Shown here piece by piece: positions 1 through 64,000 of a stretch of 64,000 nucleotides of DNA (positions are counted from its first letter, which is position 1; every line of letters starts with the position of its first letter). The notes below the pieces were generated by a model. That model saw only the letters and a list, made by a program, of their open reading frames with translations. It made no database searches and had not been told where the DNA came from. The stretch is taken from NCBI GenBank assembly GCA_000092065.1, contig CP000597.1. One strand, given 5' to 3'. Source of the DNA: Ostreococcus lucimarinus (taxonomy: Eukaryota). The position numbers and the translations under genes are program-made.

Positions 1-352
1 GCAGAGTACGTTCCGCGCGTGTGTTCGCCTTTTGTCACTCGAAACTAATTTCGTCGTTTGCAGGGTTGGATTTTCTGACCGGTTCACGGTTCACATGCTG
101 CAGCGACGACAAGCCCGACGCGAGCGTTCGGGTGCCTTCGGGGGCTTTGACGGTCAAGTAGGAAAGAATATTGAATTTTTGTGAAATGCACGCGATTTAG
201 TCCCGTAATATTCCTTCCACTGCGTCGAAAGCTCGATTCACGCGTGCGTGCGCACGCGTGCTGAGTTCCGTCCTCCGGACGGTGACCTCGTGCCGCACTC
301 CCACCCTCGGCTGAACGCGAGTAAACTCGACTTCGAGGCGCGGTCACGCGAT

Positions 353-890
353 ATGGACGAGTCAACAGCACGCGCGGAACGTTTACGAGCGATGCGCGAG
401 GCCGCGTCGAGCGCGAACGCCGACGCACAGGCGAATGCGAACGCACCTTCGAGTACGCTTCCAGCGCCCTTCGTCGACCTCGGGGACGGCGACGATCGTA
501 CGCCGGGGTTTTACACAGGTGCCGGAGCGTCGAGTATGGATATGAGTGATATTCCTGCGGAATCCACGCGTGCGCCACGCGCTCCACCACCTCCACCACC
601 TCCGCCGCGTTGGCTAGGGGAACAGAATCAGCGCTTCGGCGGCGGCGGAGGTCGAGGCGGGGGCGGACGAGGCGGCGGACGAGGCGGCGGGCGAGGCGGG
701 GGATCCCGAGGGCACAAAGCCGCACGTACGGGCGATTATCGCTCTGAAAACACATTCAATCCAGCGAATTATTACAAGGTACGTGCCTCGCGCCAATTTG
801 CTGTACGCGTGCGCGACTGACGCTCGTTCGTTTCCTCTGGCGCAGCCAACGATGTGCGTCGATCCTTGGCTCACCCTCGAGCGCACCTGA
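353..890 (+). CDS. RGG-box (Gly/Arg-rich) nucleic-acid-binding protein with a poly-Pro tract. Predicted two exons (353-778 and 846-890) joined across a 67-nt intron. The spliced C-terminus reads ...NPANYYK/PTMCVDPWLTLERT.
   Basis: ORF track 248..820 begins with GTG; the first in-frame ATG is at 353 (MDESTARAERL...). The product carries a PPPPPPPP tract and (GGGR)n RGG repeats. Exon 1 ends AAG|GTACGTG at 778/779; CTGAC branch at ~816-820; pyrimidine tract; CAG at 843-845. Exon 2 is in phase to a TGA at 888-890. Domain family not identified. Confidence 0.45.
779..845 (+). other. Predicted spliceosomal intron (67 nt, GT..AG) in the RGG-box protein gene
   Basis: 5' splice site AAG|GTACGTG is a near-perfect consensus. 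CTGAC branch point sits ~24 nt upstream of CAG. The stop codon of the unspliced ORF (TGA 818-820) lies inside the branch-point motif. Phase-0 splice continues the frame for 14 codons. Confidence 0.45.
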
Positions 891-1045
891 TCGCGTTCAT
901 GATCGATTCTATTGATTGTTTCTAGCTCATTCCTTAGCCATTAATAGCTCGCGTGTAAGACTCAATAGCTGAGTGTGCTTTGTCCAACCGCCGACGCCGA
1001 GAGCGTCAGACGTCGGTGCGCGGCGGTCACCGACTTGAAGTCCCG

Positions 1046-2182
1046 ATGAGCGTCGACGGTGACGACGAGCCCGTGATAGATATGAATGACGCCATGCATC
1101 GCGCCGTGGCGCTCAAGGCCGAGCGATTGCGACGCACGCGAGCGTCGTACGAGGCCGCACCGGTGTTCGTTCGGGACACGCTCGCGACGGATCGAGACGA
1201 AAACTACGTCGAATTGCGAAAGAAACCGCTGGCGGCACGCTTGACGTTTGCCAACAAACTTCTCGATGATGCCAAAGCGTTGGTGCGAGAGGAAGCCCAC
1301 GAGGACGCGCTGGAGGCGTACACAGACGCCTTGGCGGCGTTTTGTCACTTTGAGCGACCGAGCGGGACAGAGAGCACAGAGACGTTGACGTACGTAGATT
1401 ATCTCGAAGACGACGAACGTCAAAGCGAAGGCGTAGAAATGGTGAAACGAATCATGCTTAACGCATCGGCGTGCTTGATGAACATCGATCTGAGGAAGCA
1501 TGCGAAGGCGGTAGAATGGGCGACGACGCGAGCGTTGCGCGCTGACGCCGCGTGCGCCGCCGCATACTACAGAAGAGGACGAGCCAGGACCATGATGACG
1601 GAAGAAGGGACTGTAGAGCAGGCGTTGGATGATTTTAAACGCGCCGTGGATCTCGATCCGGGCGAGAAGCGGTATGTGCGAGCGTTAGCGGAGCACAGTA
1701 GAGAAGTTATGAAGACGACTGAGGTGCAACGAGCCGTCTTCGGAAAGATGTTTTCCGGCGCAAGCGCTATCTACGCCGACGACAAGGCGACAACCGTCGC
1801 AAAATCCACTGTCGACGAGGAGGTCGAACGCGTGCTTCTAGACGAAAGCTTGCTCGTGAAGGCTCAGGAGATGGGTTTCAATGTCGACGCCGACGATTTC
1901 CGTCGAGAACTCGCTTCCCGAGTCCGCGACGAAGTGCACGACAGTCGACGCGAGCGGGCGAAAGAGCTCGGTTTAAATCTTGATGATGATGATGTCAAGC
2001 GCGCGATCGAGTATTTCGAGCGCTCGCGTCGCGGTGGTGATTCGGATGCGAGCTCACGAACTTTTGCGCGCTTCGTTGCTCGCGCTCTCATCGTCCTCGT
2101 CGTCGCTCGCGTCGTGTACGTCGTCCACAAGATTGCGACGAGCCCTATCGATTCCCTCGATGTGCGCGGGGTGATGGATTGA
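1046..2182 (+). CDS. TPR-repeat protein with a C-terminal transmembrane tail anchor
   Basis: ORF 980..2182 starts with TTG; first ATG at 1046. TPR-like helical repeats (…LEAYTDALAAFCHF…, …AAYYRRGRARTMMTEEGTVEQALDDFKRAVDLDPGE…). C-terminal hydrophobic stretch ARALIVLVVARVVYVVHKIA lies next to the stop, the topology of tail-anchored TPR co-chaperone receptors. Confidence 0.55.
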   Translation: MSVDGDDEPVIDMNDAMHRAVALKAERLRRTRASYEAAPVFVRDTLATDRDENYVELRKKPLAARLTFANKLLDDAKALVREEAHEDALEAYTDALAAFCHFERPSGTESTETLTYVDYLEDDERQSEGVEMVKRIMLNASACLMNIDLRKHAKAVEWATTRALRADAACAAAYYRRGRARTMMTEEGTVEQALDDFKRAVDLDPGEKRYVRALAEHSREVMKTTEVQRAVFGKMFSGASAIYADDKATTVAKSTVDEEVERVLLDESLLVKAQEMGFNVDADDFRRELASRVRDEVHDSRRERAKELGLNLDDDDVKRAIEYFERSRRGGDSDASSRTFARFVARALIVLVVARVVYVVHKIATSPIDSLDVRGVMD

Positions 2183-2302
2183 TTCCGCAGAACACGACTA
2201 GAAATTTTAGTTATTTAGTTTTAGTTGCCGCGCTCGCGAGCGCTCCGGCGCTCCTCCGCGCCTCACTCCTCGGCGCCGCACCGGGAGTCCTCGCCGTGTT
2301 CG

Positions 2303-3031
2303 ATGTCGCTCGCCTCGTGCGCCGCGAGCTCGAACGGCGCGAACCGCGACGCGAAGCGCGATCGCGATCGAGCGCGTCCGCGTCGATCGAACAAGGTCAA
2401 GACCAGACGCGTGTCCCAACACACCGACGTGGCGTTCGTGGAACCGACGCTTTCGAAGCCGCTTTCGAGGCCCGCGCCGTCGTGCGACGCGGCGTCGCTC
2501 CCGGGATTGATCGTGTACGATTTGGACGACACGATATGGTTCCCCGAGCTGTACATGATCGCCGGCGCACCGTTCGTCAAGACGTCAAAGTCCACCGTCG
2601 TGGACAGCGGGGGCGCGCGCTTGGGCTGTTATCCAGCGGCGCTCGCTTCCGTGGCGCTCGCGAAGTCGTGCGGTGCGTTTCGCGAGCGAGGCACGCTGAT
2701 CGCCGTCGCTTCGCGAACGCACAGGGGTAAATGGGCGCGCGAGCTCATGGATGCGTTCGAAGTGCGCGACGGCGACGACGACGCTCGCACGCTCGCCGCG
2801 TGCGTCGATTTCGTCGACATCGCCAGCGGTTCCAAGACGAAACATTTCGCGCGTTTACGCGAAAAATCCGGCGTTCCCTACGCCGAAATGTTATTCTTCG
2901 ATAACGAGCGCGAGAACATCGACGAGGTCGCTCGTCTCGGCGTCGCTTGCGTGCACTGTCCCGGCGGCTTGTCCGCGGACGCCTGGCGGCGCGGCTTGAC
3001 TTTCTTCGTCGACGACGTCGTCGATCCGTAG
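2303..3031 (+). CDS. MDP1: Magnesium-dependent phosphatase 1 (MDP-1 family, HAD superfamily)
   Basis: Motif LPGLIVYDLDDTIWFPELY (HAD motif I, DxDxT) and downstream FFDNERENIDEV..GV (motif III/IV) match the MDP-1 family. First in-frame ATG at 2303; the N-terminal ~65 aa extension may be a targeting sequence. Confidence 0.7.
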   Translation: MSLASCAASSNGANRDAKRDRDRARPRRSNKVKTRRVSQHTDVAFVEPTLSKPLSRPAPSCDAASLPGLIVYDLDDTIWFPELYMIAGAPFVKTSKSTVVDSGGARLGCYPAALASVALAKSCGAFRERGTLIAVASRTHRGKWARELMDAFEVRDGDDDARTLAACVDFVDIASGSKTKHFARLREKSGVPYAEMLFFDNERENIDEVARLGVACVHCPGGLSADAWRRGLTFFVDDVVDP

Positions 3032-3210
3032 CGCCGCGCGCGTCCAGGGCTCGTTTATTGTATCACTGCGTAATATAATCTTTATCGTCACAGTTCCACG
3101 CGCGAGCGACGACCGATCGAGCGAGGACGACTCGGCGAACTCCGGGACGCCGCGCGGCGGGCGCGAATGAGCCGCGGCCGTTTGTCGATTCCACACACGT
3201 CGTCGTCGTC

Positions 3211-6200
3211 ATGATGAAGCTGTTCAACAGGGCGAAGTCGCGCGTCGGCGCGCGGAACGCGAGCGACGACGCGTCCGAGAGGCCTCGTCGCGCGCGCGGG
3301 CGCGCGGGCGCGCGCGGGCGCGACGGCGGTGGATTCGCCGACGACGGTGGTGGTGTTGATGATGATTACTTTAGCGACGATTCAGGGCTGCTGCGCGGAC
3401 GCGATGCGAACGATGAGGATGATTTCGCGCGATTCGATGAACATGGCTTCGATAACGACGAAGTCCTGGCGATGGTGAGAGAGTCGTACGGACGAAGAAC
3501 GTTCGCGGCGGAGAGCGGCGTGGTCAAGCTCGCGAGCGAGGGGTTCTTGGCGAGAAAGGCGTGCGGGGACGATTTACACCCTCCCACGGCGCACGCGACG
3601 GCGTTTAACGCGCATAATGCGCCTGACAATGATTTACAGCTCGATTTTGCGTATGGGTATCGAGGACACGACGCGCGAGGGAACGGGGCGTACAACGCGG
3701 ATGGGAAAATCGTATACACGACGGCGGCGTGCGGAGTGGTGTACGACGGGGTTGAACACGTGCAGGACTTCTTCACGTTCCACAGCGATGACATCTTGTG
3801 CTTGGCGATGCATCCAGATGGAGAAATAGCGGCCACGGGGCAGGCTGGTCGAGATCCCGTGGTGTGCGTGTGGAGCACGAAGACGAATCGAGTCTTGGCC
3901 GAGTTGAGGGGATTTCATCAACGCGCGGTGACGAGCTTAAGTTTCGATGCGACGGGAAAATTTCTCGTCACTGTTGGCTTGGACGACGAGCATTCTATTG
4001 CTGTGTACGATTGGGAAAACAAGAAAGTCCTCGCCAACTCTAAAGGCGACACGAAGAGAATTTTCAATTGCAAGTACAATCCACACGACGGACGCATCGT
4101 CACCGTTGGCGAACAGCACGTGAAGTTTTGGGTAATGGAAAATGGCTATCTTGTCGGTAAAAACGGCGTTTTTGGGCGCTTGGGGAAGCCATCGACTGTT
4201 TTATCCATCGCATTTGGCGAGGACGGGAGCACATTTACTGGAATGCAGCACGGTACCATCTACCAGTGGGCCGACGGTGGAGAGGAGTGCATACAGAAAT
4301 TTGACTTTGTTCACGAGGGGCCGGTGCACGATATCTTCGTCACTGAAGATTACATCATTACCGGTGGGAATGATGGTAAAGTGAACTTTTTCACCCAGTA
4401 CATGGAAAAAGTCTTCGCGATTGACATGAGCAAGGTGGCGGAGAGTATCATAGACGATCAAGGCAAGCCGGTGTGTTATTACGACGGACGCGCGCCGTGT
4501 GTCAAATCATTGTACTTATCCGACGTGCAGCTCTTAGTCGGCACGTCCACGGGTGAACTTTATGAGTTTGATCTTAGCACAGAAGATGCGTGGAAAAGGA
4601 ACAGGCGAATCATCACTCAAGGTCATGCCAACGCTGTCGATCGTACGACAATGTTGTTTAATGCGGAACTTTGGGGGTTGGCCTGCCACCCATCCAAAGC
4701 TAAATTTATCACCGCTGGCGATGATAAAACAGTGCGAACGTATGACATGTATCTCCGAAGACAGATTAGCGTGAGAAATGTCGCGAGTCGAGCGCGCTCT
4801 TGCTCGTATAGCCCCGATGGTAAATTGATCGCCGTCGGTTTCTATGGTGGAGGTTTCATGGTTTACGAAGACAAAACTGGGACAGAAGTCGTGGCGAAGA
4901 AGCACCGTCGCGCGATAATTAGCGACGTGAAGTTTAGTCCTGACGGTCGATGGCTCGCTGTGGCAAGTCATGACTTTTTTATCGACATCTACGATGCTTC
5001 CAGCGGTTTCAAGCGCGCCGGTGTGTGCAAAGGACACAGCGCCCCGGTGACGCACTTGGACTGGAGTGAAGATAGTAAGTATCTTCAAACGAACTCGCAA
5101 GATTTCGAGTTGCTTTACTGGGAAATCCCAACATGCGAATTGATTGAGTTTTCAGCGGCGCTGAAAGACGTGAACTGGGCAACATGGACGTGCATCGCGG
5201 GGTGGCCCGTGCAAGGCATTTGGCCAAAGCACAGCGATGGCACTGACGTCAATAGCTGCGCGCGAAGTAGCGACAAAAGAACCGTCGCCACGGCGAACGA
5301 AGACGGTATTGTGCGTTTGTTTAGATATCCATGCGACGTCGGACGAGGTGATCACAAGACGTACGTCGGTCACAGCTTCCACATCACTAAATGTTGCTTC
5401 AGTTACAACGATGAATTCCTCATTACAGTCGGAGGCGAGGATCGTACCATATTGCAATGGCGACATTACGAGCCCGATGAGGGGGATGAAGAGATGACAA
5501 GCGATGTTGAGGAAGAGATTTTCACCGCTGTAGATGATTACGAAGAGACGAATCAATCGAATGCACTGACACCAATGGTTTTCATCGGTCACTTGCGAGG
5601 TATTCCTCAGTACGTTTCGGCCAATGTTCTGCAAGCCTTGCCGTCGAGAGATATTCCAGCGAATACGGGACTCGATCCGGGAAGTCGATTGGCATTTCTG
5701 CCCTGCGCTTCGAGTATTTACGCTCCGGATGATTATACGAGAGACTCGGATATTCTCAAGGCCCCGATGGAGTCCGTCTTGCTTGAGTGCGCGCACGGCT
5801 ATCGCGCGCACGACTCGAGGAATAATTTGTTCTACACCACGCTCGGCGATGTCGTGTACCCCACGGCTGGATTATGCGTCGTGTATAACAGACAAGCGCA
5901 CACACAAATCTTCATGGCGACGAATCCCGCGGCGGAGCAAATTCAAGGCCATACTGATGATGTTACGTGCTTGGCGAGGCATCCGAATGGGCTCGTCTTC
6001 GCGAGTGGAGAAGCTGGGAGAAATCCCAAAATCATTGTGTGGAGTGCGAACGCCGTGTCGCGACCTATCACTGTCATTCAAGGCTACTTCAAAAAAGCCA
6101 TCGTATCAGCGACATTTTCGCGCGATGGCTCACAATTGGCCGCCGTCGATTGCGATTTCGATCACAAGATTGGTGTATACAACTGGCAAACAGGTGAACT

Positions 6201-7626
6201 CCTGTCTCGCTGTAGCGGGAGCCCGGAGAAAATCGTCGCCATTGAGTGGTCGCCGTTTCAAGACTACATGGTCACTCTAGGCGTCAAGCATTGCGTGTTC
6301 TGGTCACCAGATCCACTGAAAGGGCGCAAAGCTGTGTTTTCAAAGCGTGGAACGATCCAAACCTCCCTGTGCTGCGGTTTTCCTGCCGCAGATACCACAG
6401 TCGTCGGCACTCAAGATGGTTCGCTTTACTTGTTCCGAGGTTACCAGCTGGCGACCAACGCCCGCCGCGTGCACAAGGTAGCACAATCGATCGTTGCCAC
6501 ACGGGATACCTTAATTTCCGCTGGATCAGAGGGCGTGGTGAAGTTTTGGACTGCGGACTTGAGCATGCTCCTGCGCAGTGTGAACATCACCTTCCCGAGC
6601 GTCCCAGCGGTGTGCATCAAATCCATGCATTTGCTCGGGAAGATGTTGCTCCTCGGCGCACGATCTGGAGAGGTTTACGAAATGAATACCACATCATATT
6701 CATACAATTTGCTTTTCCAAGGGCACGCGTACGGCGCCATATGGGGGTTAGACACACATCCGAGCGATCACCAAATTTGCACCGTCGGTGACGATTCGAC
6801 GATTCGAATTTGGGACGTGCCTTCAAGGCGGTTGATGATGTCTCGAAATCTCGGTGCGCAAGCCCGTTCAGTGGCGTATCATCCCGACGGAACGCAGATT
6901 TCTGTTGGATTGGCCGGTGGTGGCATCATTATCTTCAGTTCGGACTCTCTGGACACCGTGCACTTGAGAAAAGACCGCGAACAACCGATTGGTGTGCTGA
7001 AATACAGCCCGAACGGCCAATACCTCGCCGTCGGTTCTGAGGAAAATACAATCGATATTTACGACATCTCCAAGCAATACCAACGCATCGGGGTGTCTAA
7101 GGGGCACAGCGCAAAGATCATGCACTTGGACTGGTCCACCGACAGCGCGTTACTGCAATCGTCGAGCGCGAATCGCGAGCTGTTGTTTTGGGAAATGCCC
7201 AACGGCGTGCAGGCGAAATTTCCACAAGACTTGCGAAACGTCGACTGGTACACGTGGACTTCAGTCATCGGATGGCCCGTGCAAGGGGTCATTCCGCAGA
7301 CGTCCGTGGGTGACGATATTACGTGTTGCGATCGCACGCACACGCGCACCGCGGTCGCCACCGGGGATGCACGAGGGGTGTTGCGAGTGTACCAATATCC
7401 TTGCCACAAGGGCGCTCAGGCTAGATGTTTCGGCGCGCACTCGGGCGCCATCACCCAGTGCAAATTCCTCTTCGACGATTCTTACCTCATCACTGTCGGT
7501 GCGGACATGACGATATGTCAATGGCGCGTCGTGTTCGGCGCCTCCACTGGTCTCGCTCTCGCCGCACCGTCGCAATCCGCGCTCGGTCTCGCGCCGCCTT
7601 CGATGGGCGCGCTCTCGTTGCGCTAA
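3211..7626 (+). CDS. EML: Echinoderm microtubule-associated protein-like (EML) protein with two tandem HELP + WD40 tandem-propeller units
   Basis: ATG at 3211. Both halves carry HELP-type motifs (LQLDFAYGYRGHDARGN... and LLECAHGYRAHDSRNN...). Each is followed by WD40 blades (…VCVWS…, …IAVYDW…, …RLFRYPC…, …LQWRHY… repeated in the second half). 1471 aa uninterrupted. Confidence 0.85.
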   Translation: MMKLFNRAKSRVGARNASDDASERPRRARGRAGARGRDGGGFADDGGGVDDDYFSDDSGLLRGRDANDEDDFARFDEHGFDNDEVLAMVRESYGRRTFAAESGVVKLASEGFLARKACGDDLHPPTAHATAFNAHNAPDNDLQLDFAYGYRGHDARGNGAYNADGKIVYTTAACGVVYDGVEHVQDFFTFHSDDILCLAMHPDGEIAATGQAGRDPVVCVWSTKTNRVLAELRGFHQRAVTSLSFDATGKFLVTVGLDDEHSIAVYDWENKKVLANSKGDTKRIFNCKYNPHDGRIVTVGEQHVKFWVMENGYLVGKNGVFGRLGKPSTVLSIAFGEDGSTFTGMQHGTIYQWADGGEECIQKFDFVHEGPVHDIFVTEDYIITGGNDGKVNFFTQYMEKVFAIDMSKVAESIIDDQGKPVCYYDGRAPCVKSLYLSDVQLLVGTSTGELYEFDLSTEDAWKRNRRIITQGHANAVDRTTMLFNAELWGLACHPSKAKFITAGDDKTVRTYDMYLRRQISVRNVASRARSCSYSPDGKLIAVGFYGGGFMVYEDKTGTEVVAKKHRRAIISDVKFSPDGRWLAVASHDFFIDIYDASSGFKRAGVCKGHSAPVTHLDWSEDSKYLQTNSQDFELLYWEIPTCELIEFSAALKDVNWATWTCIAGWPVQGIWPKHSDGTDVNSCARSSDKRTVATANEDGIVRLFRYPCDVGRGDHKTYVGHSFHITKCCFSYNDEFLITVGGEDRTILQWRHYEPDEGDEEMTSDVEEEIFTAVDDYEETNQSNALTPMVFIGHLRGIPQYVSANVLQALPSRDIPANTGLDPGSRLAFLPCASSIYAPDDYTRDSDILKAPMESVLLECAHGYRAHDSRNNLFYTTLGDVVYPTAGLCVVYNRQAHTQIFMATNPAAEQIQGHTDDVTCLARHPNGLVFASGEAGRNPKIIVWSANAVSRPITVIQGYFKKAIVSATFSRDGSQLAAVDCDFDHKIGVYNWQTGELLSRCSGSPEKIVAIEWSPFQDYMVTLGVKHCVFWSPDPLKGRKAVFSKRGTIQTSLCCGFPAADTTVVGTQDGSLYLFRGYQLATNARRVHKVAQSIVATRDTLISAGSEGVVKFWTADLSMLLRSVNITFPSVPAVCIKSMHLLGKMLLLGARSGEVYEMNTTSYSYNLLFQGHAYGAIWGLDTHPSDHQICTVGDDSTIRIWDVPSRRLMMSRNLGAQARSVAYHPDGTQISVGLAGGGIIIFSSDSLDTVHLRKDREQPIGVLKYSPNGQYLAVGSEENTIDIYDISKQYQRIGVSKGHSAKIMHLDWSTDSALLQSSSANRELLFWEMPNGVQAKFPQDLRNVDWYTWTSVIGWPVQGVIPQTSVGDDITCCDRTHTRTAVATGDARGVLRVYQYPCHKGAQARCFGAHSGAITQCKFLFDDSYLITVGADMTICQWRVVFGASTGLALAAPSQSALGLAPPSMGALSLR

Positions 7627-8039
7627 TCGCGTCGGCGCATGCACTTCGCACCGACGCTTTCCCCGCACTCATCACTTTCGCGATGAAATCGCGCAATCAT
7701 CGCGTAATCATCGTCGTCAGTTTGTTGTAATCGTATTTGTATGATTGTTTCTCCACGTTCGCCTCGTCCGACGTGCGATTCCACCGCCCAGATCGCGCGC
7801 GCGCGCGATGGTGTAGGGTTAGAGTATCACACCACACGGACCAAAACGATCCTGACCGTTTGTCTTCTCACCATCGCCGCACCTTATACCGCCGCGCGTC
7901 GCGGCGAGCGCGGCGAGCGCGATCGAAAGGCGACGAGAACGCGTGCGACTACGTACGCACTCTCGTTCCGCGCGATCGCGAACCGTTTGGTCGACCGCGT
8001 GCACGTGCAGCGGCGGCATCGTTCGCGCGCGCGCGAGCC

Positions 8040-11000
8040 ATGGCGTTCAAACCGCTGCTCGCGACGCGGGATCGTCGAGCGCTTCTGGAGGAGTGGCGAC
8101 GGAAAAATGCGAACAAGGCGGGGCGTAAGAACGCGCTCGAACGCTCGGAGGTGAATAAAAGCGAGTCGGTGACGACGCAAACGACGGCTGGGACGACGCC
8201 GGTGAAAACCGTCGTCGGCGGCGCGACGCTCGGCGTAAAGTACGACTACGCCTCAATGCGAGGGAAGGAAAATGACGGAACGAGAGGTGAAATGAACGTA
8301 GAAAATGATGGTTCGTTCGTCACACCGCGGTCGAAGACGAGCGAGGCGCGCGTGGGTACGATGGGGAATGAACGGCGAGGCGCGGGGGAACAAGCGTCGA
8401 CGAGCGAGACGACGACGCCGAGCACGGGGAAAAGGTCAACGTTCTTCTCGTTATCGGGCGCGAGAAAGTCGACTAATGGTGTTGGTGGGGCGACGACGAT
8501 CGATTTAATGCCTTCGCCTGCGGTGCGTGCGCGATTGAAGGCGGTTGAAACTGAAAAGGAGGCGCTGCAAGCGCTGGCTACCAAGTTGCGCGAATCCTCC
8601 GAAGCCGCCCTCGAAGAGGCGTACTCAAAGCGGAGTGAAGCAGAAGAACGAGCGAAATCCATGTCAGAGAGACTGCAAAAAATGGAATCCGACAGGGCGT
8701 CGCTTCAAGCCGATATGGCGGCTGTTCGCGCGCAGGCGCAGGCTCTCGCAAAGGCAAAGGAGGAGCACATGCGCGCGTTGCGCAAAGAGAAGCGTGCCGC
8801 GGAGGCGGCGGCCAAAGCGCTCGAGCAGGCGAAAGAGGACGCGAACACTGCGGTGCAAGAGCGTGAATTTACAATTGCGAATCAGGCGGCGATTTTAGAA
8901 GAGCTCGACGACGAACTCGATCGTGCGGAGCGAAGTCGAGAAAAGGCTGAACTAGTCGCCGCCGAAAAGGACAAACTTCTCAAGCAACTGCGGGCGCAGC
9001 TCGATGAGGCTAAGCACGAGCTCGAGATGGCGACCAAGCATCAGACGTCAAAGCAAAATGCTGATACGGGAGGTGTGCGCGCTAGTCAGGAAAAGTTACT
9101 GCAGCTCGCCGCGGCTCGTCAAGAGGCAGAGGCGGACGCGGCGCGCGCGCGCCAAGAGGCCAAGAGTCTCGCAGTTGAAGTCGAGGCGCGCCGTGCAGAG
9201 TTGGAGACTGTGCAATGCGAACTCGAAAAGTGCTTGCAAGAGGAACGTATGGAGCGACAGCGGGCTGAAGAGGCGTACTCGGAGGTACAGCTTGAGCGAA
9301 ATACCTTAGAAGTACTCGTTGAGAAGCGCACTTTGGAGAAGATTGCTCTGGAGGAGCGACTCGAGGCGGTTACTGAAGAGGCTGAATTTCTTCGATCAGA
9401 AATGAAAGAACGCGATGAAATGCTTCGTGAAGGTAATCAGCTTGTGGAAGCAAAGGAGACCGAGCTTGAACAAGCCGTCACGTATGTGCTACACATTCAG
9501 GAACAGCTCGAGCAAATGCAAGCATCCGGGGGCGGTGACAACACCGAGGTCGCCGAGCGAATCAAAGAGCTGCAAATAAAGCACGAGGCTTTGCGCATGG
9601 AAAAGCAGAAAATTCTCGAGGATATGCACACTGAAATTGCTGAGCGCGATGCACTGTTGTATGCGAGTAAGAAGTCGCTGGAATCGAAAGAGGCTGAGCT
9701 CGAGGCACTGCGAGCTGAGTACAGCACCAGGACGACGGAACTGGGACCACTTGAAATTGAGCTTCAAGGTTTGCGGGAAAGAGTCTATTCTTACAAATTC
9801 GAGTTGGAGGAGAAAAATGCACAACTGGCTGCGAATAATGCGCTCGTGAAACAGATGATGTCGGCCGAAAAGCGACAAACTGCGAATGTTAGACGACTCG
9901 AGTTTGGTCTCGCAGAGCGCGATGAAAAGTTGCGCAACTTCAACGAGGAGCTGAACAACTTGAAAATGGAGTCTGATCAACGAGACGAAAACATTTCCGA
10001 GCGATTGGACAGCTTAAAGCAGCGCGAAGGCGTGCTTGAGGCACTTCAACGTGCCACCGAGTTGCGATTAGAGGAGCTTCGTGAGGAACACGCCGAAGCG
10101 GTGTCAAAGCTTACTGCCGAAAAGGCACGTGCCGAGACGCGGGCCTCACAACTCGAGCAACAGATCGATCAGCTGAAGAATGAGTCTAACTCTCAAAACT
10201 TCGACGAGGTCGAGTCGCTCAAGGCTGAGCTTTCCGAGACGTGCGCCAAATTGGAAGAGTCGCAGCTCGAAATCGGACGGCTTTGTACATCTATTGCAGA
10301 ACTGGAGCACAGCGCGGAAGAATCGATGAGCACTCTGAAGGCGCAACTCGAACTGACAAAGGGTGAACTCGAAAACGCCATCTTGGAGGCGGATGAAGCG
10401 CGCGCGACGACGGAGCAAGTCGAAGCAGACAGTCTCAGCATGATGAAGGACATGCAGACGGTCAGCGAAGACTTGGAGAAGAAAATCAACGAATACAAGC
10501 AATTGGTTCGCACGCGTGATTCGGAGCTCAGAAATCTTAAGAAGGAAGTGCACCTTAAATCATTTGAGTCCGAGCGCTTGAGAGAGTCCCAAAGCACTGG
10601 TCTTAAAGCTATCGAAAAGCTCGAGACTGCGCTCAAGGCAAAGGCTGCCGAGTGCGAGCGAGCGAAGAGCGACATTGTTAAGGCGCAGAAGCAGCTCACG
10701 ATGCTCCAGCAAGAGCTCGGTTCGAGTACGAAGACGCAAAATGAATTGCAGGGAGCGTTGAACGAAATGCACCTCAGACTTTCAAAGTCTGAAGAGCAGC
10801 GAGATATGCTCGCCGGTTCGTTGGCGAGGCAAGAGGAGTATCAGGAGAGCGTCAACAAAGCTCGCGAAGAGATGCATCAAATCGCGTTGGAAGACGCTGC
10901 TGATGAAATCAGAAGCGTGCGACGAAAGTCGACTGTTCTGGCGACGGCTTTACAGCAACATGTGAGAATCAACGAGCTCGACGCAGAAGTTGCTCTGTTG

Positions 11001-11393
11001 GTTGATGAATTTGCCGAGTCGATGCAAGCGACGCCGCAGGCGGCGTTGCCGACGCCGACAATGACACTCAACGAGCCGAAGACCAAGCCAAAGACGTACC
11101 GCAAGACGCCAGCGAAACCAAAGGGAACAAATTCGAGCTTCATCACTCCTGTACGTCCTGACGCAAGCCTGAAGGAAAATATTCACAAGCTCAACGAACG
11201 CGCCGATCAAATTTCCTTCAACGATTTGGCGACGAAGCAGCCCGGTTCGGAGGCAAATGTGTACGCCACGCCAGGTGATGAAAACCAAGGCGCGCGTAAA
11301 ATCGCAGGAATAGAGGGGAAGAAAGCTTTGGCGCCTCATTCCGCGACGAAGACGCGCCCCGCGCTCGGCGCCGTCTCTCAAAATTTAGCGTAG
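8040..11393 (+). CDS. Long coiled-coil protein (~1117 aa), SMC/myosin-tail-like heptad repeats, function unknown
   Basis: ORF 7737..11393 starts with TTG and has no Met before aa 102 (ATG 8040, MAFKPLL...). ~900 aa of continuous E/K/R/L/A-rich heptad coiled coil flanked by Ser/Thr/Lys-rich termini. No catalytic motifs seen. Confidence 0.6.
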   Translation: MAFKPLLATRDRRALLEEWRRKNANKAGRKNALERSEVNKSESVTTQTTAGTTPVKTVVGGATLGVKYDYASMRGKENDGTRGEMNVENDGSFVTPRSKTSEARVGTMGNERRGAGEQASTSETTTPSTGKRSTFFSLSGARKSTNGVGGATTIDLMPSPAVRARLKAVETEKEALQALATKLRESSEAALEEAYSKRSEAEERAKSMSERLQKMESDRASLQADMAAVRAQAQALAKAKEEHMRALRKEKRAAEAAAKALEQAKEDANTAVQEREFTIANQAAILEELDDELDRAERSREKAELVAAEKDKLLKQLRAQLDEAKHELEMATKHQTSKQNADTGGVRASQEKLLQLAAARQEAEADAARARQEAKSLAVEVEARRAELETVQCELEKCLQEERMERQRAEEAYSEVQLERNTLEVLVEKRTLEKIALEERLEAVTEEAEFLRSEMKERDEMLREGNQLVEAKETELEQAVTYVLHIQEQLEQMQASGGGDNTEVAERIKELQIKHEALRMEKQKILEDMHTEIAERDALLYASKKSLESKEAELEALRAEYSTRTTELGPLEIELQGLRERVYSYKFELEEKNAQLAANNALVKQMMSAEKRQTANVRRLEFGLAERDEKLRNFNEELNNLKMESDQRDENISERLDSLKQREGVLEALQRATELRLEELREEHAEAVSKLTAEKARAETRASQLEQQIDQLKNESNSQNFDEVESLKAELSETCAKLEESQLEIGRLCTSIAELEHSAEESMSTLKAQLELTKGELENAILEADEARATTEQVEADSLSMMKDMQTVSEDLEKKINEYKQLVRTRDSELRNLKKEVHLKSFESERLRESQSTGLKAIEKLETALKAKAAECERAKSDIVKAQKQLTMLQQELGSSTKTQNELQGALNEMHLRLSKSEEQRDMLAGSLARQEEYQESVNKAREEMHQIALEDAADEIRSVRRKSTVLATALQQHVRINELDAEVALLVDEFAESMQATPQAALPTPTMTLNEPKTKPKTYRKTPAKPKGTNSSFITPVRPDASLKENIHKLNERADQISFNDLATKQPGSEANVYATPGDENQGARKIAGIEGKKALAPHSATKTRPALGAVSQNLA

Positions 11394-12237
11394 TAGAAAA
11401 TTTGCGACGGTGAGTCGTTTCATATCAAATGTTACACTTACAATACATTTCCTAAAATAATCTGCGATTGCGAGGTCGAAAATCACGCGGTCAGTCGTTG
11501 GTCACGTCCATCGTCGACATCGGCTGGACGAAAGAAAAAGGCACTTGAACTTTAAGAAGTCTAGTTTCTCATCATGCGGATCGGACGGCTCTTCCAGACA
11601 TGAATCATCATCAAGTTCAGCGGCGCCGAGATGGGATGTAATCGCCCGTTTGGCACCGCAAAGTCATTGCTCGAAAGCGAACGGCACGGCTTCCTATCAT
11701 GAAGGCGAAAATCTATGTTGGGCTCTCTTTGGACAGATCTCAATCAACGCAAAGCTCAGGGAACCGTGGCAGAGGAGCCCGTGACGAAAAAAGCTCGAAA
11801 ATGTCGGTGCAACTTAAAGACACGCAACCGAGTATTTGGAACCCAGAGCGCAACACGACGCACGCTTCGGTTGTAGCACGAGACTTGGGACGCGCCCGGC
11901 GATTAATTGACGCCGCACCGCCCGGGGTGAAGGTCTCATGCGAATTCGCGTCCGCGTCGAGCGGCGACGAATGAAATACGACGCGATGAAATGTACCAGC
12001 GAGACAGGTCAACGACGGGTACTGATTAACCCAACATTGGTTTATATCTGGCATAACCAAATATACGCGTCAAAACCCCGCGACGCGGCGAACGGACATC
12101 GCCCCGCCGACGCGAGTGGGTCTCGACGCGAGACGGAGAAAAACAAGTCGCGTCGAAATCGTACGCACCTCTCGCCGCTTCGCAACTATTAAATACACTC
12201 CACCGCGAGCGTCGACCGCGCCGCCGCTTCGCGCGCG

Positions 12238-12570
12238 CTACGTGTGCTCGAAAAATCTGGCGCTGAGCCAATTGAAGTAGACGTACGCGATCGTCCCTGG
12301 GATCAACGCCGGAACGACGCGCGAGTAATACGCGTCCCTCAGCGCCCAATCGATGACTTCTATCCCAGTTTCCAACCGTCGCGTCCCGCTCAGGTCCCCG
12401 ACCACGGACGCGGTCAAGAGTACGAACGCAACCACGGACGCGGCGCACATCGCAACGCCGCGCGCGACGGCGCTCGAGCGCTCCTCCGGTGGATTCCACG
12501 TCCAAGTCGAGCGCCCGCCGCCGAATTCGCTCGCGCGAAGACGCGGCGACGCCGACGCGCGACGGCTCAT
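12238..12570 (-). CDS. Small (110 aa) two-transmembrane-helix membrane protein; weak resemblance to PIG-P/DPM2-type small ER subunits
   Basis: ORF 12238..12612 starts with GTG; first ATG at 12570 (MSRRASASP...). Two hydrophobic segments (AMCAASVVAFVLLTASVV and VVPALIPGTIAYVYFNWL). Codon usage is gene-like rather than pure GC artefact. Family assignment is a guess. Confidence 0.35.
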   Translation of the reverse strand: MSRRASASPRLRASEFGGGRSTWTWNPPEERSSAVARGVAMCAASVVAFVLLTASVVGDLSGTRRLETGIEVIDWALRDAYYSRVVPALIPGTIAYVYFNWLSARFFEHT

Positions 12571-12748
12571 GAGGGCGTCGACGCGAGGCGAACCGTCATG
12601 GGTTCGACGCACGAACGCGCGCGATGGACGCGACGCGCGTGAACGGGCGCGCGCGCGTGTGACGACGCTCTCGCGCGCGACGCCGCCAAACCTACCGCTC
12701 TCGCGCTCGCTATTACGCTACGTGACGCTAATAAATACTACGCGACGC

Positions 12749-13585
12749 TCACGCGACGTCGATCGATCCCGGGAAACGAAACCTAAAATCGACGCACTCG
12801 CGACCTTCCTCCGAAGCCTTGAGCGAATACTTGCTGTCGAATCGAGCGAAAGCGTCGCACCGCGCCCAACCGCGCGGTTGCGCAAAGTCGCGAAACACGC
12901 GGCGCACGTGCTCGGCGTACTCGGCGTCGTCCGTCGCCACGCTCAGCCTGCCTCCCGGTCGCAGCGCCCTTTCGAGCAGGACGAACAGCAGAGGATTCAC
13001 CAAGCGCCTGTGCGCTTTGGATTCGCCGCGCCACGGGTCCGGAAAGTGGCACGCGACTTCGTCCAGCGAGCGCGCCGTGGCGTACGCGTCCAGCACCCAC
13101 AATCCGTCCGCTCTCGACACCTTGACGCGGTCGCCAAGGCCGCGCGCTTCGATTCCCATCAGCGCCTGCGCGACGCCCGGTCGGTGCACCTCGCATCCGA
13201 CGAAGACGTGGTCGTCGAACGCCGCCGCCGAGCTCAACAAGTTATCACCCATCCCGAATCCGACTTCGAGCGCGCGGCGTCGTCCCGCGCCGCGCGTGCC
13301 GAACAGCGCGTCGTAATCCAGCGTCGTCCACAACGCCGCGTCCGTCTCGCGCGCGCGTCGCGACGCACCGTCGTCGCTTCCCGCGTCGCCGCGTCCCTCG
13401 CGCGCGCGTCGCGCCTCGCGCGCGTCGAACGCGACGCCGTGCGCGCCGTACAGCTCTCGCAGCGCGCGCTTCTGCGCCTTGGACGCGCGCGCGCGGCGGT
13501 CGAGGTACGTCTTGTGCCACGGTCGGTCCAGCGCGCGGCCGCGCGACCGCGGCGCGAGCGACGCGTCGCCGTCGAGCGTCGCCAT
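12749..13585 (-). CDS. trmB: tRNA (guanine46-N7)-methyltransferase, bacterial TrmB type (probably organelle-targeted)
   Basis: ATG at 13585. Collinear with E. coli TrmB: ...DYDALFG....LEVGFGMGDNLL (SAM motif LEIGFGMG), G[CI]EVH, and FPDPWRGESKAHRRLV (FPDPWxKxRHxKRR). Confidence 0.8.
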   Translation of the reverse strand: MATLDGDASLAPRSRGRALDRPWHKTYLDRRARASKAQKRALRELYGAHGVAFDAREARRAREGRGDAGSDDGASRRARETDAALWTTLDYDALFGTRGAGRRRALEVGFGMGDNLLSSAAAFDDHVFVGCEVHRPGVAQALMGIEARGLGDRVKVSRADGLWVLDAYATARSLDEVACHFPDPWRGESKAHRRLVNPLLFVLLERALRPGGRLSVATDDAEYAEHVRRVFRDFAQPRGWARCDAFARFDSKYSLKASEEGRECVDFRFRFPGSIDVA

Positions 13586-14397
13586 CGAGTGACGCGCGCG
13601 GACGTCGTCGCGCGACGACGACGCGCATGCGCGACGACGGCGACGCCCGAGCGGTGGCGACGATCGCGCTCGACGCGCGCGCGGCGCGCGAGGACGACGC
13701 GCGACGGATGCGCGACGCGCGCGCGGCGAGGGACGAGGCGGCGAGGCGCGCGGCGCGCGTCGACGCGCGACGACGCGCGGCGCTCTACGAACGCGCGCTC
13801 CGAGACGCGCGTCGCGAGTTCGTCGACGATCTCCGTCGCCGGCACGCCGCGCGAATCGCGCGCGCGTCGTCGTCGCGCGCGCCGACGACGTCCGCGACGA
13901 CGTCCTCGTCGGCGCGCGTCGCCGCCGCGCCGTCGCCGTCGCCCTCGCGCGTCGACGCGACGACCGCGTCGTCGCCGAGCGCGCTCGATTTCCGTTCGTT
14001 CGCGCGTCCGGCGTCGTCGTTCGTCGCGTCGCCGTCGCCGTCGCCGCGTCCGCCGTCGCCCCTCGCGTCGCCGGACGCGCGCGACGTTCGTCTCTGGTCT
14101 CGCGTCGACGCGATGTGTCGAAGCGCCGACCGTCTGCGAGCGCGTCTCGCGTGAGCGCATCGAAACCCGTCGCGCTTCGAGCGGTCGGTCGAGGCGTCGG
14201 AATTCGGTCGTCGTCTCGAATCTAGACATTCTCGCCGCCGTTCGCGCGCGTTCGTTCGCGTTCGTCGTTCGTCGTCGTCCGCGCTGTAAAATTCAAATCT
14301 TCATGTTGTGTCCGTGTGTGAGCTGTCGCGAGTCTCACTCGATCGCCCGTCGGACGCGCGATCGTCCCGCGCGTCGCGCCACGTCGACGCGCGCGAC

Positions 14398-14532
14398 ATG
14401 CGGGACGACGACGACGACGATGCGTTCTGTGACGTCGACGCCATGATCGCGGCGCAGGACGACGCGATCGCGAGCGACGACGGGGGGTTAGATTTGAATT
14501 CGAACGCGCGCGACGATGGATTTCATTACCCG

Positions 14533-14574
<42 letters not shown>

Positions 14575-17175
14575 GCGACGAAACGACGACGGGTGGAATG
14601 CGAACGCGCGCGGTCGACGCGCGGCGCCTCGGACGCGCGCGGGGAGAGAGAAGCGAAAATGGAGACGGGACGGGGGACGACGAGGACGACGGCGACGACG
14701 GCGCGTTTAAACGACGACGACGACGAGGGAGAGGAAAACGATAAGGAAAACGAAGACGACGAGGGAAAGGGACGAGGGAAAACGATGAGGGAAACGATGA
14801 GGAAAACGTTCGACGCGCGAGAGACGGCGAGAGCGGTGACGATGGAGGAGAGGGGGACGGCGAGGCGAGGGACGCCGCGAGCGCGGGCGCGGGACGAGGC
14901 GCCGAGGAAGGACGCGGCGGATATCGAGGGGGAGTGTCAAGGGATAACGCTGGGCGATGGGCGTCGGGTGTACGTGAAGAAAGAGCCGAGCGATAAGCCG
15001 ATCGTGAGTTTGAAGGAGATTTACGCGCGGGCGTCGGAGGACGCGCCGTTGTTGACGCGCTCGATCGAAGACATGTTGGACGAGTACGAAGAGGAACGGT
15101 ATCGAAGAGCGGTGGAAGAGGCGCGCGCGGTGGAAGAAGGCGACGCGGCGACGACGCCGATGGATGCGACGACGACGGCACCGCGCACGGAGGGTCAACT
15201 CAAGGTTGAGCGCTTGCGAGCGAAAATGGGCGGCTTGTTGTGGGCGCAGCGCCACGCTCCGCGAGCGTTTACAGATTTATTGAGCGTCGAGCACGTCAAT
15301 CGAGAGGTGGTGCATTGGATCAAGGGTTGGGATAAGGTTGTTTTCGATCGAAATCCTCCGCCGGCGACGATGAAGAAATTTTACGCCGATCGATACGCCG
15401 AAAAAGCTGGGTTGAAGAAGCGAAGCGGCACGACGGAGACGCACGTGCAGCTCGACCGCAAGCAACGTCCGATGGAGAAGATTCTTCTTCTCTCCGGTCC
15501 ACCGGGCGCGGGTAAGACGACGCTGGCGCATGTCGCGGCCAAGCACTGCGGGTACGAGACGATTGAAATCAACGCGTCCGATGACCGAAGTGCGTCCACG
15601 TTAAAGTTGAAGCTCGCGGACGCGCTGCAAACGCGAAGCGCCTTTGAGAAGCAAAAGCCAAAGTGCGTGATCATCGATGAAATCGATGGTGTACACAACG
15701 GAGGCGGCGGCGGTGGAGCCATTTGGACCGTGATGCACGCGTTAAAAGATGTCAAAGGTCAAGCGCCGTTGTGTCGACCGATCATCGCCATCTGCAACGA
15801 TTTGTATGCCCAAGTGTTGCGACCGCTCCGCGACGTCGCCAAGATTATTCGAATGAAACCGCCGCAAACTTCACATCTCACGGCTCGCATCAGAGACGCG
15901 TGCTTGAAGGAAAATGTTGACATCGAACCGCGCGCAATAGCGCTCGTCGTTGATCGCGTTGATAACGATATTCGCGCCGCATTGAATTCGATTCAACTCA
16001 TCGCCAAGACGAGTTCGTCGGTGACGCTGCGAGACGTCGTCAGCGCCGGCGGTGGATCGAAGGACAACAGGCCTCAAGCTTTCTCCATGTGGCAAGATCT
16101 TTTGCGCGGTCGTCACACGTTTGCAAGGTCGCGTGTCGACGCCGAGTCTGGGATGACGCATATGGACATGATGCGCGAAAAGATTGAAATTTACCAAGAC
16201 AACGACGCCCTTCTCGACGGACTATTTGAAAACATTCCAAACGTGCGCTTTCAAGATGGTAGCATGAGCCGCTTAACGCAAGCTGTGAGCGCGGTGATCG
16301 ATGGTTCGATGTTTCAGACGAAATCGTTCACCACCGGTGATCACAATTTGCGTCGATACGCCGAGGCGTGCATCATGGCGGTGCACTCCACCGCCACACA
16401 CGCCGGCAACCTCGGCGAGTCTTTGGAATGGCCGAAAACGGGTCGGGCGATGAAAGAGCGAAACGCTCGCATGGCTGTGCTGAGCAGTCGACGCGACGCC
16501 ATGGACTTGAAAATCATTCGTCGTTCACTCACGTGCGATGTCACGGAAACTTTGCCTTATTTGAACACCATTCTAGCTCCGGAACTTCGTTCTGTCGGCA
16601 CGAGCTTCATGACGGAGGACGAAAAAACCAAACTCGCCGACGTCGTGAGTCTGATGCGAGCGCACGGTCTGTCGTACAAACCGTCCGCGAGTAAGTATAA
16701 CGAACAATCTTGGAGAGCGGCGGCAAATTCCTTGGTACTGCAACCGCCGGTTGATGACTTCGTCAAGTTTGGTGCGGGCGTAGACGCTTTGAAAGCCGTC
16801 GAACGGTTAACGTGGCGAGAGCGTCGCGAGCGCGAGCGCGAACCCGAGATGAACCACAACGCGCCACAGCACATGAACTTGGTACCAAGGCGCGCGGTAA
16901 ACAATAGTTTACGCTCCATCATCGCGAACTCGCTCGTCACTGACGCTGAAAAGCGTTCAGGCGCGCGAGACGCCGCAGCCGCGGCGGACGCCAAGCAGCG
17001 AAAATCGGATCAAAAAGCGCGCGTGGCGCTCGGCGTCGCCGGTGGGAATTTACACAAAGCTCGTAAAAGTTTGAGCAACGCCCAAGGCGCGCAATTCAAG
17101 TACAACGAAGGATACACCACGGGCGTTCGTAGAACCGTCTTGATGCGGGATCTTTTCCCGCAAAACAAAGCCTAG
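14398..17175 (+). CDS. CTF18: CTF18 (chromosome transmission fidelity 18), RFC-like AAA+ clamp-loader large subunit
   Basis: Walker A region ILLLSGPPGAGKTTLAHVAAKHCGYETIEINASDDRS (Ctf18-type, ASDDRS). Upstream box LLWAQRHAPRAFTDLLSVEHVNREVVHWIKGWD. Walker B VIIDEIDG. N-terminal acidic region includes a poly-Asp tract. ORF track starts at 14308; first ATG at 14398. Confidence 0.8.
14533..14571 (+). repeat. (GAC)13 trinucleotide repeat encoding a poly-Asp tract in the CTF18 N-terminal region
   Basis: Direct reading: cggacgacgacgac…gacgcg. In frame, gives [13 protein letters not shown]. Confidence 0.9.
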
Positions 17176-17309
17176 TCGCCGGCGTTTGTTCGACGTCGCT
17201 AAAATTGTAGTCTGGAAGAACAGGTTGAAACAGTCTTTCGAGCGAGCGCGTCGCGCGCCACTCCGACGCGCTCTCGGCTCGCGAACTCGCACCTTTACGT
17301 CGATCGACC

Positions 17310-18143
17310 ATGTCGCTCGCATCTCGCGCCGTCGTGGACGTCTCCCAAGCCCCGCGTCGCGCGCGCGACGCTCGAACGCGCGCGACCGGACGACGTCATC
17401 GAGTTATCCAAAAAGCGTCGCCATCGGACGCCGTCCAGCGCGCCAAGGGCGGGGATTACAACGCCGCCGCGGCGACGTTCGTGAATTCATTCTTTTACGA
17501 TGGAAACGTGGACACGCGAGACGTGGAGTATAAAGGGCTGACGCGGGCGTGCTCGAGCGATATGAAGAAGCGGTACGCCGGGGACGGAAACGCTTTAGTG
17601 GTGATTCTTGATGAAGACGACTCACGAGAATGCTTGGCGTGCGGAGGAGTGGAGGTTAGAAAATACGTTGGCGCGGTGGATTACGAGTCGTACGTGAAGA
17701 GTGGGCGCGGTGGGATGGATGTGGAGGGAAAAATTATCGAGCGACCGATTGTGGCGAATTTGGCCACGGCGCGAGCGGCGAGGAGGAAGGGCTACGGGAA
17801 AGCCATCATGGGGGCTTTAGAAGACATCTGCGCCGAGAATGGATTCGATGAGTGTTGCTTAGTCGTAGAGGCGCGGAATAAGCGCGCGCAAGGGCTTTAC
17901 AGAAAGTTGGGGTACAAGGTGATCGGGAGCGATGCCAAGGCGGCGGCGCTGGAGGTTGTCGACGGACGATCGAGAGAAACGACCACGAAGACGCTCGTGA
18001 TGCGGAAGAGCTTGACTAATCCAGGCGCAAACGTGGATACGGTGACGATCGGCGCGGCTGTGCTAGCTTTGGCGCTGTTGAGCGCGGGGCAACAAGCGTT
18101 GGTGGATGCGTTGTACGTCAACTTTGGCATCGATCTGTTTTAG
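17310..18143 (+). CDS. GNAT-family N-acetyltransferase with N-terminal basic extension and C-terminal hydrophobic helix
   Basis: ATG at 17310. Acetyl-CoA motif A ARRKGYGKAIMGALEDICAENG, then LVVEARNKRAQGLYRKLGY. C-terminal TIGAAVLALALLSAG hydrophobic segment. Confidence 0.7.
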   Translation: MSLASRAVVDVSQAPRRARDARTRATGRRHRVIQKASPSDAVQRAKGGDYNAAAATFVNSFFYDGNVDTRDVEYKGLTRACSSDMKKRYAGDGNALVVILDEDDSRECLACGGVEVRKYVGAVDYESYVKSGRGGMDVEGKIIERPIVANLATARAARRKGYGKAIMGALEDICAENGFDECCLVVEARNKRAQGLYRKLGYKVIGSDAKAAALEVVDGRSRETTTKTLVMRKSLTNPGANVDTVTIGAAVLALALLSAGQQALVDALYVNFGIDLF

Positions 18144-18248
18144 AAATATTTTAATATGATATTCCTCGCTAATGTTGTTGTGTCCGCGAAGGCTATTGGC
18201 TTCAAAGCCTGTCCTAATTAGTTTCTGCGCACCGATGACCCTCATCGA

Positions 18249-19254
18249 TCACGCGCGAGCCATTTGTTCTTTCGCCCGCTGGAAATCAGACAGCGTGCGG
18301 AATTTCGTATCCAAAAGCTCCTTGATGTCTTCTCGGATGACCGGCCTGTTATCACCACGGTAGTAGTAATGGAACGCCCAGAACTTTTCCAGTCCGTACA
18401 GCGATCCAGACTTGTAGTCTAACATGGTAAACTCTTCAAAGTCGCGGTAGACGGCTTTTCTGAATCGCTTTTCCAAACCGTAGCTGTAGAACCGGAAGAG
18501 GCATTGCAAACCGTAGTGGTAGTTGTGTCGAGCATCCTCTTCGGCTAAACGGCAGAATTCCTTGTACATCTTGGCGTTGAACGTGCCTCGCAAAAAATAA
18601 CTCCAAAATCTGAATAACGTATTCATCTCTTCGCTGTTGCCGCAGCCCAAACGCTTGCGCTCGTCGACGGCGCGCTGATGAAACGCCTGGTACTTTTGCT
18701 GCTTGAATCCGTTGTCGTCAAGCAGCGTGTGCGAAGGGTGCTGAAATTCAGGGATATCCCGAGGAGACGCGTGATGAGACAAACGGCCTGGCTTCTGAGA
18801 AGGCGATGCGCCCATCGCAGCGCGATCTGAGCCGACAGACGAGCCAGCACCTGTGTGCCAGTTGAACTCACCCTCCGTCGGCGTCGTACCCAGCAACCAT
18901 CCGACGTCGTTACCTCCTACAGTACCTTCGCCTTTGGGCACCGACGAAGGGAAAAAGTGCGTGCGATCTTGCGAGCCGACAGAAAATCCTCCACCGCGCT
19001 TCCAGGACCCGGCGGCGCCGCGATCGCGCCAGCTCCCGGAGGACGCACCTTGTGATCCGACATGCGAAGATTTCTTCCCTTTGAGATCTTTTTGATAGAA
19101 CGCAAGACCGTCGTTGATGACGGTCGCGACATCGCCGTTCGCTCCAGACGGCGGGCGCCCACCTCTGTTCTGACCGCCTCGACCCGGACGTTGGGACACA
19201 ATCATGAGACGGCTCACGTCGACATCCGTCATGTCGTCTTCTTCGTAGTCGTCA

Positions 19255-19286
<32 letters not shown>

Positions 19287-20531
19287 GTCATCTTCCTCCT
19301 CCCCGAAATCTTCATCCATCTCAAACATTTCATCCTCGTCCTTCTTGAGCTTTGACTTTGATCCCTTCTTTTCCGAAGACTGCAAAGGAGAGCCGCCGCT
19401 CGCCGCCGCCATCTGTTGCGTGACGTCGGCGGCGCTCGCTGGCGCTTGCATGGGCGCAACCTGTTGCGGCTTACCGTCTGCATCTAACAACCACGCGTTC
19501 CAGTCACCCATTTTACGAATCTTGTCGTTGCCGGCGCTGATTTCCACCGTCTTAGAGCCAACGAGAGCGTCGTAAATCATGGCTGGATCCGGAGTCATCA
19601 TGCGAATGCGATTGAAACTCGCGATGACGGACAAGGCGATCCATCCCTCCTTGGGGTCCATCTTAGATCTCAAAAACAAATCCTTGCACAAATTCTCCAC
19701 GCTGAAGTAATACTCCACCTGCTGCTTCACAGCGGAAAGAATTTGATCTCGTTGCGGCACTTGCGCCGGCATGATGTGTTGCGGAGGGTAATACATTTGA
19801 GCGCCCTGCGGCATGTAATATCCACCCTCGAACGGCGCCTGATACGAAGAATCAAAGTTCTTGTTACCCCGTCCACCTCGACCGCCCCGACCTCCTCGTC
19901 CCGCGGCGTCGTACTGGAAACGACCGTCGTACCCGTGTCCTCTCGCCCAAGTCTTGTCGCCTTCGCGTCCGCCCCGTCCGCCTCTTCCGCCACCATTACC
20001 GCCTCTGCCACCGTTGTTACCGCGCGCGCCGCCGCCACCTCGATTCCCTCCATTCTTATCACCACCATTCTTCGCGTTCTTACCCTTGCCGTTGCCTCCC
20101 GCCTTGCCGCCTTGCGAGCCCGACGTCCCTCCGCTCTGTTGGCCCTCGCCCGTCCTCGCCCTCGAAGGGGGCACGGTGTCGGGTTTAAGATCTGGATTTT
20201 TCGCATCGCCCAAAGTCGGCCAAGTCACGGGTTTCACCGCCGCGAGCGCCGCGGCCGCGGCCGCATCGCTCGCCACCGTCGGTTTCCCCCACGCCGGCTT
20301 TGTCGGTTCCTCTCGCGTCCCGCCCTCGCTTCTCCGCTTCCCCGCCTCCGCGCCTTCTCCCGATGCCCCCGATCCTTCACTACCTACTCCACCACCACCA
20401 GCGTTCCCTAGACTCCGTCCCTCTCCCGCGCTCGACGCTCGCCTCTGCGTTTCATTCGCATCCTTCCCGCTCGCGCCCTCGCTCGTCTGGCTCGCCCTCC
20501 CTCCGCTCACGACGCTCGCCCACGCGCTCAT
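18249..20531 (-). CDS. LARP1: La-related protein 1 (LARP1): central La motif and C-terminal DM15 repeat domain
   Basis: La motif [47 protein letters not shown]-terminal DM15 boxes ([12 protein letters not shown]..., [17 protein letters not shown]..., [13 protein letters not shown]). Gly/Arg-rich N-terminus and an Asp/Glu tract. ATG at 20531. Confidence 0.8.
19248..19300 (-). repeat. (GTCATC)n hexanucleotide repeat; on the coding (minus) strand encodes an acidic DDDD… tract of LARP1
   Basis: gtcgtcatcatcgtcatcgtcatcgtcatcgtcatcgtcgtcatc read directly. Confidence 0.85.
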
Positions 20532-21121
20532 GTTCGCCGATCCACGACCGAGTTCTTCCCGTCACCTGTCGTCATCGTCATCGTCGCGTTCGTCAGTCTT
20601 CCCCTCTTCCGCCCTCGCCCGTTCCTGTCGCGTCGCGCGTGGCGCGCGTCTCCTCGCGCGCCGCGCCCTCGCGCCTGCAAAACCCTCCAACCGCCCGCCT
20701 CGCGACGCATTCGCCCTCTCCACGCGCGCGCGCGTCGTCACCGCGCGTCACCGTCGCGCCGATCGCGCGTTAACTTTCCCTCGATCTCCTCCCGCGCGCG
20801 TCGCGTCCCGTCGCCGTCGCGTCGCGGCGTCGCGCGTCGCGCGCGCGCGTCCCCGCGCGCGCGCGCGAAAAGTGGTCGTCCGTCGTCGTCGTCGCGTCGC
20901 GCCCTCGCGGTCGCGCGCGTCGCCCTCGCGCGTCGCGCGTCGCGCGCTCGAATTTTATTCGCACCTTTTTCGCGCCGCGTCGCGCGCCGCGACGTCGCGC
21001 TCGACCGCGGTCGCGCGCGATGTGACGACGCGACGAGTAATATCTAGCGTGACGAGGCGTCGCGGGCGGGGTGCCGTCGGTTGGTTGTTTTCCAAAACCC
21101 TACTTACTATTTACCCATACC

Positions 21122-21151
21122 CGGTCGGTCGGTCGGTCGGTCGGTCGGTCG
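21122..21151. repeat. (GGTC)7 tetranucleotide microsatellite in the LARP1 5'-flank / RAP-gene 3'-flank
   Basis: ccggtcggtcggtcggtcggtcggtcggtcgcc read directly. Confidence 0.9.
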
Positions 21152-21218
21152 CCCGTCCGCCCTCGCACCGGTCGCGTCCGACGATTGAGGCGGCGACGGC
21201 CGCGGCCGCGCGCGCGGT

Positions 21219-24200
21219 TTAATCGGACTCGACGCTCGGCGGTGCGCGCGGACGACGACGACGAATGCCCGCGCCGCGTTGAGTGGCGAGAGATTTACGC
21301 GATCGACGCGCCGGAGATGGGTCGTCGTCGTCGGGGGGGGCGTCGGCGGCGTCGGCGGGCGCGCGCGCGCGCGGAGACGCGCGAGACGGCGGACGCGCGG
21401 CGACGCGAGCGCCGGCGACGCGCGCGACGACGGGGGGGGGCGGGGACGGTGTTGACGGTGTTGACGGTGTTGACGGTGTTGACGGTGATGGTTCGAGCAT
21501 GCCGTATCCGGTGCGTCGAACGGGGGCGGGAGGTTTGGGGACGGAGGCGCCGACGGATTTCATCTCGGGCTTGAACGTGCCGTCGGGGTGTCGCTGGCTT
21601 TCGGCGCCTTGAATGACGAGACGCGAGCCGTCTTGGGCGACGGAGACGTCGTCGTCGGCGAGTGCGCGGATGTGAAAACCAGACATGCCGGAGTCGGACA
21701 TGTCTTCGTCCGAGGCGACGTCCATGAGCGTGAGACCGGCGTCGTCGTAGAGCGTCTTGGCTAAAAACGCGGCGCGTCTGCCGGTGGTTCTCGTCGCGGA
21801 CTCCTCGTCGCACACCTGTTTCCAATCGTACCACGGTATGAATACCGTGGTCCAACCGTTGGTGTCGAGGTAGTGATAACGAATGTTATACGTCCCCGTG
21901 CCGTCGGGTCGCTTCCCCGACATGCGGCGGTTTTGGATGTTTCTCGCAAAGTGCGACGGACCGTCCACCTCGATGGCGAGCTTTTTACCCTTGAGTGCGA
22001 TGTCGAGGGAGAACAAACCGTCTTCGGTGATGTATTCAATTTCGTGTGGCACGCCCATGTTCGTCAGCGTATCGCTCACCTCGCGATGAAACTGACTGAT
22101 GACAACCTTGCTCGATCCGCGCTTCCACGCCGATAACATGTCCTCAATCATCTGCGGGTCGGTGACGAGCGGTCCGTAGGGCGAACACTTTTCAAACAAG
22201 TAATTCGCTTGGAAAAACTGCGTCAAGTCGATGTCCGAAATCGTGGTGGAGTAGTACATTTCCACGATCTTCGCCCTGTAGTTGTCTACGACCCATTCAT
22301 CCGGCCAAAACCCGAGCGTGGCAAAGGCTAAAATCGAATTCGTCACGCCTTGGGTGGGGAAATTCGTCACGCGAGCGCCCAGCTGACTCGCGATTTCACT
22401 CATTAACTCCGTCCCTGGATTCACTCCGAGCTGACCGTACGCCCAAACCGTGTTGCACAACCCTTGATCGGAGAATCTTTCGTCCTCGCGCAATTCTATG
22501 AGCGCGCGCTCTCTAAAGGCTTGGAGAAATTCATCCCCGGGAACGAACCTCAGCGTCGCCAACGACCACAAGATGTTCGCCAAGCTCTGCGTTTGCAAAT
22601 CTGGATCGCTCTTGAAGTGTTTGATCGCCACTTGAAGGACGCACTCCACGATGCTTGGATCCTCGGGAAGCCAACCGAAATTTGCCCACGCCCACAAGGT
22701 GTTCGAGACTTGCGTCAACGCCACTTCGTCGTGCTGCCCGACGCGAAGGTACAACTCTGCGACTTGCGTGAGCACTTCATTTCCTGGGTTGAACCGCAGG
22801 CTGGCGTACGACCAAAGCAAATTGCTACACTCACTGATGTACACGTCCGTCGCTAACGCGGACCAACGCGCCGTGGCGGCTTCGAGCATCTTCATCGAAG
22901 GCGTGTACTCGAGCGTCGCCAGCGCCCACAGCGTGTTCGCCAAACCTTGACAAACAAACGCGTTTGCCTTACGCTCTACGTACATGCACAGCGTGTTCAA
23001 GTAATCGCCGTGGCGAGCTCTTAATTTGTGCGGTTCTCCGTCGAGCGTGGCGATCGCCCATAAAGTATTACTCACGCTCTGTGAGCTCCACATGTTTGGA
23101 ACCGCCTTGATGCTCGCGTGCATCTCGTCCAAGAGTTCGTCGAAGACTTCTAGTGGGTCTAAATGCGTCTTCATCGTCGCCAGCGCCCAAACGACGTTTG
23201 AGAACTCCATGGATTTAAAATCTTTCAGCTGTCGCCTGATCGCCTGCGAAAACTTGGCGATGGTCTCCGGTTTAAGCGTGTACCCCAGCGTGGCGAACGC
23301 CCACAAAGAGTTGCTAATCCCTTGCGGGGCGAAGTCGTCCATGATGAGGTCGCACCAATATTCGCACTTTTGCACCAGCTCCACGTCTATCTTCTTCGAC
23401 GTGTGCATCGTCGCGTACGCCCACAATACGTTGCTCACGTTCTGCGCCGGTGGGTCGTCGTCGTCCAAGTTTGCGATTCGCCTCACCACGAGAGCGACGG
23501 TTGGGTCGTCGTCCGACGTCGTGATGCCGCAGTGCGCGGAGCCCCACAAAATCGCGGACAGTTCGCGAGCGTTGAACCGCCCCAACCCCTTCCCGAGCGG
23601 CGATCCGTTTTGCGAAGCGACGAGATACTCGCGCAATTTCTCAAACAACGCGCGAAATCGCGCGTCTTCCACCACCGCGGGATGCCTCGTCGCCGTCGCC
23701 GGCGCTCCGGCTTCGTTCCTCGTCCGCGTCGAGTTCAATTTCCCCACCCGATGCGCCGCCGTCGCCAAGTTCACCACGTTCATGATTTCCAAATTCTCGC
23801 TCGCGAAATCTAACACGTCCTCGACGTCGTCAAACTTGGCGATGATTTGATTATTCTTCACGTACATGTCGCTCCGCTCGCGCTGTCGCACGTTCGTAGG
23901 TTTGTCCCCTCGCGTCCGCTTCTTCGAGTCCGCCGACTTCGATCGCGCCGCGCCCCTCCCCCGCGCGCCCCCACCCCTTCCTCTCCCCCCCGTCCTTCCT
24001 CGCGACGCCGCTTCCCCGTACGCCCCGCTCGTCTCCGCGTTCATCAACCATCGCGCCGCGCCGCCTCCGCGTCCCGTCCCGCTCGACGACGTCGTCGCCT
24101 CTCCCTCCTCCTCCTCATCCATCCCGTTCGCCGTCGCCCGCGCTCGCGTCGCGACGCACCGTTCTCGAGGCGTCGTCATCCATCGCTCGCGCGTCGTCCC

Positions 24201-24344
24201 GTCGCTCTCGCGCGCGTCTCGCCTCGTCGTCGTCCCTCGTCTCGCCGTCGCCGTCGCCGTCGTCGTCGTCGTCGTCGCGCGCGTCCGAGGTCGTCGTCCC
24301 GCGCGCGCGTCCCGCGTCGCGCGCGCGTCGAGCGTCGCCCGCAT
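21219..24344 (-). CDS. Organellar RNA-binding protein: array of FASTK/OPR/heptatricopeptide-like helical repeats followed by a RAP domain
   Basis: At least 12 degenerate ~37-aa repeats with core SN(T/V)LWA(L/F)ATL (e.g. QNVSNVLWAYATM, QGISNSLWAFATLGY, VSNTLWAIATLDG, LANILWSLATLRF). C-terminal RAP domain (…LDIALKGKKLAIEVDGPSHFARN…RYHYLDTNGWTTVFIPWYDW). Thr/Arg-rich N-terminus is plausible as a transit peptide. (PST)n tail. Confidence 0.8.
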   Translation of the reverse strand: MRATLDARATRDARAGRRPRTRATTTTTTATATARRGTTTRRDARESDGTTRERWMTTPRERCVATRARATANGMDEEEEGEATTSSSGTGRGGGAARWLMNAETSGAYGEAASRGRTGGRGRGGGARGRGAARSKSADSKKRTRGDKPTNVRQRERSDMYVKNNQIIAKFDDVEDVLDFASENLEIMNVVNLATAAHRVGKLNSTRTRNEAGAPATATRHPAVVEDARFRALFEKLREYLVASQNGSPLGKGLGRFNARELSAILWGSAHCGITTSDDDPTVALVVRRIANLDDDDPPAQNVSNVLWAYATMHTSKKIDVELVQKCEYWCDLIMDDFAPQGISNSLWAFATLGYTLKPETIAKFSQAIRRQLKDFKSMEFSNVVWALATMKTHLDPLEVFDELLDEMHASIKAVPNMWSSQSVSNTLWAIATLDGEPHKLRARHGDYLNTLCMYVERKANAFVCQGLANTLWALATLEYTPSMKMLEAATARWSALATDVYISECSNLLWSYASLRFNPGNEVLTQVAELYLRVGQHDEVALTQVSNTLWAWANFGWLPEDPSIVECVLQVAIKHFKSDPDLQTQSLANILWSLATLRFVPGDEFLQAFRERALIELREDERFSDQGLCNTVWAYGQLGVNPGTELMSEIASQLGARVTNFPTQGVTNSILAFATLGFWPDEWVVDNYRAKIVEMYYSTTISDIDLTQFFQANYLFEKCSPYGPLVTDPQMIEDMLSAWKRGSSKVVISQFHREVSDTLTNMGVPHEIEYITEDGLFSLDIALKGKKLAIEVDGPSHFARNIQNRRMSGKRPDGTGTYNIRYHYLDTNGWTTVFIPWYDWKQVCDEESATRTTGRRAAFLAKTLYDDAGLTLMDVASDEDMSDSGMSGFHIRALADDDVSVAQDGSRLVIQGAESQRHPDGTFKPEMKSVGASVPKPPAPVRRTGYGMLEPSPSTPSTPSTPSTPSPPPPVVARVAGARVAARPPSRASPRARAPADAADAPPDDDDPSPARRSRKSLATQRGAGIRRRRPRAPPSVESD
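21445..21489 (-). repeat. 9-bp tandem repeat (GACGGTGTT)x4-5 encoding the (PST)n C-terminal tail of the RAP-domain protein
   Basis: gacggtgttgacggtgttgacggtgttgacggtgttgacggtg. Minus-strand translation …PSPSTPSTPSTPSTPSPPPP. Confidence 0.85.
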
Positions 24345-24621
24345 CGCGCGACGTCACGAATCCCCGTGCGTCGCTCGAACGACGCGCTCTTCGCGCGTCG
24401 GCGTCGACGAATCGACGACGGCGCGAATCGAATCGCGCGCGGTGCGCGTGAATGAATCGACGCGAATCGACGCGAATCGCGCGCGCGCGCCGTCGCGACG
24501 CCGCGCTTATGTCGCGCGCTCGACCGACCGCCGCGCGCTCGCGTCGCGCGTCGTCGCGCGATTCGCGCGTCGTCGCGCGCGCGCGAGTCGCGCCGTCGCG
24601 CGCGCGGTCGCGCGGTGTGGT

Positions 24622-24700
24622 CTCCTTTTACCATTTCTACGCCTTACTATACGATATATACAACGCATCATGCGTACACGATCCACCATCACGACATGGA
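24622..24700. promoter_or_regulatory. AT-rich island with TATA-like element (ACGATATATAC, TATATA ~24655-24660) in the divergent region between the RAP-repeat gene (minus, ATG 24344) and the ACT-domain gene (plus)
   Basis: Sharp local drop in GC (…ccatttctacgccttactatacgatatatacaacgcatcatg…) inside otherwise >70% GC sequence. Positioned between two divergently oriented gene starts. Confidence 0.35.
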
Positions 24701-25060
24701 TCACGCGTGTCATCGTACACGTCACACTGTGTGTCCACACCCGTATGTCCGAATTCTCCACCGACGACGCGTCGCGTCGAATCCATCGCTCGGTCGGCAC
24801 GGGGCGACGCGCGCGACAATCGCGATGCGAGCGATGCGGTGCGTTCGAGCGCGATTCGCGCCGATTCGCGACGCGAGCGATTCCGCGCGGCGTCCACGGG
24901 AACGCCGACCGTCGCGCGACGACCGCGCGTCGATCGCGATGACGCGGTCGCGGTGCCGACCGCGCGATGGATTCGAGGCGACGCCGACGGTCGGCGACGA
25001 CGCGACGACGTCGACGCGTCGCGCCGAGGACGCGATTCGAAGAGTCGACGTCTCGCGCGT

Positions 25061-26065
25061 ATGCCGTATGCGCGCGCGGACGGCGCGACGCGCGCACGCG
25101 GAGACGCGCGACGGAGGATCCGTCGCGCGCGCGAGGGGCGCGCGGACGCGCGCGAGACGACGAGGGGCGGCGCGGAGAAGAAGAATAAAACGCCGACGAG
25201 CGACGCGGGTCGAGGACGAAAGAGACCGAACGGGGAAGGGGGAAGAGTGAGACTCGCGCGCGATGACGAAGAGATCGGACGAGGCGATGACGGTGAGACT
25301 GACGAGCGACGCGAACGCGAACGGGCGCGCAGGGCGACGAGGACGGCGACGGCGAACGCGGCGGCGACGGCGCGCGGACGCGCGCGACGAACGACGAAGA
25401 CGCGCGCGGGCGGCGCGTCGGTGGGAACGGAGAAACCGGTGCCGATCGTGATCATAGATAACAAGAGCGATGCGTTCGCCACGGTGGTGGAGGTGTCGTT
25501 CGGAAACTACCTCGGCGAGCTGCTCGACACCGTCGCGGCGCTGAAAAACCTCGGCTTGGACATCAACAAGGGGGACGTGCAAATGTCCGGGGATTCGACG
25601 AAGACGTCGAAATTTTACGTGATCGATCGCGAAAACGGTGAGAAGGTGACCAAGAGCGAGCGCTTGGAGGAGATTCGTCAGACAATCTTGACCAACATGA
25701 TGGCGTTTCACCCGGAAGCCGCCGAGTACATTCAAGCCAAGGCGCCGACGCGCGCGGGGGGCGAGGGGGTCTTGGGTAAGGTGAAGAAGAAGGTGCAAAC
25801 CGGCATCAAGTGCGCCCCGGAGCGGTACCACTCCAAGCTCGAGATCGAAACCACCGATCGACCGGGGTTGTTGGTGGACGTCGTGCGCACGCTCAAGGAT
25901 TTGAGCCTGTGCGTCGTGAGCGCCGAGGTGGACACCATCGGAGATAAGGCGAGCGACATCATCTACGTCACCCATAAAGGTGGGCCGTTGTCGCCGCCGA
26001 TGGAACAACTCGTGGTGAACTCTCTGTCTTACTACTTGTCTCTGACCGAGGAGGAAAGTTACTAA
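25061..26065 (+). CDS. ACT-domain repeat protein (ACR-like regulatory protein); ACT region confident, start codon uncertain
   Basis: Two ACT-type modules (…PIVIIDNKSDAFATVVEVSFGNYLGELLDTVAALKNLGLDI… and …SKLEIETTDRPGLLVDVVRTLKDLSLCVVSAEVDT…). The frame is open back to an ATG at 24452, but a TATA-like AT island at ~24655 lies inside that stretch. I therefore place the start at the next in-frame ATG (25061). Confidence 0.6.
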   Translation: MPYARADGATRARGDARRRIRRAREGRADARETTRGGAEKKNKTPTSDAGRGRKRPNGEGGRVRLARDDEEIGRGDDGETDERRERERARRATRTATANAAATARGRARRTTKTRAGGASVGTEKPVPIVIIDNKSDAFATVVEVSFGNYLGELLDTVAALKNLGLDINKGDVQMSGDSTKTSKFYVIDRENGEKVTKSERLEEIRQTILTNMMAFHPEAAEYIQAKAPTRAGGEGVLGKVKKKVQTGIKCAPERYHSKLEIETTDRPGLLVDVVRTLKDLSLCVVSAEVDTIGDKASDIIYVTHKGGPLSPPMEQLVVNSLSYYLSLTEEESY

Positions 26066-26266
26066 ACGGTTCTGAGAATCTTACGCGTTGACGCGGGTCT
26101 CGACGACGCCGCGAGGGGTGCGTTCGCGAAGCGGCGCTGTAGTCTCGAACAAACTCCAACAAAATGAAATGCTTACTGATCATACCTAACAACACGAACA
26201 TCGCGCTTAATTCGACGACTAGAGGAAATTTTATCAAAACGCTCGGTTCGGGGCGCGCTAAACGCG

Positions 26267-28222
26267 TCAGACGCACGGACAAATGTTTGTGCAGTCGGCG
26301 TGCGCCGCGGCGTACGTGCACGACGCCGGGAGATGGCCGTGAGACGGGCTCAAGAAGCACCGTCCAGAAAGCGCGGAAACGCCACCGCAGTGCTGTGTCT
26401 CGTCGTTGAGCAAGATTTCGTCGCACGCCACGATGTTTCCAGAGCCGTCTGCGCTCGTCGTCCTGGAGATGACGTCGCGGAAATCATTCATAGTGCTCGG
26501 CCACACGTGTTCGGCGCACGTCTTCTGAACCTCGGCGCATCGGGATTCGCACGTTTGCAACGATCCAAACTTGGTTTGAGTCCACTCGATACCGTTCGCC
26601 GTGAGGCGTTGATCGGCCGGGATCGCCTCGACCGGGCCAGATTCTTCCATGGCGCCCATGCCGGCGGCGGCAAACCGGTTAGGATCGACGTTCGCCTTCG
26701 GCGGTTGCGGCGGTTGTTCCACTAGCACCGGCTGTTCCATCAACACCGGTTGCTCCACTTGCGCCGGTTGCTCCACTTGCTCGCCGTAATGATCGTTGTC
26801 GTATTCGCGATCTTGGTATTCGTCCGTCGCCTGCACCACCGGCGCCGTGGACTCCAACGTCGGCTGCGTTTCCACGGGCGGCATCACCGGTGCCGTGGAC
26901 GACGCTTCTACCGGGTTCATCGGAACTTCGGGTAAACCGCCTTGTTCGCACCCGGTGACACCGTAATGGTCGCACACGCACTGAGTGCACGTTTCCCATC
27001 CGTCTTCGTAGCTGATGGATGGATCTTGGTGATCCGTCTTGCAAAATCGACAAGCGCTGTCAGCGTAGCAACCTTGGCCGCCCTCGGTCAGGCATCGCTT
27101 ATCGTACATCAAGTACAAAATCTTGCTATCGCACGTGTTATAGTTGCACGTGAGACCTAAAGCGGCGGAAGCAGTGGACGACGCCGTCAAGAAGCTCGAC
27201 GCCAGTCCTTCGTCTGTCACCTCCGCCACCTGCGGCTCGCTCGAGAATTGTTGCGCAGGCGCCGCTTGCGGTATGTCTGAGAATTCATCATACGCTTGCG
27301 CGGCTTGCACCGGCGCCGCTTGCACCACGGTTGAGGATTGCTCGAGCGTCGGCGTGGCTTGCACCGGCGCCGTCGTTGGCGTGGCTTGCACCGGCGCCGT
27401 CGTCGGCGTGGATTCCAAACCTTCCGGCGTCGGCATCCCCGCGCATCCAGTGCTGAAACCATAATGCTCGCACACGCACGGGTCACAAAGACCCATAGAG
27501 TCCGGAATATCGTTCATACCGCCTTGTTTTTCCATCCCGAGCACGCGGCAGAACCGGCACCCGCTGTCGCCCACGCAACCGATGCCCCCGTTCGCGCACG
27601 CCGGATCGACGTGCTGGAACTTATCTGGACACATGGCCGCGTCGCACGTCGCGCCTTCGGCGATCAACGCCGCGGCACCGTCGACGCCTGAACCCGCGAT
27701 GGGCGTCGAGACGATGCCTGAGCCGACGGCCGCCGCGCCGCTCGCCGCCGCGCCGCTCGCCGCCGCGCCGCTCGAGAAACCGATCGACGAAGACTTAAAA
27801 TTCTCCGCCTCATCCTTGAAAAACTGCGGCACGTCGCCGAGCGCACCGCTGTCCACGTCGTGCGTTCTCGACACCCTCCTCGATCGCTCGGATTCGCTCG
27901 CCGTGTTCCACGCTTCGCCCTCCAACAGCGGATTCGACGCCCCGAGCTCCGTCAGCGCCCCGTCGCGTCTCGCCCCGCCCAACCGCGCCACCGTCTCCTT
28001 CGCTCGGTACCGCCGCGTCAGATCATCGCGAGTTTTCTCATCCAAATCCAACACCGTTCCCTCGTACGCCGCTCCCTCGACCCGTCGCACGCTTCGCTTC
28101 CCCAGCGCCGCGTTCGCGTTCGCGTTCGCGTTCGCCGTCGTCTCCCGCCCCCCCATCGCCGCCATCATCGCCATCATCCCCAGCGACGCCATCGCCGCGC
28201 TCGCCATCGTCCGTCGGTTCAT
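26267..28222 (-). CDS. Secreted cysteine-rich protein with two copies of an unrecognised 10-Cys module plus a third Cys-rich C-terminal region and short proline-rich tandem repeats
   Basis: ATG at 28222 gives MNRRTMASAAMASLGMMAMMAAMGG, plausible as a signal peptide. Module 1: CDAAMCPDKFQHVDPACANGGIGCVGDSGCRFCRV...CDPCVCEHYGFSTGC. Module 2: CNYNTCDSKILYLMYDKRCLTEGGQGCYADSACRFCKT...CTQCVCDHYGVTGC. Cys spacing is identical (C-x4-C-x10-12-C-x6-C-x5-CRFC-x17-20-C-x2-CxC-x7-8-C). Linkers are (APVQATPTT)n and (VEQP)n. Confidence 0.6.
   Translation of the reverse strand: MNRRTMASAAMASLGMMAMMAAMGGRETTANANANANAALGKRSVRRVEGAAYEGTVLDLDEKTRDDLTRRYRAKETVARLGGARRDGALTELGASNPLLEGEAWNTASESERSRRVSRTHDVDSGALGDVPQFFKDEAENFKSSSIGFSSGAAASGAAASGAAAVGSGIVSTPIAGSGVDGAAALIAEGATCDAAMCPDKFQHVDPACANGGIGCVGDSGCRFCRVLGMEKQGGMNDIPDSMGLCDPCVCEHYGFSTGCAGMPTPEGLESTPTTAPVQATPTTAPVQATPTLEQSSTVVQAAPVQAAQAYDEFSDIPQAAPAQQFSSEPQVAEVTDEGLASSFLTASSTASAALGLTCNYNTCDSKILYLMYDKRCLTEGGQGCYADSACRFCKTDHQDPSISYEDGWETCTQCVCDHYGVTGCEQGGLPEVPMNPVEASSTAPVMPPVETQPTLESTAPVVQATDEYQDREYDNDHYGEQVEQPAQVEQPVLMEQPVLVEQPPQPPKANVDPNRFAAAGMGAMEESGPVEAIPADQRLTANGIEWTQTKFGSLQTCESRCAEVQKTCAEHVWPSTMNDFRDVISRTTSADGSGNIVACDEILLNDETQHCGGVSALSGRCFLSPSHGHLPASCTYAAAHADCTNICPCV
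26725..26778 (-). repeat. 18-bp tandem repeat x3 encoding (VEQPxL/VEQPPQ) linker repeats in the Cys-rich secreted protein
   Basis: caccggctgttccatcaa / caccggttgctccacttg / cgccggttgctccacttg read directly. Confidence 0.8.
27354..27407 (-). repeat. 27-bp tandem duplication encoding (TAPVQATPT) repeats in the Cys-rich secreted protein
   Basis: gtggcttgcaccggcgccgtcgttggc / gtggcttgcaccggcgccgtcgtcggc, one mismatch. Confidence 0.85.
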
Positions 28223-29253
28223 CCGCAGTCCCTCCCCCGCGCCCTCGCTCGCGCCTCGCGCGTCTCGCGCGTCGTCGTCGTCGCTCTCGCGTCGTCGTCG
28301 CGCGTCCCGATCGTCGTCGCGTCGGCCCAGCAGCGACGCCGATTCCGACGCCCGCGCCGCATCGCGCGATCGCGCGTCGTCCGGTGCGCGCATGCTCGGC
28401 GCGCGCGTCGTCGTCGTCCGCGCCGTCGCGCGTCGTCGAGCGTCGCGCGATGCGAGACGGTACCACAACTTTAGTGTTGGCGAAACCACGAAATCCCGTC
28501 CCGCGCGCGTCACCGAACCCGATCGGCGTCGCCCGCCGTGTCTCTGGTATACGGGTACACGCACCGTTCTCATATGAACGCCGAGGTACTATAATACCTC
28601 TAATAACGCTCTATGAAAGGTGCGAGCGGGACGCCCGACCGACCCCTCGTGCGTGTCCGAATGTCCGATCGTCCCCGAATGTCCGAATATCCGAATAATC
28701 CCATCCGTATGCGCGAGCAGTCCGACGCGAAGACCGACCCAAGCGCGGCATCCATCCATCGATGCCCCACTCTTCGACGGCGATTCGCGACGCCGGTCGA
28801 CCCGTGGACGCCGCAGACGCCGACGGACGCCGCCGAGCGCGAAGAGCGGACGGTGTGCGACGCGAACACAACGCGACGACGCGACGACGCGAATCCGGAC
28901 GCGCGACGACGAGGACGCGCTCGAGCGCGCGCGAACGCTGACTGGACGCCGCGTCGGCGCGGCGCGCGACGAAGCGAACGCGCGATGGGGCTCGAGACGG
29001 CGCTGCTGAGGAACCACGAGCGGTTGGGGAAGATCGCGCTCACGGGAGGGTTCGCGTTCGGGTTCGCGTACACGACGAAGACGGGGACGAGTCCGCTCGC
29101 GGGATGGGGATGGACGCCGCGGACGCGCGAGGCGAGCGCGCGCGCGGCGACGGCGAACGATTGATGATTGTTGTTGTTGTAAAAAGAATGGGTTTGTACG
29201 CACGACGATGGCGCGCGGTGATCGACGCGCGCGGTTTGACTAGGGCTAAGATG

Positions 29254-29292
29254 AACGAACGAACGAACGAACGAACGAATGAATGAATGAAC
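29254..29292. repeat. (GAAC)6(GAAT)3 compound microsatellite in the intergenic region between the Cys-rich protein gene and the permease gene
   Basis: gaacgaacgaacgaacgaacgaacgaatgaatgaatgaacg read directly. Confidence 0.9.
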
Positions 29293-29362
29293 GCGTCGGG
29301 GCGCGCCGGCGCCCTCGGCGGCGCGACGCGCGAGGAGAAATATTTCGACGTCTCGGACGCGC

Positions 29363-32300
29363 TCACGTCGACGCCGCGGTCGCGATCGCACCGCCGAGCT
29401 CGACGTCGGCGGTGGGTTCGATATCGGAACCGCGACGACGGTGGCGCGCGGCACGGGACCGAGCGGCGCGGTCGACGACGGCGGTCCACGCCGCGCGGAA
29501 CCCCACCGTGGTGGCGACGACGACGACGACGAAGGCGACGACGATGACGACGTACGGGATCCATATCGCGTCGTCGCCGACGCCTAAGACGACGATACTG
29601 ACGATCAAGAGCGTGATCTGCATGGGGAAACCAAATTTGATAAAGTCGGCGAACACGTAGCCGCCCGGGCCGTACACCATGAGGTTGGTTTGGTATCCGA
29701 AGGGCGACATGAAGGACGCCGAGGCGGCGAGCATGAGTAAGAAGGCCATCTTTTCGAGCGCGATGTTTTCAGATTCCGCGGCGCTGGCGGCGATGGGAAG
29801 CATCAAAGCCGCGGCGGCGTTGTTCGTCACGATGTTGGAGATCAAGAACGTGGCGAGGTAGACGGCGACGAGCAAGCCGATTTCACCCGTGTTCGTGACG
29901 CGACCCAACGCGACGAGTTTCTTCGCCACGGCTTCGGCGACGCCACTGTTTTGCATGGCGCGCGAAATTCCAAAAGCACCGGCGATGGTGACTATGACGT
30001 CCCATTTTATGGCGTTTCGAGCCTCTTGCTGCGTCAGAGTGCCAGAGGCGATCATCACAGCCGCCGCGAGCACCGCGGCGGTGAAGAGCTCCATGACGCC
30101 GGCGGTGTACAAACTAATCATTGCCAGCGCGCACAAGAGCGAGGGGATGAGTAATCGCAAACGAGGGGGCGTAGAATCGTCCAAAACACTGATCAGAGCG
30201 AACGCGCCCTGCGCCCGGGCGCTTTGTTTGAAATCTTCACCGGCGTCGAGTAAAAGCACGTCGCCGGGGTGCAAGACGACGTCGCCAATTCTTGAGTGCA
30301 CGCGCGCGCCCTCGCGATGGACGGCGATGACGACTGCGTTGAATCGCGTGCGAAATTTGATGTCTCGAATAGACTTACCGACCAAATCTCCAGTTTTCGC
30401 GACCACGGCTTGAATCAATCGACGGTCGTGACTGGAGATTTCGAGCTTGTCCACTTGGTCGCTCGAGTACGGCGCCAGCCCCGGAACCCGACGAAGACTG
30501 GCGATGGCGTTGGCGCCACCGGCGTACCACATCACGTCATTTGCTTCTAAAGGCTCACTCGGATCGATCACAGTGGTTCTGTCCGCGGGAGATTCAACCA
30601 TGGCGACGACAGCCGCTGCGCCGACGCTCACGATGGATCGCGTGCGCTCGATTGATACCAAAAACAAACCCGGCAACGACCGCAAGCCGCTCTCGACCGC
30701 CGTCTTGCCTATGAAATTCTTCGCCGTAGCTTCAATGCGCACGGCGATGAGGAACTCTTTCCCTGTGTTCATCGTTCCCGATCCATGACCGATGATTTCT
30801 AAATCCTCGCGAGTCTTCGCCAAGCGCTCGTCCTCCTCAACGACGACGTCTTCAGATTCCTCCAAGAGCTTGATCAAAGGTGAACTATCCTGCGCCTGTA
30901 ATACGAGAGTATCACCCACTTGAAAAATCAGCGCGTTTAGCTTACCCGGTGGCGCGCGACCGCCACGTTGCACAGCGATGATGGCGCCGCCGTACGTGAC
31001 GCGCAAATCCGCCTCTCCTGGAGTCTTTCCCACGAGCGATGACGTCGGTTTCACACTGCATCGAACGACGGATTGCCCGCGCCTTTTCACGGCTTCAATC
31101 CCAGTCACGGGTTCGAGTAAAGTTTTGATCACCGTCGTGATCTCCTCTTTCGTCGTGGTGTTTTGCAACACTTGCAAGCGCCAAATAGAAACCGATCGCG
31201 AACCCACCGCCGAAGCTTCGCAATGTAACAACTGCACACGCAAGCGATTCAACGCCTGCGAGATGTCGTGCAACAACCCGGGTCGATCGTTCGCACTAAT
31301 TCCGAGCACCATACGTCCAACGTGTTCGGGGTTATTTTGATCGGCATCGGGATCGACATCCACGGTCACCAACGGCGGCCCCAGGGCGGTTTCGCTCTCC
31401 TTGGCGCTAATCATCGCGTCACCGTCGCCGCGAGCTTCACCGAGAGCATTCTTCAGATTTTCGCCGTACATCCGCAACGCCTGAGCTTTGATCGCTCGTG
31501 CGGTGCCGTCGTCAGAATCACTGGCGCCACCAGAAGTATACGCGTTGCCGTCGGAGGATGAATACCCCGGGCTCAGCGGGAGCGCGCTCCCAGCGTCGCT
31601 CGAGTCTTGGTTCGATCCGTGCGATCTGCGAGGTCGAGCCTTTTGTCGACGCTTCCGCAAGGCATAAATTCCACCTTCCGATTCTTTGTAAATGGCGTGC
31701 GTGCGCGCGAGCTTTTGTAAATCCGCAATGCTGCTCGCCGAGTGCATGGCGACGACGTCCTTCTCGTCACCTCCGTCAAACGACGTCTCTCTCGCGCCTT
31801 CGTCTTCGTCTTCGTCGTACTCTTGCGTGATCGCCATCAACCCATACTCCGCGCACACCTTCCCGAGCGACTCGATCATCCCGGTAAAATACAAAATATC
31901 GCCCTGGTTCAGGATGAACTCTGGTCCGATGGCGCGCAACAACGCTTGGTTTCTGCGCACGCTCACCAGGTACAATCCCGGCAAACCTCGCAATCCGCTC
32001 GCGGCGACCGTGTGCCCGACCGCGGGCGACCACCCCTCGACGCGCGCACCGACGAGTAAATCCTCTTCGTCCTCTCCGCGCCGTTGATCCCTCGGTCCGC
32101 TTCCGATTCGCCGCGCGCCTTTTGGCAACAAAAACGGCGACGCCAGCAACACGTACGCTATCCCCGCCAACGCCACGGGCACGCCGTACAGCCCGAGATC
32201 AAACAGACCGATCTTCACCTCCCCCCCTCGCCCCGCGTGCTCGCGCGTCCACGTCTCCACCATTCCCTGCACCACTAAATTCGTCGACGTTCCGATGAGC

Positions 32301-32761
32301 GTGCACGTGCCGCCGAGCACGCTCGCGAACGACAACGGAATCATCAACTGCTCCTTCGCCATTCCCGTGGCCTCGGCCCATCGCAGCACGATCGGTATCA
32401 TCACCGCCACCACGGGCGTGTTATTCAAAAATCCACTCACGCACGCGATCGGCAGCATCAATCGCAACTGCGCCCCCGCCGGGGTTCGCGGCTTCCCCAG
32501 CACCTTCCCCATGTACCAGTCCAGCCCCCCCGTCGCGCTGATCCCCGCCGCGACGACGAACAGCGCGCCGACCGTGAGCAATCCCTCGTTCGCGAACCCG
32601 GCGAGGGATTCGGCGAGCGTGATGACGCCGCACAGGTTGAGCGTCGCGACGGCGAGCATCATCGTCCAGTCCGCGGCGACGTAGTCTCGCAGGAGCGCGA
32701 CGAACGCGAGCGCGACGACGACGACGGTGACGGCGGCGTGGAAGTCCGCGGTGGCGCCCAT
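29363..32761 (-). CDS. CitMHS/ArsB-NhaD-superfamily anion permease with internal TrkA-C (RCK_C) domains and an ACT-like insert (YfbS/YbiR-like architecture)
   Basis: ATG at 32761. N- and C-terminal multi-helix permease halves (…LPIACVSGFLNNTPVVAVMIPIV…, …LISNIVTNNAAAALMLPIA…). Central paired TrkA-C-like modules (…GLRGLPGLYLVSVRRNQALL…GDILYFTG…, …GLRSLPGLFLVSIERT…). Additional ACT-like segment MVLGISANDRPGLLHDISQALNRLRVQLL. Confidence 0.75.
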   Translation of the reverse strand: MGATADFHAAVTVVVVALAFVALLRDYVAADWTMMLAVATLNLCGVITLAESLAGFANEGLLTVGALFVVAAGISATGGLDWYMGKVLGKPRTPAGAQLRLMLPIACVSGFLNNTPVVAVMIPIVLRWAEATGMAKEQLMIPLSFASVLGGTCTLIGTSTNLVVQGMVETWTREHAGRGGEVKIGLFDLGLYGVPVALAGIAYVLLASPFLLPKGARRIGSGPRDQRRGEDEEDLLVGARVEGWSPAVGHTVAASGLRGLPGLYLVSVRRNQALLRAIGPEFILNQGDILYFTGMIESLGKVCAEYGLMAITQEYDEDEDEGARETSFDGGDEKDVVAMHSASSIADLQKLARTHAIYKESEGGIYALRKRRQKARPRRSHGSNQDSSDAGSALPLSPGYSSSDGNAYTSGGASDSDDGTARAIKAQALRMYGENLKNALGEARGDGDAMISAKESETALGPPLVTVDVDPDADQNNPEHVGRMVLGISANDRPGLLHDISQALNRLRVQLLHCEASAVGSRSVSIWRLQVLQNTTTKEEITTVIKTLLEPVTGIEAVKRRGQSVVRCSVKPTSSLVGKTPGEADLRVTYGGAIIAVQRGGRAPPGKLNALIFQVGDTLVLQAQDSSPLIKLLEESEDVVVEEDERLAKTREDLEIIGHGSGTMNTGKEFLIAVRIEATAKNFIGKTAVESGLRSLPGLFLVSIERTRSIVSVGAAAVVAMVESPADRTTVIDPSEPLEANDVMWYAGGANAIASLRRVPGLAPYSSDQVDKLEISSHDRRLIQAVVAKTGDLVGKSIRDIKFRTRFNAVVIAVHREGARVHSRIGDVVLHPGDVLLLDAGEDFKQSARAQGAFALISVLDDSTPPRLRLLIPSLLCALAMISLYTAGVMELFTAAVLAAAVMIASGTLTQQEARNAIKWDVIVTIAGAFGISRAMQNSGVAEAVAKKLVALGRVTNTGEIGLLVAVYLATFLISNIVTNNAAAALMLPIAASAAESENIALEKMAFLLMLAASASFMSPFGYQTNLMVYGPGGYVFADFIKFGFPMQITLLIVSIVVLGVGDDAIWIPYVVIVVAFVVVVVATTVGFRAAWTAVVDRAARSRAARHRRRGSDIEPTADVELGGAIATAAST

Positions 32762-32849
32762 CGCGGGCGTCGAGCCGCGCGACGAGACGCGCGACGCCGC
32801 GCGCGACGCCGCGCGTCGTCAGAGAGTGACGCGGCGAGGAGGTCGAGAG

Positions 32850-33202
32850 ATGTCTCGCGCGCTCGTCGCGCTGAGCGCCGCGCTCGCGCTGAGCGCGCGA
32901 CGCGTCGACGCGAACGATGTCGTCGACGACGCCGCGCGGACGCGAGACGCGCTGACGTCGCGATTGACGACGAAAACGGTGCGACTCGAACGATTCGCGA
33001 CGGATTTGGAATCTCTAGCGGCGAATGATTACGACGAGTACGCCGCGTCGAGCGGGTATTTCGCGCTCAATCGCACGACGAAGGACGCGCACATGTTTTA
33101 CACGTTTTTTGATGCGCGCTCGGGAGGCGCGGAGAGCGAGGACGCGATCCCAATCATTCTGTGGCTCACGGGCGGACCGGGATGTTCTTCGGAATTGGCA
33201 GC
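32850..33202 (+). CDS. Serine carboxypeptidase (peptidase S10), exon 1 (signal peptide through GGPGCSSELA)
   Basis: ATG at 32850 (MSRALVALSAALALS, signal-peptide-like). …SGYFALNRTTKDAHMFYTFF… and IILWLTGGPGCSSELA match the S10 N-terminal consensus. Exon ends in phase 2 before GTGCGTG. Confidence 0.75.
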
Positions 33203-33303
33203 GTGCGTGTCGTCGGCGCGCGCGCGCGCACGCGCGATCTTTCGCGTCTTGAACGATACAGGAGAGGGACGCGACACTGACTGACCACCGTCTTCCACAC
33301 TAG
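33203..33303 (+). other. Spliceosomal intron (101 nt, GT..AG) in the serine carboxypeptidase gene
   Basis: Donor GC|GTGCGTG at 33203. Branch-like ACTGACTGAC ~25 nt upstream of the acceptor CACTAG| at 33303. Splicing restores the conserved S10 motif GCSSELA-A-LYENGPFAF, which is otherwise split between the two supplied ORFs 32727..33284 and 33353..34531. Confidence 0.75.
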
Positions 33304-34531
33304 TCTATACGAAAACGGACCGTTCGCGTTCGACGAAGACGACGCGACGAAATTGAAGCGACGCAAATACGCGTGGAACGACGCCGGAAGGTTGCTTTAC
33401 GTGGACTCGCCGGTGAACACGGGATTTTCGTATTCGAGCTCGCGGCGCGACGCGGCGAAGGACGAGACGACGGTGGCGAACGATTTGTTGGAGTTTTTGT
33501 ACGCCTTCATGTTGAGTAGACCGATGCTCGTGGATGCGCCGGTTTACGTCACGGGAGAATCGTACGCGGGGCACTATGTGCCGGCGTTCGCGAGGGCGAT
33601 TTTCGACGCCAACGCTCGAGACGATGGACCCGTGAGAATAAATCTTCAAGGCTTAGCCATCGGAAATGGGCTGACGGATCCCGCTATTCAGTACGCGGCG
33701 TACGCGGATTATTCGCTCGGGAACGACATCGTGAGCGCGGCGACGGTGAAGCAAACGGCGAAGAAATTACCGTCGTGCGTGGAGAAAATCAAGTCGTGCG
33801 CGAGCGGTAAAACGTCGAGCAAGGAAAATCGCGCCGAATGCTTGGACGCGGTGGATTCGTGCCAAGCCATTCCTGAGGCATTGCTCGAAGATGCCGCTGA
33901 ACGCAACGGTGGGAAGGCAATCAACGTGTACGACATACGTAAATCGTGCGACGCCGAGCTTTGTTACGATTTCAGCGCCGCGGAAGCGTTTTTGAACCGT
34001 AAAGACGTTCAAGAAGCGTTCGGGGTGAGTAAGAAATGGGAAATGTGCGACGCGAGCGTGCACCAAGATATGATGGGGGATTGGATGCACGACTACGAGA
34101 CGTTGATTCCAGACATGATCGAGGCCGGGATTCGCGTGATGATTTACGCCGGCGAGGATGATTTCATCTGCAACTGGCTCGGAAATCTTCGCTGGGTGAA
34201 GGCGATGCAATGGAACGGACGCGAAGCGTTCAACGCCGCACGTCCTGAGCCTTTCATCATCCAGGGTGCGGGTGACGGCGAAGACGACGTTGTGGGTGGC
34301 GACGTGCGCGAACACGGCGGTTTATCCTTCGTAAAGATCAGCGAAGCGGGACACATGGTACCTATGGATCAGCCACGAAACGCGCTGACAATGATTCAGC
34401 GCTTTGTGAACAACGAACCGATCGCGCGCGGTCGAGGTGGTGACGAGCCGAAACTCTCCGCTGCACCACGACGTTTCGGCCCCGTCGAAGACGACGTCGT
34501 TGGCCGCCTCGCTGTGGCGACTCAGAAATGA
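33304..34531 (+). CDS. Serine carboxypeptidase (peptidase S10), exon 2 (catalytic Ser through C-terminus)
   Basis: LYENGPFAF… continues the S10 fold. Catalytic serine motif VTGESYAGHYVP. Downstream …DDFICNWLGN… and …GHMVPMDQP (catalytic His region). Stop at 34529-34531. Confidence 0.8.
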
Positions 34532-34615
34532 ACTTTGAACGACTTGTAATGCAACGAACGATTGATTTGTACGATGACTGCGTAGTTGGTCAATTACAAC
34601 GGGGATATTCTAAAC

Positions 34616-36031
34616 CTATTTCAAAATTTTATCCAGCTTCGCTTGCCAGAGTTCTTGTCTCGCGCACACCGCCTTTGGGTTGCTCACTTGCAGCTTCGAG
34701 AATTCAGACGAGTTGTTCAAGTTGATCCACGCCGCCAAAATCGTGCTCTTTTTCTCCAAAGCTTTCTTCGCGTCGACGTCGGTCAACGAATACATCAAAG
34801 TATCCCAAAGTGCGACGTTGATTTCGCCCGACGTGAAGAATTCACGGAAGAACAAACCATTGACGTCTTCCTCCGTGACTTTTTTGCCTTTGCCCACCGG
34901 CGACGTTGGGCGAAACGCGCAATCGCCGAAAATATCATACGCGAGCTTGATCGTGCGGTTAAACGATGCCTGCATGTCTCCTGCATCTTGAGGCGTCATG
35001 TCCTTGTTTTCGCGCATCTCCTCGTTCAACCAGCTCTTGATTGGGATGAAGAAACCCTCCGGCGCCGTTCGCATCATAGCAAAGTACCGCAAAACCAACT
35101 CCCGATCGCGCATGCGCAGATGCGGCGTCTTCGATCGATAAACTTTCAACAAATTCTCGTTTTTGACCAATTCTTCCAGCAAGTCGGTGTACATCCCTTG
35201 GTAGATGCAGTTTCTCAACTCTTGTTCGTTCAACTGCGTCGCGCCCATGTTTAAGCGCTCAAACACTTCAAACACAAAATCCGGCTGCGACGATCGTGAG
35301 ATCGTGTGCACGTTCAGAGGGTAGTCTAAAATCGTCTCTTGAAATCGTTCGTGCAAGTCCGTGAACGTCAACCCGTTCAAGTCTTCGTAAACCTCCAACC
35401 CGGTCAGCCTGAACGGAGATCCATCCGGAAATTCACACTGAATAAAGCTCCAAATCGACGTCAAACGCTGCTTGCCATCCACCACCTCTAGCTTCCCACT
35501 CTGCGTCTCGTGAAAGAACATCGTCGGTACGGGAATGTTTAAGATCAAAGACTCTATGAGCTTACTCGCCGTGCGAACCGTCCACACGTATTCTCTCTGA
35601 TAACTCGGTCGCAAGTTCACCTTGCCGCGATTAATCTTGTCGATGACACTATTCACCGTGAAATCCGCTTTTTGTATTTGCAGCGCCGCGCGATCGACCT
35701 TGAACAACGTTTCCTCTAAATCTGCGAACAAGTCCTCGTCCACGTCGTCCTGCGCGCTGGATTTTCGCGAAAACGCCGCGTTTCGCGGCGTCGCCTCGCT
35801 CGCGCCCACGTGTTCCCACAGCGAATCATCATTCGCGTCCGCTACCGCGCTCGCGGCGTCGCCCAGGGACGTCTCATTCCAGAGTTCTTTGTCTTGTTCG
35901 TCCCCGAGCAAGGCGCGAGGCGTTTGAGGGCGCGAGCGCCGCGTCGTTCGCGCCGATGTCCCGCGAGAGTGATTCTGGCGGGAAAGTGGTTTCACCGGCG
36001 TCGCGCGCGCGCTGCGCGCGTAAACCATCAT
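34616..36031 (-). CDS. DUF262-domain protein (ParB/sulfiredoxin-fold NTPase-like domain found as the N-terminal half of GmrSD type IV restriction enzymes), stand-alone, in a eukaryotic gene
   Basis: ATG ATG at 36031/36028. Core DUF262 signature …RPSYQREYVWTVRTASKLIESLILNIPVPTMFF…LEVVDGKQRLTSIWSF… (QREYVW + DGQQRLT-type motifs). Downstream …FERLNMGATQLNEQELRNCIY… No HNH/DUF1524-type nuclease motif in the C-terminal half. Low-complexity ~120-aa N-terminus. Confidence 0.75.
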   Translation of the reverse strand: MMVYARSARATPVKPLSRQNHSRGTSARTTRRSRPQTPRALLGDEQDKELWNETSLGDAASAVADANDDSLWEHVGASEATPRNAAFSRKSSAQDDVDEDLFADLEETLFKVDRAALQIQKADFTVNSVIDKINRGKVNLRPSYQREYVWTVRTASKLIESLILNIPVPTMFFHETQSGKLEVVDGKQRLTSIWSFIQCEFPDGSPFRLTGLEVYEDLNGLTFTDLHERFQETILDYPLNVHTISRSSQPDFVFEVFERLNMGATQLNEQELRNCIYQGMYTDLLEELVKNENLLKVYRSKTPHLRMRDRELVLRYFAMMRTAPEGFFIPIKSWLNEEMRENKDMTPQDAGDMQASFNRTIKLAYDIFGDCAFRPTSPVGKGKKVTEEDVNGLFFREFFTSGEINVALWDTLMYSLTDVDAKKALEKKSTILAAWINLNNSSEFSKLQVSNPKAVCARQELWQAKLDKILK

Positions 36032-36248
36032 CGCGCGACGACTGAACGTTCAACACGCGAGTTTGTTCGTTCGCGAACCGCAGATCGTGACAGCAGATCG
36101 TCACGCGCGCGAAGGAGTGGCGAAACGTCGAAAGATTTCAAATCCTGACAAAAGAACGAAATCTTCTGGAGTCGGGCTTCGACGCGGACGATGGAGTGCG
36201 AGGGCGAGATGCCGGTGAATTTGGAGTGCTACGAATTATGGGCTAGAA

Positions 36249-37724
36249 TTAAGACGAACGACGCTCCAGGACGTCATCGTGGGCTAGAACTATGACTTTT
36301 GACGGACGACGACCGATCGAGACGGACGGCTCGCTGACGCCGAAGAGGACTTCGGAAAAGAGAGCCTCATCCACGCCATCGAGGGCGTCCATGTCGACGT
36401 CTTCGGGCCATTGCATGCGTCTGCGAAGTATGTCGAACCAGTTCGGGGCGAAGACGGCGGTGCGAGCGCGCTCAGACGTCTCCGCGGTGAGACGCGCTCG
36501 CTCGATGGCGTCGCGGAAATCGTGCAGGCGCGCGCGATAACGCTCCATCGCGACGATATCCTTTCGTCGGCGAGCCAACTGACCGTCGTAATAGTTTAAT
36601 AACGTTTGTTCACCTCCGTCGCGGGTGATAAGAGCGTTGACCTCGTGCGCCAGCTCGATGATGGTGCTCGCGGAGTCGATCGGATTGGCCATCAAATGCG
36701 GCGCATACGCGTACATCGTCATAGCGTCGTCCGCGTCCGACGTCACCGCGATCGAGAGCTCGAAACCGGGTGGAAAATTTTCCTTAGCGTACGCAAATAG
36801 CGAACGCAACACGCGAATCGACTCCTTGTACTCGTCGTCGTCGTACAAGAATTTCCCGTCTTCGTCGCCACCCCAGACGAGAGACAGCGACACCACGAAT
36901 TGATTGCACGCCTCTGGGCATCGTGATCGCCGAAAATCCAGCGCGGCGTCTACGATCAACTTTTCATTCCTTTCCATGAAGGCCACTTTATCGCTCAATC
37001 GCATGGGCATGACGATCGATCGCGGAAGCACCTCCGCCAGCGCCGATCGCGAGAGCGTTCGCTTGCTCCGCTCTCGCGCCGCCACCGTTGCCGCGAACGC
37101 CCGCACGCCCTCCGTTCGAGCCTCTAAAAACGAATACACTAACGTATCCTTATACATCTCCGGCTGATCCACGACCGCCGATCGCGCGTTCAACCACCCT
37201 TTCCCCCGCCGCTTGACGACGTTGCCCAACCGGTACCCGCCGCCGCGTTTATTCACCGGAATCTTCCAAAGCTCGCGCGCGTCCCGCACGACCAGCGCCC
37301 AAGCGCTCGCCGAACGCTCGACCGTGAAACTCGTGCTCTCGTACACCGGTCGAGGGTTCGCCAACCACGCGTCGACGTCGAATTCATCGGTTTCCGTCGC
37401 CTCGCTCGTCGTCGTCGCGTCAACACCCAAACGCGCCGCGTCAGGAACCGCGTCGCGGCGCACGTTCAGCCATCCCGCGTTCGAGACGCCGAGCGCGTGC
37501 GTTTCGCGCGGTGCGATCGGCGTCGTCGCGCGCGCCAGCGCGCACGCGCCGAGCGCACCGAGCGCGCCGAGTCCGACCGCGAGCGCCAACACCCTCGGCG
37601 TTCGCGCGCGCGCGTCGCTCGTGCGCGCGCCAAGTGACGCGCGTTCGACGTCGACGACGCGTTCGACGTCGCGCTCGAGCAGCGCGGCGTCTTCGCGCGG
37701 CGTCTCGGCGCGGGCGCCGGACAT
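36249..37724 (-). CDS. Hypothetical type II membrane protein (N-terminal signal anchor); possibly a Golgi glycosyltransferase-like enzyme, family not recognised
   Basis: ATG at 37724. Hydrophobic anchor VLALAVGLGALGALGACALARA ~40 aa from the N-terminus. Long lumenal domain with gene-like codon usage. No diagnostic motif I can name. Confidence 0.4.
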   Translation of the reverse strand: MSGARAETPREDAALLERDVERVVDVERASLGARTSDARARTPRVLALAVGLGALGALGACALARATTPIAPRETHALGVSNAGWLNVRRDAVPDAARLGVDATTTSEATETDEFDVDAWLANPRPVYESTSFTVERSASAWALVVRDARELWKIPVNKRGGGYRLGNVVKRRGKGWLNARSAVVDQPEMYKDTLVYSFLEARTEGVRAFAATVAARERSKRTLSRSALAEVLPRSIVMPMRLSDKVAFMERNEKLIVDAALDFRRSRCPEACNQFVVSLSLVWGGDEDGKFLYDDDEYKESIRVLRSLFAYAKENFPPGFELSIAVTSDADDAMTMYAYAPHLMANPIDSASTIIELAHEVNALITRDGGEQTLLNYYDGQLARRRKDIVAMERYRARLHDFRDAIERARLTAETSERARTAVFAPNWFDILRRRMQWPEDVDMDALDGVDEALFSEVLFGVSEPSVSIGRRPSKVIVLAHDDVLERRSS

Positions 37725-37829
37725 GGGTTCGGTCGCCGCGCGGCGGCGTGTGCGGCGCTTGGGACGCGCGAGTCAAAGTGGAGCGCGCGCGTTGGTGTCT
37801 TAAAAGTATATGGATTCACGTCTAACGCT

Positions 37830-40340
37830 CTAGAGATTACACGCCTCGGCACCGCACGCTTGGACGACGCTTGGTCGCTCGGTGCCGACGCCGTCGAACG
37901 GGACGTCGCTCGAGGCAACGAAGACGACTTGTTCGGGCGCAGACGCGCACTTGGGTAAGAATTCCAGGACTTCGCCGATGATGGTGGTGTGCTCGTAACC
38001 AGCGCGTTTTAGCGCTTCGACCGCGGCGTCGGCGCTGGCGCTCGGGAGGGAGGCTAACATCCCGCCCGCGGTTTGCGGATCAAAGAGAAGAGGGTAACGC
38101 GCGGCGCCGGATACGGCGGCTGGATTTGCGATGGCACGCGCCAAGCGCACATTGGCCGGCTGAAGCGAGCTCGTAATGCCGATTTCGACGCACTCTAACG
38201 CCCCAGGAAGCACTGGGAGGGCGTCCATGTCGAGCACGCACGCGGCGCTGCTTCCTTTGCACATCTCCACCAGGTGACCGAGCACGCCGAATCCCGTGAC
38301 GTCGGTGCACGCCGTGGCGCCGTGTTCAAACAAGGTTCGAGCGGCGACCGCGCTGGGCTGTCTCATAGAATCCAAGGCATTGGACACCCACCGTCCCTGC
38401 GCTTTTGATCGCATGTCCGCCGCGAATAGCGTGCCGGTGCCGATGGGCTTGGTGATGATGATTTTGTGACCGGCTCGCATGCCGCCCTTCTTCATCAACT
38501 TTTCCCGCGGTGCGGCGCCGTGCACGGAGAATCCCAGCGATAACTCAGCGCCCTCGGAACTGTGACCGCCGGCCAATCCACATCCAGCGTCGCGTAAAAT
38601 ATCGCACGCACCCGCCATCATTTGATACAACGTCTCCTCCACTTGCGATTCCAATCCGTACGGCACCGTCGCGATTGCAAGCGCGGCGTGCGGGTCGGCA
38701 CCCATGGCCCAGCAGTCTCCGAGCGCGTGCACGGCGGCAATTTGGCCGAAAATGTAAGGGTCGTCCACGAAAGCGCGGAAATAGTCCACGGTCTGCACGC
38801 CAACCATGCCGTCGGGCACAGAAACTACGGCAGCGTCGTCGGGTTGATCGATTCCAACCTCGACGTTCGGGTTCGTCGGAATCGGCTCGAGGCGCTTCAT
38901 CACGCGCGACAGCGTCGTGGCGCCCACCTTGGCGCCACAGCCACCACATCGCATCGGCACCGCGCGAATGGCGGCCATGGTATCTGAGCCCGCGGCGAGC
39001 GCCACTGCGGGTTGCTCGACCTCCGCTTCCTTCATTTCTGGTATCTCTTGATACATTTTCATCCATTTACGGTCAATTTTGTCCTTCCATCGCCACAGGC
39101 GCTCGCCCACGGGGCCGAGACCGCCGAGGGCGAGGTTGCCGTAAGACAACACCGCAGACTTACCGCCGGTGGTGATTAAACCCAAAAATAATTTTTGCGG
39201 GGTGAAATCGACTAAAGGTTCCCCCAGCAACGCACGACGTAGGTTCTTGTCCAACGGAGGCCCTTGACGCACCGCGAAGACTCCCGCCTTTGGTCGCGGA
39301 TGTTTCAGCACGTTTGCAACGTCCCCGGCGGCGAAGATGTTCTTGTGCGACGTCGACTCGAGCGTGGGATTGACTTCGATGAAACCGTTTGCGTCCAACG
39401 CCAAGTTCGTGGACTCGCGCAACCATTTGGCCGCGCCCGCTTGCGTGCACCAAATGCACTCGTCGGCGGAGACGACGCGACCGCTCTCGAGCGTCAATTT
39501 CCCTTGCTCGGCGGTAACCACGCCGTCGCCTTCGATGACGTCCACCCCCGACTCGGCGAAAATATTTAGAAACGTCTTGCGCACCCGCTTAGCGTGCGAC
39601 GGCATCAACGTCCCGCGCGTCACGAGCGTGAACTTGGCCAAGTTTTCATCCATGCCGCGCCGTTTCAACTCCTCTCGCGTGCGATGTCGCATCGAAAGCG
39701 CGAGTTCGGCGCCCCCAGCGCCTCCTCCGACGATCACAACCTCGCAATGCTTCCCCGATTCAATCACGCGTCGCAGCATTGCCTCCCATCGCGCGTTAAA
39801 CCCACATATCGGCTTCACCGGCGTCGCGAACGCCTCCGCGCCTCGCACGTCGCCCGCGCGCGGCGCGATGCCCACGTCAACGCTCGCCACGTCGAATCGC
39901 ACCCCCGGCCTCCCACTCTTCACGATCACTCGCCCATCGTCGTGATCGATCCCGATCGCTTCATCGTGCACGATTCTGAATCCTCCGTTCCGGCACAGCG
40001 GTTCTAAATCCACGCGCGTCTCGTCGTCTTCGTAGTGTCCCGCGACGGCGCCCGGCAGCATGCCCGAGTACGGCGTGTGCAGGTCTTTCGCGATCAGCGT
40101 CACCCGCACTCCCGGCATCGGCGTCATCGCGAGCGATTTCAGCACGTACACGTGCGCGTGACCGCCTCCGACGAGCACCAGGTCCTTGATCGTCGGCGTC
40201 GCCGCGCGCGAGCCGCGCATGTCTGCCGACGACGAAATTGCACTTTTTGTCCCGCGCGTCCCGAAGCGTTTTCTTCGCGACGCGGCGACGAACGACGACG
40301 GGACTCGACGCGGAAGCGCGTGCGAGCGCGCGCTCGGCAT
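37830..40340 (-). CDS. selD: Fusion protein: N-terminal FAD/NAD(P)-binding pyridine nucleotide-disulfide (NADH dehydrogenase-like) oxidoreductase domain + C-terminal selenophosphate synthetase (SelD/SPS, Cys-type)
   Basis: N-terminal Rossmann motif LVLVGGGHAHVYVLK, second dinucleotide motif CEVVIVGGGAGGAELA, and …IFAAGDVA…. C-terminal half aligns with SelD: PMRCGGCGAKVGATTL (cf. E. coli GAGCGCKISP, Cys not Sec at the catalytic position), …DDAAV…, AIR-synthase-like fold motifs …GHSSEGAELSLGFSV…, …VTGFGVLGHLVEM. ATG at 40340. Confidence 0.85.
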   Translation of the reverse strand: MPSARSHALPRRVPSSFVAASRRKRFGTRGTKSAISSSADMRGSRAATPTIKDLVLVGGGHAHVYVLKSLAMTPMPGVRVTLIAKDLHTPYSGMLPGAVAGHYEDDETRVDLEPLCRNGGFRIVHDEAIGIDHDDGRVIVKSGRPGVRFDVASVDVGIAPRAGDVRGAEAFATPVKPICGFNARWEAMLRRVIESGKHCEVVIVGGGAGGAELALSMRHRTREELKRRGMDENLAKFTLVTRGTLMPSHAKRVRKTFLNIFAESGVDVIEGDGVVTAEQGKLTLESGRVVSADECIWCTQAGAAKWLRESTNLALDANGFIEVNPTLESTSHKNIFAAGDVANVLKHPRPKAGVFAVRQGPPLDKNLRRALLGEPLVDFTPQKLFLGLITTGGKSAVLSYGNLALGGLGPVGERLWRWKDKIDRKWMKMYQEIPEMKEAEVEQPAVALAAGSDTMAAIRAVPMRCGGCGAKVGATTLSRVMKRLEPIPTNPNVEVGIDQPDDAAVVSVPDGMVGVQTVDYFRAFVDDPYIFGQIAAVHALGDCWAMGADPHAALAIATVPYGLESQVEETLYQMMAGACDILRDAGCGLAGGHSSEGAELSLGFSVHGAAPREKLMKKGGMRAGHKIIITKPIGTGTLFAADMRSKAQGRWVSNALDSMRQPSAVAARTLFEHGATACTDVTGFGVLGHLVEMCKGSSAACVLDMDALPVLPGALECVEIGITSSLQPANVRLARAIANPAAVSGAARYPLLFDPQTAGGMLASLPSASADAAVEALKRAGYEHTTIIGEVLEFLPKCASAPEQVVFVASSDVPFDGVGTERPSVVQACGAEACNL

Positions 40341-40457
40341 GCACGCGCGACGGGCGCGAGTCGCGCCGCGCGCGCGTCGAGGTGTGCGGGGACGATCGCG
40401 CGATTCACGACGACGACGACGACGGACAAAGCGGCGCTGCGGGGTGTGACTACAAGA

Positions 40458-41573
40458 CTAGAAGCGACCGCCGCCGAAGATGCGACGTAAAATAAATCGA
40501 ATGATCTGCTGAAGGATGCGCGCGCCGAAGGTGGCGACGAATCTGACGAACGCTATTCGAGCGACTCGAGCGGCGCCGACGGCGAGCTCCACGAGCGGAT
40601 TCACGCCCACGACGGAACCGGGCGGTGGAGGCGCTCTCGCGCCGCGCGCGGCGCCCGCGCTCGTCGATTGTTGACGCCAAGGATCTTGCGCGCCGCCGCC
40701 GCGACCGACGACGCGTTCGGTGACGCTCTCGCTCACGACGCCGTTCGGCGCTCGAGATCGAACGACGCGCCGGATAACCGTCTCCCCTCGCGCGTTCACG
40801 TACGACGTCTCCGAGATCTCGTTCGCGACTTGTTCGCTGAACAACGTTTTGAATAAATCGTTCAAATCGTACGCGCTCATCCCGCGCCCGAACGCGAACC
40901 CTCCCGCGCCGAACCCCGGCGCGCCGAATCCCGGCGCGCCGAATCCCGGCGCCCGCCCTCGCGTCGCCGCTTCCCGCATCGCTCGCTCGAGCTCGCGTAT
41001 GAAACTCGACGAATCGTTCCCAAACATTTCCCTAAACACCCTCTCCGCGTCCTCGCGCGTGAAATCTCGCCTGTACTCGTACCCGTACCCTCCCGGCGTC
41101 TCGCCGCCGCGACGCGCGTTCGCCGCCCGCGCGCGTCTCGCGAAATCCTCCGCGCCGCCGCCGCGTCCTCCCCCTCCAGACGCCCTCGCGCGTCGCTCTC
41201 CCCCCCCCGGCGCGCTCAGCGCCTGATACGCCGCGCTTATCCTCTTGAATCGCGCCTCCGCGCGCGCCTTCGCGTCGCCCTGGTGCCGGTCCGGGTGCCA
41301 CTTCAGCGCCTCCCGTCGATACGCCCGCTTCACCTCGTCCGCGCTCGCGCCGCGCGCGACGCCGAGCAGCGCGTGCGGATCGTCCTCGATCGTCGACGCG
41401 GCGTACGCGCGCGCGGATTCGCGACGCCGCGCGTTTCCGTCGCGCCGTTGAAAATCATCCGTCGCGCCTCGCGTCGCCTCCCGGACGCGCGACGCGACGC
41501 GCGCGGCGTCCGACGCGCGCGCCGGACGCGCGCCGGACGCGCGCTTTCCGACGCGCGACGCGACGCGCCGCAT
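40458..41573 (-). CDS. DnaJ (J-domain) co-chaperone with Gly/Phe-rich region
   Basis: J domain [36 protein letters not shown]…[11 protein letters not shown] contains the HPD tripeptide. G/F region [22 protein letters not shown]. Arg-rich N-terminal ~60 aa could be a presequence. ATG at 41573. Confidence 0.8.
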
Positions 41574-41682
41574 CGCGAATCCGCGCGTCGCGGAGTGACG
41601 CGCGCTTTATCCATCGGTGTGAGAACGTGGTCGGCACTCATCGCCGCGCGCGCGTCGCCGCGCGTCGCGGTTCGAGCGCGCG

Positions 41683-43683
41683 ATGCGCGTCGCGACGTCC
41701 GCGACGTCCGCGCGCGCGCTCGGCGCGCCGTCCCTCGCGCGCGCCGTCCCTCGCGCGCCGCGAATCGCGCGCGCGAACCGCGCGCGATGGATGAAGCGCG
41801 CGCGCGCGACGACGACGACGCGCGACGACGCGACGAGAGACGACGACGACGCGCGCGCGGCGACGATTCACGTGCCGTCGCTCGTGCGGCGCATGCGAGC
41901 GATCGCGCGGCGCGGATGCGCGATCATTCGAGAGGTGACGGAGGGCGGCGACGTCGGCGCGCGGGACAAGGGCGGCGCGCAGCGGGCGGACGGGACGTAC
42001 GTGGCGGACGCGCAGACGGAGGCGGATCGACGCGTGGAGGCGATGGCGATCGGTGCGCTGCGAGCGTTTTCGAAGGATTTGAATCTGGTGGCGGAGGAGA
42101 GCTTCGAGTGCGCGGCGACGATCGAGGCGTACGCGGGGGCGGGGGAGTGGACGACGATCGCGGATCTGGAGGCGGAGGACGAGGACGAGGCGGACGAGAC
42201 GTGGGCGCCGGAACTGAGAAAACCGATCGCGGCGTCGAGGGTGGCGGTGTATTGCGATCCGTTGGATGGGACGAACGAGTACGCGGCGGGTGAGCGGGAG
42301 GCGATCACGGTGCTGTTGGGGGTGGCGGTGGACGGGACGCCGCGCGCGGGGGTCATCGGACAGCCGTTTCACGAGCGCGGGAAGAGCGAGGATTTGGGTC
42401 GGGTGGTTTGGGGAGGCGCCGGCGTCGGCGTGCACGGATTGGACATCGCCGAAGACGCGCTGGCGCCGCCCGTGCCGCCGCACGGCGCGCACGTGGTGGC
42501 GGTGAATAGGAATTTACGAGAAAACAGACAGGCGCCCGTGCTCGAGGCGTTGCAATCGCGCGTGGACGTCGTCATCAGCGCCACGGGATTTCATTATTTG
42601 ATGCTCCTGGAGCGGCGCGCGCACAGCGCTTTATTACTTAGGAAAGCGTCAAAGAAGTGGGACACGTGCGCGGGGGAGGCGCTGCTGCGTGCGACGGGAG
42701 GAATCGTCACCGACACCGTCGGTCGGCGGTACGACTACTCGTACAACTTGAACGCGTTGCCGAATCTGAGCGGCATGGCGGCGAGTTTAGACGTCGGCAT
42801 GCACTGCGAGATGACGGGAATCATTCGAGACGTCATCGAACCGCTCGGTGATTATCCGTACGACGTCGATGATCCCTCCATCAGACCGAGCGTGCTCGAC
42901 GGCGTGCAAACGCCCGCCGGCGGCTGGCGCGCCGTCACGGTGGACGTCGGCGGATGTCTCATCGAGCCTCGCGAACGCGTCGCTGACGTGTACGCGCGCA
43001 CCGCGCGCTCGATCGGTATCGATTACGTAACCAGCGAAACCGCGTCGCACGATTTCAAAGAGGCTTTCGCCAAGTTTCGCGGCTCGGATGAACCGAACGC
43101 CATGCGATACTACGACGACGGGAAATCGTTTTGGCGTAAAGTCATCGCGCACGTGTTATCGCGCGGCGGGGCTCGAGCTTCCGCGGATGACGCCGTCGTG
43201 GAAACGATGTTGACGAAGCTGTATGAATATTACGAGCACCCGAGCGCGTGGTACGTCGCGCACGGCGCCGTCGACGCCATCTCCCGACTCCGAAGATCCG
43301 GCGTCAAAGTCGCCGTGGCGTCGAATTGGGATTCCAGGTTACCTAAACTTTTGGAATCCCTCGATTTGGCGCGACATTTCGACGCCATCGTCGTCTCAGC
43401 CATCGAAGGGTGCGAAAAGCCATCCAAAGAGTTCTTCACGAAGTGTCTCAACGCCGTGGACGTCCCCGCGTCTGCGACTTTACACGTCGGCGACGACGAG
43501 CGAAACGACGTCTCCGGCGCCGTCGCCGCCGATTTCGCGTGCGCCGTCCTGTGGGCGCCGCCGCGTCCCGCCACCGCTTCCAGTCCCGCCCCCGCCCCGC
43601 GCGTGCGAGACTTCAACGAGCTCACCGACGCGATATTATCCGCCAACCGCGCGCACGTCACCCACAAACACTATTTTCAGTAA
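41683..43683 (+). CDS. Two-domain fusion: inositol-monophosphatase-family / 3'(2'),5'-bisphosphate nucleotidase-like domain + HAD-superfamily (subfamily IA) hydrolase domain
   Basis: ATG at 41683. IMPase-family metal-binding motifs …VYCDPLDGTNEYAAGE… and …WDTCAGEALLRATGGIVTD. C-terminal HAD motifs: …AVTVDVGGCLIEP (motif I DxG-type), …KVAVASNWDSRL… (motif II), …HVGDDERNDVSGA (motif IV). Confidence 0.75.
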   Translation: MRVATSATSARALGAPSLARAVPRAPRIARANRARWMKRARATTTTRDDATRDDDDARAATIHVPSLVRRMRAIARRGCAIIREVTEGGDVGARDKGGAQRADGTYVADAQTEADRRVEAMAIGALRAFSKDLNLVAEESFECAATIEAYAGAGEWTTIADLEAEDEDEADETWAPELRKPIAASRVAVYCDPLDGTNEYAAGEREAITVLLGVAVDGTPRAGVIGQPFHERGKSEDLGRVVWGGAGVGVHGLDIAEDALAPPVPPHGAHVVAVNRNLRENRQAPVLEALQSRVDVVISATGFHYLMLLERRAHSALLLRKASKKWDTCAGEALLRATGGIVTDTVGRRYDYSYNLNALPNLSGMAASLDVGMHCEMTGIIRDVIEPLGDYPYDVDDPSIRPSVLDGVQTPAGGWRAVTVDVGGCLIEPRERVADVYARTARSIGIDYVTSETASHDFKEAFAKFRGSDEPNAMRYYDDGKSFWRKVIAHVLSRGGARASADDAVVETMLTKLYEYYEHPSAWYVAHGAVDAISRLRRSGVKVAVASNWDSRLPKLLESLDLARHFDAIVVSAIEGCEKPSKEFFTKCLNAVDVPASATLHVGDDERNDVSGAVAADFACAVLWAPPRPATASSPAPAPRVRDFNELTDAILSANRAHVTHKHYFQ

Positions 43684-44031
43684 CCGTCGCGCGAATCGAT
43701 TCGATCTCGCGATGTAACATCGAGCCCGCGCGTCCACATGGGACACCTTGACCCCTCACACGGCGTCGCGTCGTTCGCGCGGTCGTCATCGGCGCCCGTG
43801 AAACGTCTTTAGAACCACCCTCGTTCGCCGCGCGGGCTGGACCTCGCGTCGTCTCGCGTCGTCGGACGTCATCTTTCCCGCGTTCGGCGCGTTTGGCTTG
43901 AAATCTCATCGCGGCGGCGTTCGGGTTCGTCGCGCGCGCGAGTCGTCGTCGAACGTCGCGCGGCGAAGTCATCGATCGCCGTGGATTCGTTCGGAAGACT
44001 TCGCGTGCGCGCCGTTTGCGCGACGTAGACG

Positions 44032-45747
44032 ATGGAACCCGCGGGACGACGACGCCGGGACCGACGGGCGCCGAGCGCCGGGACGTCGCGGTCGGCGTCG
44101 CCGGCGAACGCGCCGTCGGGACGCGCTTCTTCAGATTTTACGCCGCAAACGCCGACGACGCGAGATCGCGAGAGCGCGCGCGCGGTGCCGACGGCAGCGG
44201 TTCAAGCGCAGACGCAACCACCGTTGCCACCGACGCCACCGCCGGACGCGAAGACGGGAGATGTGAAAATTTTGGGTCGGCGACATCGCGAGCGCGGCGG
44301 CGGCGGGCGAGGCGCGGGACGCGGGACGTCGCCGGGAGCGGTGGCGCGAGCGCCGGTGGCGGTCCCGGTCGCGAGCGATCACTCGGTGTCGCCCACGCAC
44401 GGCGCACACGTGCCGAGTCACGTACCGAGCCCGATGAGTTTGGACTCGCCGAGCGCGCGCGCGGCGCAAGGACGCGAAGTTATCGATTTGAGCGCGGAAA
44501 TGTACGAGGACGAACAGCCGTACGTGGAAATTTTGCACATTCCGAACAACAAGGTTGGATTGGTGATCGGACGCGACGGACGACACGTTGGATTCGTACA
44601 GAATCGCACGGGGACGCGGATATCGATCGCGAGAGATTCGTGGGATGGGTCTAGGCGACGCGTGGAAATCGAAGGACCGCCGGAGCGGTGCCGGGAGGCG
44701 GCGACGATGATTCAGCGACTGATCGCATCCGCGGATGATCGCGATCGGGAGATCAGTGAGGGCGCGATCAGGGCGTTGTTTGAGGGGTTGGAGGTCGCGG
44801 AAACCGCGGTGATGGCGGCGAACGTCGTCGCGAGTCAACGGGCGAGGGAAGAATTGGCGGACGACGCGGATGCGCAATTCGACGATTCGTCGGCGGATTT
44901 CGACGGTCGCGGTATGCCTGGCGCGCCGCGAGGTGCGCCACCGTCCGCGAGACAAGGACCGGCGACGGCGACGATGACGATTCCGCACACGAAAGTCGGG
45001 ATGATCATCGGTCGGGGCGGAGATAACGTCAAGTACATTCAGCAACAGACGCACGCGCGGATTCAGATTCAGACGGATGCGGAGACGCCCGAGGGCGCGC
45101 CCAATCGTATGGTTTACCTTCGCGGTCCCGTGGAAGCCTGCCGTCACGCCGCGCGATTGATCAACGATATGTGCATCGGTCGAGTGCTCATTCACGCGCC
45201 CGTGCCGCATCACGGAGCTTTGATGACGCCAGCCATGCCCGGAGAACCGCTCGATCGCGGCGATCGCGGCGCGGGGAAAGCCGTCGCGTCCGGGGGCGGT
45301 GGCGCGCCGCCGTACCCGAGCTCGAGATCGGCGTACGGACCGATGCAAATCGATTACTCCGCGATACCCGCGATGTACCCACCGCCGTATTTCGGGCAGC
45401 CTTACACGGGACTTTACAACGTCGGCGCGTACCCTCACGAGATGATGCCGTACTGGAACCAATACGCGACGTACTACGGTCAGCCGCCGATGATGACTCC
45501 GTACGATCTGGGCGGCAAGGAAGGACAGACGGTGTACTACGAACAACCCGCGACGCCACCGTTTCGTTACGGCGAGGAAATCGAGCGCGGCCAGGGTGAA
45601 AGCGAAGGCGAGGTCGAGGTCGAGGGCGAAGGCGTCGCCGAGCCCCAACCGCGCGCCGATTCGCCCTCGTCGCCCGAATCGAAAGACGCCGTCTCGGACT
45701 CCACGCGATCTCCGACGACGCCCAAACAACACCAGCGGCAAACATGA
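44032..45747 (+). CDS. KH-domain RNA-binding protein (FUBP/KHSRP-like) with Pro/Tyr/Gln-rich C-terminus
   Basis: ATG at 44032. At least two type-I KH domains (…ILHIPNNKVGLVIGRDGRHVGFVQNRTGTRISI… and …TIPHTKVGMIIGRGGDNVKYIQQQTHARIQIQ…) with the GxxG loop. C-terminal …PPYFGQPYTGLYNVGAYPHEMMPYWNQYATYYGQPPMM…. Confidence 0.75.
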   Translation: MEPAGRRRRDRRAPSAGTSRSASPANAPSGRASSDFTPQTPTTRDRESARAVPTAAVQAQTQPPLPPTPPPDAKTGDVKILGRRHRERGGGGRGAGRGTSPGAVARAPVAVPVASDHSVSPTHGAHVPSHVPSPMSLDSPSARAAQGREVIDLSAEMYEDEQPYVEILHIPNNKVGLVIGRDGRHVGFVQNRTGTRISIARDSWDGSRRRVEIEGPPERCREAATMIQRLIASADDRDREISEGAIRALFEGLEVAETAVMAANVVASQRAREELADDADAQFDDSSADFDGRGMPGAPRGAPPSARQGPATATMTIPHTKVGMIIGRGGDNVKYIQQQTHARIQIQTDAETPEGAPNRMVYLRGPVEACRHAARLINDMCIGRVLIHAPVPHHGALMTPAMPGEPLDRGDRGAGKAVASGGGGAPPYPSSRSAYGPMQIDYSAIPAMYPPPYFGQPYTGLYNVGAYPHEMMPYWNQYATYYGQPPMMTPYDLGGKEGQTVYYEQPATPPFRYGEEIERGQGESEGEVEVEGEGVAEPQPRADSPSSPESKDAVSDSTRSPTTPKQHQRQT

Positions 45748-46452
45748 CGCGACGCGCGAGACGAACGAGCTCGACGAGACGCTCGCGAACGAATTTGACG
45801 AGACGCCGCGAACCGCGAACCGCGCCGAGCGCAGACTTCGCTCGCGCGCTACGCGCAATCAATCATCATTACACCGATCGCTCGCCAATCTCTCACACAC
45901 CTATCCAATCCATCGTTTAAAATCGCGTCGGTCACCGCCGCCGTCGCAGTCCCAGAACCCCTTTCCCCGCGCGTCGCGCCTCTCGCGTCACCGCGCTCGC
46001 CACCGCGTCCAGCTCCAACCTCGCCCGCTCGCTCCTCGACCGCGCCACCATCACCGCCGCGCTCACCACCGCGATCACCATCACGCACAGGATCGTCCTG
46101 CGTCATCGCGCGCGTCCGCGCGTCGGAGTCAGTCTCTCGTCTCGCGTCGCGCGCGCGCGCGTCGTCGTCGTCGTCGTCGCGCGCGCCTGTGTTTCCGTCG
46201 GAGCCATCGCGGGGTGTTCGGCAGGTCGAGCCCGCGCCCGCGCAGCGACTTGACGCTCGACATCGCGTGCTCGATGTGCGTCAGCGAATCGCTTCGACGC
46301 ATCGCGCGCGACGACGCGACGCGACGGCGCGACGCGACGGCGCGTCGCGAAGTGCGAACGCGGTCGAGCGGTCGACGGTCGAGGGCGACGCGCGCGGCAT
46401 CGCGCGACGCGCGCGCGACGGCGCGACGCGAGGACGCGCGCGCGACGGGGGG

Positions 46453-47457
46453 ATGGCGACGGAGGCGGCGACGCGCGACGCGCGCGGCGCGGTGTTCAGG
46501 CGCGGCGCGAAGGCGACGCAGACGCCGGTGGATGGGGCGCTGAGCGAGGCGCAAAAAACGCGACGCGCGAGCGCGCTGGCGTCGCTGCGCGCGCACTGCG
46601 ACGCGACGCGAGGGCAGAAGAGCGCGGTGATGCCGTGCGCGATCTGGCGGGCGACGAAACGGCGCGCGGAGGTGGTGAGACACCGAGGAAGGCATTTTAC
46701 GCGATTCGGGTGCGCGCGCGGCGACGGCGTGTGGCTGAGCGCGGAGGAGTGCGCGTTTTTGGTGGAAACGGAGCGGTTGGCGCTGTTCTTCAGCGAGAAG
46801 GACGAGCGATGCGCGAGCGTGCGCGCGGTGTATCGCCTGATGGCGCGGGTGGGGGTGTCGCGGGAGGCGTACCTGGCGTACGCGCACGTGTGCCGGTTGG
46901 GATACGTGTGCCGACGGTTCGGGAGCGCGTGGACGATGGAGGCGAGGGCGAGCGATGCGGACTTGGTCGCGGCGACGGAGGGGTTGGGAATTTGGAAGCG
47001 CGCGCGAGAGGGCGAGGACGGTGCCGTGGACGACGATCGGGACGCGGTGAAGAGACGGAAAATCGCGCCGTCGACGCGCGAGATTAAAAAGACGCCGAGG
47101 CAGCGAGAATTACAGAGTCGGCGGTGGTGGTTCGCGTCTGGCGCGATCGAACACGAGTGGATCGGGCCGGAAATAGATGCGGCGATCGAGGCGAACGCAA
47201 AACCGCCGTATGCGATGACTTTGGAGTACGACGAGACGCCCGTGCGCGTGGCGCCGACGTTTCAGGTGTACCAACCGAATAGGAATTTTAGCAAAAAGTC
47301 ACCAGACCCGGTGAGTTTTTACCTGTACGTCGCGTCGGAGCGACCACCGAACGGGCGAGAGACGCGATCGCTCATAGAGCAAGCGAATGGGAAGCCAGTG
47401 CGCGTGGCGAGCTGTCGACAGTCGACGGTTATGATGTTTACGCTGTCAGACGCCTGA
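46453..47457 (+). CDS. SEN54: tRNA-splicing endonuclease subunit Sen54
   Basis: ORF track 46189 starts with GTG; first ATG at 46453. Sen54 N-terminal box …DGVWLSAEECAFLVETERLALFF… (cf. human …HPEEALYLLECGSIHLF…). …AYAHVCRLGYVCRRF… (cf. …FSHLKRLGYVVRRF…). C-terminal box …FQVYQPNRNFSKKSPDPVSFYLYV… (cf. …[20 protein letters not shown]…). Confidence 0.65.
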   Translation: MATEAATRDARGAVFRRGAKATQTPVDGALSEAQKTRRASALASLRAHCDATRGQKSAVMPCAIWRATKRRAEVVRHRGRHFTRFGCARGDGVWLSAEECAFLVETERLALFFSEKDERCASVRAVYRLMARVGVSREAYLAYAHVCRLGYVCRRFGSAWTMEARASDADLVAATEGLGIWKRAREGEDGAVDDDRDAVKRRKIAPSTREIKKTPRQRELQSRRWWFASGAIEHEWIGPEIDAAIEANAKPPYAMTLEYDETPVRVAPTFQVYQPNRNFSKKSPDPVSFYLYVASERPPNGRETRSLIEQANGKPVRVASCRQSTVMMFTLSDA

Positions 47458-47492
47458 AGACGAAATTGTAAAGTAAAATTCTGTTGGTAAAA

Positions 47493-49583
47493 TTACACCG
47501 GGACGAATCGACGCGGATCTTCGGCGACGAAACGAAACGCACGCGGGCCGTCGAGCGCGTGCGAACGCACGGGCGAACCGACGTACCAAAACACCCAGCC
47601 CTTGCGCTCGCCACGCAAAATCGCCGCCGTCTCCGCGCCGCCGTCGTCGTACACGATCCTCAAAGATTTCAACTCCTCCCGCGCGGAATCATGCGCGTCG
47701 GCTCTCGAGGTAGCGGGTCGCGCGCCAAAGTGACGCCGGTTCGCAACCGAGTACCCGCTCTCTACGAACGCATGGACTTCTTCCGCGAGAAAAATCAAAC
47801 GCGCCGCCGCGCCGCGCGCACTTAAATTACGTCGACCATCGGGCGCGCACGCGGCGACGTACGCCCTCGCGGGTTCCGCGTCTCGTAACACATCACCGAA
47901 TCGTAACAATGCGTTGAACGCGATTTCGACGCGCACAAATTCGTCGAGCGATCCCTCGCGGAATATTCCAGACAGAAATTCTTCCTCCGTCGCCGCGCCG
48001 ACGCGCCAAAGTTCGGTGAGGAATTCGGCGGCTCCGGCGATGGTTTCGTCGTCGCTCGAGTCGAGCAAAGCGATAACGCGACGACAAATGTCGTCCCGAA
48101 ATGGCATGGCGTCGCTCAAAGTGGCGTACATCGCCGCGTAACTTTTTTGACACACGGCTGTCGTCACGATTCGCTCCGCGTAAGCGTCAAAGACGGAGAC
48201 GCCTTCAATCGCGGTCAACATTTGACGCGTGGCACGTGGCGCGGTGTCCGGCGTCGAACGATTCAGCGCGGCGTTGAACGCGGCGACCGGATTGCTCACC
48301 GTCGTCGTCGTCGTCGCCTGCAACTTTCGCCAATCAGAGTCGTAATCGCGCGAATCGTCGCCGTCGACGGTCCATCGGTCCTCGTCCGTCTTTGGTAACA
48401 CGACAACCTTCTTCAGCCCACGTCGTTTCTCCACCCCCTTTGCAGTCGGGTCTTTGACACGCTCAAACGCCAAGAGGCAGCACTTTTCAAAACTCGCAAC
48501 GACGGATTCTTTCGCCGTCTTGATTCGGACGGGTAATCCGAATTCGTGATAACCGTCGCAGACGTGGCGGAGCAATGCCTCCTTGACGCCGGCGCCGCGG
48601 AATTCGGGAAGCACGCAGAGTCGATCCACTTGTGCAGTGGTGAACACAGTATCTGGAGAAGAAAACGGATACGCCACCGTCGCGGTTTCGTCGCTCTGCA
48701 AAGCGCTCATCGCGACGTAGCCGACGGCGACGCCGGAATCCGTCAATTCGAGCTCGTAATACACGCCGTGCGGCTGCGGCGGCGCGGCGACGTAGTGATG
48801 CGCCGAGTACCCCCCGGAACACCAGCGTTCGGGCGTGGACGCCTTCAATCGCGCGGTCACGCCTTCGCGCAGCGTCACGTTGAACCCGCGCGTTTCAACG
48901 AAGGCGCGAACGGCGTCGCTGACATCCGCGAGTTGCTCCGCCATGGACAGCGTCAAGCGCTGTATAGGATCGCCATCGATCACCAATCGTTCGCGAGCAC
49001 GCGCGATGAGTACGTCACCGTCGTCTTCGACGCGATCGGCGATGATGGCGATCGCGCGCGCGTGCTCTCGATGCCACGTTCTGCTCGCGCGCTCCTCTTC
49101 GTCTTCGTCTTCCTCCCCAGACCGCGCGCGTCGACTCGGATACAGCCTTCGCGCCGGGCAACGCGCGACCACCGCGTTAAACAACAGATTCGCCCTCAAG
49201 CACGACGCCTTCGTCGGCGCGGCACCGCGCGCGAGCGCGATGCCGACGTCTACGCCCTTCGGCAACGCGCTTCGAAACGCCGCAAACGTCTGCGTCGCCC
49301 GCGTCGTCCCCGTCCCTCCCAATCTCGCGCACACCACCACCACCCGCGTCGTCGACGTCCTCAAAACCTCCGCGCACACCGCTTCAACCATTTTCCTGCA
49401 CTCCCGCGCGCTCTTATGATCGCCTCGCCAGCGATACGTCCCGTCGCTCGTCTCCGCCGGTTTCGTCCTCGTCAGCGTCGTCGTCGTCGTCTCCCCGACC
49501 TCTGGAAACACGCGCGTCGCCCACGCCCGCGCCTCCGCCTGATCGCTCGCGCCGAAGCACACCACGTGCGCGCGCGGCGCCAT
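47493..49583 (-). CDS. Multidomain protein: N-terminal Rossmann-like domain, central GNAT acetyltransferase-like domain, C-terminal MIF4G-like helical domain (function unknown)
   Basis: The supplied 1222-aa ORF (to 51161) is low-complexity Arg/Ser upstream of the ATG at 49583 (MAPRAHVVCFGASDQ…); I take 49583 as start. GNAT-like core …LCVLPEFRGAGVKEALLRHV…. C-terminal helical repeats (…ETIAGAAEFLTELWRVG…). Confidence 0.5.
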   Translation of the reverse strand: MAPRAHVVCFGASDQAEARAWATRVFPEVGETTTTTLTRTKPAETSDGTYRWRGDHKSARECRKMVEAVCAEVLRTSTTRVVVVCARLGGTGTTRATQTFAAFRSALPKGVDVGIALARGAAPTKASCLRANLLFNAVVARCPARRLYPSRRARSGEEDEDEEERASRTWHREHARAIAIIADRVEDDGDVLIARARERLVIDGDPIQRLTLSMAEQLADVSDAVRAFVETRGFNVTLREGVTARLKASTPERWCSGGYSAHHYVAAPPQPHGVYYELELTDSGVAVGYVAMSALQSDETATVAYPFSSPDTVFTTAQVDRLCVLPEFRGAGVKEALLRHVCDGYHEFGLPVRIKTAKESVVASFEKCCLLAFERVKDPTAKGVEKRRGLKKVVVLPKTDEDRWTVDGDDSRDYDSDWRKLQATTTTTVSNPVAAFNAALNRSTPDTAPRATRQMLTAIEGVSVFDAYAERIVTTAVCQKSYAAMYATLSDAMPFRDDICRRVIALLDSSDDETIAGAAEFLTELWRVGAATEEEFLSGIFREGSLDEFVRVEIAFNALLRFGDVLRDAEPARAYVAACAPDGRRNLSARGAAARLIFLAEEVHAFVESGYSVANRRHFGARPATSRADAHDSAREELKSLRIVYDDGGAETAAILRGERKGWVFWYVGSPVRSHALDGPRAFRFVAEDPRRFVPV

Positions 49584-49968
49584 CACGCGTTCCAATCCAA
49601 CGCCGAATCGTCGTCGTCGTCGTCTCGCGCTTCGTCGTCGTCGCCGTCGTCGCCGTCGTCTCTTCTCCCCTCGCTCGCGCGCGCGCGAAAGCACTTCGCG
49701 AGGTGCGCGAGCCCTATCGTCCGGCACTCCTCGCTCCACGCCTGCGCGAGCTGCGCGCGCTCGCGCGCCGTGAGCGGCACGACGACGCGGCGTCGCGCTC
49801 GAACGGCGTCGCTGAATTCGCGTTCGAGTTCGAATTCGTCCTCGAATCGCGCCGCCGTTCGAGCGCGGCGCCCGCGTCGCGCCGCGCGCGTCGCGCGCGC
49901 TCTCGCGCGCGTCCCCGCGGGCGCGCTCGAGCGCGTCGCGGCGCGCATGCGCGGTCGCGCGCGTTTTA

Positions 49969-52900
49969 ATGACGCTCGAAGCGGCGCGACGCTTCGAGGC
50001 GGTGACGCGAATCGTCACTCGACGTCGCGCGCGCGCCCGATCGCGCCGCGCGCGCATGGACGACGCGCGCGATGCCCTCGACGCGCTCCTGACGGACGCG
50101 CGCGCGCAGCGAGCGCTCGCGGACGACGCGAGGTGCTTTCCCGAGTGTCGAGAATCGCGCGCGCGATCGAAATCGCTTCGCGAAATCGTCGCCGCGTGCG
50201 AAGCGCGACCGCGGTTGGGCGTCACGGACGCGCGAACGCGATTCAACGCGTCGCGCGCGACGGCGGACGCGACGCACGGCGCGCGAGACGACGACGACCT
50301 CGATGGGATGGACCTCGGCGACGGCGCGGGTGTTGGGAAGACGACGACGACGACGACGACGCGAGAGGTCGAGCGCGAGCGCGCGACGACGCGCGATGAG
50401 GACACGGGAACGAAATTGTGGATGACGTGCGATGGGATCGTGTTCGTGGTGACGGCGGAGGCGTCGATGGGCGAGCGCGGGGGGGGGCGGGAGGCGAAGG
50501 CGAAGGCGAACGCGCCGGCGACGAGCGAGGACGCGACGACGGGCGAAGAGAACGAAAAGACGACGCAATGGCCGGAACCGAAGCGGAGGAACGAAGGAGG
50601 GAGCGGCGATAAATCGTTGGTCGGCGCGGTGAAGGCGCTGAGAGGGACGCGGTTGGAGGGCGTGGTGGACGAGATCGCGTCCAACGTCGAGCGGTTGGGG
50701 GCGAGCGGAATTTTTGTGGTTTGCGAACGCGTGGGGGATTCGGATAACGTGCGCGCGTCCAAAATTCGCGATGCGCTCGTGAAATTGACGGGCGTGGTTG
50801 GGAACAACGTGTTTTGCGTGCCCGAGGGCGCTCGCGAGGGGCTGAGCGCGGTGGATGGGGGACACGTGGACGCTGAAACCGGCGGATGGTTTAGCGGATC
50901 GAGCGGGAAGAAGACGGTGGCGAAAGATTTCCAGCTTCGTTTAGATAATTGGCAATTAGAGTGGCGGAACAGTCGAGCGAAAAAACTCAGAAACGCTGAA
51001 TACGAAGCTATACGCCAGGAGACGCAGTTTTGGGCGATGTTTCTTCGCAAAGACGACGAGTGGCTCGCCGAGGAGCGCGAACGTGAGGAGGCGCGGAAAA
51101 AGGACAACGAAGCGGACGCAAAGGGCGATGAAGTGAGCGCCGACGGCGCCGAAACGTCCAAGATGGATAAAGTGGATAAAGAATCACTCGCGCGCGTCCA
51201 TGAAACGGCTTCGTTGCTGGCGATTCACAAATTCCTCAAGACGGCGATCGAGGGCGTGCCCATGGCTGGCATTCCCGGCGCCCCGGAGATGGCTTGGAAA
51301 CATTTTCAAAAATATCCCGAGCCCGAACGTGCACCGCTCATGAATGCCGTGTACTCACACAACGTCATTCAATACGCCGCGGCGCTCATGTTCGCTTGGC
51401 TGACGCCCGGACCCGTGGGCGCGCACGCGACGCATTTCATGAATCGCTTTCGTATTTCTCTCTTCTTCGCGTGTCTGTGCGGATCGTCGCCGTTAGATCC
51501 GACAGTGATCACCACCGCCATCGCGCTCGCGGCAGGGACGGATAAGGAAAATTTGCAGATGTCCCCTGTTATTCGTTTCATGAAAGACGACGTTGAGAGT
51601 GAGGTTTCGAGCGAGGACGAGGCGTCGGAGGACGAGGACGCGAAGCCGCGGATGGACATCGATGGCGTCGTGGATGTCAAATCGGCTTCGACATCGTCGC
51701 TCGATGAATCTTGGGGATCGCTCAATTCAATGTCGTCGTTAATGCAAGACGCTCTCGACCGCGCCGTCGCGGAAGGGAACGATCTCAAACGTCGAGCGTC
51801 AAAAATGCTGGTTGATTTCTTAAATTCTGGCAACCGAACCGTGCTGAAGAGTCGTCGACGAGCGATGAAAGCGGCGTGCGACGCAAAGGCTGACGCTATG
51901 CAACAAAAGAAAATGTCTTACGACGAAGCGGAGAAGATGGCGAAGAAGGTCTTCGATAGGGAGTTTTCTCGAGATGCAACAAAGCGCTTGACGACGCTCA
52001 TATTTGGACCGAAATACTTTGCGTCGGTCACGGCGGATATAACGCAAGTGATCAACTCTTCGTTTACGACGTACATCGCGATGTCGTCGATCGATATTTT
52101 CTTACCCATGGTCGAAGAACACGAAGAGAAGATGCGGTTGAAGAAGGCGGAAGAGGAAGAACAGGCGAAAGCCGCCGCCGCCGCCGCCGCCGCCGCCGCA
52201 ACAGCGGCGCTGACGACAAAGAATGGCTTCATTCACGTGACGCTCGAAGTCGAGAAAGATTGCGTGCGATGCACGCTCACCCCGACACCGTTACCGACGA
52301 CGGTTGAAAAGTTGTTAAGCACGTCCAAGATCATCAGTGAAAAGACTGTGGCGTTGACGGCGAGCACGGCCGAGGCGGTATCGTCGAGCGCTGAAGCCGT
52401 GTCCACGTGGGCGTCAAAAACCACGGACTCGGTGCGAAAAGAAACCAATCGCGGTCTAGAGCTCGCTCAAGAAAACGCCAAGGCGAGCATGGAAAGCGCA
52501 AAAAGTGGTTTGGAAAACGTCGGTGCGTTCTTTGACAGAACGAAGACGACACTGAATTCGACCATAACGTCGAGCGCGACCTCCATCACCACCGTCTTTT
52601 CGTCGTTGAAGACGGGCGGCGACGCGAGTGCGAGCGATGGTAAGGTTTCTATCGACGTTCGTTCACTTCCGGTTCAGCGTATTGCCGCCGCGCTGGAAAA
52701 CGAAGAAGTCGATCGCGTTATCGCTGACTCAAATTTGGTGCTCAAGATGCCCGCGGATTTGATCCTCTCCAAGGCGCTCGGTGATATTTACAAGGAAGTG
52801 CGAGCAGACGCCTCGGCGTTCGTCAAATACAAGGATGACGAGACCGTCTTGCGCGCTATCCAACGCCTGCTCGAGCTCGTCGTGGAAAGCGGTGACGAAG

Positions 52901-53241
52901 TCGCGATCAACGAGCTCATCAAACTCGGCGTCGTTCCGCGACCGAAATCCGCGGCGCAAGCCAAACTCGAGGCGTGGCGAGAAAATTTCCGCAAGCGTGA
53001 ATCTGAACCCGCGAGTGCGATAAAGGACGACGCAAAGTCTAGTGAAGCAGCTGAGACACCGCCTCCATCGACTGCTTCGAAAATCATCCCAGAAGCCTTG
53101 CGATCCGCGTTCGCCGCGCCGCTGACGCTCTTTTCGCGCGCGTCGGCGTCCGCGCCGTCCGTCGACGCCGTCGACGCCGCCCCGTCGCCCGACGCCAAGA
53201 TCGCCGTCGATGCCAAGGCCAAGGCGAGCGATTCGGCGTGA
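49969..53241 (+). CDS. Large hypothetical protein (up to 1090 aa) with acidic tracts, a poly-Ala run and a C-terminal amphipathic-repeat region; family not recognised
   Basis: ATG at 49969, but the first ~110 aa are Arg/Asp low-complexity and the true start may be later (e.g. MDLGDGAG ~50320). Gene-like codon usage. Conserved-looking blocks …AVYSHNVIQYAAALMFAWLTPGPVGAH… and LEA/apolipoprotein-like repeats near the C-terminus. Stop 53239-53241 is followed by TGTAA. Confidence 0.5.
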   Translation: MTLEAARRFEAVTRIVTRRRARARSRRARMDDARDALDALLTDARAQRALADDARCFPECRESRARSKSLREIVAACEARPRLGVTDARTRFNASRATADATHGARDDDDLDGMDLGDGAGVGKTTTTTTTREVERERATTRDEDTGTKLWMTCDGIVFVVTAEASMGERGGGREAKAKANAPATSEDATTGEENEKTTQWPEPKRRNEGGSGDKSLVGAVKALRGTRLEGVVDEIASNVERLGASGIFVVCERVGDSDNVRASKIRDALVKLTGVVGNNVFCVPEGAREGLSAVDGGHVDAETGGWFSGSSGKKTVAKDFQLRLDNWQLEWRNSRAKKLRNAEYEAIRQETQFWAMFLRKDDEWLAEEREREEARKKDNEADAKGDEVSADGAETSKMDKVDKESLARVHETASLLAIHKFLKTAIEGVPMAGIPGAPEMAWKHFQKYPEPERAPLMNAVYSHNVIQYAAALMFAWLTPGPVGAHATHFMNRFRISLFFACLCGSSPLDPTVITTAIALAAGTDKENLQMSPVIRFMKDDVESEVSSEDEASEDEDAKPRMDIDGVVDVKSASTSSLDESWGSLNSMSSLMQDALDRAVAEGNDLKRRASKMLVDFLNSGNRTVLKSRRRAMKAACDAKADAMQQKKMSYDEAEKMAKKVFDREFSRDATKRLTTLIFGPKYFASVTADITQVINSSFTTYIAMSSIDIFLPMVEEHEEKMRLKKAEEEEQAKAAAAAAAAAATAALTTKNGFIHVTLEVEKDCVRCTLTPTPLPTTVEKLLSTSKIISEKTVALTASTAEAVSSSAEAVSTWASKTTDSVRKETNRGLELAQENAKASMESAKSGLENVGAFFDRTKTTLNSTITSSATSITTVFSSLKTGGDASASDGKVSIDVRSLPVQRIAAALENEEVDRVIADSNLVLKMPADLILSKALGDIYKEVRADASAFVKYKDDETVLRAIQRLLELVVESGDEVAINELIKLGVVPRPKSAAQAKLEAWRENFRKRESEPASAIKDDAKSSEAAETPPPSTASKIIPEALRSAFAAPLTLFSRASASAPSVDAVDAAPSPDAKIAVDAKAKASDSA
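52167..52202 (+). repeat. (GCC)11 trinucleotide repeat encoding poly-Ala in the large hypothetical protein
   Basis: aaagccgccgccgccgccgccgccgccgccgccgccgcaaca; translation KAAAAAAAAAATAA. Confidence 0.9.
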
Positions 53242-53388
53242 TCCTGTAAAACTGTGTTGTTATAGCATGTATAGCGTGTATGCAGTAATTTCATCGCGTC
53301 TGCGCGAAAACCCCAGATTTCAGTGTTGAGAGGGCCGATGTCCCCACGACGAAAGATCGCCACATCACGTCGCGCACACGCGTTCGCC

Positions 53389-55188
53389 ATGCCCACGGTG
53401 AACCTCAACCGCGATGAACTCTTCGCCAGACTCGGTAAGACGTACACCGAGGATGAATTCGACGAGCTGTGCTTCGAGTTCGGGATCGAACTCGACGAAG
53501 TGACTTCGGAAAGCGCGATGAAATCAAAGTTTTTAGGGCAAGACGGCGATAAAACGAGCGCGAACGCGGACGAGAGCGACGACGTGATATACAAGATTGA
53601 TATCCCGGCGAATCGTTACGATTTGCTGTGCTTGGAAGGGATCTCGCGCGCGTTGAATGTGTTTCGAGGGACGACGCCGACGCCGACGTTTCGAGCGCGC
53701 GAGCCGTCGAGCGGGACGCGGGAGCGGATGACGGTGAAGCCGAGCGCGATGTTGGTCAGACCGTTCGTCGTGTGCGCGGTACTTCGAGGGCTGAAGTTTA
53801 CCAAGGAGCGATACGAGAGTTTCATCGATTTGCAGGACAAGTTGCATCAGAATATTTGTCGACGCCGAAGCCTGGTGGCGATCGGGACGCACGACTTGGG
53901 GAAGATCAAGGGGCCGTTCACCTACGAAGCGCAGTTGCCGGAAGAGATCGAGTTTGTGCCGTTGAAGCAGGAGAAGTCGTTCAACGCTCGAGATTTAATG
54001 GAGTTTTACAAGGGAGATCAGAAATTGAAGCACTTTTTGCACATCATCGAGGACAGCGCCGTGTTTCCCGTGGTGAAGGATTCCGAGGGCACGGTGTTGT
54101 CGTTGCCGCCGATCATTAACGGTGCGAAATCGGCAATTTCTTTGGATACGACAGACGTCTTCATCGAGTGCACGGCGACGGATTTGAATAAGGCGAAGAT
54201 TGTGCTGAACACAATGGTGACAATGTTCAGTGAGTACTGTGCCGAGCCGTTCACTGTTGAGCCGGTGGACGTCGTCGATTGCACCGGCAAAGAGACGACA
54301 TACCCCGATTTTATGACTCGATTTGTCGACGCAGATGTTGATTACATCAATAAGCGCATCGGGACGTCGATCGATCGCCAAACGATGGCGGCCCTGTTGT
54401 GCCGAATGCAACTTCCGACCAAGCTCGGAGCGGACGAAACGACGCTTCGAGTGGAGGTTCCGCCGACGCGATCGGATATCTTGCACCCGTGCGATATCGC
54501 CGAGGACGTGGCGATCGCGCACGGATACAACAACATCGCGCGCACGGTGCCGAACACGTACACGATCGCATCCCAACAACCCATTAACAAGTTTTCAGAC
54601 GCTGTGCGAGGCGAGGTGGCTCGCAGCGGCTTTAGCGAAGTCTTGACATGGATTTTGTGCTCGCACGACGATAACTTTGCGAACGTGCTTAGAGAAGATG
54701 ACGGCAACAGCGCAGCAATCGTAGCTAACCCGTCGAGTTTGGATGTGCAAGTCGCTCGTAACAGCCTCTTGCCCGGCGCGCTGAAGGCGTTGGGGGCAAA
54801 CAAGGATGCGCCGTTGCCGGCAAAATTGTTCGAAGTTGGTGACGTGGTGGTGCTCGATCCCGAGGCGGACGTCGGCGCGCGCAACTCTCGAAGACTACTG
54901 GTTCTCTATAGCAACGTTCAAAGTGGTTTCGAGGTCGTTCAAGGCGTGTTGGATCGCGTCATGCAAGTTGTCGGCATCGCGAAGTTTGACGGCTCAGACT
55001 TTGGCTATCAGCTCCAAGAATCGAATGAGCCGACGTATTTCCCGGGCAGGCAGGCGCGCGTCATGCGGAATGGGAAGAAAATCGGCGTGTTCGGTATCGT
55101 CCATCCCGACGTCTGCGCGAAGTTTGACATCGTCAGCCCGACGAGCGTGCTCGAGCTAGAATTAGAGCCTCTCATGGCCAGTGTGTGA
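53389..55188 (+). CDS. FARSB: Phenylalanine--tRNA ligase beta subunit, cytosolic (archaeal/eukaryotic type)
   Basis: First ATG at 53389: MPTVNLNRDELFARLGKTYTEDEFDELCFEFGIELDEVT… is the canonical eukaryotic PheRS-beta N-terminus. B3/4 and B5 domain motifs follow (…IDIPANRYDLLCLEGISRAL…, …VDADVDYINKRIG…, …RSDILHPCDIAEDVAIAHGYNNI…). ~600 aa. Confidence 0.9.
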   Translation: MPTVNLNRDELFARLGKTYTEDEFDELCFEFGIELDEVTSESAMKSKFLGQDGDKTSANADESDDVIYKIDIPANRYDLLCLEGISRALNVFRGTTPTPTFRAREPSSGTRERMTVKPSAMLVRPFVVCAVLRGLKFTKERYESFIDLQDKLHQNICRRRSLVAIGTHDLGKIKGPFTYEAQLPEEIEFVPLKQEKSFNARDLMEFYKGDQKLKHFLHIIEDSAVFPVVKDSEGTVLSLPPIINGAKSAISLDTTDVFIECTATDLNKAKIVLNTMVTMFSEYCAEPFTVEPVDVVDCTGKETTYPDFMTRFVDADVDYINKRIGTSIDRQTMAALLCRMQLPTKLGADETTLRVEVPPTRSDILHPCDIAEDVAIAHGYNNIARTVPNTYTIASQQPINKFSDAVRGEVARSGFSEVLTWILCSHDDNFANVLREDDGNSAAIVANPSSLDVQVARNSLLPGALKALGANKDAPLPAKLFEVGDVVVLDPEADVGARNSRRLLVLYSNVQSGFEVVQGVLDRVMQVVGIAKFDGSDFGYQLQESNEPTYFPGRQARVMRNGKKIGVFGIVHPDVCAKFDIVSPTSVLELELEPLMASV

Positions 55189-55252
55189 ATAAAAAACGAT
55201 TCTCATTCTATTAAAGTAATACGCTTTTGCTATGATGGTATCTGATGTGCTA

Positions 55253-57526
55253 TCACTTTCTCTTACCCTTGCGCTTCATCTGCGTCGTTTTTTTCGCTGG
55301 AGGAGTCTTGCTACCGGAGAGATTGTACGAGCCCGGGGCGAGCGCCGGGGACTTGCTTCCAGTCACCGGCATGGCTCCTCCGATCCCGCCGAGCTGCATC
55401 GCGGCCCCACCCGAGGCTGGGGAGTAGCTGCCGATTTGTTGGAACTGCGCCATACTTTTCGCATCCTTCTTTCCAGGCATGCTAGAGCCTGGAATCCCCC
55501 CGCTCGGCGTGCGAGCGAGTCCACCCGCCGCTGACGAGGGCACGCCCGACCGCCCCGAGGCGACGCCGCCCATCGGTAGCATTGTTCCGAGTCGTTGACC
55601 ACCGGGCATGACACTACCGTTTCCGGTAACGCCGCCAACGGGACTATCATCCGCCAAACTAAGCGGCTGCTGCGTCGGTCCGCAGATTGACTGCACTTCT
55701 CGCCACGATCGATGCGGCGCGTTTCGACGACTCTTGTTCATCCCCAATCGCTCCATCTTTGCCGCTTTTCGAATCTTCAGGTGCTTGGCCATGACGGCGC
55801 ATGAACGATCGAAATGAATGCGAACGGTTTCGTCCTCCACCGGAAGCGCACGCGCCATAAGCGTCCGCGCGCTGCCTTTGTTGAGGTCGAGCGCGGCGAT
55901 GGCTCTTTGGTCTTGCTGCTGTTCGGCGACTTGCGTGAGATGGGAGAAACGCCAGCGGCAGTGATCGATGCGATGATACGTGCCCTTGATCGGTGTGCTC
56001 GCGGCGAACGCGTCGGTGATGAGGGCCCAGTTGGAACCAAATTCGTGCACGATGGCGCACAGCAGTTGGTCCTCCATGGGCGACCAAGACCGCATGGCAC
56101 CTGCGCGTCGCTTCTTCTTCGCGTCCTTGCGGCGTCTGTCGTCCATCGGTCCAGTGCGCTTGGGAATGGGTACACCGAAATCCATATCGACCTCGTGACC
56201 AGGAACACCGAATTGAATGTACTCTCCACGCTTGTTCTTGCGACGACGACCCTTGATGTCCACCATGTAACCCTCTTCGTCGAAGTAATGACCGCGAGCG
56301 GCGGCGGCGGCCAAAAACGCGCGGCGCTGCTCCATCGTCTCCCGATGCGCCTCTTCCTCGGCTTGGTAACGAGCCGCTTCGACGAGCGCGCGCGCGCGCT
56401 TGCGCTCGTTTTCTTCCCAACCTCGTAAACTGCGCTCGTATTCCGCAAACTTTTGAGCCTCGATTTGCATCGTTTCCCTGAAGGCGCGTTCGTTCAACAT
56501 CGGCACAGCGTCGTAAATCACCGGCATGAACTCTTCCACGAGCGGCGGCGTGGGAGGAGCCAACAGGTCCATGTCCAGATCCATACCGTCGATCTCTAGA
56601 GCCTCCGCCAACGCGATGCGATCAGCCTTGGCGTCACCGTCCGCGTCTTCGTCTTCGTCTTCGTCTTCGTCGTCCTTCTTCTTTGAACCTCGTCCGCGCT
56701 TCGGCGTCGCCTTTGGCGCCCCCTTGCTCTTCTTCGCCGCCTTCTTGGCCTCTTTCTCGCGCTCCTTCTGCTCTTTCGCCTCCTTCAGTTCGATAGCGTC
56801 CTTCACCAAATCGCGTTTCATCTCCACCATGGCTAGATACAGCTTATTCGACGCCCAAGAGTTGATGATTCGCATCCCCGCCGGCGGCGGCGGCGTCGAC
56901 GCGAGCGTCGCAGTCGGCGACAACTCAGCATCACCAGTCGGTGTCAACGTCGCTTGACGTCCCAACTTTTCGCCCGCATCACCCTCTTCACCCCCATCAT
57001 CCTCGTCGCTCTCCGTCTCCATCTTGATCTCTTCACCATCCGCCGAGCCGTTCTCGCTTCCTTCGTCCTCGTCCTCGACGAGCTCGCCCGCGTTCGGCAG
57101 CGGCCGCTCCTTCGCCCGCTCCCAAGCCTCGGCCCAGAACTCGGCGACGTCGGCGGCGATCATGGCGCACCGCGTCTTCCTCCGAGTCACCTCCTGCTCT
57201 TCTCGATCCTTCGGCGCGCCCTCGCACGAAGCCGCCAGATGCGACACCTGCCTCGACGTCTCCTGCTTCCAGTCGCGTTCGCTCGCAAAGTCCCGCGCCA
57301 ACCACGTCATCTCCATCATCACGTACTCCCAATGACTCTTCCTCCGGCTATCATCGTGCGTTTTCACGTTCGCCCGCGCGTCCAGCGCCTTTATCTTCTC
57401 CCGAATCGCCTTCGCTCGCGCGACGAGCATGTCCTCGTCTCGCAACCGCCGCCGTCGCGCCTCCCCCGTCTCGTCCGCCGTCTCGTCCACCGCCGACGTC
57501 GACGCCCCCCCGCGATCGCGCGCCAT
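55253..57526 (-). CDS. EAF1: EAF1-like NuA4/SWR1-type chromatin scaffold protein with HSA and SANT/Myb domains
   Basis: ATG at 57526. HSA domain …KTHDDSRRKSHWEYVMMEMTWLARDFASERDWK…. Long charged (E/K/D) linker. SANT/Myb-like …WSPMEDQLLCAIVHEFGSNWALITDAF…YHRIDHCRWRFSHL…. Gly/Met/Pro-rich C-terminus. Confidence 0.7.
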   Translation of the reverse strand: MARDRGGASTSAVDETADETGEARRRRLRDEDMLVARAKAIREKIKALDARANVKTHDDSRRKSHWEYVMMEMTWLARDFASERDWKQETSRQVSHLAASCEGAPKDREEQEVTRRKTRCAMIAADVAEFWAEAWERAKERPLPNAGELVEDEDEGSENGSADGEEIKMETESDEDDGGEEGDAGEKLGRQATLTPTGDAELSPTATLASTPPPPAGMRIINSWASNKLYLAMVEMKRDLVKDAIELKEAKEQKEREKEAKKAAKKSKGAPKATPKRGRGSKKKDDEDEDEDEDADGDAKADRIALAEALEIDGMDLDMDLLAPPTPPLVEEFMPVIYDAVPMLNERAFRETMQIEAQKFAEYERSLRGWEENERKRARALVEAARYQAEEEAHRETMEQRRAFLAAAAARGHYFDEEGYMVDIKGRRRKNKRGEYIQFGVPGHEVDMDFGVPIPKRTGPMDDRRRKDAKKKRRAGAMRSWSPMEDQLLCAIVHEFGSNWALITDAFAASTPIKGTYHRIDHCRWRFSHLTQVAEQQQDQRAIAALDLNKGSARTLMARALPVEDETVRIHFDRSCAVMAKHLKIRKAAKMERLGMNKSRRNAPHRSWREVQSICGPTQQPLSLADDSPVGGVTGNGSVMPGGQRLGTMLPMGGVASGRSGVPSSAAGGLARTPSGGIPGSSMPGKKDAKSMAQFQQIGSYSPASGGAAMQLGGIGGAMPVTGSKSPALAPGSYNLSGSKTPPAKKTTQMKRKGKRK

Positions 57527-57997
57527 CGCGCTCGATCACCGTCGCGTCCTCCACCGAGCGCTACCGTCGCGAATCGCGCGTCCGCGTCAGTCTCTCGCTC
57601 GTCTCTCGCGTCTCGGCGTCTCTCGCTCGCGCGCCGTCTTCGCGCCGCCCCCCCCCCCCTCGCCCCTCACCGCGCGCGCGCGTCCCTCTCGCTCGCGCGT
57701 CGACGCGCGCGCTTTTCTATGCGTCACCGACGCCCTCGCGATGTCCCGCGACGTCCCGCGCGTCCGGCGCGACGCGATCGGATCGCGCGAATCGCCCTCG
57801 ATCGCGCGAACGCGCGCGATCCCTCGTCGGAATTCTCCCCCCTCGCGCGCTCGCGCGCGTGTTTCGCGCCTCGCGTCGCGCGCACCTCTTCGACGGCCCG
57901 CGCGCGCGCGTTTCGCCGCGCGATTCGCGCGCGTCGGGCGACGTGTGCGGCGCCGCGCGTCGAAACGCGTCGCCGAATTCGCCGAAATGACGGCGTC

Positions 57998-58060
57998 GTT
58001 TATGCATCGTATGCATAAACAGTACGGTGTATTATTACACAACACGGTGCCCTATATACG
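57998..58060. promoter_or_regulatory. Perfect 10-bp-arm palindrome GTTTATGCAT-cgt-ATGCATAAAC (two ATGCAT motifs) followed ~30 bp later by a TATA-like CCTATATACGG, in the ~1 kb divergent region between the EAF1-like gene and the YlxR-like gene
   Basis: Read directly: 57998-58020 palindrome; TATATA at ~58053-58058; ATG at 58088 about 30 bp downstream. Only AT-rich patch in a CG-dominated 1-kb intergenic region. Confidence 0.35.
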
Positions 58061-58577
58061 GTGCGCTTAAATACGAGCGTCGGGATCATGAATCCGCGCG
58101 CGTCGTCCGTCGCCCGCAGAGCGCGCCCGCGCGTCGCGCGCGCATGCCGCCCTGCGCCGACGACGACGTCGCGGCGATCCTCGCCGTCGCGCGCGCCGAG
58201 CTCCGCGTCGCGACGACGCGCCGCGTCGCGTCCGCGGCGACGCGGCTTCGCGCGTGCGAGCGCGCCTCCGTCGACGCCGCGCGCGCGTGCGCCGCGCGCG
58301 CGACGGCGGTGCGCGCGAGCGCCGATCGCGCGACGCGCGCGACGCGCGACGCGCGACGCCGCGTCGCGGTCGTCGCGTCCGCGGCGACGCGCGCGCGGCT
58401 CGAGCGCGCGCTCGAGCGCGCGGCGGCGGCGCTCGAGCGCGCGCGAGCGCTCGAGCGCGCGTGCGATCGCGCCGTCGCGGCGACGCGCGCGAAGGCGCGA
58501 GGGACGGCGTGAGGGACGCGAAGACGCGTCGACGCGCGTCGCGCGCGCCGGCGTCGACGCGATTGCGTGTAATTTAA

Positions 58578-59480
58578 ATGTGCAACAATGAGTGCGCGAT
58601 TCATTCGCACACGTCGACGCGCGCGCGTCCGATGCGCGCGTCCGCGGCGCGCGGCGTCGCGTCGCGCGTCGCGCCGCGTCTCGCGCGTCGCGCGCGCGCT
58701 CGAGCGCCGAATCGACGCGCGCGCGCGCGATGCGGCGCGGCGTCGGACGACGACGCGACGCGCGCGGACGCGGCGGCGGCGCGCGCGCTCGCGGACGCGT
58801 GCGGCGGCGTGGACGCGCTGCTGACGCTCGCGGAGCGGACGTCGCCGAAGGACGCGGGCGCGGCGGTGGCGCTCGCGCGCGTGGCGCGCGCGGCGGCGGG
58901 AGACGAGGGCGACGACGTTCGAGGGCGGGCGGACGCGGTCGAGCGCGCGCACGCGGCGGCGACGACGCTGCGAACGTACGAGAGCGCGATCGCGAGCGCG
59001 GCGCGAGCGCAGAGGAATAGGGACGTGGCGAAACGGAAGACGCGACCGCGGGATCGGGCGTGCAATCAGCCGAAACCGCGACAGGGATGGACGAGGGCGG
59101 CGCTGCGCGAGCGAAACGCGAGGACGTGCGCGGCGTGCGAGAGGATCGCGGCGAAAGCGGACCTCTTTCGAGCGGTTCGAGTGAAGACGGCGAGCGGGGA
59201 GACGCGGGTGGTGGTCGGGGACGACGCGAGAGGGGTGAACGGGCGATCGGCGTACGTGTGCAAGACGCGCGCGTGCGCGGCGCGGGCGGCGAAGGGGAAG
59301 GCGATGCAACGCGCGTTGCGGTGCAACGTGGATCAAGGCGTGTACGACGCGCTCGCGAGGGAGGCGCGCGCGCTCGAGGAGGCGATGGGAGTGGATACTT
59401 CGGATTACGTCTTCTTACGACCCGAGGGTACGAGCGCGCGATGGAAAGCGCCGGGCGAATGGATTCCGCCGGACGCGTAG
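58578..59480 (+). CDS. YlxR/DUF448-family protein (bacterial nusA-infB-operon-type putative RNA-binding protein), probably organelle-targeted
   Basis: Core motif …VVVGDDARGVNGRSAYVCKTRACAARAAKGKAMQRALRCNV… matches the YlxR signature (GRGAY[VI]C…C…kkk…rAl). Arg/Ala-rich N-terminal ~150 aa. Start ambiguous between ATG 58578 and 58632. Confidence 0.6.
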   Translation: MCNNECAIHSHTSTRARPMRASAARGVASRVAPRLARRARARAPNRRARARCGAASDDDATRADAAAARALADACGGVDALLTLAERTSPKDAGAAVALARVARAAAGDEGDDVRGRADAVERAHAAATTLRTYESAIASAARAQRNRDVAKRKTRPRDRACNQPKPRQGWTRAALRERNARTCAACERIAAKADLFRAVRVKTASGETRVVVGDDARGVNGRSAYVCKTRACAARAAKGKAMQRALRCNVDQGVYDALAREARALEEAMGVDTSDYVFLRPEGTSARWKAPGEWIPPDA

Positions 59481-59585
59481 CGGAACCGCGCTGGTGTTAC
59501 AATGCTAGTAATCGATGCCCTATGTATTCTAATTTGCAACCGAGTGTAATTGTATCGTTTAACACGCCACCGACGCGCGCAAACT

Positions 59586-60794
59586 TCAACACGAAAGAAG
59601 GCGCTGCCGCCACTTGCGCTCGTACGTTCTCTTCGCGTGCGCGTACACGGCGAGCGACTTGCGCAGGTTGCGACGCAAATGCGCCATCATGTCTTCGTTC
59701 GCCACGTGCCTGTCGTAGAGGCGCTGCTGGTGCGCATCGAGCTCGGGCGCTTCGTTGTGCTGCGCAAAATTGGCTAAAAGCGTCGCGTTGAGCCGCGCAA
59801 AATCGGGTAAAGTTGTGAGCTTTTCTAAACCGTCGTCGAGTTTCTCCGTCAACAGAAATTTAAAGCACGGGTCGTCCAAATTCGCGATCGCCGCAGCGAC
59901 TTGAGCGTCTTTGTTCTCCCCACCGCCCGGTGCGAGGACGTGCAACCAATTATCACCGCCCAAGTAATCGTGCCACTCTACGAGGTTCATGGCGCACTCG
60001 CCCTTGTCCTTCATCGCCTTGTTCCACAGCCGACGATTTTCAGCCCCGGCCAAGCACGAGTACTTGTAGTGACTTAAAAACCGCTCGACTGGGTCTCTTA
60101 AGATTGTGATGTACGCACACGGGGCGTCAACGACCTCGCACAGTCCCATGCCGTAGGAGCCTTTGCTAAAAATCCGCGCCCCTGATTCATACATCTTCCG
60201 CAAACGATCCACGCCAAAGTACTCCGCGGGTTCGCCCGTGGCAAAGTGCCGCCGCGTCGCCGCGTAATTTTCTCTCGTCGTATCGACCAAAGGCCACGTG
60301 ATCCACTGCGCGATCGACTCATGATCGTGAGGAAATAATTCTTCGCCCAGGAACGCCTCCTGCTTCGGCTTACGATTCACCCTGCGTTCCACCTGTCGCA
60401 ACACCGAGTGAAAAAACGTCCCACCCGTCTTCGGCACGTGCAAAAAGTTGTAAAACAGCACTCGATTCGCGTGCGTCTGCTTCACCGACTTCGCCTTCCT
60501 CGGAATCTCGTAATATTTACTCAGATCACCGACGTTCAATTCCCGTCCGAACGCCTCGACTTCCTCGCGTTCCGCGAGCGCGCCGCCGCGTCGGTGCGCC
60601 CAATCCGCCCTCGCGCTCGCCCCGACGAGGCACGCCGCGACCGCGCACGCGCCGACGACCAGCCTCGCGCTCGCCGCGCCGCGCGTTCGATCGACCGCGA
60701 GCTTCGCCGCCGTCGTCTCCGCGTCGTCCGACGCGCGCTCGACGTCGCGAGACGCGCGCAGGAGCGGTTCGGCGTCGCCGCGCTCAACACCCAT
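59586..60794 (-). CDS. Golgi-type carbohydrate sulfotransferase (HS6ST/GAL3ST-like), type II membrane topology
   Basis: Start taken at ATG 60794 (MGVERGD… with signal anchor LVVGACAVAACLVGASA). 5'-PSB motif FLHVPKTGGTFFHSVL (cf. IHIPKTGGTTF). 3'-PB-like region …ITILRDPVERFLSHYKYS…. The supplied ORF extends to 61058 through low-complexity sequence. Confidence 0.7.
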   Translation of the reverse strand: MGVERGDAEPLLRASRDVERASDDAETTAAKLAVDRTRGAASARLVVGACAVAACLVGASARADWAHRRGGALAEREEVEAFGRELNVGDLSKYYEIPRKAKSVKQTHANRVLFYNFLHVPKTGGTFFHSVLRQVERRVNRKPKQEAFLGEELFPHDHESIAQWITWPLVDTTRENYAATRRHFATGEPAEYFGVDRLRKMYESGARIFSKGSYGMGLCEVVDAPCAYITILRDPVERFLSHYKYSCLAGAENRRLWNKAMKDKGECAMNLVEWHDYLGGDNWLHVLAPGGGENKDAQVAAAIANLDDPCFKFLLTEKLDDGLEKLTTLPDFARLNATLLANFAQHNEAPELDAHQQRLYDRHVANEDMMAHLRRNLRKSLAVYAHAKRTYERKWRQRLLSC

Positions 60795-61030
60795 CGCGCT
60801 CGGCGCGCGACGACGACGACGACGACGCTCGGCGCGCGACGAAGCGTTCGCTCGCCGTCGTTCTCGAGTTTCGTTCGCGCGCGCGAGAGAGAGGCGAAGA
60901 GTGCGGCGCGCCGAAGAAAGACAGACAGGCGGGGTGTTGCGCAGAAATTGCGATCCGAGACGCGCGAGCGGCGCCGCGAGAGCGACGACGACGGACGAAG
61001 ACGCGCGATACGCCGGGAAGCGACGAGAAA

Positions 61031-61110
61031 ACGACGAGACTGGGATGAAAGAATACAAAGAATACAGTCAGGACGACGAGACTGGGATGAAAGAATACAA
61101 AGAATACAGT
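61031..61110. repeat. Perfect tandem duplication of a 38-42-bp AT-richer unit (ACGACGAGACTGGGATGAAAGAATACAAAGAATACAGT x2, period 42), abutting the DTW gene stop codon and lying upstream of the sulfotransferase gene
   Basis: Two identical 38-nt copies at 61031-61068 and 61073-61110 separated by CAGG. Read directly from the sequence. Confidence 0.85.
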
Positions 61111-61868
61111 TAGGACGGCGGCGGCGAGCGCAGGTCGCGCTCGCGCGCGAGAACGGCGCTCGGCGGGCGAGTCGGCGCGCCGCGCTCTCGCGCGCCGCGA
61201 TGGTACGCGGCCCTCTCGGCGTCGAGTTGATCGTCAACCATGGCGTCGAACGCCTGAGCGACGCGCTCGGCGCCGCAGTTTTCACCGTCGAGCGCGAGTA
61301 AGGCCTCGCCGACGCACTCCGCGGTGCTCAGGCACAAATCGTTGGGTTGCTTTCGGATGCGATAGTTTGACTTTCGCCGCGGCTCTATTTGAAACTTGCG
61401 CAAGCGCTGCAACCACGGCACGCGGTGATACATCGCTCGCGCGCGATGCCACGTGGAATCGAGCACGATCAAATTCTCCAACCGTCGCGTCGTCGCGTCC
61501 CGCGCGTGCGCCGCCAGGTCGACCGCCTCGTCGCACGGCCACAGCACCCCCCACCGCGCGGCGTCCTCCTCCGCGAACGGCGCCTTCACGTCCCGTCCTC
61601 GCACTCGAAGGTCATCGAACAGCACTCGCACCTCGCATTTATCCAGCGCGAGTTCGCAGACGATCGCGCTTCCCAGGGCGCGTCGAAACTCCGCGCGGTC
61701 TTGCAGGATGTAAATGTTGGTCGAGTTCGCGACTCTCCCGGCCCGACCGAGCGCGCGCGCGACCGAGCGACACGCGCACGCCACCAACGCGCGGCGACAT
61801 CGCGCGCACGTCGGTCGACGCGTCGTCGCGGCGTCGAGCGCGCGGATCGGCGCGCAGCGCGACGTCAT
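61110..61868 (-). CDS. DTW-domain protein (tRNA-uridine aminocarboxypropyltransferase-like, DTWD family)
   Basis: ORF track starts at 61967 with TTG; first ATG at 61868 (MTSRCAPIR…). N-terminal Cys cluster CARCRRALVACAC. DTW motif …LIVLDSTWHRARAMY…PWLQRLRKFQI…YRIRKQPND…LSTAECVGEAL. Confidence 0.7.
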   Translation of the reverse strand: MTSRCAPIRALDAATTRRPTCARCRRALVACACRSVARALGRAGRVANSTNIYILQDRAEFRRALGSAIVCELALDKCEVRVLFDDLRVRGRDVKAPFAEEDAARWGVLWPCDEAVDLAAHARDATTRRLENLIVLDSTWHRARAMYHRVPWLQRLRKFQIEPRRKSNYRIRKQPNDLCLSTAECVGEALLALDGENCGAERVAQAFDAMVDDQLDAERAAYHRGARERGAPTRPPSAVLARERDLRSPPPS

Positions 61869-61920
61869 TTGCCGCCGCCGTGTCCCGGTCGCTTCATCGG
61901 GACGCGCGTCGAGACGCGCG

Positions 61921-63570
61921 ATGCGCGCGCGGGCGTCGACGTGGAACGTCGCGGCGATCAACAACAACCCGTTCGAGTACTACGCCAGCGCGCGCGGTCG
62001 CGGAGAGGCGTCGAGCGACGACGGCGGCGATGTTTATGAATCATTTCTGCTCGCGGTCGAGCGCGCGCTGTCGAGCGACGCCGGCGGCGCGTCCGACGCG
62101 ACGATGGCGCGCGCGCTCGGACCGGACGCGCTGGACGCGCTGCAGGCGAAGATCGCGGCGAGCGGCGCGGCGAAGGACGGAGAGGCGGCGGCGCGGGCGC
62201 GACGCGCGTACGAGGCGCGGTGCGGCGAGCGAACGTGCGGCGAGTTCCTGCGAGACGCGGAGATCGGCGCGAAACGCCTGTGCTCGATGCCGGACAGAGT
62301 GACGAACACGGTGAACGTGTTCGACGACGAAGGCGAGCGAAGGACGGTGCGAAGGCCGACGGTGATTAATTGTTACGACGAGACGCTGGAGGACGAAGGC
62401 GAGTGGTTTCGAGCGTGGATGGGGTACATGTTCGACGCGAAAGTACGCGCGACGCGGGGAGGCGAGGCGCGAGCGATGGTGGAGATGTTGGTGCCGATTA
62501 GACGGGCGAAGTATCCGGCGGTGAGCGAGGAGGAGGAGGCGCTGGGGATCCCTTTACAAATTTTCTATTTGGCGGCGTTCGACGCGGCGTTGGCGCGCGT
62601 GGCGACGACGGCGGCGGGCTCGTTTGAGGCTTGGCAGCGCATTCGCGCCGGTTTAGTCGATGCATTAGTGCGACATAAGGTGCCGCGAACGCTCGATGTG
62701 GTGGAGCATTGCTTACTGGGGTCATCGTCGTCGGACGTGAATTTGTCGGCGTGCTTTTTGCAGGAAGTCGGCGCTTCGTTCGCCGACGCGCTCGAGGCGC
62801 GAGAAAGCGTGCGGGACACGTACGAGATATATCGTCCAGAGGATCTGGACGTGAAGCGCGATCAAAACTCGATCGTGCTCGTGTCCAAGACGTTCACTCG
62901 AGGCGAGCGTGCGATCGAGAAGACGCGCGAGATTTTGGAGTCACTCGGCGACGGCGCCGCCAAATTCTCCAAGGGTGATTTTTGCGCCTTTCTCGTTCGC
63001 GGGGTGCTGTTTTGTTCGTTTCACGGCGATACGGATGGGTTACAAACTAAAGTAATCACCACCGCTACGCACGCGCACTGCGTCGCAAACGACGCGATCG
63101 ATGCGTGCGTCTTTGGCATGGACGCCAACACTCACGTTGCGCACAAGGACGGTAAAAAGCAAGGCGTCACAGATTTCATAGACTTCTTGGCCGCAGAAAC
63201 GACGTTTAGATCGTGCTGGACGATGGCCGAGATCGACGTCGAGCGCGACGCCTTCACGACGTTCAGCGCGCGCACCTTCCTTCAGGCGCAGCTCAACAAA
63301 GCTGTGCCGCTCGCCGAAATCGCGACGAGCGCGCTCACGGACCGCCATCCCAAAGACCACGTGTTGATTTACACCCGAACCGACGCCAACGCCGCCTCGC
63401 TTAACGCCACCACCAAGCCCACGCTCACTCGCATCAACGCCGTGGACTTCACCGCGCACCCCAAGCCCCCTAGTGTCCTCCCTTTCGACGCCGACGCGAC
63501 GTTTCCCAACGCTCGCTTCCCGAGCGATCACGCCTGCGTCGTCTTCAACTTCGACTTCTCCCTCGCGTGA
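61921..63570 (+). CDS. Endonuclease/exonuclease/phosphatase (EEP)-fold hydrolase family protein
   Basis: ATG at 61921 (MRARASTWNVAAINNNPFEY; EEP proteins begin …TWNV…N). Internal …VLFCSFHGDTDGL… and C-terminal …FPSDHACVVFNFDF (SDH catalytic His motif). The supplied ORF from 61714 overlaps the divergent DTW gene start. Confidence 0.6.
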   Translation: MRARASTWNVAAINNNPFEYYASARGRGEASSDDGGDVYESFLLAVERALSSDAGGASDATMARALGPDALDALQAKIAASGAAKDGEAAARARRAYEARCGERTCGEFLRDAEIGAKRLCSMPDRVTNTVNVFDDEGERRTVRRPTVINCYDETLEDEGEWFRAWMGYMFDAKVRATRGGEARAMVEMLVPIRRAKYPAVSEEEEALGIPLQIFYLAAFDAALARVATTAAGSFEAWQRIRAGLVDALVRHKVPRTLDVVEHCLLGSSSSDVNLSACFLQEVGASFADALEARESVRDTYEIYRPEDLDVKRDQNSIVLVSKTFTRGERAIEKTREILESLGDGAAKFSKGDFCAFLVRGVLFCSFHGDTDGLQTKVITTATHAHCVANDAIDACVFGMDANTHVAHKDGKKQGVTDFIDFLAAETTFRSCWTMAEIDVERDAFTTFSARTFLQAQLNKAVPLAEIATSALTDRHPKDHVLIYTRTDANAASLNATTKPTLTRINAVDFTAHPKPPSVLPFDADATFPNARFPSDHACVVFNFDFSLA

Positions 63571-63800
63571 TCGTTTCCGCTTCGTTCTGTTCGCGCATTC
63601 GATGTCATAAATATTTATTCATCATCTGTGATTTTTCCAGATTTTTTCTCCCCGTTTTCGTCGTCGAGCGCGTCCTCGCCGCGTCGCCGCGCGGCGTTGG
63701 CCGAATCGCCAGCGCAATTCCCAATTCTCAATCGATCGTCATCATTCACCGCCGCGCGACCTCCATCGCGCCCGTCGCGCCCATCGCGCGAAGCGTGGCG

Positions 63801-64000
63801 ATGCGATTCACGAGGAATAAATCCTCCGCCGCCGACGCGTCGTCGTCGACGCAGAGCGATGAGAATTCGACGGCGATCAACGTCGGGCCGGTGCGCCTGA
63901 AACTCCCGATGAAGATTCGATTCGGAAACGACGCCGCCGAGCTCGAACGACGGCGACAGGCGAACAGCAACCCGCTGGCGAAGATTCGAGGCTCGATGGC
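63801..64000 (+). CDS. Possible 5' end of a further gene running off the window (MRFTRNKSSAADASSSTQSDENSTAINVGPVRLKLPMKIRFGNDAAELERRRQANSNPLAKIRGSM…)
   Basis: ATG at 63801 ~230 nt after the EEP gene stop. Frame open to the window end with moderate-GC gene-like codons. No domain recognised in 66 aa. Confidence 0.25.
   Translation, partial: MRFTRNKSSAADASSSTQSDENSTAINVGPVRLKLPMKIRFGNDAAELERRRQANSNPLAKIRGSM

What the first reader, a model, noticed from the sequence alone, without database searches (positions are those of the whole stretch)
26267..28222. Secreted protein built from a repeated, apparently undescribed 10-cysteine module (C-x4-C-x10-12-C-x6-C-x5-CRFC-x17-20-C-x2-CVC-[ED]HYG-x3-GC)
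Two ~70-aa modules share identical cysteine spacing and a conserved CRFC…CVC(E/D)HYGxxGC core. A third divergent Cys-rich region ends the protein (…GRCFLSP…CTNICPCV). The modules are joined by short proline-rich tandem repeats ((TAPVQATPT)n, (VEQP)n) that are visible as 27-bp and 18-bp DNA tandem repeats. I cannot match the module to EGF, TNFR, laminin-EGF, VWC or other common Cys-rich folds from memory. With an N-terminal signal-peptide-like segment, this looks like an extracellular or cell-wall adhesion/scaffold protein. It may be a lineage-specific domain.
Basis: seen in the sequence. Interest (0 to 1): 0.55.

Follow-up and report, generated by a model that had tools for sequence, protein, structure and literature searches.

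The report
Membrane protein with new cysteine-rich module
The repeated 10-cysteine module is real and belongs to an uncatalogued extracellular domain family also found in oomycetes and other protists, and the protein carrying it is more likely a membrane-anchored protein with a conserved sorting signal than a freely secreted one.

Summary
One minus-strand ORF encodes two homologous 10-Cys modules (39% identity, E 2e-12), Pro/Thr/Gln-rich linkers encoded by 27-bp and 18-bp tandem repeats, and a Cys-rich C-terminus.

- The module is not lineage-specific. An exhaustive profile search found 161 representative proteins, including oomycete surface proteins with up to 12 copies of a 6-Cys core version. 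It also sits between the catalytic domain and the membrane anchor in GH81 and G8/CEMIP enzymes.
- The C-terminal domain is unrelated to the module.
- Translation most likely starts at ATG 28393, not 28222. That puts about 60 residues, including a conserved acidic dileucine motif (ESASLL), before the hydrophobic segment. This motif occurs in 24 of 37 similar relatives (1.5 expected), and flank charges indicate an N-in orientation in 30 of 32. The layout is a type II membrane protein rather than a cleaved signal peptide.

Function is inferred only. The best reading is an adaptor-sorted surface or endomembrane glycoprotein whose modules act as stalk or binding beads. This is a moderately interesting new domain family.

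The parts
26267..28393 (-). Most likely CDS: 708 aa plus stop, single exon
   Evidence: The ORF is open from 28573. Metagenome gene models of the near-identical protein P0001 start at this ATG. The upstream tail is conserved.
28211..28393 (-). Arg/Asp-rich N-terminal tail (aa 1-61), inferred cytosolic
   Evidence: All orthologues have a charged tail before the hydrophobic segment. A strain variant carries an in-frame 1-codon indel here (P0021). The N-flank is more positive than the C-flank in 30 of 32 family members.
28328..28345 (-). Acidic dileucine motif ESASLL (aa 17-22), matching [DE]xxxL[LI]
   Evidence: The motif occurs in the tail of 24 of 37 type-II-like family members against 1.5 expected from shuffles. 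In relative L003 the block SESASLLGRRDDD differs only by 2 synonymous changes while the flanks diverge.
28220..28222 (-).
   Evidence: It aligns to GTG in relative L003, so it is not a conserved start codon.
28148..28210 (-). Met/Ala-rich hydrophobic segment TMASAAMASLGMMAMMAAMGG (aa 62-82), inferred signal anchor
   Evidence: Its Kyte-Doolittle mean is 1.44 over 19 aa, which is weak. The equivalent segments in homologues score 1.9-2.7.
27647..28147 (-). Conserved juxtamembrane region (aa 83-249), including the AALG motif (aa 95-98), the (AN)4 repeat at 28109-28135 and the (SGAAA)3 repeat at 27728-27772
   Evidence: Alignment A1. [AS]LG lies within 40 aa after the hydrophobic segment in 18 of 33 members against 2.5 expected. 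TRF results.
27443..27646 (-). Cys module 1 (aa 250-317, 10 Cys)
   Evidence: Regex and HMM matches; alignment A2.
27149..27442 (-). Linker 1 (aa 318-415), rich in Ala/Thr/Pro/Ser/Gln, containing the 27-bp tandem repeat at 27347-27411
   Evidence: Linker length and sequence are not conserved among orthologues.
26948..27148 (-). Cys module 2 (aa 416-482, 10 Cys); this copy was modelled
   Evidence: The AF2 model has pLDDT 83 and pTM 0.69.
26693..26947 (-). Linker 2 (aa 483-567), rich in Pro/Glu/Gln/Val, containing the 18-bp tandem repeat at 26711-26777
26270..26692 (-). C-terminal 10-Cys domain (aa 568-708), the best conserved part and unrelated to the module
   Evidence: 62-73% identity to close orthologues and 33-40% to distant ones. 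It occurs only in this orthologue group. hhalign against the module finds no similarity. No Pfam match. The AF2 model is poor, pLDDT 44.

Best explanation
The gene encodes a 708-aa single-pass type II (N-terminus inside) membrane glycoprotein of a GC-rich marine picoeukaryote, probably a green picoalga.

Cytosolic side: an Arg/Asp-rich tail of about 60 residues carries a conserved acidic dileucine motif (ESASLL). In animals, yeast and plants this motif class is read by clathrin adaptor (AP) complexes. The protein is therefore probably sorted or cycled between Golgi, plasma membrane and endosome or vacuole.

Other side of the membrane:
- a conserved juxtamembrane region;
- two copies of a disulfide-locked 10-Cys module;
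- flexible, fast-evolving Pro/Thr/Gln/Ala-rich spacers, probably O-glycosylated and extended;
- a distinct, more conserved 10-Cys C-terminal 'head' domain.

The module belongs to an uncurated extracellular domain family. It has a 6-Cys core (C1, C3, C4, C5, C6, C7) that gains C9+C10 and then C2+C8 as pairs. In every architecture seen, the module lies between a membrane anchor and a distal functional domain, or forms bead-on-string arrays. This points to a rigid stalk or binding bead at the cell surface.

Shown here: module homology, its distribution, its lack of known relatives, motif conservation and flank-charge asymmetry. Inferred: topology, AP binding, disulfides, glycosylation and function.
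For: Module and family:
- Module homology and conservation.
- 161 representatives at E<=1e-3 and 59 at E<=1e-10 in an exhaustive HMMER search.
- Named sources are oomycetes and Chromosphaera.
- No Pfam hit.
- The confident AF2 model has no PDB neighbour and nothing in BFVD.
- Cys occupancy classes are 6, 8 and 10 Cys, with pairwise gains.
- The modules lie C-terminal to GH81 (P0111) and to G8/CEMIP beta-helix domains (P0083, P0085, P0120, P0126, P0175). In P0111, P0120 and P0083 they lie N-terminal to a C-terminal TM segment.

Topology and start codon:
- [DE]xxxL[LI] is found in 24 of 37 tails against 1.5 expected.
- The N-flank is more positive than the C-flank in 30 of 32.
- ATG 28222 is GTG in relative L003, while ESASLLGRRDDD is kept with only synonymous changes.
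- Gene models start at 28393.
- A minimal orthologue, P0088 (266 aa), keeps exactly tail motif, TM, one module and C-terminal domain.
Against: - The window's hydrophobic segment is weak (KD 1.44). Preceded by MNRR, it would also pass as a signal peptide.
- No dedicated signal-peptide or TM predictor was available.
- 13 of 37 relatives lack the motif, although some are truncated gene models.
- No transcript or protein data define the start.
- L003 has frameshifts, so its tail is not in one frame with the body.
- AP binding, disulfides and glycosylation are untested.
- The function of the module and of the C-terminal domain rests only on domain position.
Confidence: 0.55

Rival explanations
1. 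Translation starts at ATG 28222 (or at the next ATG, MASAAM...). The hydrophobic segment is a cleaved signal peptide, and the protein is a soluble secreted or wall/matrix adhesion or scaffold glycoprotein.
For: - MNRR followed by a weakly hydrophobic Met/Ala stretch (KD 1.44) resembles the n- and h-regions of a signal peptide.
- Some gene models start there (P0011, P0078).
- 52 other module-bearing proteins, mostly oomycete-type, do have a hydrophobic segment at the very N-terminus.
Against: - ATG 28222 is GTG in L003.
- The upstream ESASLLGRRDDD is conserved with only synonymous changes.
- ExxxLL upstream of an internal hydrophobic segment is a family-wide feature: 24 of 37 against 1.5 expected.
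- The orthologues' hydrophobic segments are TM-strength (1.9-2.7) and lie 36-128 residues from the N-terminus.
Confidence: 0.2
2. A hybrid reading. The protein is made as a type II precursor, sorted through the dileucine tail, and then cleaved at the conserved lumenal [AS]-L-G site 10-25 residues beyond the membrane. This releases the ectodomain into a vacuole or lumen, or to the outside.
For: - [AS]LG lies within 40 aa after the hydrophobic segment in 18 of 33 members against 2.5 expected.
- Small residues at -3 and -1 resemble a peptidase site (own knowledge).
Against: - There is no evidence of cleavage.
- The motif is further from the hydrophobic core than typical signal-peptidase sites.
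- The motif could equally be structural.
Confidence: 0.12
3. The module is a variant of a known Cys-rich domain. Candidates are the TNFR cysteine-rich domain (UniProt auto-names the oomycete homologue K3W7B6 'TNFR-Cys domain-containing'), EGF or laminin-EGF, or a known Cys-rich carbohydrate-binding module (hevein/CBM18, X8/CBM43, WSC, CBM1).
For: - The automatic UniRef name of P0063.
- Small size, even Cys number and an extracellular mosaic context.
Against: - No Pfam family, including those for these domains, hits the window protein at E<=10. P0063 has 0 families at E<=1. None of these families appears among the weak hits of 100 modules.
- The PROSITE TNFR pattern, written from memory, matches none of the proteins.
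Confidence: 0.04
4. The cysteines bind metal (a zinc-ribbon-like or treble-clef intracellular module) rather than forming disulfides.
For: - The module has CxxC-type pairs (CRFC, CxxCxC).
- The weakest-noise hits are to zinc-binding proteins: uS14 at E 0.08 and zinc-finger Pfam families at E 0.009-0.09 in 1-2 of 100 modules.
Against: - The hits are not significant.
- The modules follow signal peptides or signal anchors and sit among mucin-like linkers in oomycete proteins that also have C-terminal TM segments.
- Cys are gained in pairs, 6 to 8 to 10.
- There is no conserved His outside a subset.
Confidence: 0.03

Closest known systems
Type II endocytic lectin receptors of animals (DC-SIGN/CD209, asialoglycoprotein receptor, CD23); compared from own knowledge
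   Same: The overall layout matches: an N-terminal cytosolic tail with a dileucine-type sorting motif, a single signal anchor, a repeat-containing stalk and a C-terminal disulfide-rich head domain.
   Different: There is no sequence or profile similarity. The C-terminal domain gave no Lectin_C or other Pfam hit and could not be modelled. The stalk here is built of Cys modules plus Pro-rich spacers, not coiled-coil neck repeats. This is a resemblance in design only, not membership.
Acidic dileucine [DE]xxxL[LI] sorting signals read by AP-1/2/3 adaptors, including plant tonoplast proteins (own knowledge)
   Same: The motif sequence (ESASLL) fits, it sits in a charged N-terminal tail on the inferred cytosolic side, and it is strongly conserved across the family.
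   Different: Binding to adaptors and any effect on localisation are untested. The distance to the membrane (about 40 aa here, 17-106 in relatives) is larger than in many characterised signals.
TNFR cysteine-rich domain (the automatic UniProt label of oomycete homologue K3W7B6)
   Same: Both are small extracellular repeats, and the oomycete version has six Cys.
   Different: The Cys spacing differs. There is no Pfam hit, no pattern match and no structural match to the PDB.
Small Cys-rich carbohydrate-binding modules appended to glycoside hydrolases (CBM1, CBM18/hevein, CBM43/X8, WSC)
   Same: The module is found in multiple copies C-terminal to GH81 and G8/CEMIP catalytic domains.
   Different: There is no sequence or fold similarity to any of them. 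No conserved aromatic platform is obvious. The modules sit between the catalytic domain and a membrane anchor, which fits a stalk role equally well.
Mucin-like and hydroxyproline-rich glycoprotein stalks of algal and oomycete surface proteins (own knowledge)
   Same: The linkers are Pro/Thr/Ser/Ala/Gln-rich, tandemly repeated, and vary in length and sequence between orthologues and strains.
   Different: Glycosylation was not tested. The window protein has no N-x-S/T sequon at all.

Membership tests
New Cys-module family defined here by profiles A2/A5 | Core D-x2-C-x2-4-GG-x-GC-x4-6-C-[RQ]-[FY]-C, with flanking C1 and C7 | tested here: met
   Both window modules match the profile end to end (E 1e-26 and 3e-31 per domain). 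C3, C4, C5, C6 and C7 are invariant in 100 modules.
TNFR cysteine-rich domain | Match to Pfam TNFR_c6 or to the PROSITE TNFR Cys pattern | tested here: not met
   No Pfam hit. The pattern, written from memory, matches neither the window protein nor P0058, P0060, P0063 or P0067.
TNFR / EGF / laminin-EGF / hevein / X8 / WSC / PAN folds | Structural similarity of the module to a solved member | tested here: not met
Type II signal-anchor membrane protein | Hydrophobic segment internal to the protein (not at the N-terminus), with no other TM segment | tested here: inconclusive
   This is met if translation starts at 28393 (segment at aa 62-82), which conservation supports. However, the start codon is not experimentally defined and the segment is weakly hydrophobic (KD 1.44).
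Type II signal-anchor membrane protein | Positive-inside charge asymmetry (N-flank more positive than C-flank) | tested here: met
   The window scores +1 against 0. Across the family, 30 of 32 have the N-flank more positive than the C-flank.
Type II signal-anchor membrane protein | The anchor is not cleaved and the protein stays membrane-bound | not testable with these tools
   This needs fractionation or N-terminal sequencing. The conserved [AS]LG motif leaves cleavage open.
Acidic dileucine sorting signal | [DE]xxxL[LI] in a cytosolic segment, conserved among relatives | tested here: met
   ESASLL lies at aa 17-22. The motif is found in 24 of 37 relatives against 1.5 expected, and is conserved in L003 with only synonymous changes.
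Acidic dileucine sorting signal | Binds AP adaptor hemicomplexes and directs localisation | not testable with these tools
   This requires yeast three-hybrid or pull-down assays and LL->AA localisation experiments.
Carbohydrate-binding module | Binds a glycan; usually appended to carbohydrate-active enzymes | tested here: inconclusive
   Appended to GH81 and G8/CEMIP domains in six proteins. Binding was not tested, and most family members have no enzyme domain.
C-type lectin-like domain (for the C-terminal domain) | Match to Lectin_C or the CTLD fold | tested here: not met
   No Pfam hit at E<=10 in 10 members. The PDB profile search gave only noise. The AF2 model was too poor to compare (pLDDT 44), so the fold remains open.

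The most novel reading that the evidence does not exclude
The module is a new fold of glycan- or matrix-binding module (in effect a new CBM-like family) shared by green picoalgae, oomycetes, ichthyosporeans and other protists. The picoalgal protein would then be an adaptor-sorted, lectin-like cell-surface or endocytic receptor. Such an exposed, fast-evolving surface molecule could matter for cell-cell, particle or virus recognition in wall-less picoplankton.
Probability: 0.18. Interest if true: 0.7.

Novelty: new variant of a known kind. Interest (0 to 1): 0.5.

Why it matters
- It defines a widespread but uncurated extracellular domain family. The family has a confident predicted structure, no solved neighbour and a clear 6/8/10-Cys evolutionary series. 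That is useful for annotating hundreds of 'hypothetical' surface proteins in oomycete pathogens and marine protists.
- It reveals a conserved chassis in abundant marine picoeukaryotes: ExxxLL tail, signal anchor, [AS]LG motif, then Cys modules. Very few membrane-trafficking cargoes are known in these organisms.
- The repeated placement of the module next to GH81 and CEMIP-like enzymes gives a testable lead on its function.

Tried and rejected
- Pfam scans of the whole protein, 100 individual modules, 10 C-terminal domains and 15 relatives gave nothing for the module or the C-terminal domain.
- PDB sequence-profile searches with the module and the C-terminal domain gave only noise, E>=0.08.
- AF2 on the C-terminal domain with 10 sequences gave pLDDT 44, which is unusable.
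- The Foldseek AFDB50 library was not available. BFVD gave nothing.
- hhalign of the C-terminal domain against the module rejects the 'third divergent copy' idea.
- The word-indexed search with the broad module profile returned only 2 proteins, so it added no taxonomy.
The organism therefore remains inferred.
- An IMG/VR scan for viral copies of the module found none.
- Literature searches for the CRFC motif, oomycete Cys-rich repeats, and Ostreococcus with dileucine found nothing relevant.
- A six-frame scan of the window found no second module-bearing gene.
- Rfam found nothing in the window.
Full report
**1. What is in the sequence**

On the minus strand an ORF is open from 28573 to the stop at 26267-26269. 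A pattern search places the two modules at window 27443-27646 and 26948-27148.

The modules are 39% identical over 74 residues, with a pairwise BLASTP E of 2e-12, and all ten cysteines align. The written pattern needs two small corrections. C3-C4 spacing is x6 in module 1 and x7 in module 2. The spacer after HYG is x3 in module 1 and x2 in module 2.

Tandem Repeats Finder confirms the 27-bp repeat (27347-27411, 2.4 copies, 94% match, TTAPVQATP units). It also confirms the 18-bp repeat (26711-26777, 3.7 copies, hexapeptides ending in EQP).

All 30 cysteines of the protein fall in three blocks of ten: module 1, module 2 and the C-terminal domain. None lies elsewhere.

**2. The protein family and the true N-terminus**

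A search of 5.8 billion proteins found only ten clusters of full-length relatives. All are unnamed sequences from marine metagenomes, including Tara, and none has a Pfam domain.

The alignment shows one architecture:
- a charged N-terminal tail;
- a hydrophobic segment;
- a conserved juxtamembrane region;
- one or two Cys modules separated by non-conserved low-complexity linkers;
- a strongly conserved C-terminal Cys domain.

Gene models of the near-identical protein P0001 start at the upstream ATG 28393, giving 708 aa. Several results favour that start:
- In the same relative, the upstream block SESASLLGRRDDD is kept with only two nucleotide changes, both synonymous, while the flanks diverge with indels.
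- A strain variant carries an in-frame one-codon indel in the tail.
- ExxxLL is present in the tails of the distant orthologues: ESIALL, ENARLL, EGAPLL, EDSPLL.

One caveat applies. L003 carries frameshifts, also inside the clearly coding body, so it cannot by itself show a continuous frame.

**3. A conserved chassis**

Among module-bearing proteins, 37 have a first hydrophobic segment that starts at residue 20 or later and precedes the modules. Of these, 24 carry [DE]xxxL[LI] in the preceding tail, against 1.5 expected from shuffled tails. The motif usually lies within the first 3-17 residues.

The 15-residue N-flank of the hydrophobic segment is more positive than the C-flank in 30 of 32 cases. 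By the charge-difference rule (established knowledge) this predicts an N-in, type II orientation.

A second short motif, [AS]-L-G, lies 10-25 residues beyond the hydrophobic segment in 18 of 33 cases, against 2.5 expected. Its role is unexplained and it might be a processing site.

The window's own hydrophobic segment (MASAAMASLGMMAMMAAMG) is weak, with a Kyte-Doolittle mean of 1.44, whereas homologues reach 1.9-2.7. A cleaved signal peptide from a downstream start therefore cannot be excluded.

**4. The module is not lineage-specific**

An exhaustive HMMER search of 1.84 billion representatives with the 11-module profile found 161 proteins at E<=1e-3 and 59 at E<=1e-10. They fall into three groups.

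- Full-length modules in type-II-like proteins. This includes the orthologue group and a second family with two 8-Cys modules and the same ExxxLL/TM chassis (P0094, P0097, P0131, P0135, P0137, P0148, P0166).
- A 6-Cys core version in 5-12 tandem copies, separated by Thr/Pro-rich linkers, in oomycete proteins. Examples are RLN74495.1 of Nothophytophthora, K3W7B6 of Globisporangium ultimum and a G. polare protein. Many of these have an N-terminal signal-like segment, and several have a C-terminal TM segment.
- Copies C-terminal to catalytic domains. These follow G8/CEMIP beta-helix domains (P0083, P0085 of Chromosphaera perkinsii, P0120, P0126, P0175) and a GH81 glucanase (P0111). In P0083, P0111 and P0120 the modules sit between the catalytic domain and a C-terminal membrane anchor.

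Cys occupancy over 100 aligned modules falls into nested classes:
- 39 modules with C1, C3, C4, C5, C6 and C7;
- 22 that add C9 and C10;
- 24 that also add C2 and C8.

This pattern implies C9-C10 and C2-C8 disulfides on a three-disulfide core.

**5. Comparison with what is known**

Pfam (2025) has no match at E<=10 for the window protein. It has none at E<=1 or 1e-3 for the module regions of 15 relatives. No family recurs when 100 modules are scanned singly. PDB sequence profiles give only noise.

The UniProt auto-name 'TNFR-Cys domain-containing' for K3W7B6 is not borne out. There is no TNFR Pfam hit, no match to the PROSITE pattern as I recall it, and no structural match.

No viral copies were found in IMG/VR. 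Literature searches found no description of the module.

**6. The C-terminal domain**

This is the best-conserved part: 62-73% identity to close orthologues and 33-40% to distant ones. It is restricted to the orthologue group.

Profile-profile comparison shows no similarity to the module, so it is not a divergent third copy. It has no Pfam or PDB sequence match. With ten sequences its AF2 model was unusable, at pLDDT 44.

The minimal orthologue P0088 (266 aa) retains only the tail motif, the TM segment, one module and this domain. That marks these four elements as the functional core.

**7. Most likely mechanism**

Shown here:
- a conserved extracytoplasmic Cys module family;
- a conserved ExxxLL tail;
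- charge asymmetry around the hydrophobic segment;
- variable repeat linkers;
- a conserved distal domain.

Inferred:
- The protein inserts as a type II membrane protein.
- Its tail motif is read by AP adaptor complexes, as [DE]xxxL[LI] signals are in animals, yeast and plants (established knowledge). This would sort or cycle the protein between Golgi, surface and endosome or vacuole.
- The ectodomain is an extended, probably O-glycosylated stalk. Disulfide-locked modules act as rigid or binding beads, presenting the C-terminal head.

In every architecture the module lies between a membrane anchor and a distal functional domain, or forms bead arrays. This fits a stalk role or a surface-matrix-binding role. 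Its attachment to GH81 and CEMIP-like enzymes makes glycan binding a reasonable but untested possibility.

**8. Rivals**

- A type II precursor shed at the [AS]LG site is a hybrid possibility.
- Membership in TNFR, EGF or known CBM folds is disfavoured by the tests above.
- A metal-binding role for the cysteines is likewise disfavoured.

**9. Verdict**

The 'undescribed module' claim is supported, within the limits of Pfam 2025 and the PDB. 'Lineage-specific', 'third divergent copy' and 'N-terminal signal peptide' are not supported.

This is a new variant of a known kind of thing, namely small disulfide-rich extracellular modules in mosaic surface proteins. Interest is moderate, at 0.5.

A marine green picoalga is inferred from three things: GC content of 51-71% per 2 kb, the single-exon gene, and homologues known only from marine metagenomes.

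Noticed in passing
window 28100-28111 (AALG, aa 95-98 of the 708-aa protein); same position in relatives: A short lumenal motif [AS]-L-G lies 10-25 residues after the hydrophobic segment in 18 of 33 family members, against 2.5 expected from shuffles. It may be a processing site, but its role is unexplained.
   Followed up: partly
P0111, P0083, P0085, P0120, P0126, P0175 (relatives, not in the window): The module occurs in 1-6 copies C-terminal to GH81 and G8/CEMIP beta-helix catalytic domains. In P0083, P0111 and P0120 it lies between the enzyme and a C-terminal membrane anchor.
   Followed up: partly
P0094, P0097, P0131, P0135, P0137, P0148, P0166 (relatives): There is a second family of type-II-like proteins with the same ExxxLL tail and TM chassis. 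It has two 8-Cys modules and highly charged Asp/Glu/His/Lys-rich C-termini, and lacks the C-terminal domain of the window protein.
   Followed up: partly
window 28109-28135 and 27729-27774: The (AN)4 microsatellite differs from the near-identical metagenomic protein P0001 (ARANANANA against ANANANANA). A perfect 15-bp x3.1 repeat encodes (SGAAA)3. Linker repeat numbers also vary among orthologue variants (P0005, P0006 and P0009 have 739, 719 and 769 aa).
   Followed up: no
window 26267-28393 (protein): The 708-aa protein has no N-x-S/T sequon at all, and no cysteine outside the three 10-Cys blocks.
   Followed up: no
window 29363-32761 (-) and about 25247-26065 (+): The neighbouring genes are a 1132-aa CitMHS transporter with TrkA_C domains upstream and a 272-aa ACT-repeat (ACR-like) protein downstream. 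The same neighbours flank the gene on metagenomic contigs L001, L002 and L003.
   Followed up: no
window 24452-29660, both strands: Many long overlapping ORFs lie on the opposite strand and in other frames (for example 27582-28577 +, 331 aa). They are Arg/Ala/Ser-rich, as expected for high-GC sequence, and are most likely spurious.
   Followed up: no
L003 (ENA ERZ10646527 contig_17519) 827-3085: The orthologous gene on this contig is split into three overlapping ORFs by frameshifts. These are probably assembly indel errors, so the contig should not be used as evidence for or against frame continuity.
   Followed up: partly
window 1-64000: GC content per 2 kb swings between 0.51 and 0.71. No Rfam family reaches its gathering score anywhere in the window.
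   Followed up: no

Follow-up and report, generated by a model that had tools for sequence, protein, structure and literature searches.

DUF262 and ParB-Type Proteins in Prokaryotes and Viruses

Among the described systems closest to the gene considered here are the type IV restriction or PT-sensing proteins GmrSD, BrxU, SspE and DndI, in which a DUF262 NTPase fold bearing a DGxQR motif is accompanied by a helical middle domain and by DUF1524. In SspE, GmrSD and DndI the DUF262 domain acts as a sensor of modified DNA (PMC12065111, PMC11662687). Work with BrxU revealed an ATP-driven switch from dimer to monomer (PMC8565348), and in DndI the hydrolysis of ATP was found to modulate the affinity for DNA (PMC11662687). 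The role of the DGxQR motif has been described for these last two proteins, in both of which DNA cleavage resides in the HNH domain and DUF262 hydrolyses NTP only (PMC8565348, PMC11662687). Moreover, DUF262 relatives of the DndB type regulate transcription (PMC12065111). A related architecture is found in NsnA, the predicted sensor of the anti-phage Menshen system NsnABC, whose ParB-DUF262 and ParBDB (NsnA-C) domains were defined in PMC12065111 and whose operon partners are NsnB (ABC ATPase plus DUF3696) and NsnC (inPIN plus effector). DUF262 proteins of about 300-480 aa are also encoded by eukaryote-associated giant viruses (Indivirus, Catovirus, Hokovirus, Tunisvirus, Yasminevirus and Tetraselmis virus 1). 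In the CTP clamps ParB, Noc and KorB, a ParB/Srx-fold nucleotide domain with GERRxR as its nucleotide motif is followed by a DNA-binding domain of the HTH type. Finally, solitary bacterial proteins combining DUF262, ParBDB and HNH are exemplified by those of Sinorhizobium medicae (P0278), Nostoc sp. (L094) and Leptolyngbya, Halomicronema and Oscillatoria (L088-L093, MCG8365519 cluster), none of which, to our knowledge, has been characterised experimentally.

As for eukaryotes, the literature mentioning DUF262 or PF03235 dealt with prokaryotes or their viruses among the matches listed. A phylogenomic study of GmrSD notes only three eukaryotic genomes, of which it names one (Thalassiosira) and does not name the green clade, and a paper on the evolution of the chloroplast nucleoid makes no mention of ParB or DUF262. 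No paper describing the eukaryotic clade reported below was found, the identifiers Mp5g12430, CBR_g17162 and A0A7R9XST9 giving nothing, and the clade appears to be unstudied.

A Complete DUF262 Gene in Ostreococcus lucimarinus

The window analysed, a stretch of 64,000 nucleotides of contig CP000597.1 from Ostreococcus lucimarinus, contains on its minus strand (34616..36031) a complete single-exon CDS that runs intact from ATG to stop (34616-34618) and encodes 471 aa. This reading frame, present in the ORF list and alignable to its orthologs over the full length, is the Ostreococcus member of a green-lineage clade of NsnA-like DUF262 proteins, and all the features given below lie on the same strand. 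An identical protein sequence exists in a public collection, and its 90% cluster includes UniRef A0A7R9XST9, named for Ostreococcus. An earlier note on this DNA had read from the letters a DUF262 product of this length, with native-looking third codon positions and in a eukaryotic nuclear setting, and proved right on each of these points. The two signature strings on which it relied, SYQREYVW and VDGKQRLTSI, occupy aa 143-150 and 184-193, and the Pfam model PF03235 (GmrSD_N/DUF262) matches aa 128-277 (model positions 3-198 of 199; E=3.2e-29) with 102.9 bits, far above the cut-off of 33.2.

Regarding codon usage, the GC3 of the gene is 0.69, within the 0.62-0.80 of the 23 other long ORFs of the window, and its low overall GC (0.53) has its source in codon positions 1 and 2. 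The neighbours are eukaryotic genes, namely a serine carboxypeptidase S10 with an apparent intron, a Pyr_redox_2+SelD fusion, and FAST/RAP, DnaJ and KH genes, with the next gene lying just 84 bp past the stop codon. Seven nearby ORFs, both flanking genes included, gave no match to a defence family, and neither NsnB nor NsnC was found among them, so that membership of a Menshen system was rejected.

Domain Architecture and Comparison with Known Systems

The description of the product as a stand-alone DUF262 protein turned out to be inexact, because its C-terminal 190 residues form a second conserved and well-folded domain of the NsnA-C/ParBDB type. In the AF2 model aa 118-471 are confident and make up two domains: a ParB/Srx-fold, NTPase-type DUF262 domain (aa 118-280; 35192..35680) and an all-helical C-terminal domain with predicted DNA binding (aa 281-471; 34619..35191). 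The PADLOC model of NsnA, the Menshen sensor, matches aa 98-468 (model positions 29-381 of 385; E=1.5e-81), and this end-to-end match therefore points to a ParB-type NTPase domain plus a helical ParBDB DNA-binding domain. The architecture is thus the same as that of NsnA, but the Ostreococcus gene is monocistronic, eukaryotic and without either operon partner nearby. The PADLOC models of PD-T4-2 and GmrSD/SspE also match, SspE weakly (0.0024), and a search against NCBIfam gave no match. The absence of a partner nuclease domain, which had been noticed before, was borne out: neither PF07510/DUF1524 nor PF01844/HNH, ParBc, HTH or any other Pfam domain was found in the 471-aa protein at E<=1.

The best structural matches to the AF2 model are BrxU, SspE and DndI (solved structures 7p9k, 6jiv and 9jfl). 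The DUF262 NTPase fold, the DGxQR motif and the helical middle domain are shared with the GmrSD/BrxU/SspE/DndI group, but DUF1524 is missing from the Ostreococcus protein, which resembles them in sequence only around the motif (E about 1e-4 when compared with PDB sequences). Next come ParB-family proteins, including CTP/CDP-bound ParB; KorB, Noc and sulfiredoxin are likewise among the fold matches. The clamps share with the algal protein the succession of a ParB/Srx-fold nucleotide domain and a DNA-binding domain, with Foldseek probabilities of up to 0.96, but the likeness is weak (structural E 0.01-0.5), and where they use GERRxR and HTH the Ostreococcus protein has DGKQR and ParBDB. The giant-virus proteins have a similar fold, aligned over ~370-400 columns (BFVD, E down to 1e-11), but are only 15-17% identical to it.

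Three motifs are recognised in the DUF262 domain. Motif I, QREYVW (QRxxxW; 35582..35599), is unchanged at Q145, R146, V149 and W150 across 66 sequences from eukaryotes and 42 from bacteria, and motif III, FERLN (FExxN; 35249..35263), is nearly invariant in both clades. Motif II, DGKQR (35465..35479), corresponds to the nucleotide gamma-phosphate motif DGxQR, of which Q and R are invariant in both clades and D and G in all but one eukaryotic sequence (65/66). Its residue K187 is a signature of the eukaryotic clade, position 187 being K in 66/66 eukaryotic and Q in 42/42 bacterial sequences. Judged from the alignment, the NTPase motifs are all intact, with DGKQR as the signature of the eukaryotic clade; the Q-to-K change in DGxQR, together with a K253-to-V change, could have altered or abolished hydrolysis.

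Loss of the Nuclease and Origin of the Clade

The closest family had been sought by the earlier note among GmrSD/BrxU/SspE enzymes with DUF262 and DUF1524, a placement that has to be revised: the protein is rather of the NsnA-like ParB-DUF262 plus ParBDB type, and specifically related to the bacterial solitary DUF262-ParBDB-HNH (PF01844) clade. The nearest prokaryotic relatives are 35-40% identical over ~350 aa across both domains (E 1e-72 to 1e-85) and carry a C-terminal HNH of the form CxxC...DH...N...H. Common to this bacterial clade and the eukaryotes are motifs I-III (except for DGQQR/DGKQR), the helical domain and the condition of a single gene, neither NsnB nor NsnC having been found beside the closest bacterial relatives, which are solitary genes. 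In contrast, only the bacterial proteins have a C-terminal linker with an HNH of ~65 aa, a short acidic N-terminus and DGQQR, whereas the eukaryotic ones have a long basic extension and DGKQR. The HNH tail is absent from all 66 aligned eukaryotic sequences, which end just ahead of it, and no HNH remnant was found within the window of 64 kb (tblastn E>0.3). Since more distant relatives (L095, L096 and L019) also have HNH, its loss is the parsimonious reading, and ancestry in the solitary clade means that the missing nuclease is the canonical HNH that this ancestor had at its C-terminus. On entry into eukaryotes the HNH domain was lost, a long, fast-evolving basic N-terminus was gained and DGKQR became fixed.

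In the trees, all of them neighbour-joining, the eukaryotic copies group together as a single clade (bootstrap 100/100) with the bacterial solitary HNH clade, itself at bootstrap 91, as its sister group, and the canonical short NsnA-like proteins of Pseudomonas (L099, L100, L104) are outgroups. The eukaryotic subtree is roughly species-tree-like, with Mesostigma basal and the streptophytes apart from the prasinophytes. Prasinophytes, Mesostigma, Chara, Spirogloea, liverworts and ferns host the clade, and the hit lists contained no member from seed plants, mosses or core chlorophytes; this patchy distribution shows that many lineages can do without the function, which agrees less readily with a core role in the nucleoid. 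The orthologs of Marchantia, Riccia and Chara lie on chromosomes or scaffolds of 2.5-56 Mb, and the genomes carry apparently one or two copies where named ones were checked. The proteins of Ostreococcus and Marchantia are about 52% identical, and transcripts of clade members are present in MMETSP and in one fern transcriptome. Moreover, the SelD-fusion/DUF262/CitMHS synteny recurs in one Mamiellales-like contig (L167), and RAP, ACT and KH neighbours in another (L169).

Regarding selection, comparison of the core with the sequence P0002 gave pN = 0.063 and pS = 0.72, that is, a dN/dS of about 0.03 with saturated synonymous sites, whereas comparison with P0001 (98% identical) was uninformative for dN/dS because it offers only ~11 differences. 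Eukaryotic monophyly, the likeness of the subtree to the species tree, synteny, GC3 and constraint therefore identify the gene as an ancient, domesticated bacterial gene and not contamination, as the earlier note had suspected, and one inherited vertically since its acquisition under strong purifying selection. The best-scoring named prokaryotic matches come mostly from filamentous cyanobacteria. A cyanobacterial (endosymbiotic) origin is not supported, the eukaryotes never grouping with the cyanobacterial subclade in 100 NJ bootstraps, with long-branch effects as a caveat; no red-algal or glaucophyte member was among the matches obtained. A recent viral source or a viral copy was rejected, the best IMG/VR match being 38% identical, INPHARED phages about 32% at most and the giant-virus proteins of BFVD 15-17%.

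The N-Terminal Extension

The first residues of the protein (aa 1-43; 35903..36031) form a basic, hydroxyl-rich and acid-free stretch, disordered in AF2, whose presequence-like composition could correspond to an organelle transit peptide: the first 40 residues include 10 R/K and 10 S/T, and the first acidic residue (D/E) is at position 44. A short motif just past the basic stretch, ALLGDEQDKELW (aa 40-51; 35879..35914), is conserved in the alignment of Mamiellales orthologs. It is followed by a variable, acidic and disordered linker (aa 52-117; 35681..35878), the last ~18 residues of which (helix 100-109 and beyond) enter the fold, as indicated by pLDDT and by the start of the NsnA match at aa 98. 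Altogether, aa 1-112 are predicted to be disordered (AF2 pLDDT <50), leaving ~115 disordered residues ahead of the fold, in agreement with the eukaryote-style low-complexity N-terminus noticed earlier. This part of the protein is also fast-evolving, with a pN of 0.53 for aa 1-117 vs 0.06 in the core.

When one N-terminally incomplete model was left out and the bacterial relatives taken were those without an added N-terminal domain, the core motif was located at positions 105-345 in eukaryotic orthologs vs 59-90 in HNH-clade bacterial relatives, ~20-280 residues further from the N-terminus. Within the first 40 residues the eukaryotic orthologs typically have 0-2 acidic and 4-10 basic residues, and those bacterial relatives 7-13 acidic ones, many of the ortholog N-termini being metagenomic gene calls whose start may be wrong. 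Because a basic, acid-poor extension, which is also Ser/Thr-rich and fast-evolving, is present in every ortholog, the eukaryotic proteins may be targeted to organelles; a nuclear localisation signal, or plain disorder, would account for the basic N-terminus equally well.

Proposed Function and Alternative Explanations

The explanation that we favour, with moderate confidence, is that the green-lineage orthologs derive from a bacterial DUF262-ParBDB-HNH enzyme and work as an NTP-gated DNA-binding switch without a nuclease of their own, probably delivered to an organelle. The ancestor would have been a one-protein bacterial enzyme made of a ParB-type DUF262 NTPase, a helical ParBDB and a C-terminal HNH nuclease. 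As in BrxU, DndI and SspE, the DUF262 domain, by binding and hydrolysing nucleotide, would govern dimerisation and the DNA affinity of ParBDB, and the protein would act by occupying DNA or recruiting a partner, cutting nothing itself. The N-terminal extension would direct import into the plastid or mitochondrion and thereby action on the nucleoid, this being the least secure step. By analogy with these enzymes, the most likely function would be that of an NTP-gated DNA binder or sensor, and strong purifying selection together with the presequence-like N-terminus inclines us to a housekeeping or organellar role more than to an arms-race one. The roles put forward by the earlier note, namely modification sensing, antiviral defence and nucleoid biology, are all candidates.

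A somewhat unlikely alternative is that the protein serves innate immunity as a sensor in the nucleus or cytosol. It would then retain the ancestral task of detecting foreign or modified DNA, for example that of prasinoviruses or other giant viruses, and an effector encoded elsewhere in the genome would replace the HNH in cis. The context of the family is anti-phage throughout, as reflected in the matches to the NsnA, PD-T4-2 and GmrSD/SspE models, DUF262 senses modified DNA in SspE, GmrSD and DndI, and giant viruses encode structurally similar DUF262 proteins (BFVD). Mamiellales hosts, moreover, are under heavy giant-virus pressure. However, the extreme conservation of the core over roughly a billion years, with about 52% Ostreococcus-Marchantia identity, a dN/dS of ~0.03 and, where named genomes were checked, what seem to be one or two copies each, is unlike that of typical arms-race genes; the locus is stable and syntenic, neither an outlier nor an island, and no effector partner was found among the seven nearby ORFs. 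We also know of no comparable DNA-virus pressure in multicellular liverworts or ferns.

It is unlikely that the protein acts instead on nuclear chromatin or transcription, either by reading a mark on host DNA (5mC, 6mA, 4mC) or by serving as an NTP-dependent repressor of the KorB/DndB kind. KorB and Noc do figure among the structural matches, DndB-type relatives regulate transcription (PMC12065111), the Arg-rich N-terminus could serve as a nuclear localisation signal, and the prokaryote-derived 4mC system of Marchantia indicates that such marks exist in the lineage. Against this, no methyltransferase link was found, the tie to the Marchantia 4mC methyltransferase being a lead only; an extension at the N-terminus, which all orthologs share, is not required for nuclear import, and the Pfam search revealed no chromatin-interaction module in the sequence.

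That the ParB/Srx-fold domain itself cuts DNA despite the loss of HNH is quite improbable. The ParB-like superfamily was historically annotated as nuclease and ParB/Srx-fold domains have at times been regarded as nucleases in themselves, so that nuclease-less here denotes the absence of a domain and is not a proof; entries for the pNOB8 'ParB domain protein nuclease' and a 'ParB-like nuclease domain' are indeed found among the fold matches. Nevertheless, the assignment of cleavage to HNH and of NTP hydrolysis alone to DUF262 in BrxU and DndI (PMC8565348, PMC11662687) speaks against it, and an unregulated cutter would be hard to keep for so long without a protective modification. Lastly, that the gene is bacterial contamination, was transferred horizontally very recently or is a decaying pseudogene, as a bacterial family and an intronless gene might suggest, is effectively refuted by eukaryotic flanks (one with an apparent intron), synteny repeated in other Mamiellales-like contigs, host-like GC3, orthologs on large Marchantia, Riccia and Chara scaffolds (2.5-56 Mb), existing transcripts, an ORF intact under purifying selection and a best viral match of only 38% identity.

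Significance

The reading of a nuclease-free, organelle-delivered switch can be extended, tentatively, to the proposal that a ParB-type NTP switch derived from a bacterial restriction enzyme was kept by the green lineage for about a billion years and is imported into plastids or mitochondria to act there as an NTP-dependent nucleoid clamp or sensor. If this were true, it would represent a ParB-like part of organelle genome maintenance, or a surveillance of modified or foreign DNA, and the patchy losses would follow changes in organelle DNA handling. Research on DUF262/ParB-type NTPases has dealt almost exclusively with their part in bacterial anti-phage sensing, and here a defined eukaryotic clade, strongly constrained, has retained just the half that comprises the sensor/NTPase and DNA binding. 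With two genetically tractable hosts, Ostreococcus tauri and Marchantia polymorpha, the clade offers a natural experiment on the DUF262-ParBDB module without its nuclease, and its members are candidates either for a DNA-surveillance factor of prokaryotic origin, at work in algae and early land plants, or for a nucleoid protein of organelles not described before.

Domain architecture

The DUF262 gene is a 471-aa ORF running from ATG to stop on the minus strand of the window (34616..36031), and its product is a two-domain NTPase and DNA-binding protein of bacterial origin whose ancestral nuclease is gone. As originally proposed in an earlier note made from the sequence, the protein carries the PF03235 (GmrSD_N/DUF262) domain (aa 128-277; E=3.2e-29; 102.9 bits versus a cut-off of 33.2), its sole significant Pfam domain, and both quoted motifs were found with their coordinates verified. 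The claimed absence of a nuclease also held, as neither DUF1524, HNH nor any other Pfam domain appeared even at E<=1, and an NCBIfam search gave no match. The description as a single-domain protein had to be abandoned: the PADLOC model of NsnA matched over its full length (E=1.5e-81; aa 98-468 on model positions 29-381 of 385), with a weaker second match to PD-T4-2_A, and an AlphaFold2 model (45-sequence alignment as input; mean pLDDT 78) revealed a confident two-domain fold at aa 118-471 preceded by disordered residues (aa 1-112). A profile search against PDB sequences retrieved exclusively DUF262 proteins, all of them weakly. In the Menshen anti-phage system NsnA is predicted to be the sensor (PMC12065111); it combines a ParB-type DUF262 NTPase domain with a helical DNA-binding domain, named ParBDB, which is also found mid-protein in GmrSD, SspE and DndB (Li et al. 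2025, PMC12065111).

Distribution in the green lineage

A homologue search over 5.8 billion proteins returned a graded series, with Ostreococcus-like sequences at 76-98% identity to the window protein and other prasinophyte-type sequences at 54-70% (61% for a Mantoniella entry), to which cluster look-ups added orthologs from Pycnococcus, Pseudoscourfieldia and Picocystis. The next matches came from Chara braunii, liverworts (Marchantia, Riccia, Calypogeia), ferns (Adiantum, Pteridium, Ceratopteris), Spirogloea, Cymbomonas and Mesostigma, and several orthologs map to chromosomes or scaffolds 2.5-56 Mb in length. The exact window protein is present in a public collection, and its 90% cluster holds an Ostreococcus-named UniRef entry together with MMETSP and Tara transcripts. 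Altogether, conservation and expression of an NsnA-like DUF262 protein extend across the green lineage. Seed plants, mosses, hornworts, lycophytes, core chlorophytes, red algae and glaucophytes were absent among the best 120 matches of both lists (down to ~236-260 bits); on the basis of these best 120 matches the gaps may be read as true patchy loss, and losses of this kind would be unexpected for an indispensable housekeeping function. One EukProt entry, under the name Diacronema (Pavlova) lutheri, shares the 90%-identity cluster of the relative P0056 with Picocystis sp. ML proteins, and is probably culture or assembly contamination and not a haptophyte ortholog.

Bacterial relatives and loss of the nuclease

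Prokaryotic matches start at ~40% identity to the window protein. These relatives share the two-domain core and extend it by a linker and a C-terminal HNH of ~65 aa (PF01844; CxxC...DH...N...H), with an extra N-terminal GcrA-like domain in some, whereas all the eukaryotic sequences end right after the last ParBDB helix, at the exact start of the bacterial linker. Since more distant relatives (L095, L096, L019) carry the HNH too, it is parsimonious to suppose that the eukaryotic stem lost it. No HNH remnant was found in the window, and the next gene lies just 84 bp from the stop codon of the DUF262 gene. The bacterial genes are solitary, with neither an NsnB ATPase nor an NsnC effector beside them.

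A scan of GTDB genomes gave filamentous cyanobacteria (Leptolyngbya, Halomicronema, Oscillatoria, Nostoc) as seven of its eight best matches, six of the seven (Nostoc excepted) having a variant HNH with DH changed to AH or AR. The same change of the catalytic DH, together with the tail NARLDHRFCHKSR, is seen in the cyanobacterial subclade of the bacterial relatives (L088-L093; P0084-P0089), and this variant may represent an attenuated or altered nuclease.

Conserved motifs, selection and the N-terminal extension

The motifs QRxxVW, DGxQR and FERLN are invariant or near-invariant in both the eukaryotic and bacterial clades. The second provides a clade signature (window 35465-35479), DGKQR in 66/66 eukaryotes versus DGQQR in 42/42 bacteria, and is paired in eukaryotes with a K253-to-V change next to motif III (FERLN), a combination that looks like a relocated positive charge in the nucleotide site. 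Measured against the ortholog P0002 (76-79% identical), the core (aa 118-471) has a pN of 0.063 versus a saturated pS of 0.72, which gives a dN/dS of ~0.03, and the N-terminal 117 codons reach a pN of 0.53.

The core motif stands at position 105-345 in eukaryotic orthologs (one N-terminally incomplete model left out) and at 59-90 in HNH-clade bacterial relatives without an added N-terminal domain. In the eukaryotic proteins, many of whose N-termini are automatic gene calls, the initial 40 residues typically contain 0-2 acidic and 4-10 basic residues, whereas the N-termini of those bacterial relatives contain 7-13 acidic ones; the window protein reaches its first acidic residue only at position 44, within ALLGDEQDKELW, a motif conserved among Mamiellales. 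Judged by its composition, the extension looks like a textbook organelle presequence added to a bacterially derived protein, and an organelle would be the single most likely localisation, with about an even chance of being the right one.

Phylogeny and origin

In a neighbour-joining tree (128 sequences; 343 core columns; 100 bootstraps) the 66 eukaryotic sequences were monophyletic (100/100) and the 42 HNH-bearing bacterial sequences formed a separate clade (91/100), with canonical short NsnA-like proteins outside both groups. An origin of the eukaryotic sequences within the cyanobacterial subclade received no support, this grouping occurring in 0/100 bootstraps, although long-branch effects may have masked it. 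Within the eukaryotic clade Mesostigma is basal and the streptophytes (Chara, Spirogloea, liverworts, ferns) stand apart from prasinophytes, in a broadly species-tree-like arrangement. Eukaryotic monophyly, HNH-bearing outgroups, the species-like subtree and synteny together indicate a single ancient acquisition followed by vertical descent. The viruses matched are implausible as recent donors or recipients: identity to the window protein is 38% for the best IMG/VR match, at most ~32% for phage records and 15-17% for giant-virus DUF262 proteins, which have the fold in common. In BFVD the latter (from Indivirus, Catovirus, Hokovirus, Tunisvirus and Yasminevirus, among others) are ~300-480 aa long and alike in fold over ~370-400 aligned columns; a DUF262 protein of Tetraselmis virus 1 matches more weakly (E=7e-3).

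Genomic context

Native codon usage, as suggested earlier, was borne out by a GC3 of 0.69, inside the 0.62-0.80 of 23 other long ORFs; the low overall GC of the gene (0.53) is due to the first and second codon positions, i.e. to amino-acid composition. Along the window GC varies strongly, 2-kb bins ranging between 0.51 and 0.71 (12001-14000 and 40001-42000 noted), and the ORF at 58086-59336 has a GC of 0.78.

The flanking genes are eukaryotic and include a serine carboxypeptidase S10 (32727-34531, plus strand), which occupies two ORFs in different frames (...GGPGCSSELAA, then LYENGPFAFDEDD...), probably because a short spliceosomal intron interrupts it near 33180-33300; the related contig L170 shows this split as well. 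Also nearby are an orphan ORF, a Pyr_redox_2+SelD fusion, a CitMHS/TrkA_C transporter, and FAST/RAP, DnaJ and KH proteins, and a defence-model search matched none of these genes. The 836-aa fusion (37830-40340, minus strand) joins a pyridine-nucleotide-disulphide oxidoreductase to a selenophosphate synthetase (AIRS/AIRS_C). Between it and the DUF262 gene lies the orphan ORF (36249-37724, minus strand; 491 aa), which has a hydrophobic stretch near its N-terminus and neither Pfam nor PADLOC match; in the Mamiellales-like contig L167 the fusion is immediately upstream of the DUF262 gene, with no equivalent of the orphan in between. The order found in that contig (Inositol_P/HAD, glycosyltransferase, DnaJ, SelD fusion, DUF262, CitMHS) is, glycosyltransferase excepted, that of the window, and a second such contig retains RAP, ACT_ACR9 and KH neighbours.

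Proposed function

In both BrxU and DndI, NTP hydrolysis depends on the Q and R of DGxQR, and the nucleotide, through its binding and hydrolysis, governs whether the dimer dissociates and how tightly DNA is bound (PMC8565348, PMC11662687). The window protein would be a DNA-binding switch or sensor gated by NTP; it would exert its effect through DNA occupancy or partner recruitment, not cleavage, and probably in an organelle. An antiviral sensor working with an effector in trans is a rival reading, but an arms-race role is disfavoured by the very slow evolution of the core and the stable synteny. A nuclear reader or repressor is a second rival. As to the third, a residual ParB-fold nuclease, cleavage in BrxU and DndI is the job of a separate HNH domain (PMC8565348, PMC11662687).

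Significance

Members of the clade bear automatic labels in public databases (DUF262/GmrSD_N-containing or hypothetical), and a literature search by their gene identifiers found nothing. Going by part of the literature on DUF262 or PF03235, it concerns prokaryotes or their viruses throughout; the GmrSD phylogenomics paper covers only three eukaryotic genomes and does not include the green-lineage clade, and the Menshen paper is restricted to bacteria (PMC12065111). Judging by these labels and searches, the clade is a eukaryotic branch of the NsnA-like DUF262 proteins, set apart by its missing HNH and its N-terminal extension, that appears not to have been described before. Its weight is tempered by the frequency of prokaryote-derived orphan domains in algae and by a function that is inferred; its assets are a clean evolutionary case and tractable hosts.

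Follow-up and report, generated by a model that had tools for sequence, protein, structure and literature searches.

The 836-residue open reading frame on the minus strand of the window (the whole stretch of 64,000 nucleotides analysed here) is very probably a nuclear gene for a bacterial-type, cysteine-containing selenophosphate synthetase with an N-terminal domain resembling type II NADH dehydrogenases (NDH-2), and thus a member of the Ndh-SelD family, also referred to as NADH-SPS or 'SPS clade I'. This fusion has been known from bacteria and algae since 2008 and represents a documented and very common family. The fusion and its characteristic CxxC motif were described by Zhang et al. (2008), who named Ostreococcus (PMC2398784). 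According to Mariotti et al. (2015), protists obtained their copies from bacteria as a ready-made fusion gene (PMC4561486), and Liang et al. (2019) found the architecture, their SPS clade I, in most green algae (PMC6627142). An earlier sequence-only reading of this DNA had mentioned similar fusions in protists and algae without naming a source; this is correct and can be traced to these three studies. The presence of the gene identifies the host as a user of selenium and confirms a bacterial-derived fused selenophosphate synthetase in the host lineage, which agrees with the published surveys and is nothing new in kind. According to a 2026 review, the delivery of selenium to SelD in vivo is 'incompletely elucidated' (PMC13188914); that the fusion offers a clue to it has been recognised since 2008.

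Integrity of the fusion and genomic setting

The reading frame opens with an ATG and runs without interruption to its stop codon. Pfam assigns Pyr_redox_2 to residues 52-360, AIRS to 501-609 and AIRS_C to 622-792, and the same architecture was present in all 120 homologues listed. Homology at E<=1e-10 was detected for 7,979 of 8,000 scored candidates, and over its full length the protein can be aligned with thousands of others of like architecture. Identity to bacterial Ndh-SelD members amounts to 52-56% over about 90% of the length, with alphaproteobacterial fusions (about 54%) being co-linear across the inter-domain linker; the only named eukaryotic match, from Prasinoderma coloniale, shares 56% identity. 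The AF2 model of the fusion protein has a pLDDT of 84.8 and a pTM of 0.85, with a flexible CxxC loop. Pfam, NCBIfam, Foldseek and the co-linear alignment thereby bear out the proposal of the sequence-only reading that a two-Rossmann flavoprotein and a complete SelD domain are encoded in a single reading frame, and the motifs it had quoted were located at residues 58-63 (GGGHAH), 205-210 (GGGAGG) and 463-471 (MRCGGCGAK). The features are compiled in the table.

Table. Features of the fusion gene, with positions in the window.
Feature	Residues	Position	Strand	Basis and remarks
Ndh-SelD fusion CDS, complete	836 aa	37830..40340	-	ORF list; stop codon 37830-37832
N-terminal extension	1-40	40221..40340	-	Ser/Arg/Ala-rich, one acidic residue; absent from bacterial homologues
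Met41	41	40218..40220	-	Ancestral bacterial start position; invariant in homologue alignment
NDH-2-like FAD/NAD(P)H flavoprotein domain	53-430	39051..40184	-	NCBIfam TIGR03169 'Nterm_to_SelD', Pfam Pyr_redox_2
First dinucleotide-binding motif G58-G-G-H-A-H63, FAD site	58-63	40152..40169	-	Homologue alignments; His61 and His63 invariant
Second dinucleotide-binding motif G205-G-G-A-G-G210, NAD(P)H site	205-210	39711..39728	-	Homologue alignments
Inter-domain linker	431-463	38952..39050	-	pLDDT ~57-60; co-linear in all homologues aligned
SelD/selenophosphate synthetase domain (AIRS + AIRS_C)	464-792	37965..38951	-	TIGR00476, 3u0o, Foldseek
Glycine-rich active-site loop C465-G-G-C468-G-A-K471	465-471	38928..38948	-	CxxC signature of fused SelDs; invariant in 47/47 sequences
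His538 (CAC), site of E. coli SelD Asn87	538	38727..38729	-	Alignment to 3u0o
Algal-specific C-terminal tail, ending C829-G-A-E-A-C834-N-L	793-836	37833..37964	-	Absent from bacterial fusions; C-x4-C at 37839-37856

The exact 836-residue sequence is present in public collections, one of which lists the protein with one residue changed in 877 blocks. The protein P0122 corresponds to residues 41-836 with the exchange I720L. It is hardly conceivable that the fusion is an artefact in which a sequencing frameshift or an overlooked intron has merged two adjacent genes, the pitfall that the sequence-only reading had pointed out for itself, or that the contig is a bacterial contaminant. We found no positive support for an artefact. 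The identical reading frame recurs in independent assemblies from many samples, and the alignment over the linker is co-linear with both bacterial and algal homologues. The neighbouring genes are clearly eukaryotic and nuclear (EML/HELP, LARP1, FAST/RAP and HSA), and the gene order around the fusion gene matches that of related marine contigs. Frameshift, intron artefact and contamination were rejected on these grounds. The join is taken as genuine because of the end-to-end alignment with proteins of the same architecture and the eukaryotic nuclear gene context; the fusion gene is a nuclear gene of a marine picoeukaryote of the green-algal lineage.

The window was also searched for further components of selenium metabolism. 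It contains no tRNA genes, tRNA-Sec included, no Rfam match at the gathering threshold and no SECIS-like element at E<=1. A scan of the window for in-frame TGA codons combined with redox motifs yielded 30 candidates, all of which were dismissed as noise, being in the wrong frame or rich in Arg. The two that most resembled proteins, located near 547 (plus strand) and 86 (minus strand), were dismissed after translation. No selenoprotein gene that would directly demonstrate selenium use was found within the window.

The SelD and flavoprotein domains

With 297.5 bits against the selD equivalog TIGR00476 (cutoff 125, E 1e-88), compared to 69 bits for ThiL and 24.9 for HypE, the C-terminal half is assigned to SelD rather than to the PurM/HypE-type relatives that the sequence-only reading had considered as the competing group. 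It matched the structure of E. coli SelD (3u0o) with an E value of 6e-50, and Foldseek returned 2yye and 3u0o. The stand-alone SelDs of E. coli (3u0o) and Aquifex aeolicus (2yye) have the PurM-like fold, the Cys and Lys of the glycine-rich loop and four Asp residues in common with the fusion protein at about 30-32% identity and a target-relative TM-score of about 0.8, but are devoid of a flavoprotein domain. Cys468, encoded by TGT at 38937-38939 of the window, aligns with Cys17 of E. coli SelD, which confirms Cys instead of Sec or Thr at the catalytic position. Likewise, Lys471 aligns with Lys20, and D502, D519, D542 and D680 are the aligned and invariant counterparts of Asp51, Asp68, Asp91 and Asp227. 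Differences from the E. coli enzyme concern the loop, which reads G-A-G-C-G-C-K there and C-G-G-C-G-A-K here, and the site of Asn87, which is occupied by His. This His was found in 47 of 47 fused proteins, and a wider fused set comprised 52 sequences with His versus none with Asn. Judging from these alignments, the replacement characterises the whole family and does not mark this one copy as defective.

The SelD half scored 173 bits with E. coli SelD. The eukaryotic/archaeal-type enzymes SPS2 (SEPHS2) and SPS1, represented by human SPS1 (3fd5) and Leishmania SPS2 (5l16), belong to the same enzyme family and presumably share the reaction, but at 55-59 bits (human SPS1 59, Leishmania SPS 56) they are far more distant. 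They are also single-domain proteins, and SPS2 is often a selenoprotein, whereas the fusion is of the Cys type. By these scores, the SelD half is bacterial-type; the literature explains the bacterial-type clade in this setting by horizontal transfer (PMC4561486).

Residues 53-430 matched TIGR03169 with 435.8 bits (cutoff 310, E 1.5e-130). The domain terminates in a conserved W-x-W-K-D-x-I-D-R helix, and its stand-alone homologues stop directly after this helix. In Foldseek, the flavoprotein half reached target-relative TM-scores of 0.82-0.88 with type II NADH dehydrogenases, and phmmer gave E values of about 1e-10 to 1e-11 against NDH-2. The NDH-2 of Caldalkalibacillus thermarum (4nwz/5kmp) and YjlD of B. 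subtilis share the two-Rossmann FAD/NAD(P)H fold and the C-terminal helix at about 19-23% identity, but they show the canonical GxGxxG where the fusion protein has GGGHxH and are not joined to SelD. Among 47 sequences, no Cys is invariant in the N-terminal domain, and so the redox-active Cys pair expected of class I pyridine nucleotide-disulfide oxidoreductases (GR, TrxR, MerA, LipDH) has no invariant counterpart in this set. NCBIfam scores for families of this type were around 20 bits against cutoffs above 400. C116 had appeared invariant in a 9-sequence alignment, yet it is Cys in only 34 of the 47 sequences and was discarded as a conserved redox Cys. C295 and C298 are Cys in about half of them.

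Proposed function and alternative readings

Based on established SelD biochemistry, the C-terminal half would form selenophosphate, at the expense of ATP, from reduced selenium bound to Cys468, and this product would serve as selenium donor for Sec-tRNA synthesis. That a redox domain supplies the substrate of SelD, as the sequence-only reading also suggested, is a published hypothesis (PMC2432076). The flavoprotein half would accept hydride from NAD(P)H at its FAD and pass the electrons on to selenium bound to the flexible C465-x-x-C468 loop, for example as perselenide or selenotrisulfide, or to a low-molecular-weight selenium compound in the vicinity. We place the electron acceptor on or near the loop because the flavoprotein half lacks a conserved Cys of its own. 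Such an electron transfer would produce a selenide-level substrate in place. The literature searched contained no biochemical work on a fusion of this family, so this role of the flavoprotein half is put forward as a hypothesis only.

Alternatively, the flavoprotein half might reduce quinones with NAD(P)H in association with a membrane, or handle selenide or sulfide in the manner of SQR, with the fusion serving localisation, redox sensing or detoxification instead of substrate supply. We consider this unlikely. In its favour, the closest solved folds of the N-terminal half are NDH-2, YjlD, Ndi1, SQR and FSP1 and not selenium reductases, and a conserved, amphipathic-looking helix rich in Trp, Lys and Arg (residues 410-431) sits where NDH-2 and SQR have their membrane-anchoring helices. 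Moreover, about 30 of the best 150 relatives are stand-alone proteins, indicating that the domain can function without SelD. However, the sequence is only 15-23% identical to those of NDH-2 and SQR, the catalytic cysteines of SQR are missing, and no Cys in the N-terminal domain is invariant. Furthermore, fusion goes closely together with the invariant extra Cys (CxxC) of the SelD loop, a residue seldom encountered in SelDs that are not fused (PMC2398784). This correlation argues for a direct functional coupling of the two halves.

Far less probable still is that the C-terminal half belongs to a SelD-like paralogue that does not make selenophosphate, comparable to TIGR04369 ('oxidoreductase/SelD-related fusion protein', 'fusion_not_SelD') or to the SelD-like proteins proposed for sulfur metabolism. 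TIGR04369 shares the two-domain layout, aligns with residues 56-780 and is even the best NCBIfam match by E value (5.9e-133), and the His in place of Asn87 would also fit. Such paralogues do exist, given that about 15 of the 150 closest relatives of the N-terminal domain are long fusions without the Cys/Lys motif, plausibly TIGR04369 members. The TIGR04369 score of 444.5 bits is, however, far below the cutoff of 700, whereas that of the selD equivalog is exceeded more than 2-fold, and the catalytic Cys and Lys are kept here along with all four catalytic Asp residues, each of them invariant. Membership in 'fusion_not_SelD' was therefore excluded by score and catalytic residues. Published surveys also report that every genome with such a fusion has selenoproteins and Sec machinery, and that picoplanktonic green algae possess the full Sec machinery with many selenoproteins (PMC4561486, PMC6627142).

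Algal additions to the bacterial architecture

With the rest of the Ndh-SelD family, the protein shares the domain order, Cys instead of Sec and the CxxC motif in the SelD loop, and nothing essential differs. Compared to the bacterial members, the algal copies carry an added N-terminal extension of 40-95 residues, a longer tail with the C-x4-C motif, and C295-x-x-C298. C295-x-x-C298 and C829-x4-C834 are thus two Cys pairs restricted to the algal copies. The C-x4-C motif is retained in two algal subclades, and the last 10 residues of the protein have a pLDDT below 50. In its position, this flexible tail resembles the redox arms found at the C-terminus of large thioredoxin reductases and of MerA.

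Similar N-terminal extensions are present in other algal orthologues. In the AF2 model, residues 1-40 are disordered (pLDDT ~30). Their coding region is identical in 9 population variants, and the 120 nt upstream of it are variable. In comparison with a relative of 94% identity, it differs by indels of 3 and 9 nt, and the upstream stretch by indels of 11, 5 and 1 nt. GC3 of the extension is normal, and its high GC2 is accounted for by Ser, Arg, Ala and Pro codons. The extension, if translated, is probably an organellar targeting presequence. Met41 is a possible alternative start, and its retention may permit a second, untargeted isoform.

One could go further and combine the algal additions, i.e. 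C295-x-x-C298, the C-x4-C tail and the presequence with Met41, with the CxxC loop into a thiol relay. A single protein, present in two compartments as two isoforms, would then carry selenium all the way from an oxidised form to selenophosphate. We regard this scheme as speculative and unlikely.

Many gene callers begin at Met41, yielding a protein of 796 residues. Prokaryotic gene callers differ in the start codon they choose for this gene, returning either 796 or 836 residues.

Architecture and authenticity of the fusion gene

The sequence-only reading described a selenophosphate synthetase fused to an N-terminal NADH-dehydrogenase-like flavoprotein. We confirm this observation, and its interpretation is supported: the Ndh-SelD protein is a classic representative of a very abundant family already described in the literature, and a near-identical protein has already been catalogued. 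ORF analysis, Pfam and NCBIfam agree on a single ORF with a flavoprotein and a SelD half, in which all motifs cited by that reading were found (see table). The NCBIfam models divide the protein cleanly, with TIGR03169 "Nterm_to_SelD" covering residues 53–430 (435.8 bits, cutoff 310) and the selD equivalog TIGR00476 covering residues 464–767 (297.5 bits, cutoff 125). The selD score far exceeded those of the related families ThiL (69 bits) and HypE (24.9 bits), so that the C-terminal half is SelD and not HypE-like. TIGR04369 "fusion_not_SelD" also matched, but membership was rejected at 444.5 bits against a cutoff of 700. The 150 nearest relatives of the flavoprotein domain include about 15 fusions of 700–817 aa, among them P0179, P0196, P0199, P0202, P0220, P0237, P0245, P0253, P0263, P0286, P0303, P0304, P0314 and P0321, in which the C..C..K active-site motif is missing from the second half; these probably represent the "fusion_not_SelD" family.

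An AlphaFold2 model built on 47 sequences reached a mean pLDDT of 84.8 and a pTM of 0.85, with low confidence for residues 1–46, the CxxC loop (461–473) and the last ten residues. In Foldseek searches of the PDB its C-terminal half resembled Aquifex and E. coli SelD, and its N-terminal half type II NADH dehydrogenases (target-relative TM-scores 0.82–0.88), followed by sulfide:quinone reductases (SQR), Ndi1, FSP1 and AIF. These matches are consistent with those obtained by phmmer.

Neither a frameshift nor an intron artefact accounts for the joined gene. Among 5.8 billion proteins at least 7,979 homologs were found at E ≤ 1e-10, and 120 of 120 among the matches listed have the identical three-domain Pfam set. 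A separate nine-sequence alignment, including two alphaproteobacterial proteins of 54% identity named SelD by NCBI, remains co-linear over the whole span between the first Rossmann motif and the end of SelD, linker included. Independent assemblies contain the identical ORF, and a protein called from Met41, with I720L as its sole difference, occurs in 877 blocks of a public collection. A bacterial contaminant was likewise ruled out by the eukaryotic genes of the window, which encodes an EML/HELP microtubule protein, LARP1, a FAST/RAP protein, an HSA-domain protein, a KH protein and a eukaryotic-type PheRS beta subunit. The gene order Inositol_P/HAD, DnaJ, fusion, 491-aa protein, GmrSD_N and CitMHS is conserved around the fusion in marine metagenome relatives of 94% and 82% identity.

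Features of the fusion gene and its surroundings (residues of the 836-aa protein; nucleotide positions in the window)
Feature	Residues	Window	Strand	Remark
Fusion ORF		37830-40340	-	uninterrupted, 836 aa, ATG start
Pyr_redox_2	52-360			Pfam
AIRS	501-609			Pfam
AIRS_C	622-792			Pfam
GGGH(A/S)H	58-63	40152-40169	-	first dinucleotide-binding motif
C-I-W-C	295-298	39447-39458	-	second CxxC, flavoprotein half
Cys468 codon	468	38937-38939	-	TGT
His538	538	38727-38729	-	in place of E. coli SelD Asn87
C-x4-C	829-834	37839-37856	-	C-terminal tail
(GTC)n microsatellite		~40405-40428		intergenic
491-aa protein		36249-37724	-	no Pfam match
471-aa protein		34616-36031	-	GmrSD N-terminal domain
666-aa protein		41683-43683	+	inositol monophosphatase and HAD domains
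snoRNA-like matches		11634-11778, 11989-12116	-	below gathering score
Long ORFs		7737-11393, 12353-14446, 49969-53241	+	no Pfam match
Long ORFs		26267-28573, 47493-51161	-	no Pfam match

Active site and possible role of the flavoprotein half

C465-G-G-C468-G-A-K471 aligns with G14-A-G-C17-G-C-K20 of E. coli SelD (phmmer, PDB 3u0o, E = 6e-50), which makes Cys468 the equivalent of Cys17/Sec and Lys471 that of Lys20. Since the codon of Cys468 is TGT, there is no TGA at the catalytic position, and the proposed Cys-type active site holds. Asp502, Asp519, Asp542 and Asp680 correspond to E. coli Asp51, Asp68, Asp91 and Asp227; none of the four varies in the alignments made. The position of E. coli Asn87 is occupied by histidine in all 47 fused homologs and in 52 pattern-scorable members of the wider fused set (Asn in none); judged from these alignments, His538 is a trait of the whole fused family and no lesion of this copy.

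By analogy with established SelD biochemistry, the C-terminal half would convert reduced selenium and ATP to selenophosphate, with Cys468 and Lys471 presumably on a mobile loop. The N-terminal half is predicted to take FAD and NAD(P)H via its GGGHAH and GGGAGG motifs. GGGH(A/S)H, with both histidines invariant, differs from the canonical GxGxxG and marks this subfamily of flavoproteins. The flavoprotein half has no conserved cysteine (C116 is Cys in 34 of 47 sequences), so the CxxC of SelD is the sole invariant thiol pair of the whole protein. The most economical electron acceptor would then be this loop itself, or selenium that it carries as selenotrisulfide or perselenide. Zhang et al. (2008, PMC2398784) found CxxC in the SelD active site of all fusions and only rarely in single-domain SelD, and a companion paper proposed that the NADH dehydrogenase produces a SelD substrate (PMC2432076). 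Alternatively, the flavoprotein half could be a quinone reductase or SQR-like enzyme, as its structural relatives are. Stand-alone proteins of ~370–395 aa account for some 30 of the 150 nearest relatives of the N-terminal domain, which implies that the domain can work without SelD. We regard this alternative as possible but less likely. In the literature searched we found no biochemical work on any fusion member, and a 2026 review calls the in vivo selenium donor of SelD "incompletely elucidated" (PMC13188914).

Origin and algal-specific additions

The similar fusions in protists and algae mentioned in the sequence-only reading are matched by the published record (PMC2398784, PMC4561486 and PMC6627142). 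NADH-dehydrogenase-like domains are the commonest SPS fusion partner in bacteria and protists alike, always N-terminal to a Cys-type SelD, and the protist copies were attributed to a bacterial gene that was transferred horizontally after the fusion had arisen (Mariotti et al. 2015, PMC4561486). Zhang et al. (PMC2398784) had described the fusion, naming Ostreococcus, and in ocean metagenomes they counted it as ~40% of all SelDs of the Cys type. SPS clade I (Pyr_redox_2 + AIRS + AIRS_C) spans most Viridiplantae, secondary-plastid algae and diverse bacteria (Liang et al. 2019, PMC6627142). The phmmer bit scores of the SelD half (E. coli SelD 173, human SPS1 59, protist SPS 56) and the alphaproteobacterial origin of the nearest non-algal full-length relatives among the matches listed agree with horizontal transfer.

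Some residual interest attaches to what the flavoprotein half may do and to features confined to the algal copies, namely C295-x-x-C298, the C-x4-C tail and a putative presequence that retains the ancestral Met. In the 47-sequence alignment C295-x-x-C298 is found in the algal-type half, with I..V instead in bacterial fusions. The C-terminal tail is 30–45 aa longer in algal orthologs than in bacterial fusions and ends in CGAEACNL here and in NCDTGACEIP in a subclade of ~62% identity. C-x4-C is retained in a tail that otherwise diverges, is predicted by the model to be flexible and might act as an additional arm for redox chemistry or selenium transfer. Residues 1–40 are Ser/Arg/Ala-rich with one acidic residue and predicted to be disordered; Met41 marks the point at which the bacterial homologs begin. 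In other algal orthologs the extensions measure 40–95 aa and are unrelated in sequence but similar in composition, and the Met41 equivalent is kept in all of them. Indels relative to the 94% relative measure 3 and 9 nt inside the extension and 11, 5 and 1 nt upstream, with the first ATG conserved; nine population variants share an identical 120-nt extension but differ in the preceding 120 nt. Within the extension GC3 is normal, and its high GC2 is accounted for by Ser, Arg, Ala and Pro codons. The indel and variant comparisons lend modest support to translation of the extension, although by our own estimate a 40-codon open stretch arises by chance roughly once in three at about 65% GC. Residues 1–40 may plausibly form a presequence, and Met41 might serve as a second start.

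Selenium context and neighbouring features

For picoplanktonic Mamiellophyceae, Liang et al. (2019, PMC6627142) report a complete Sec machinery together with numerous selenoproteins. The 64-kb window itself yielded no tRNA, no Rfam family at gathering threshold, no SECIS-like match at E ≤ 1 and no credible in-frame TGA gene, results that apply to this stretch of the genome.

The (GTC)n microsatellite lies upstream of the fusion, between it and the DnaJ gene, and its length appears variable among near-identical metagenome variants, as suggested by ~28 offset mismatches when the variants are compared without gaps. The 491-aa protein directly downstream on the same strand keeps its order in all related loci fetched (94% and 82% relatives). 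The 471-aa protein has a restriction-endonuclease (DUF262-type) domain in a eukaryotic nuclear context and keeps its position in the 82% relative. The gene of the 666-aa protein is divergent from the DnaJ gene, its position likewise kept in relatives. Several long ORFs (697–1222 aa) lack Pfam matches; two of them, 47493-51161 and 49969-53241, overlap on opposite strands, so that the pair probably includes at least one shadow ORF of GC-rich DNA. Two H/ACA snoRNA-like Rfam matches (snoR2/U65, 28.4 bits; snoR137, 29.6 bits; gathering score 44) adjoin in one inter-ORF gap and may be a real snoRNA pair.
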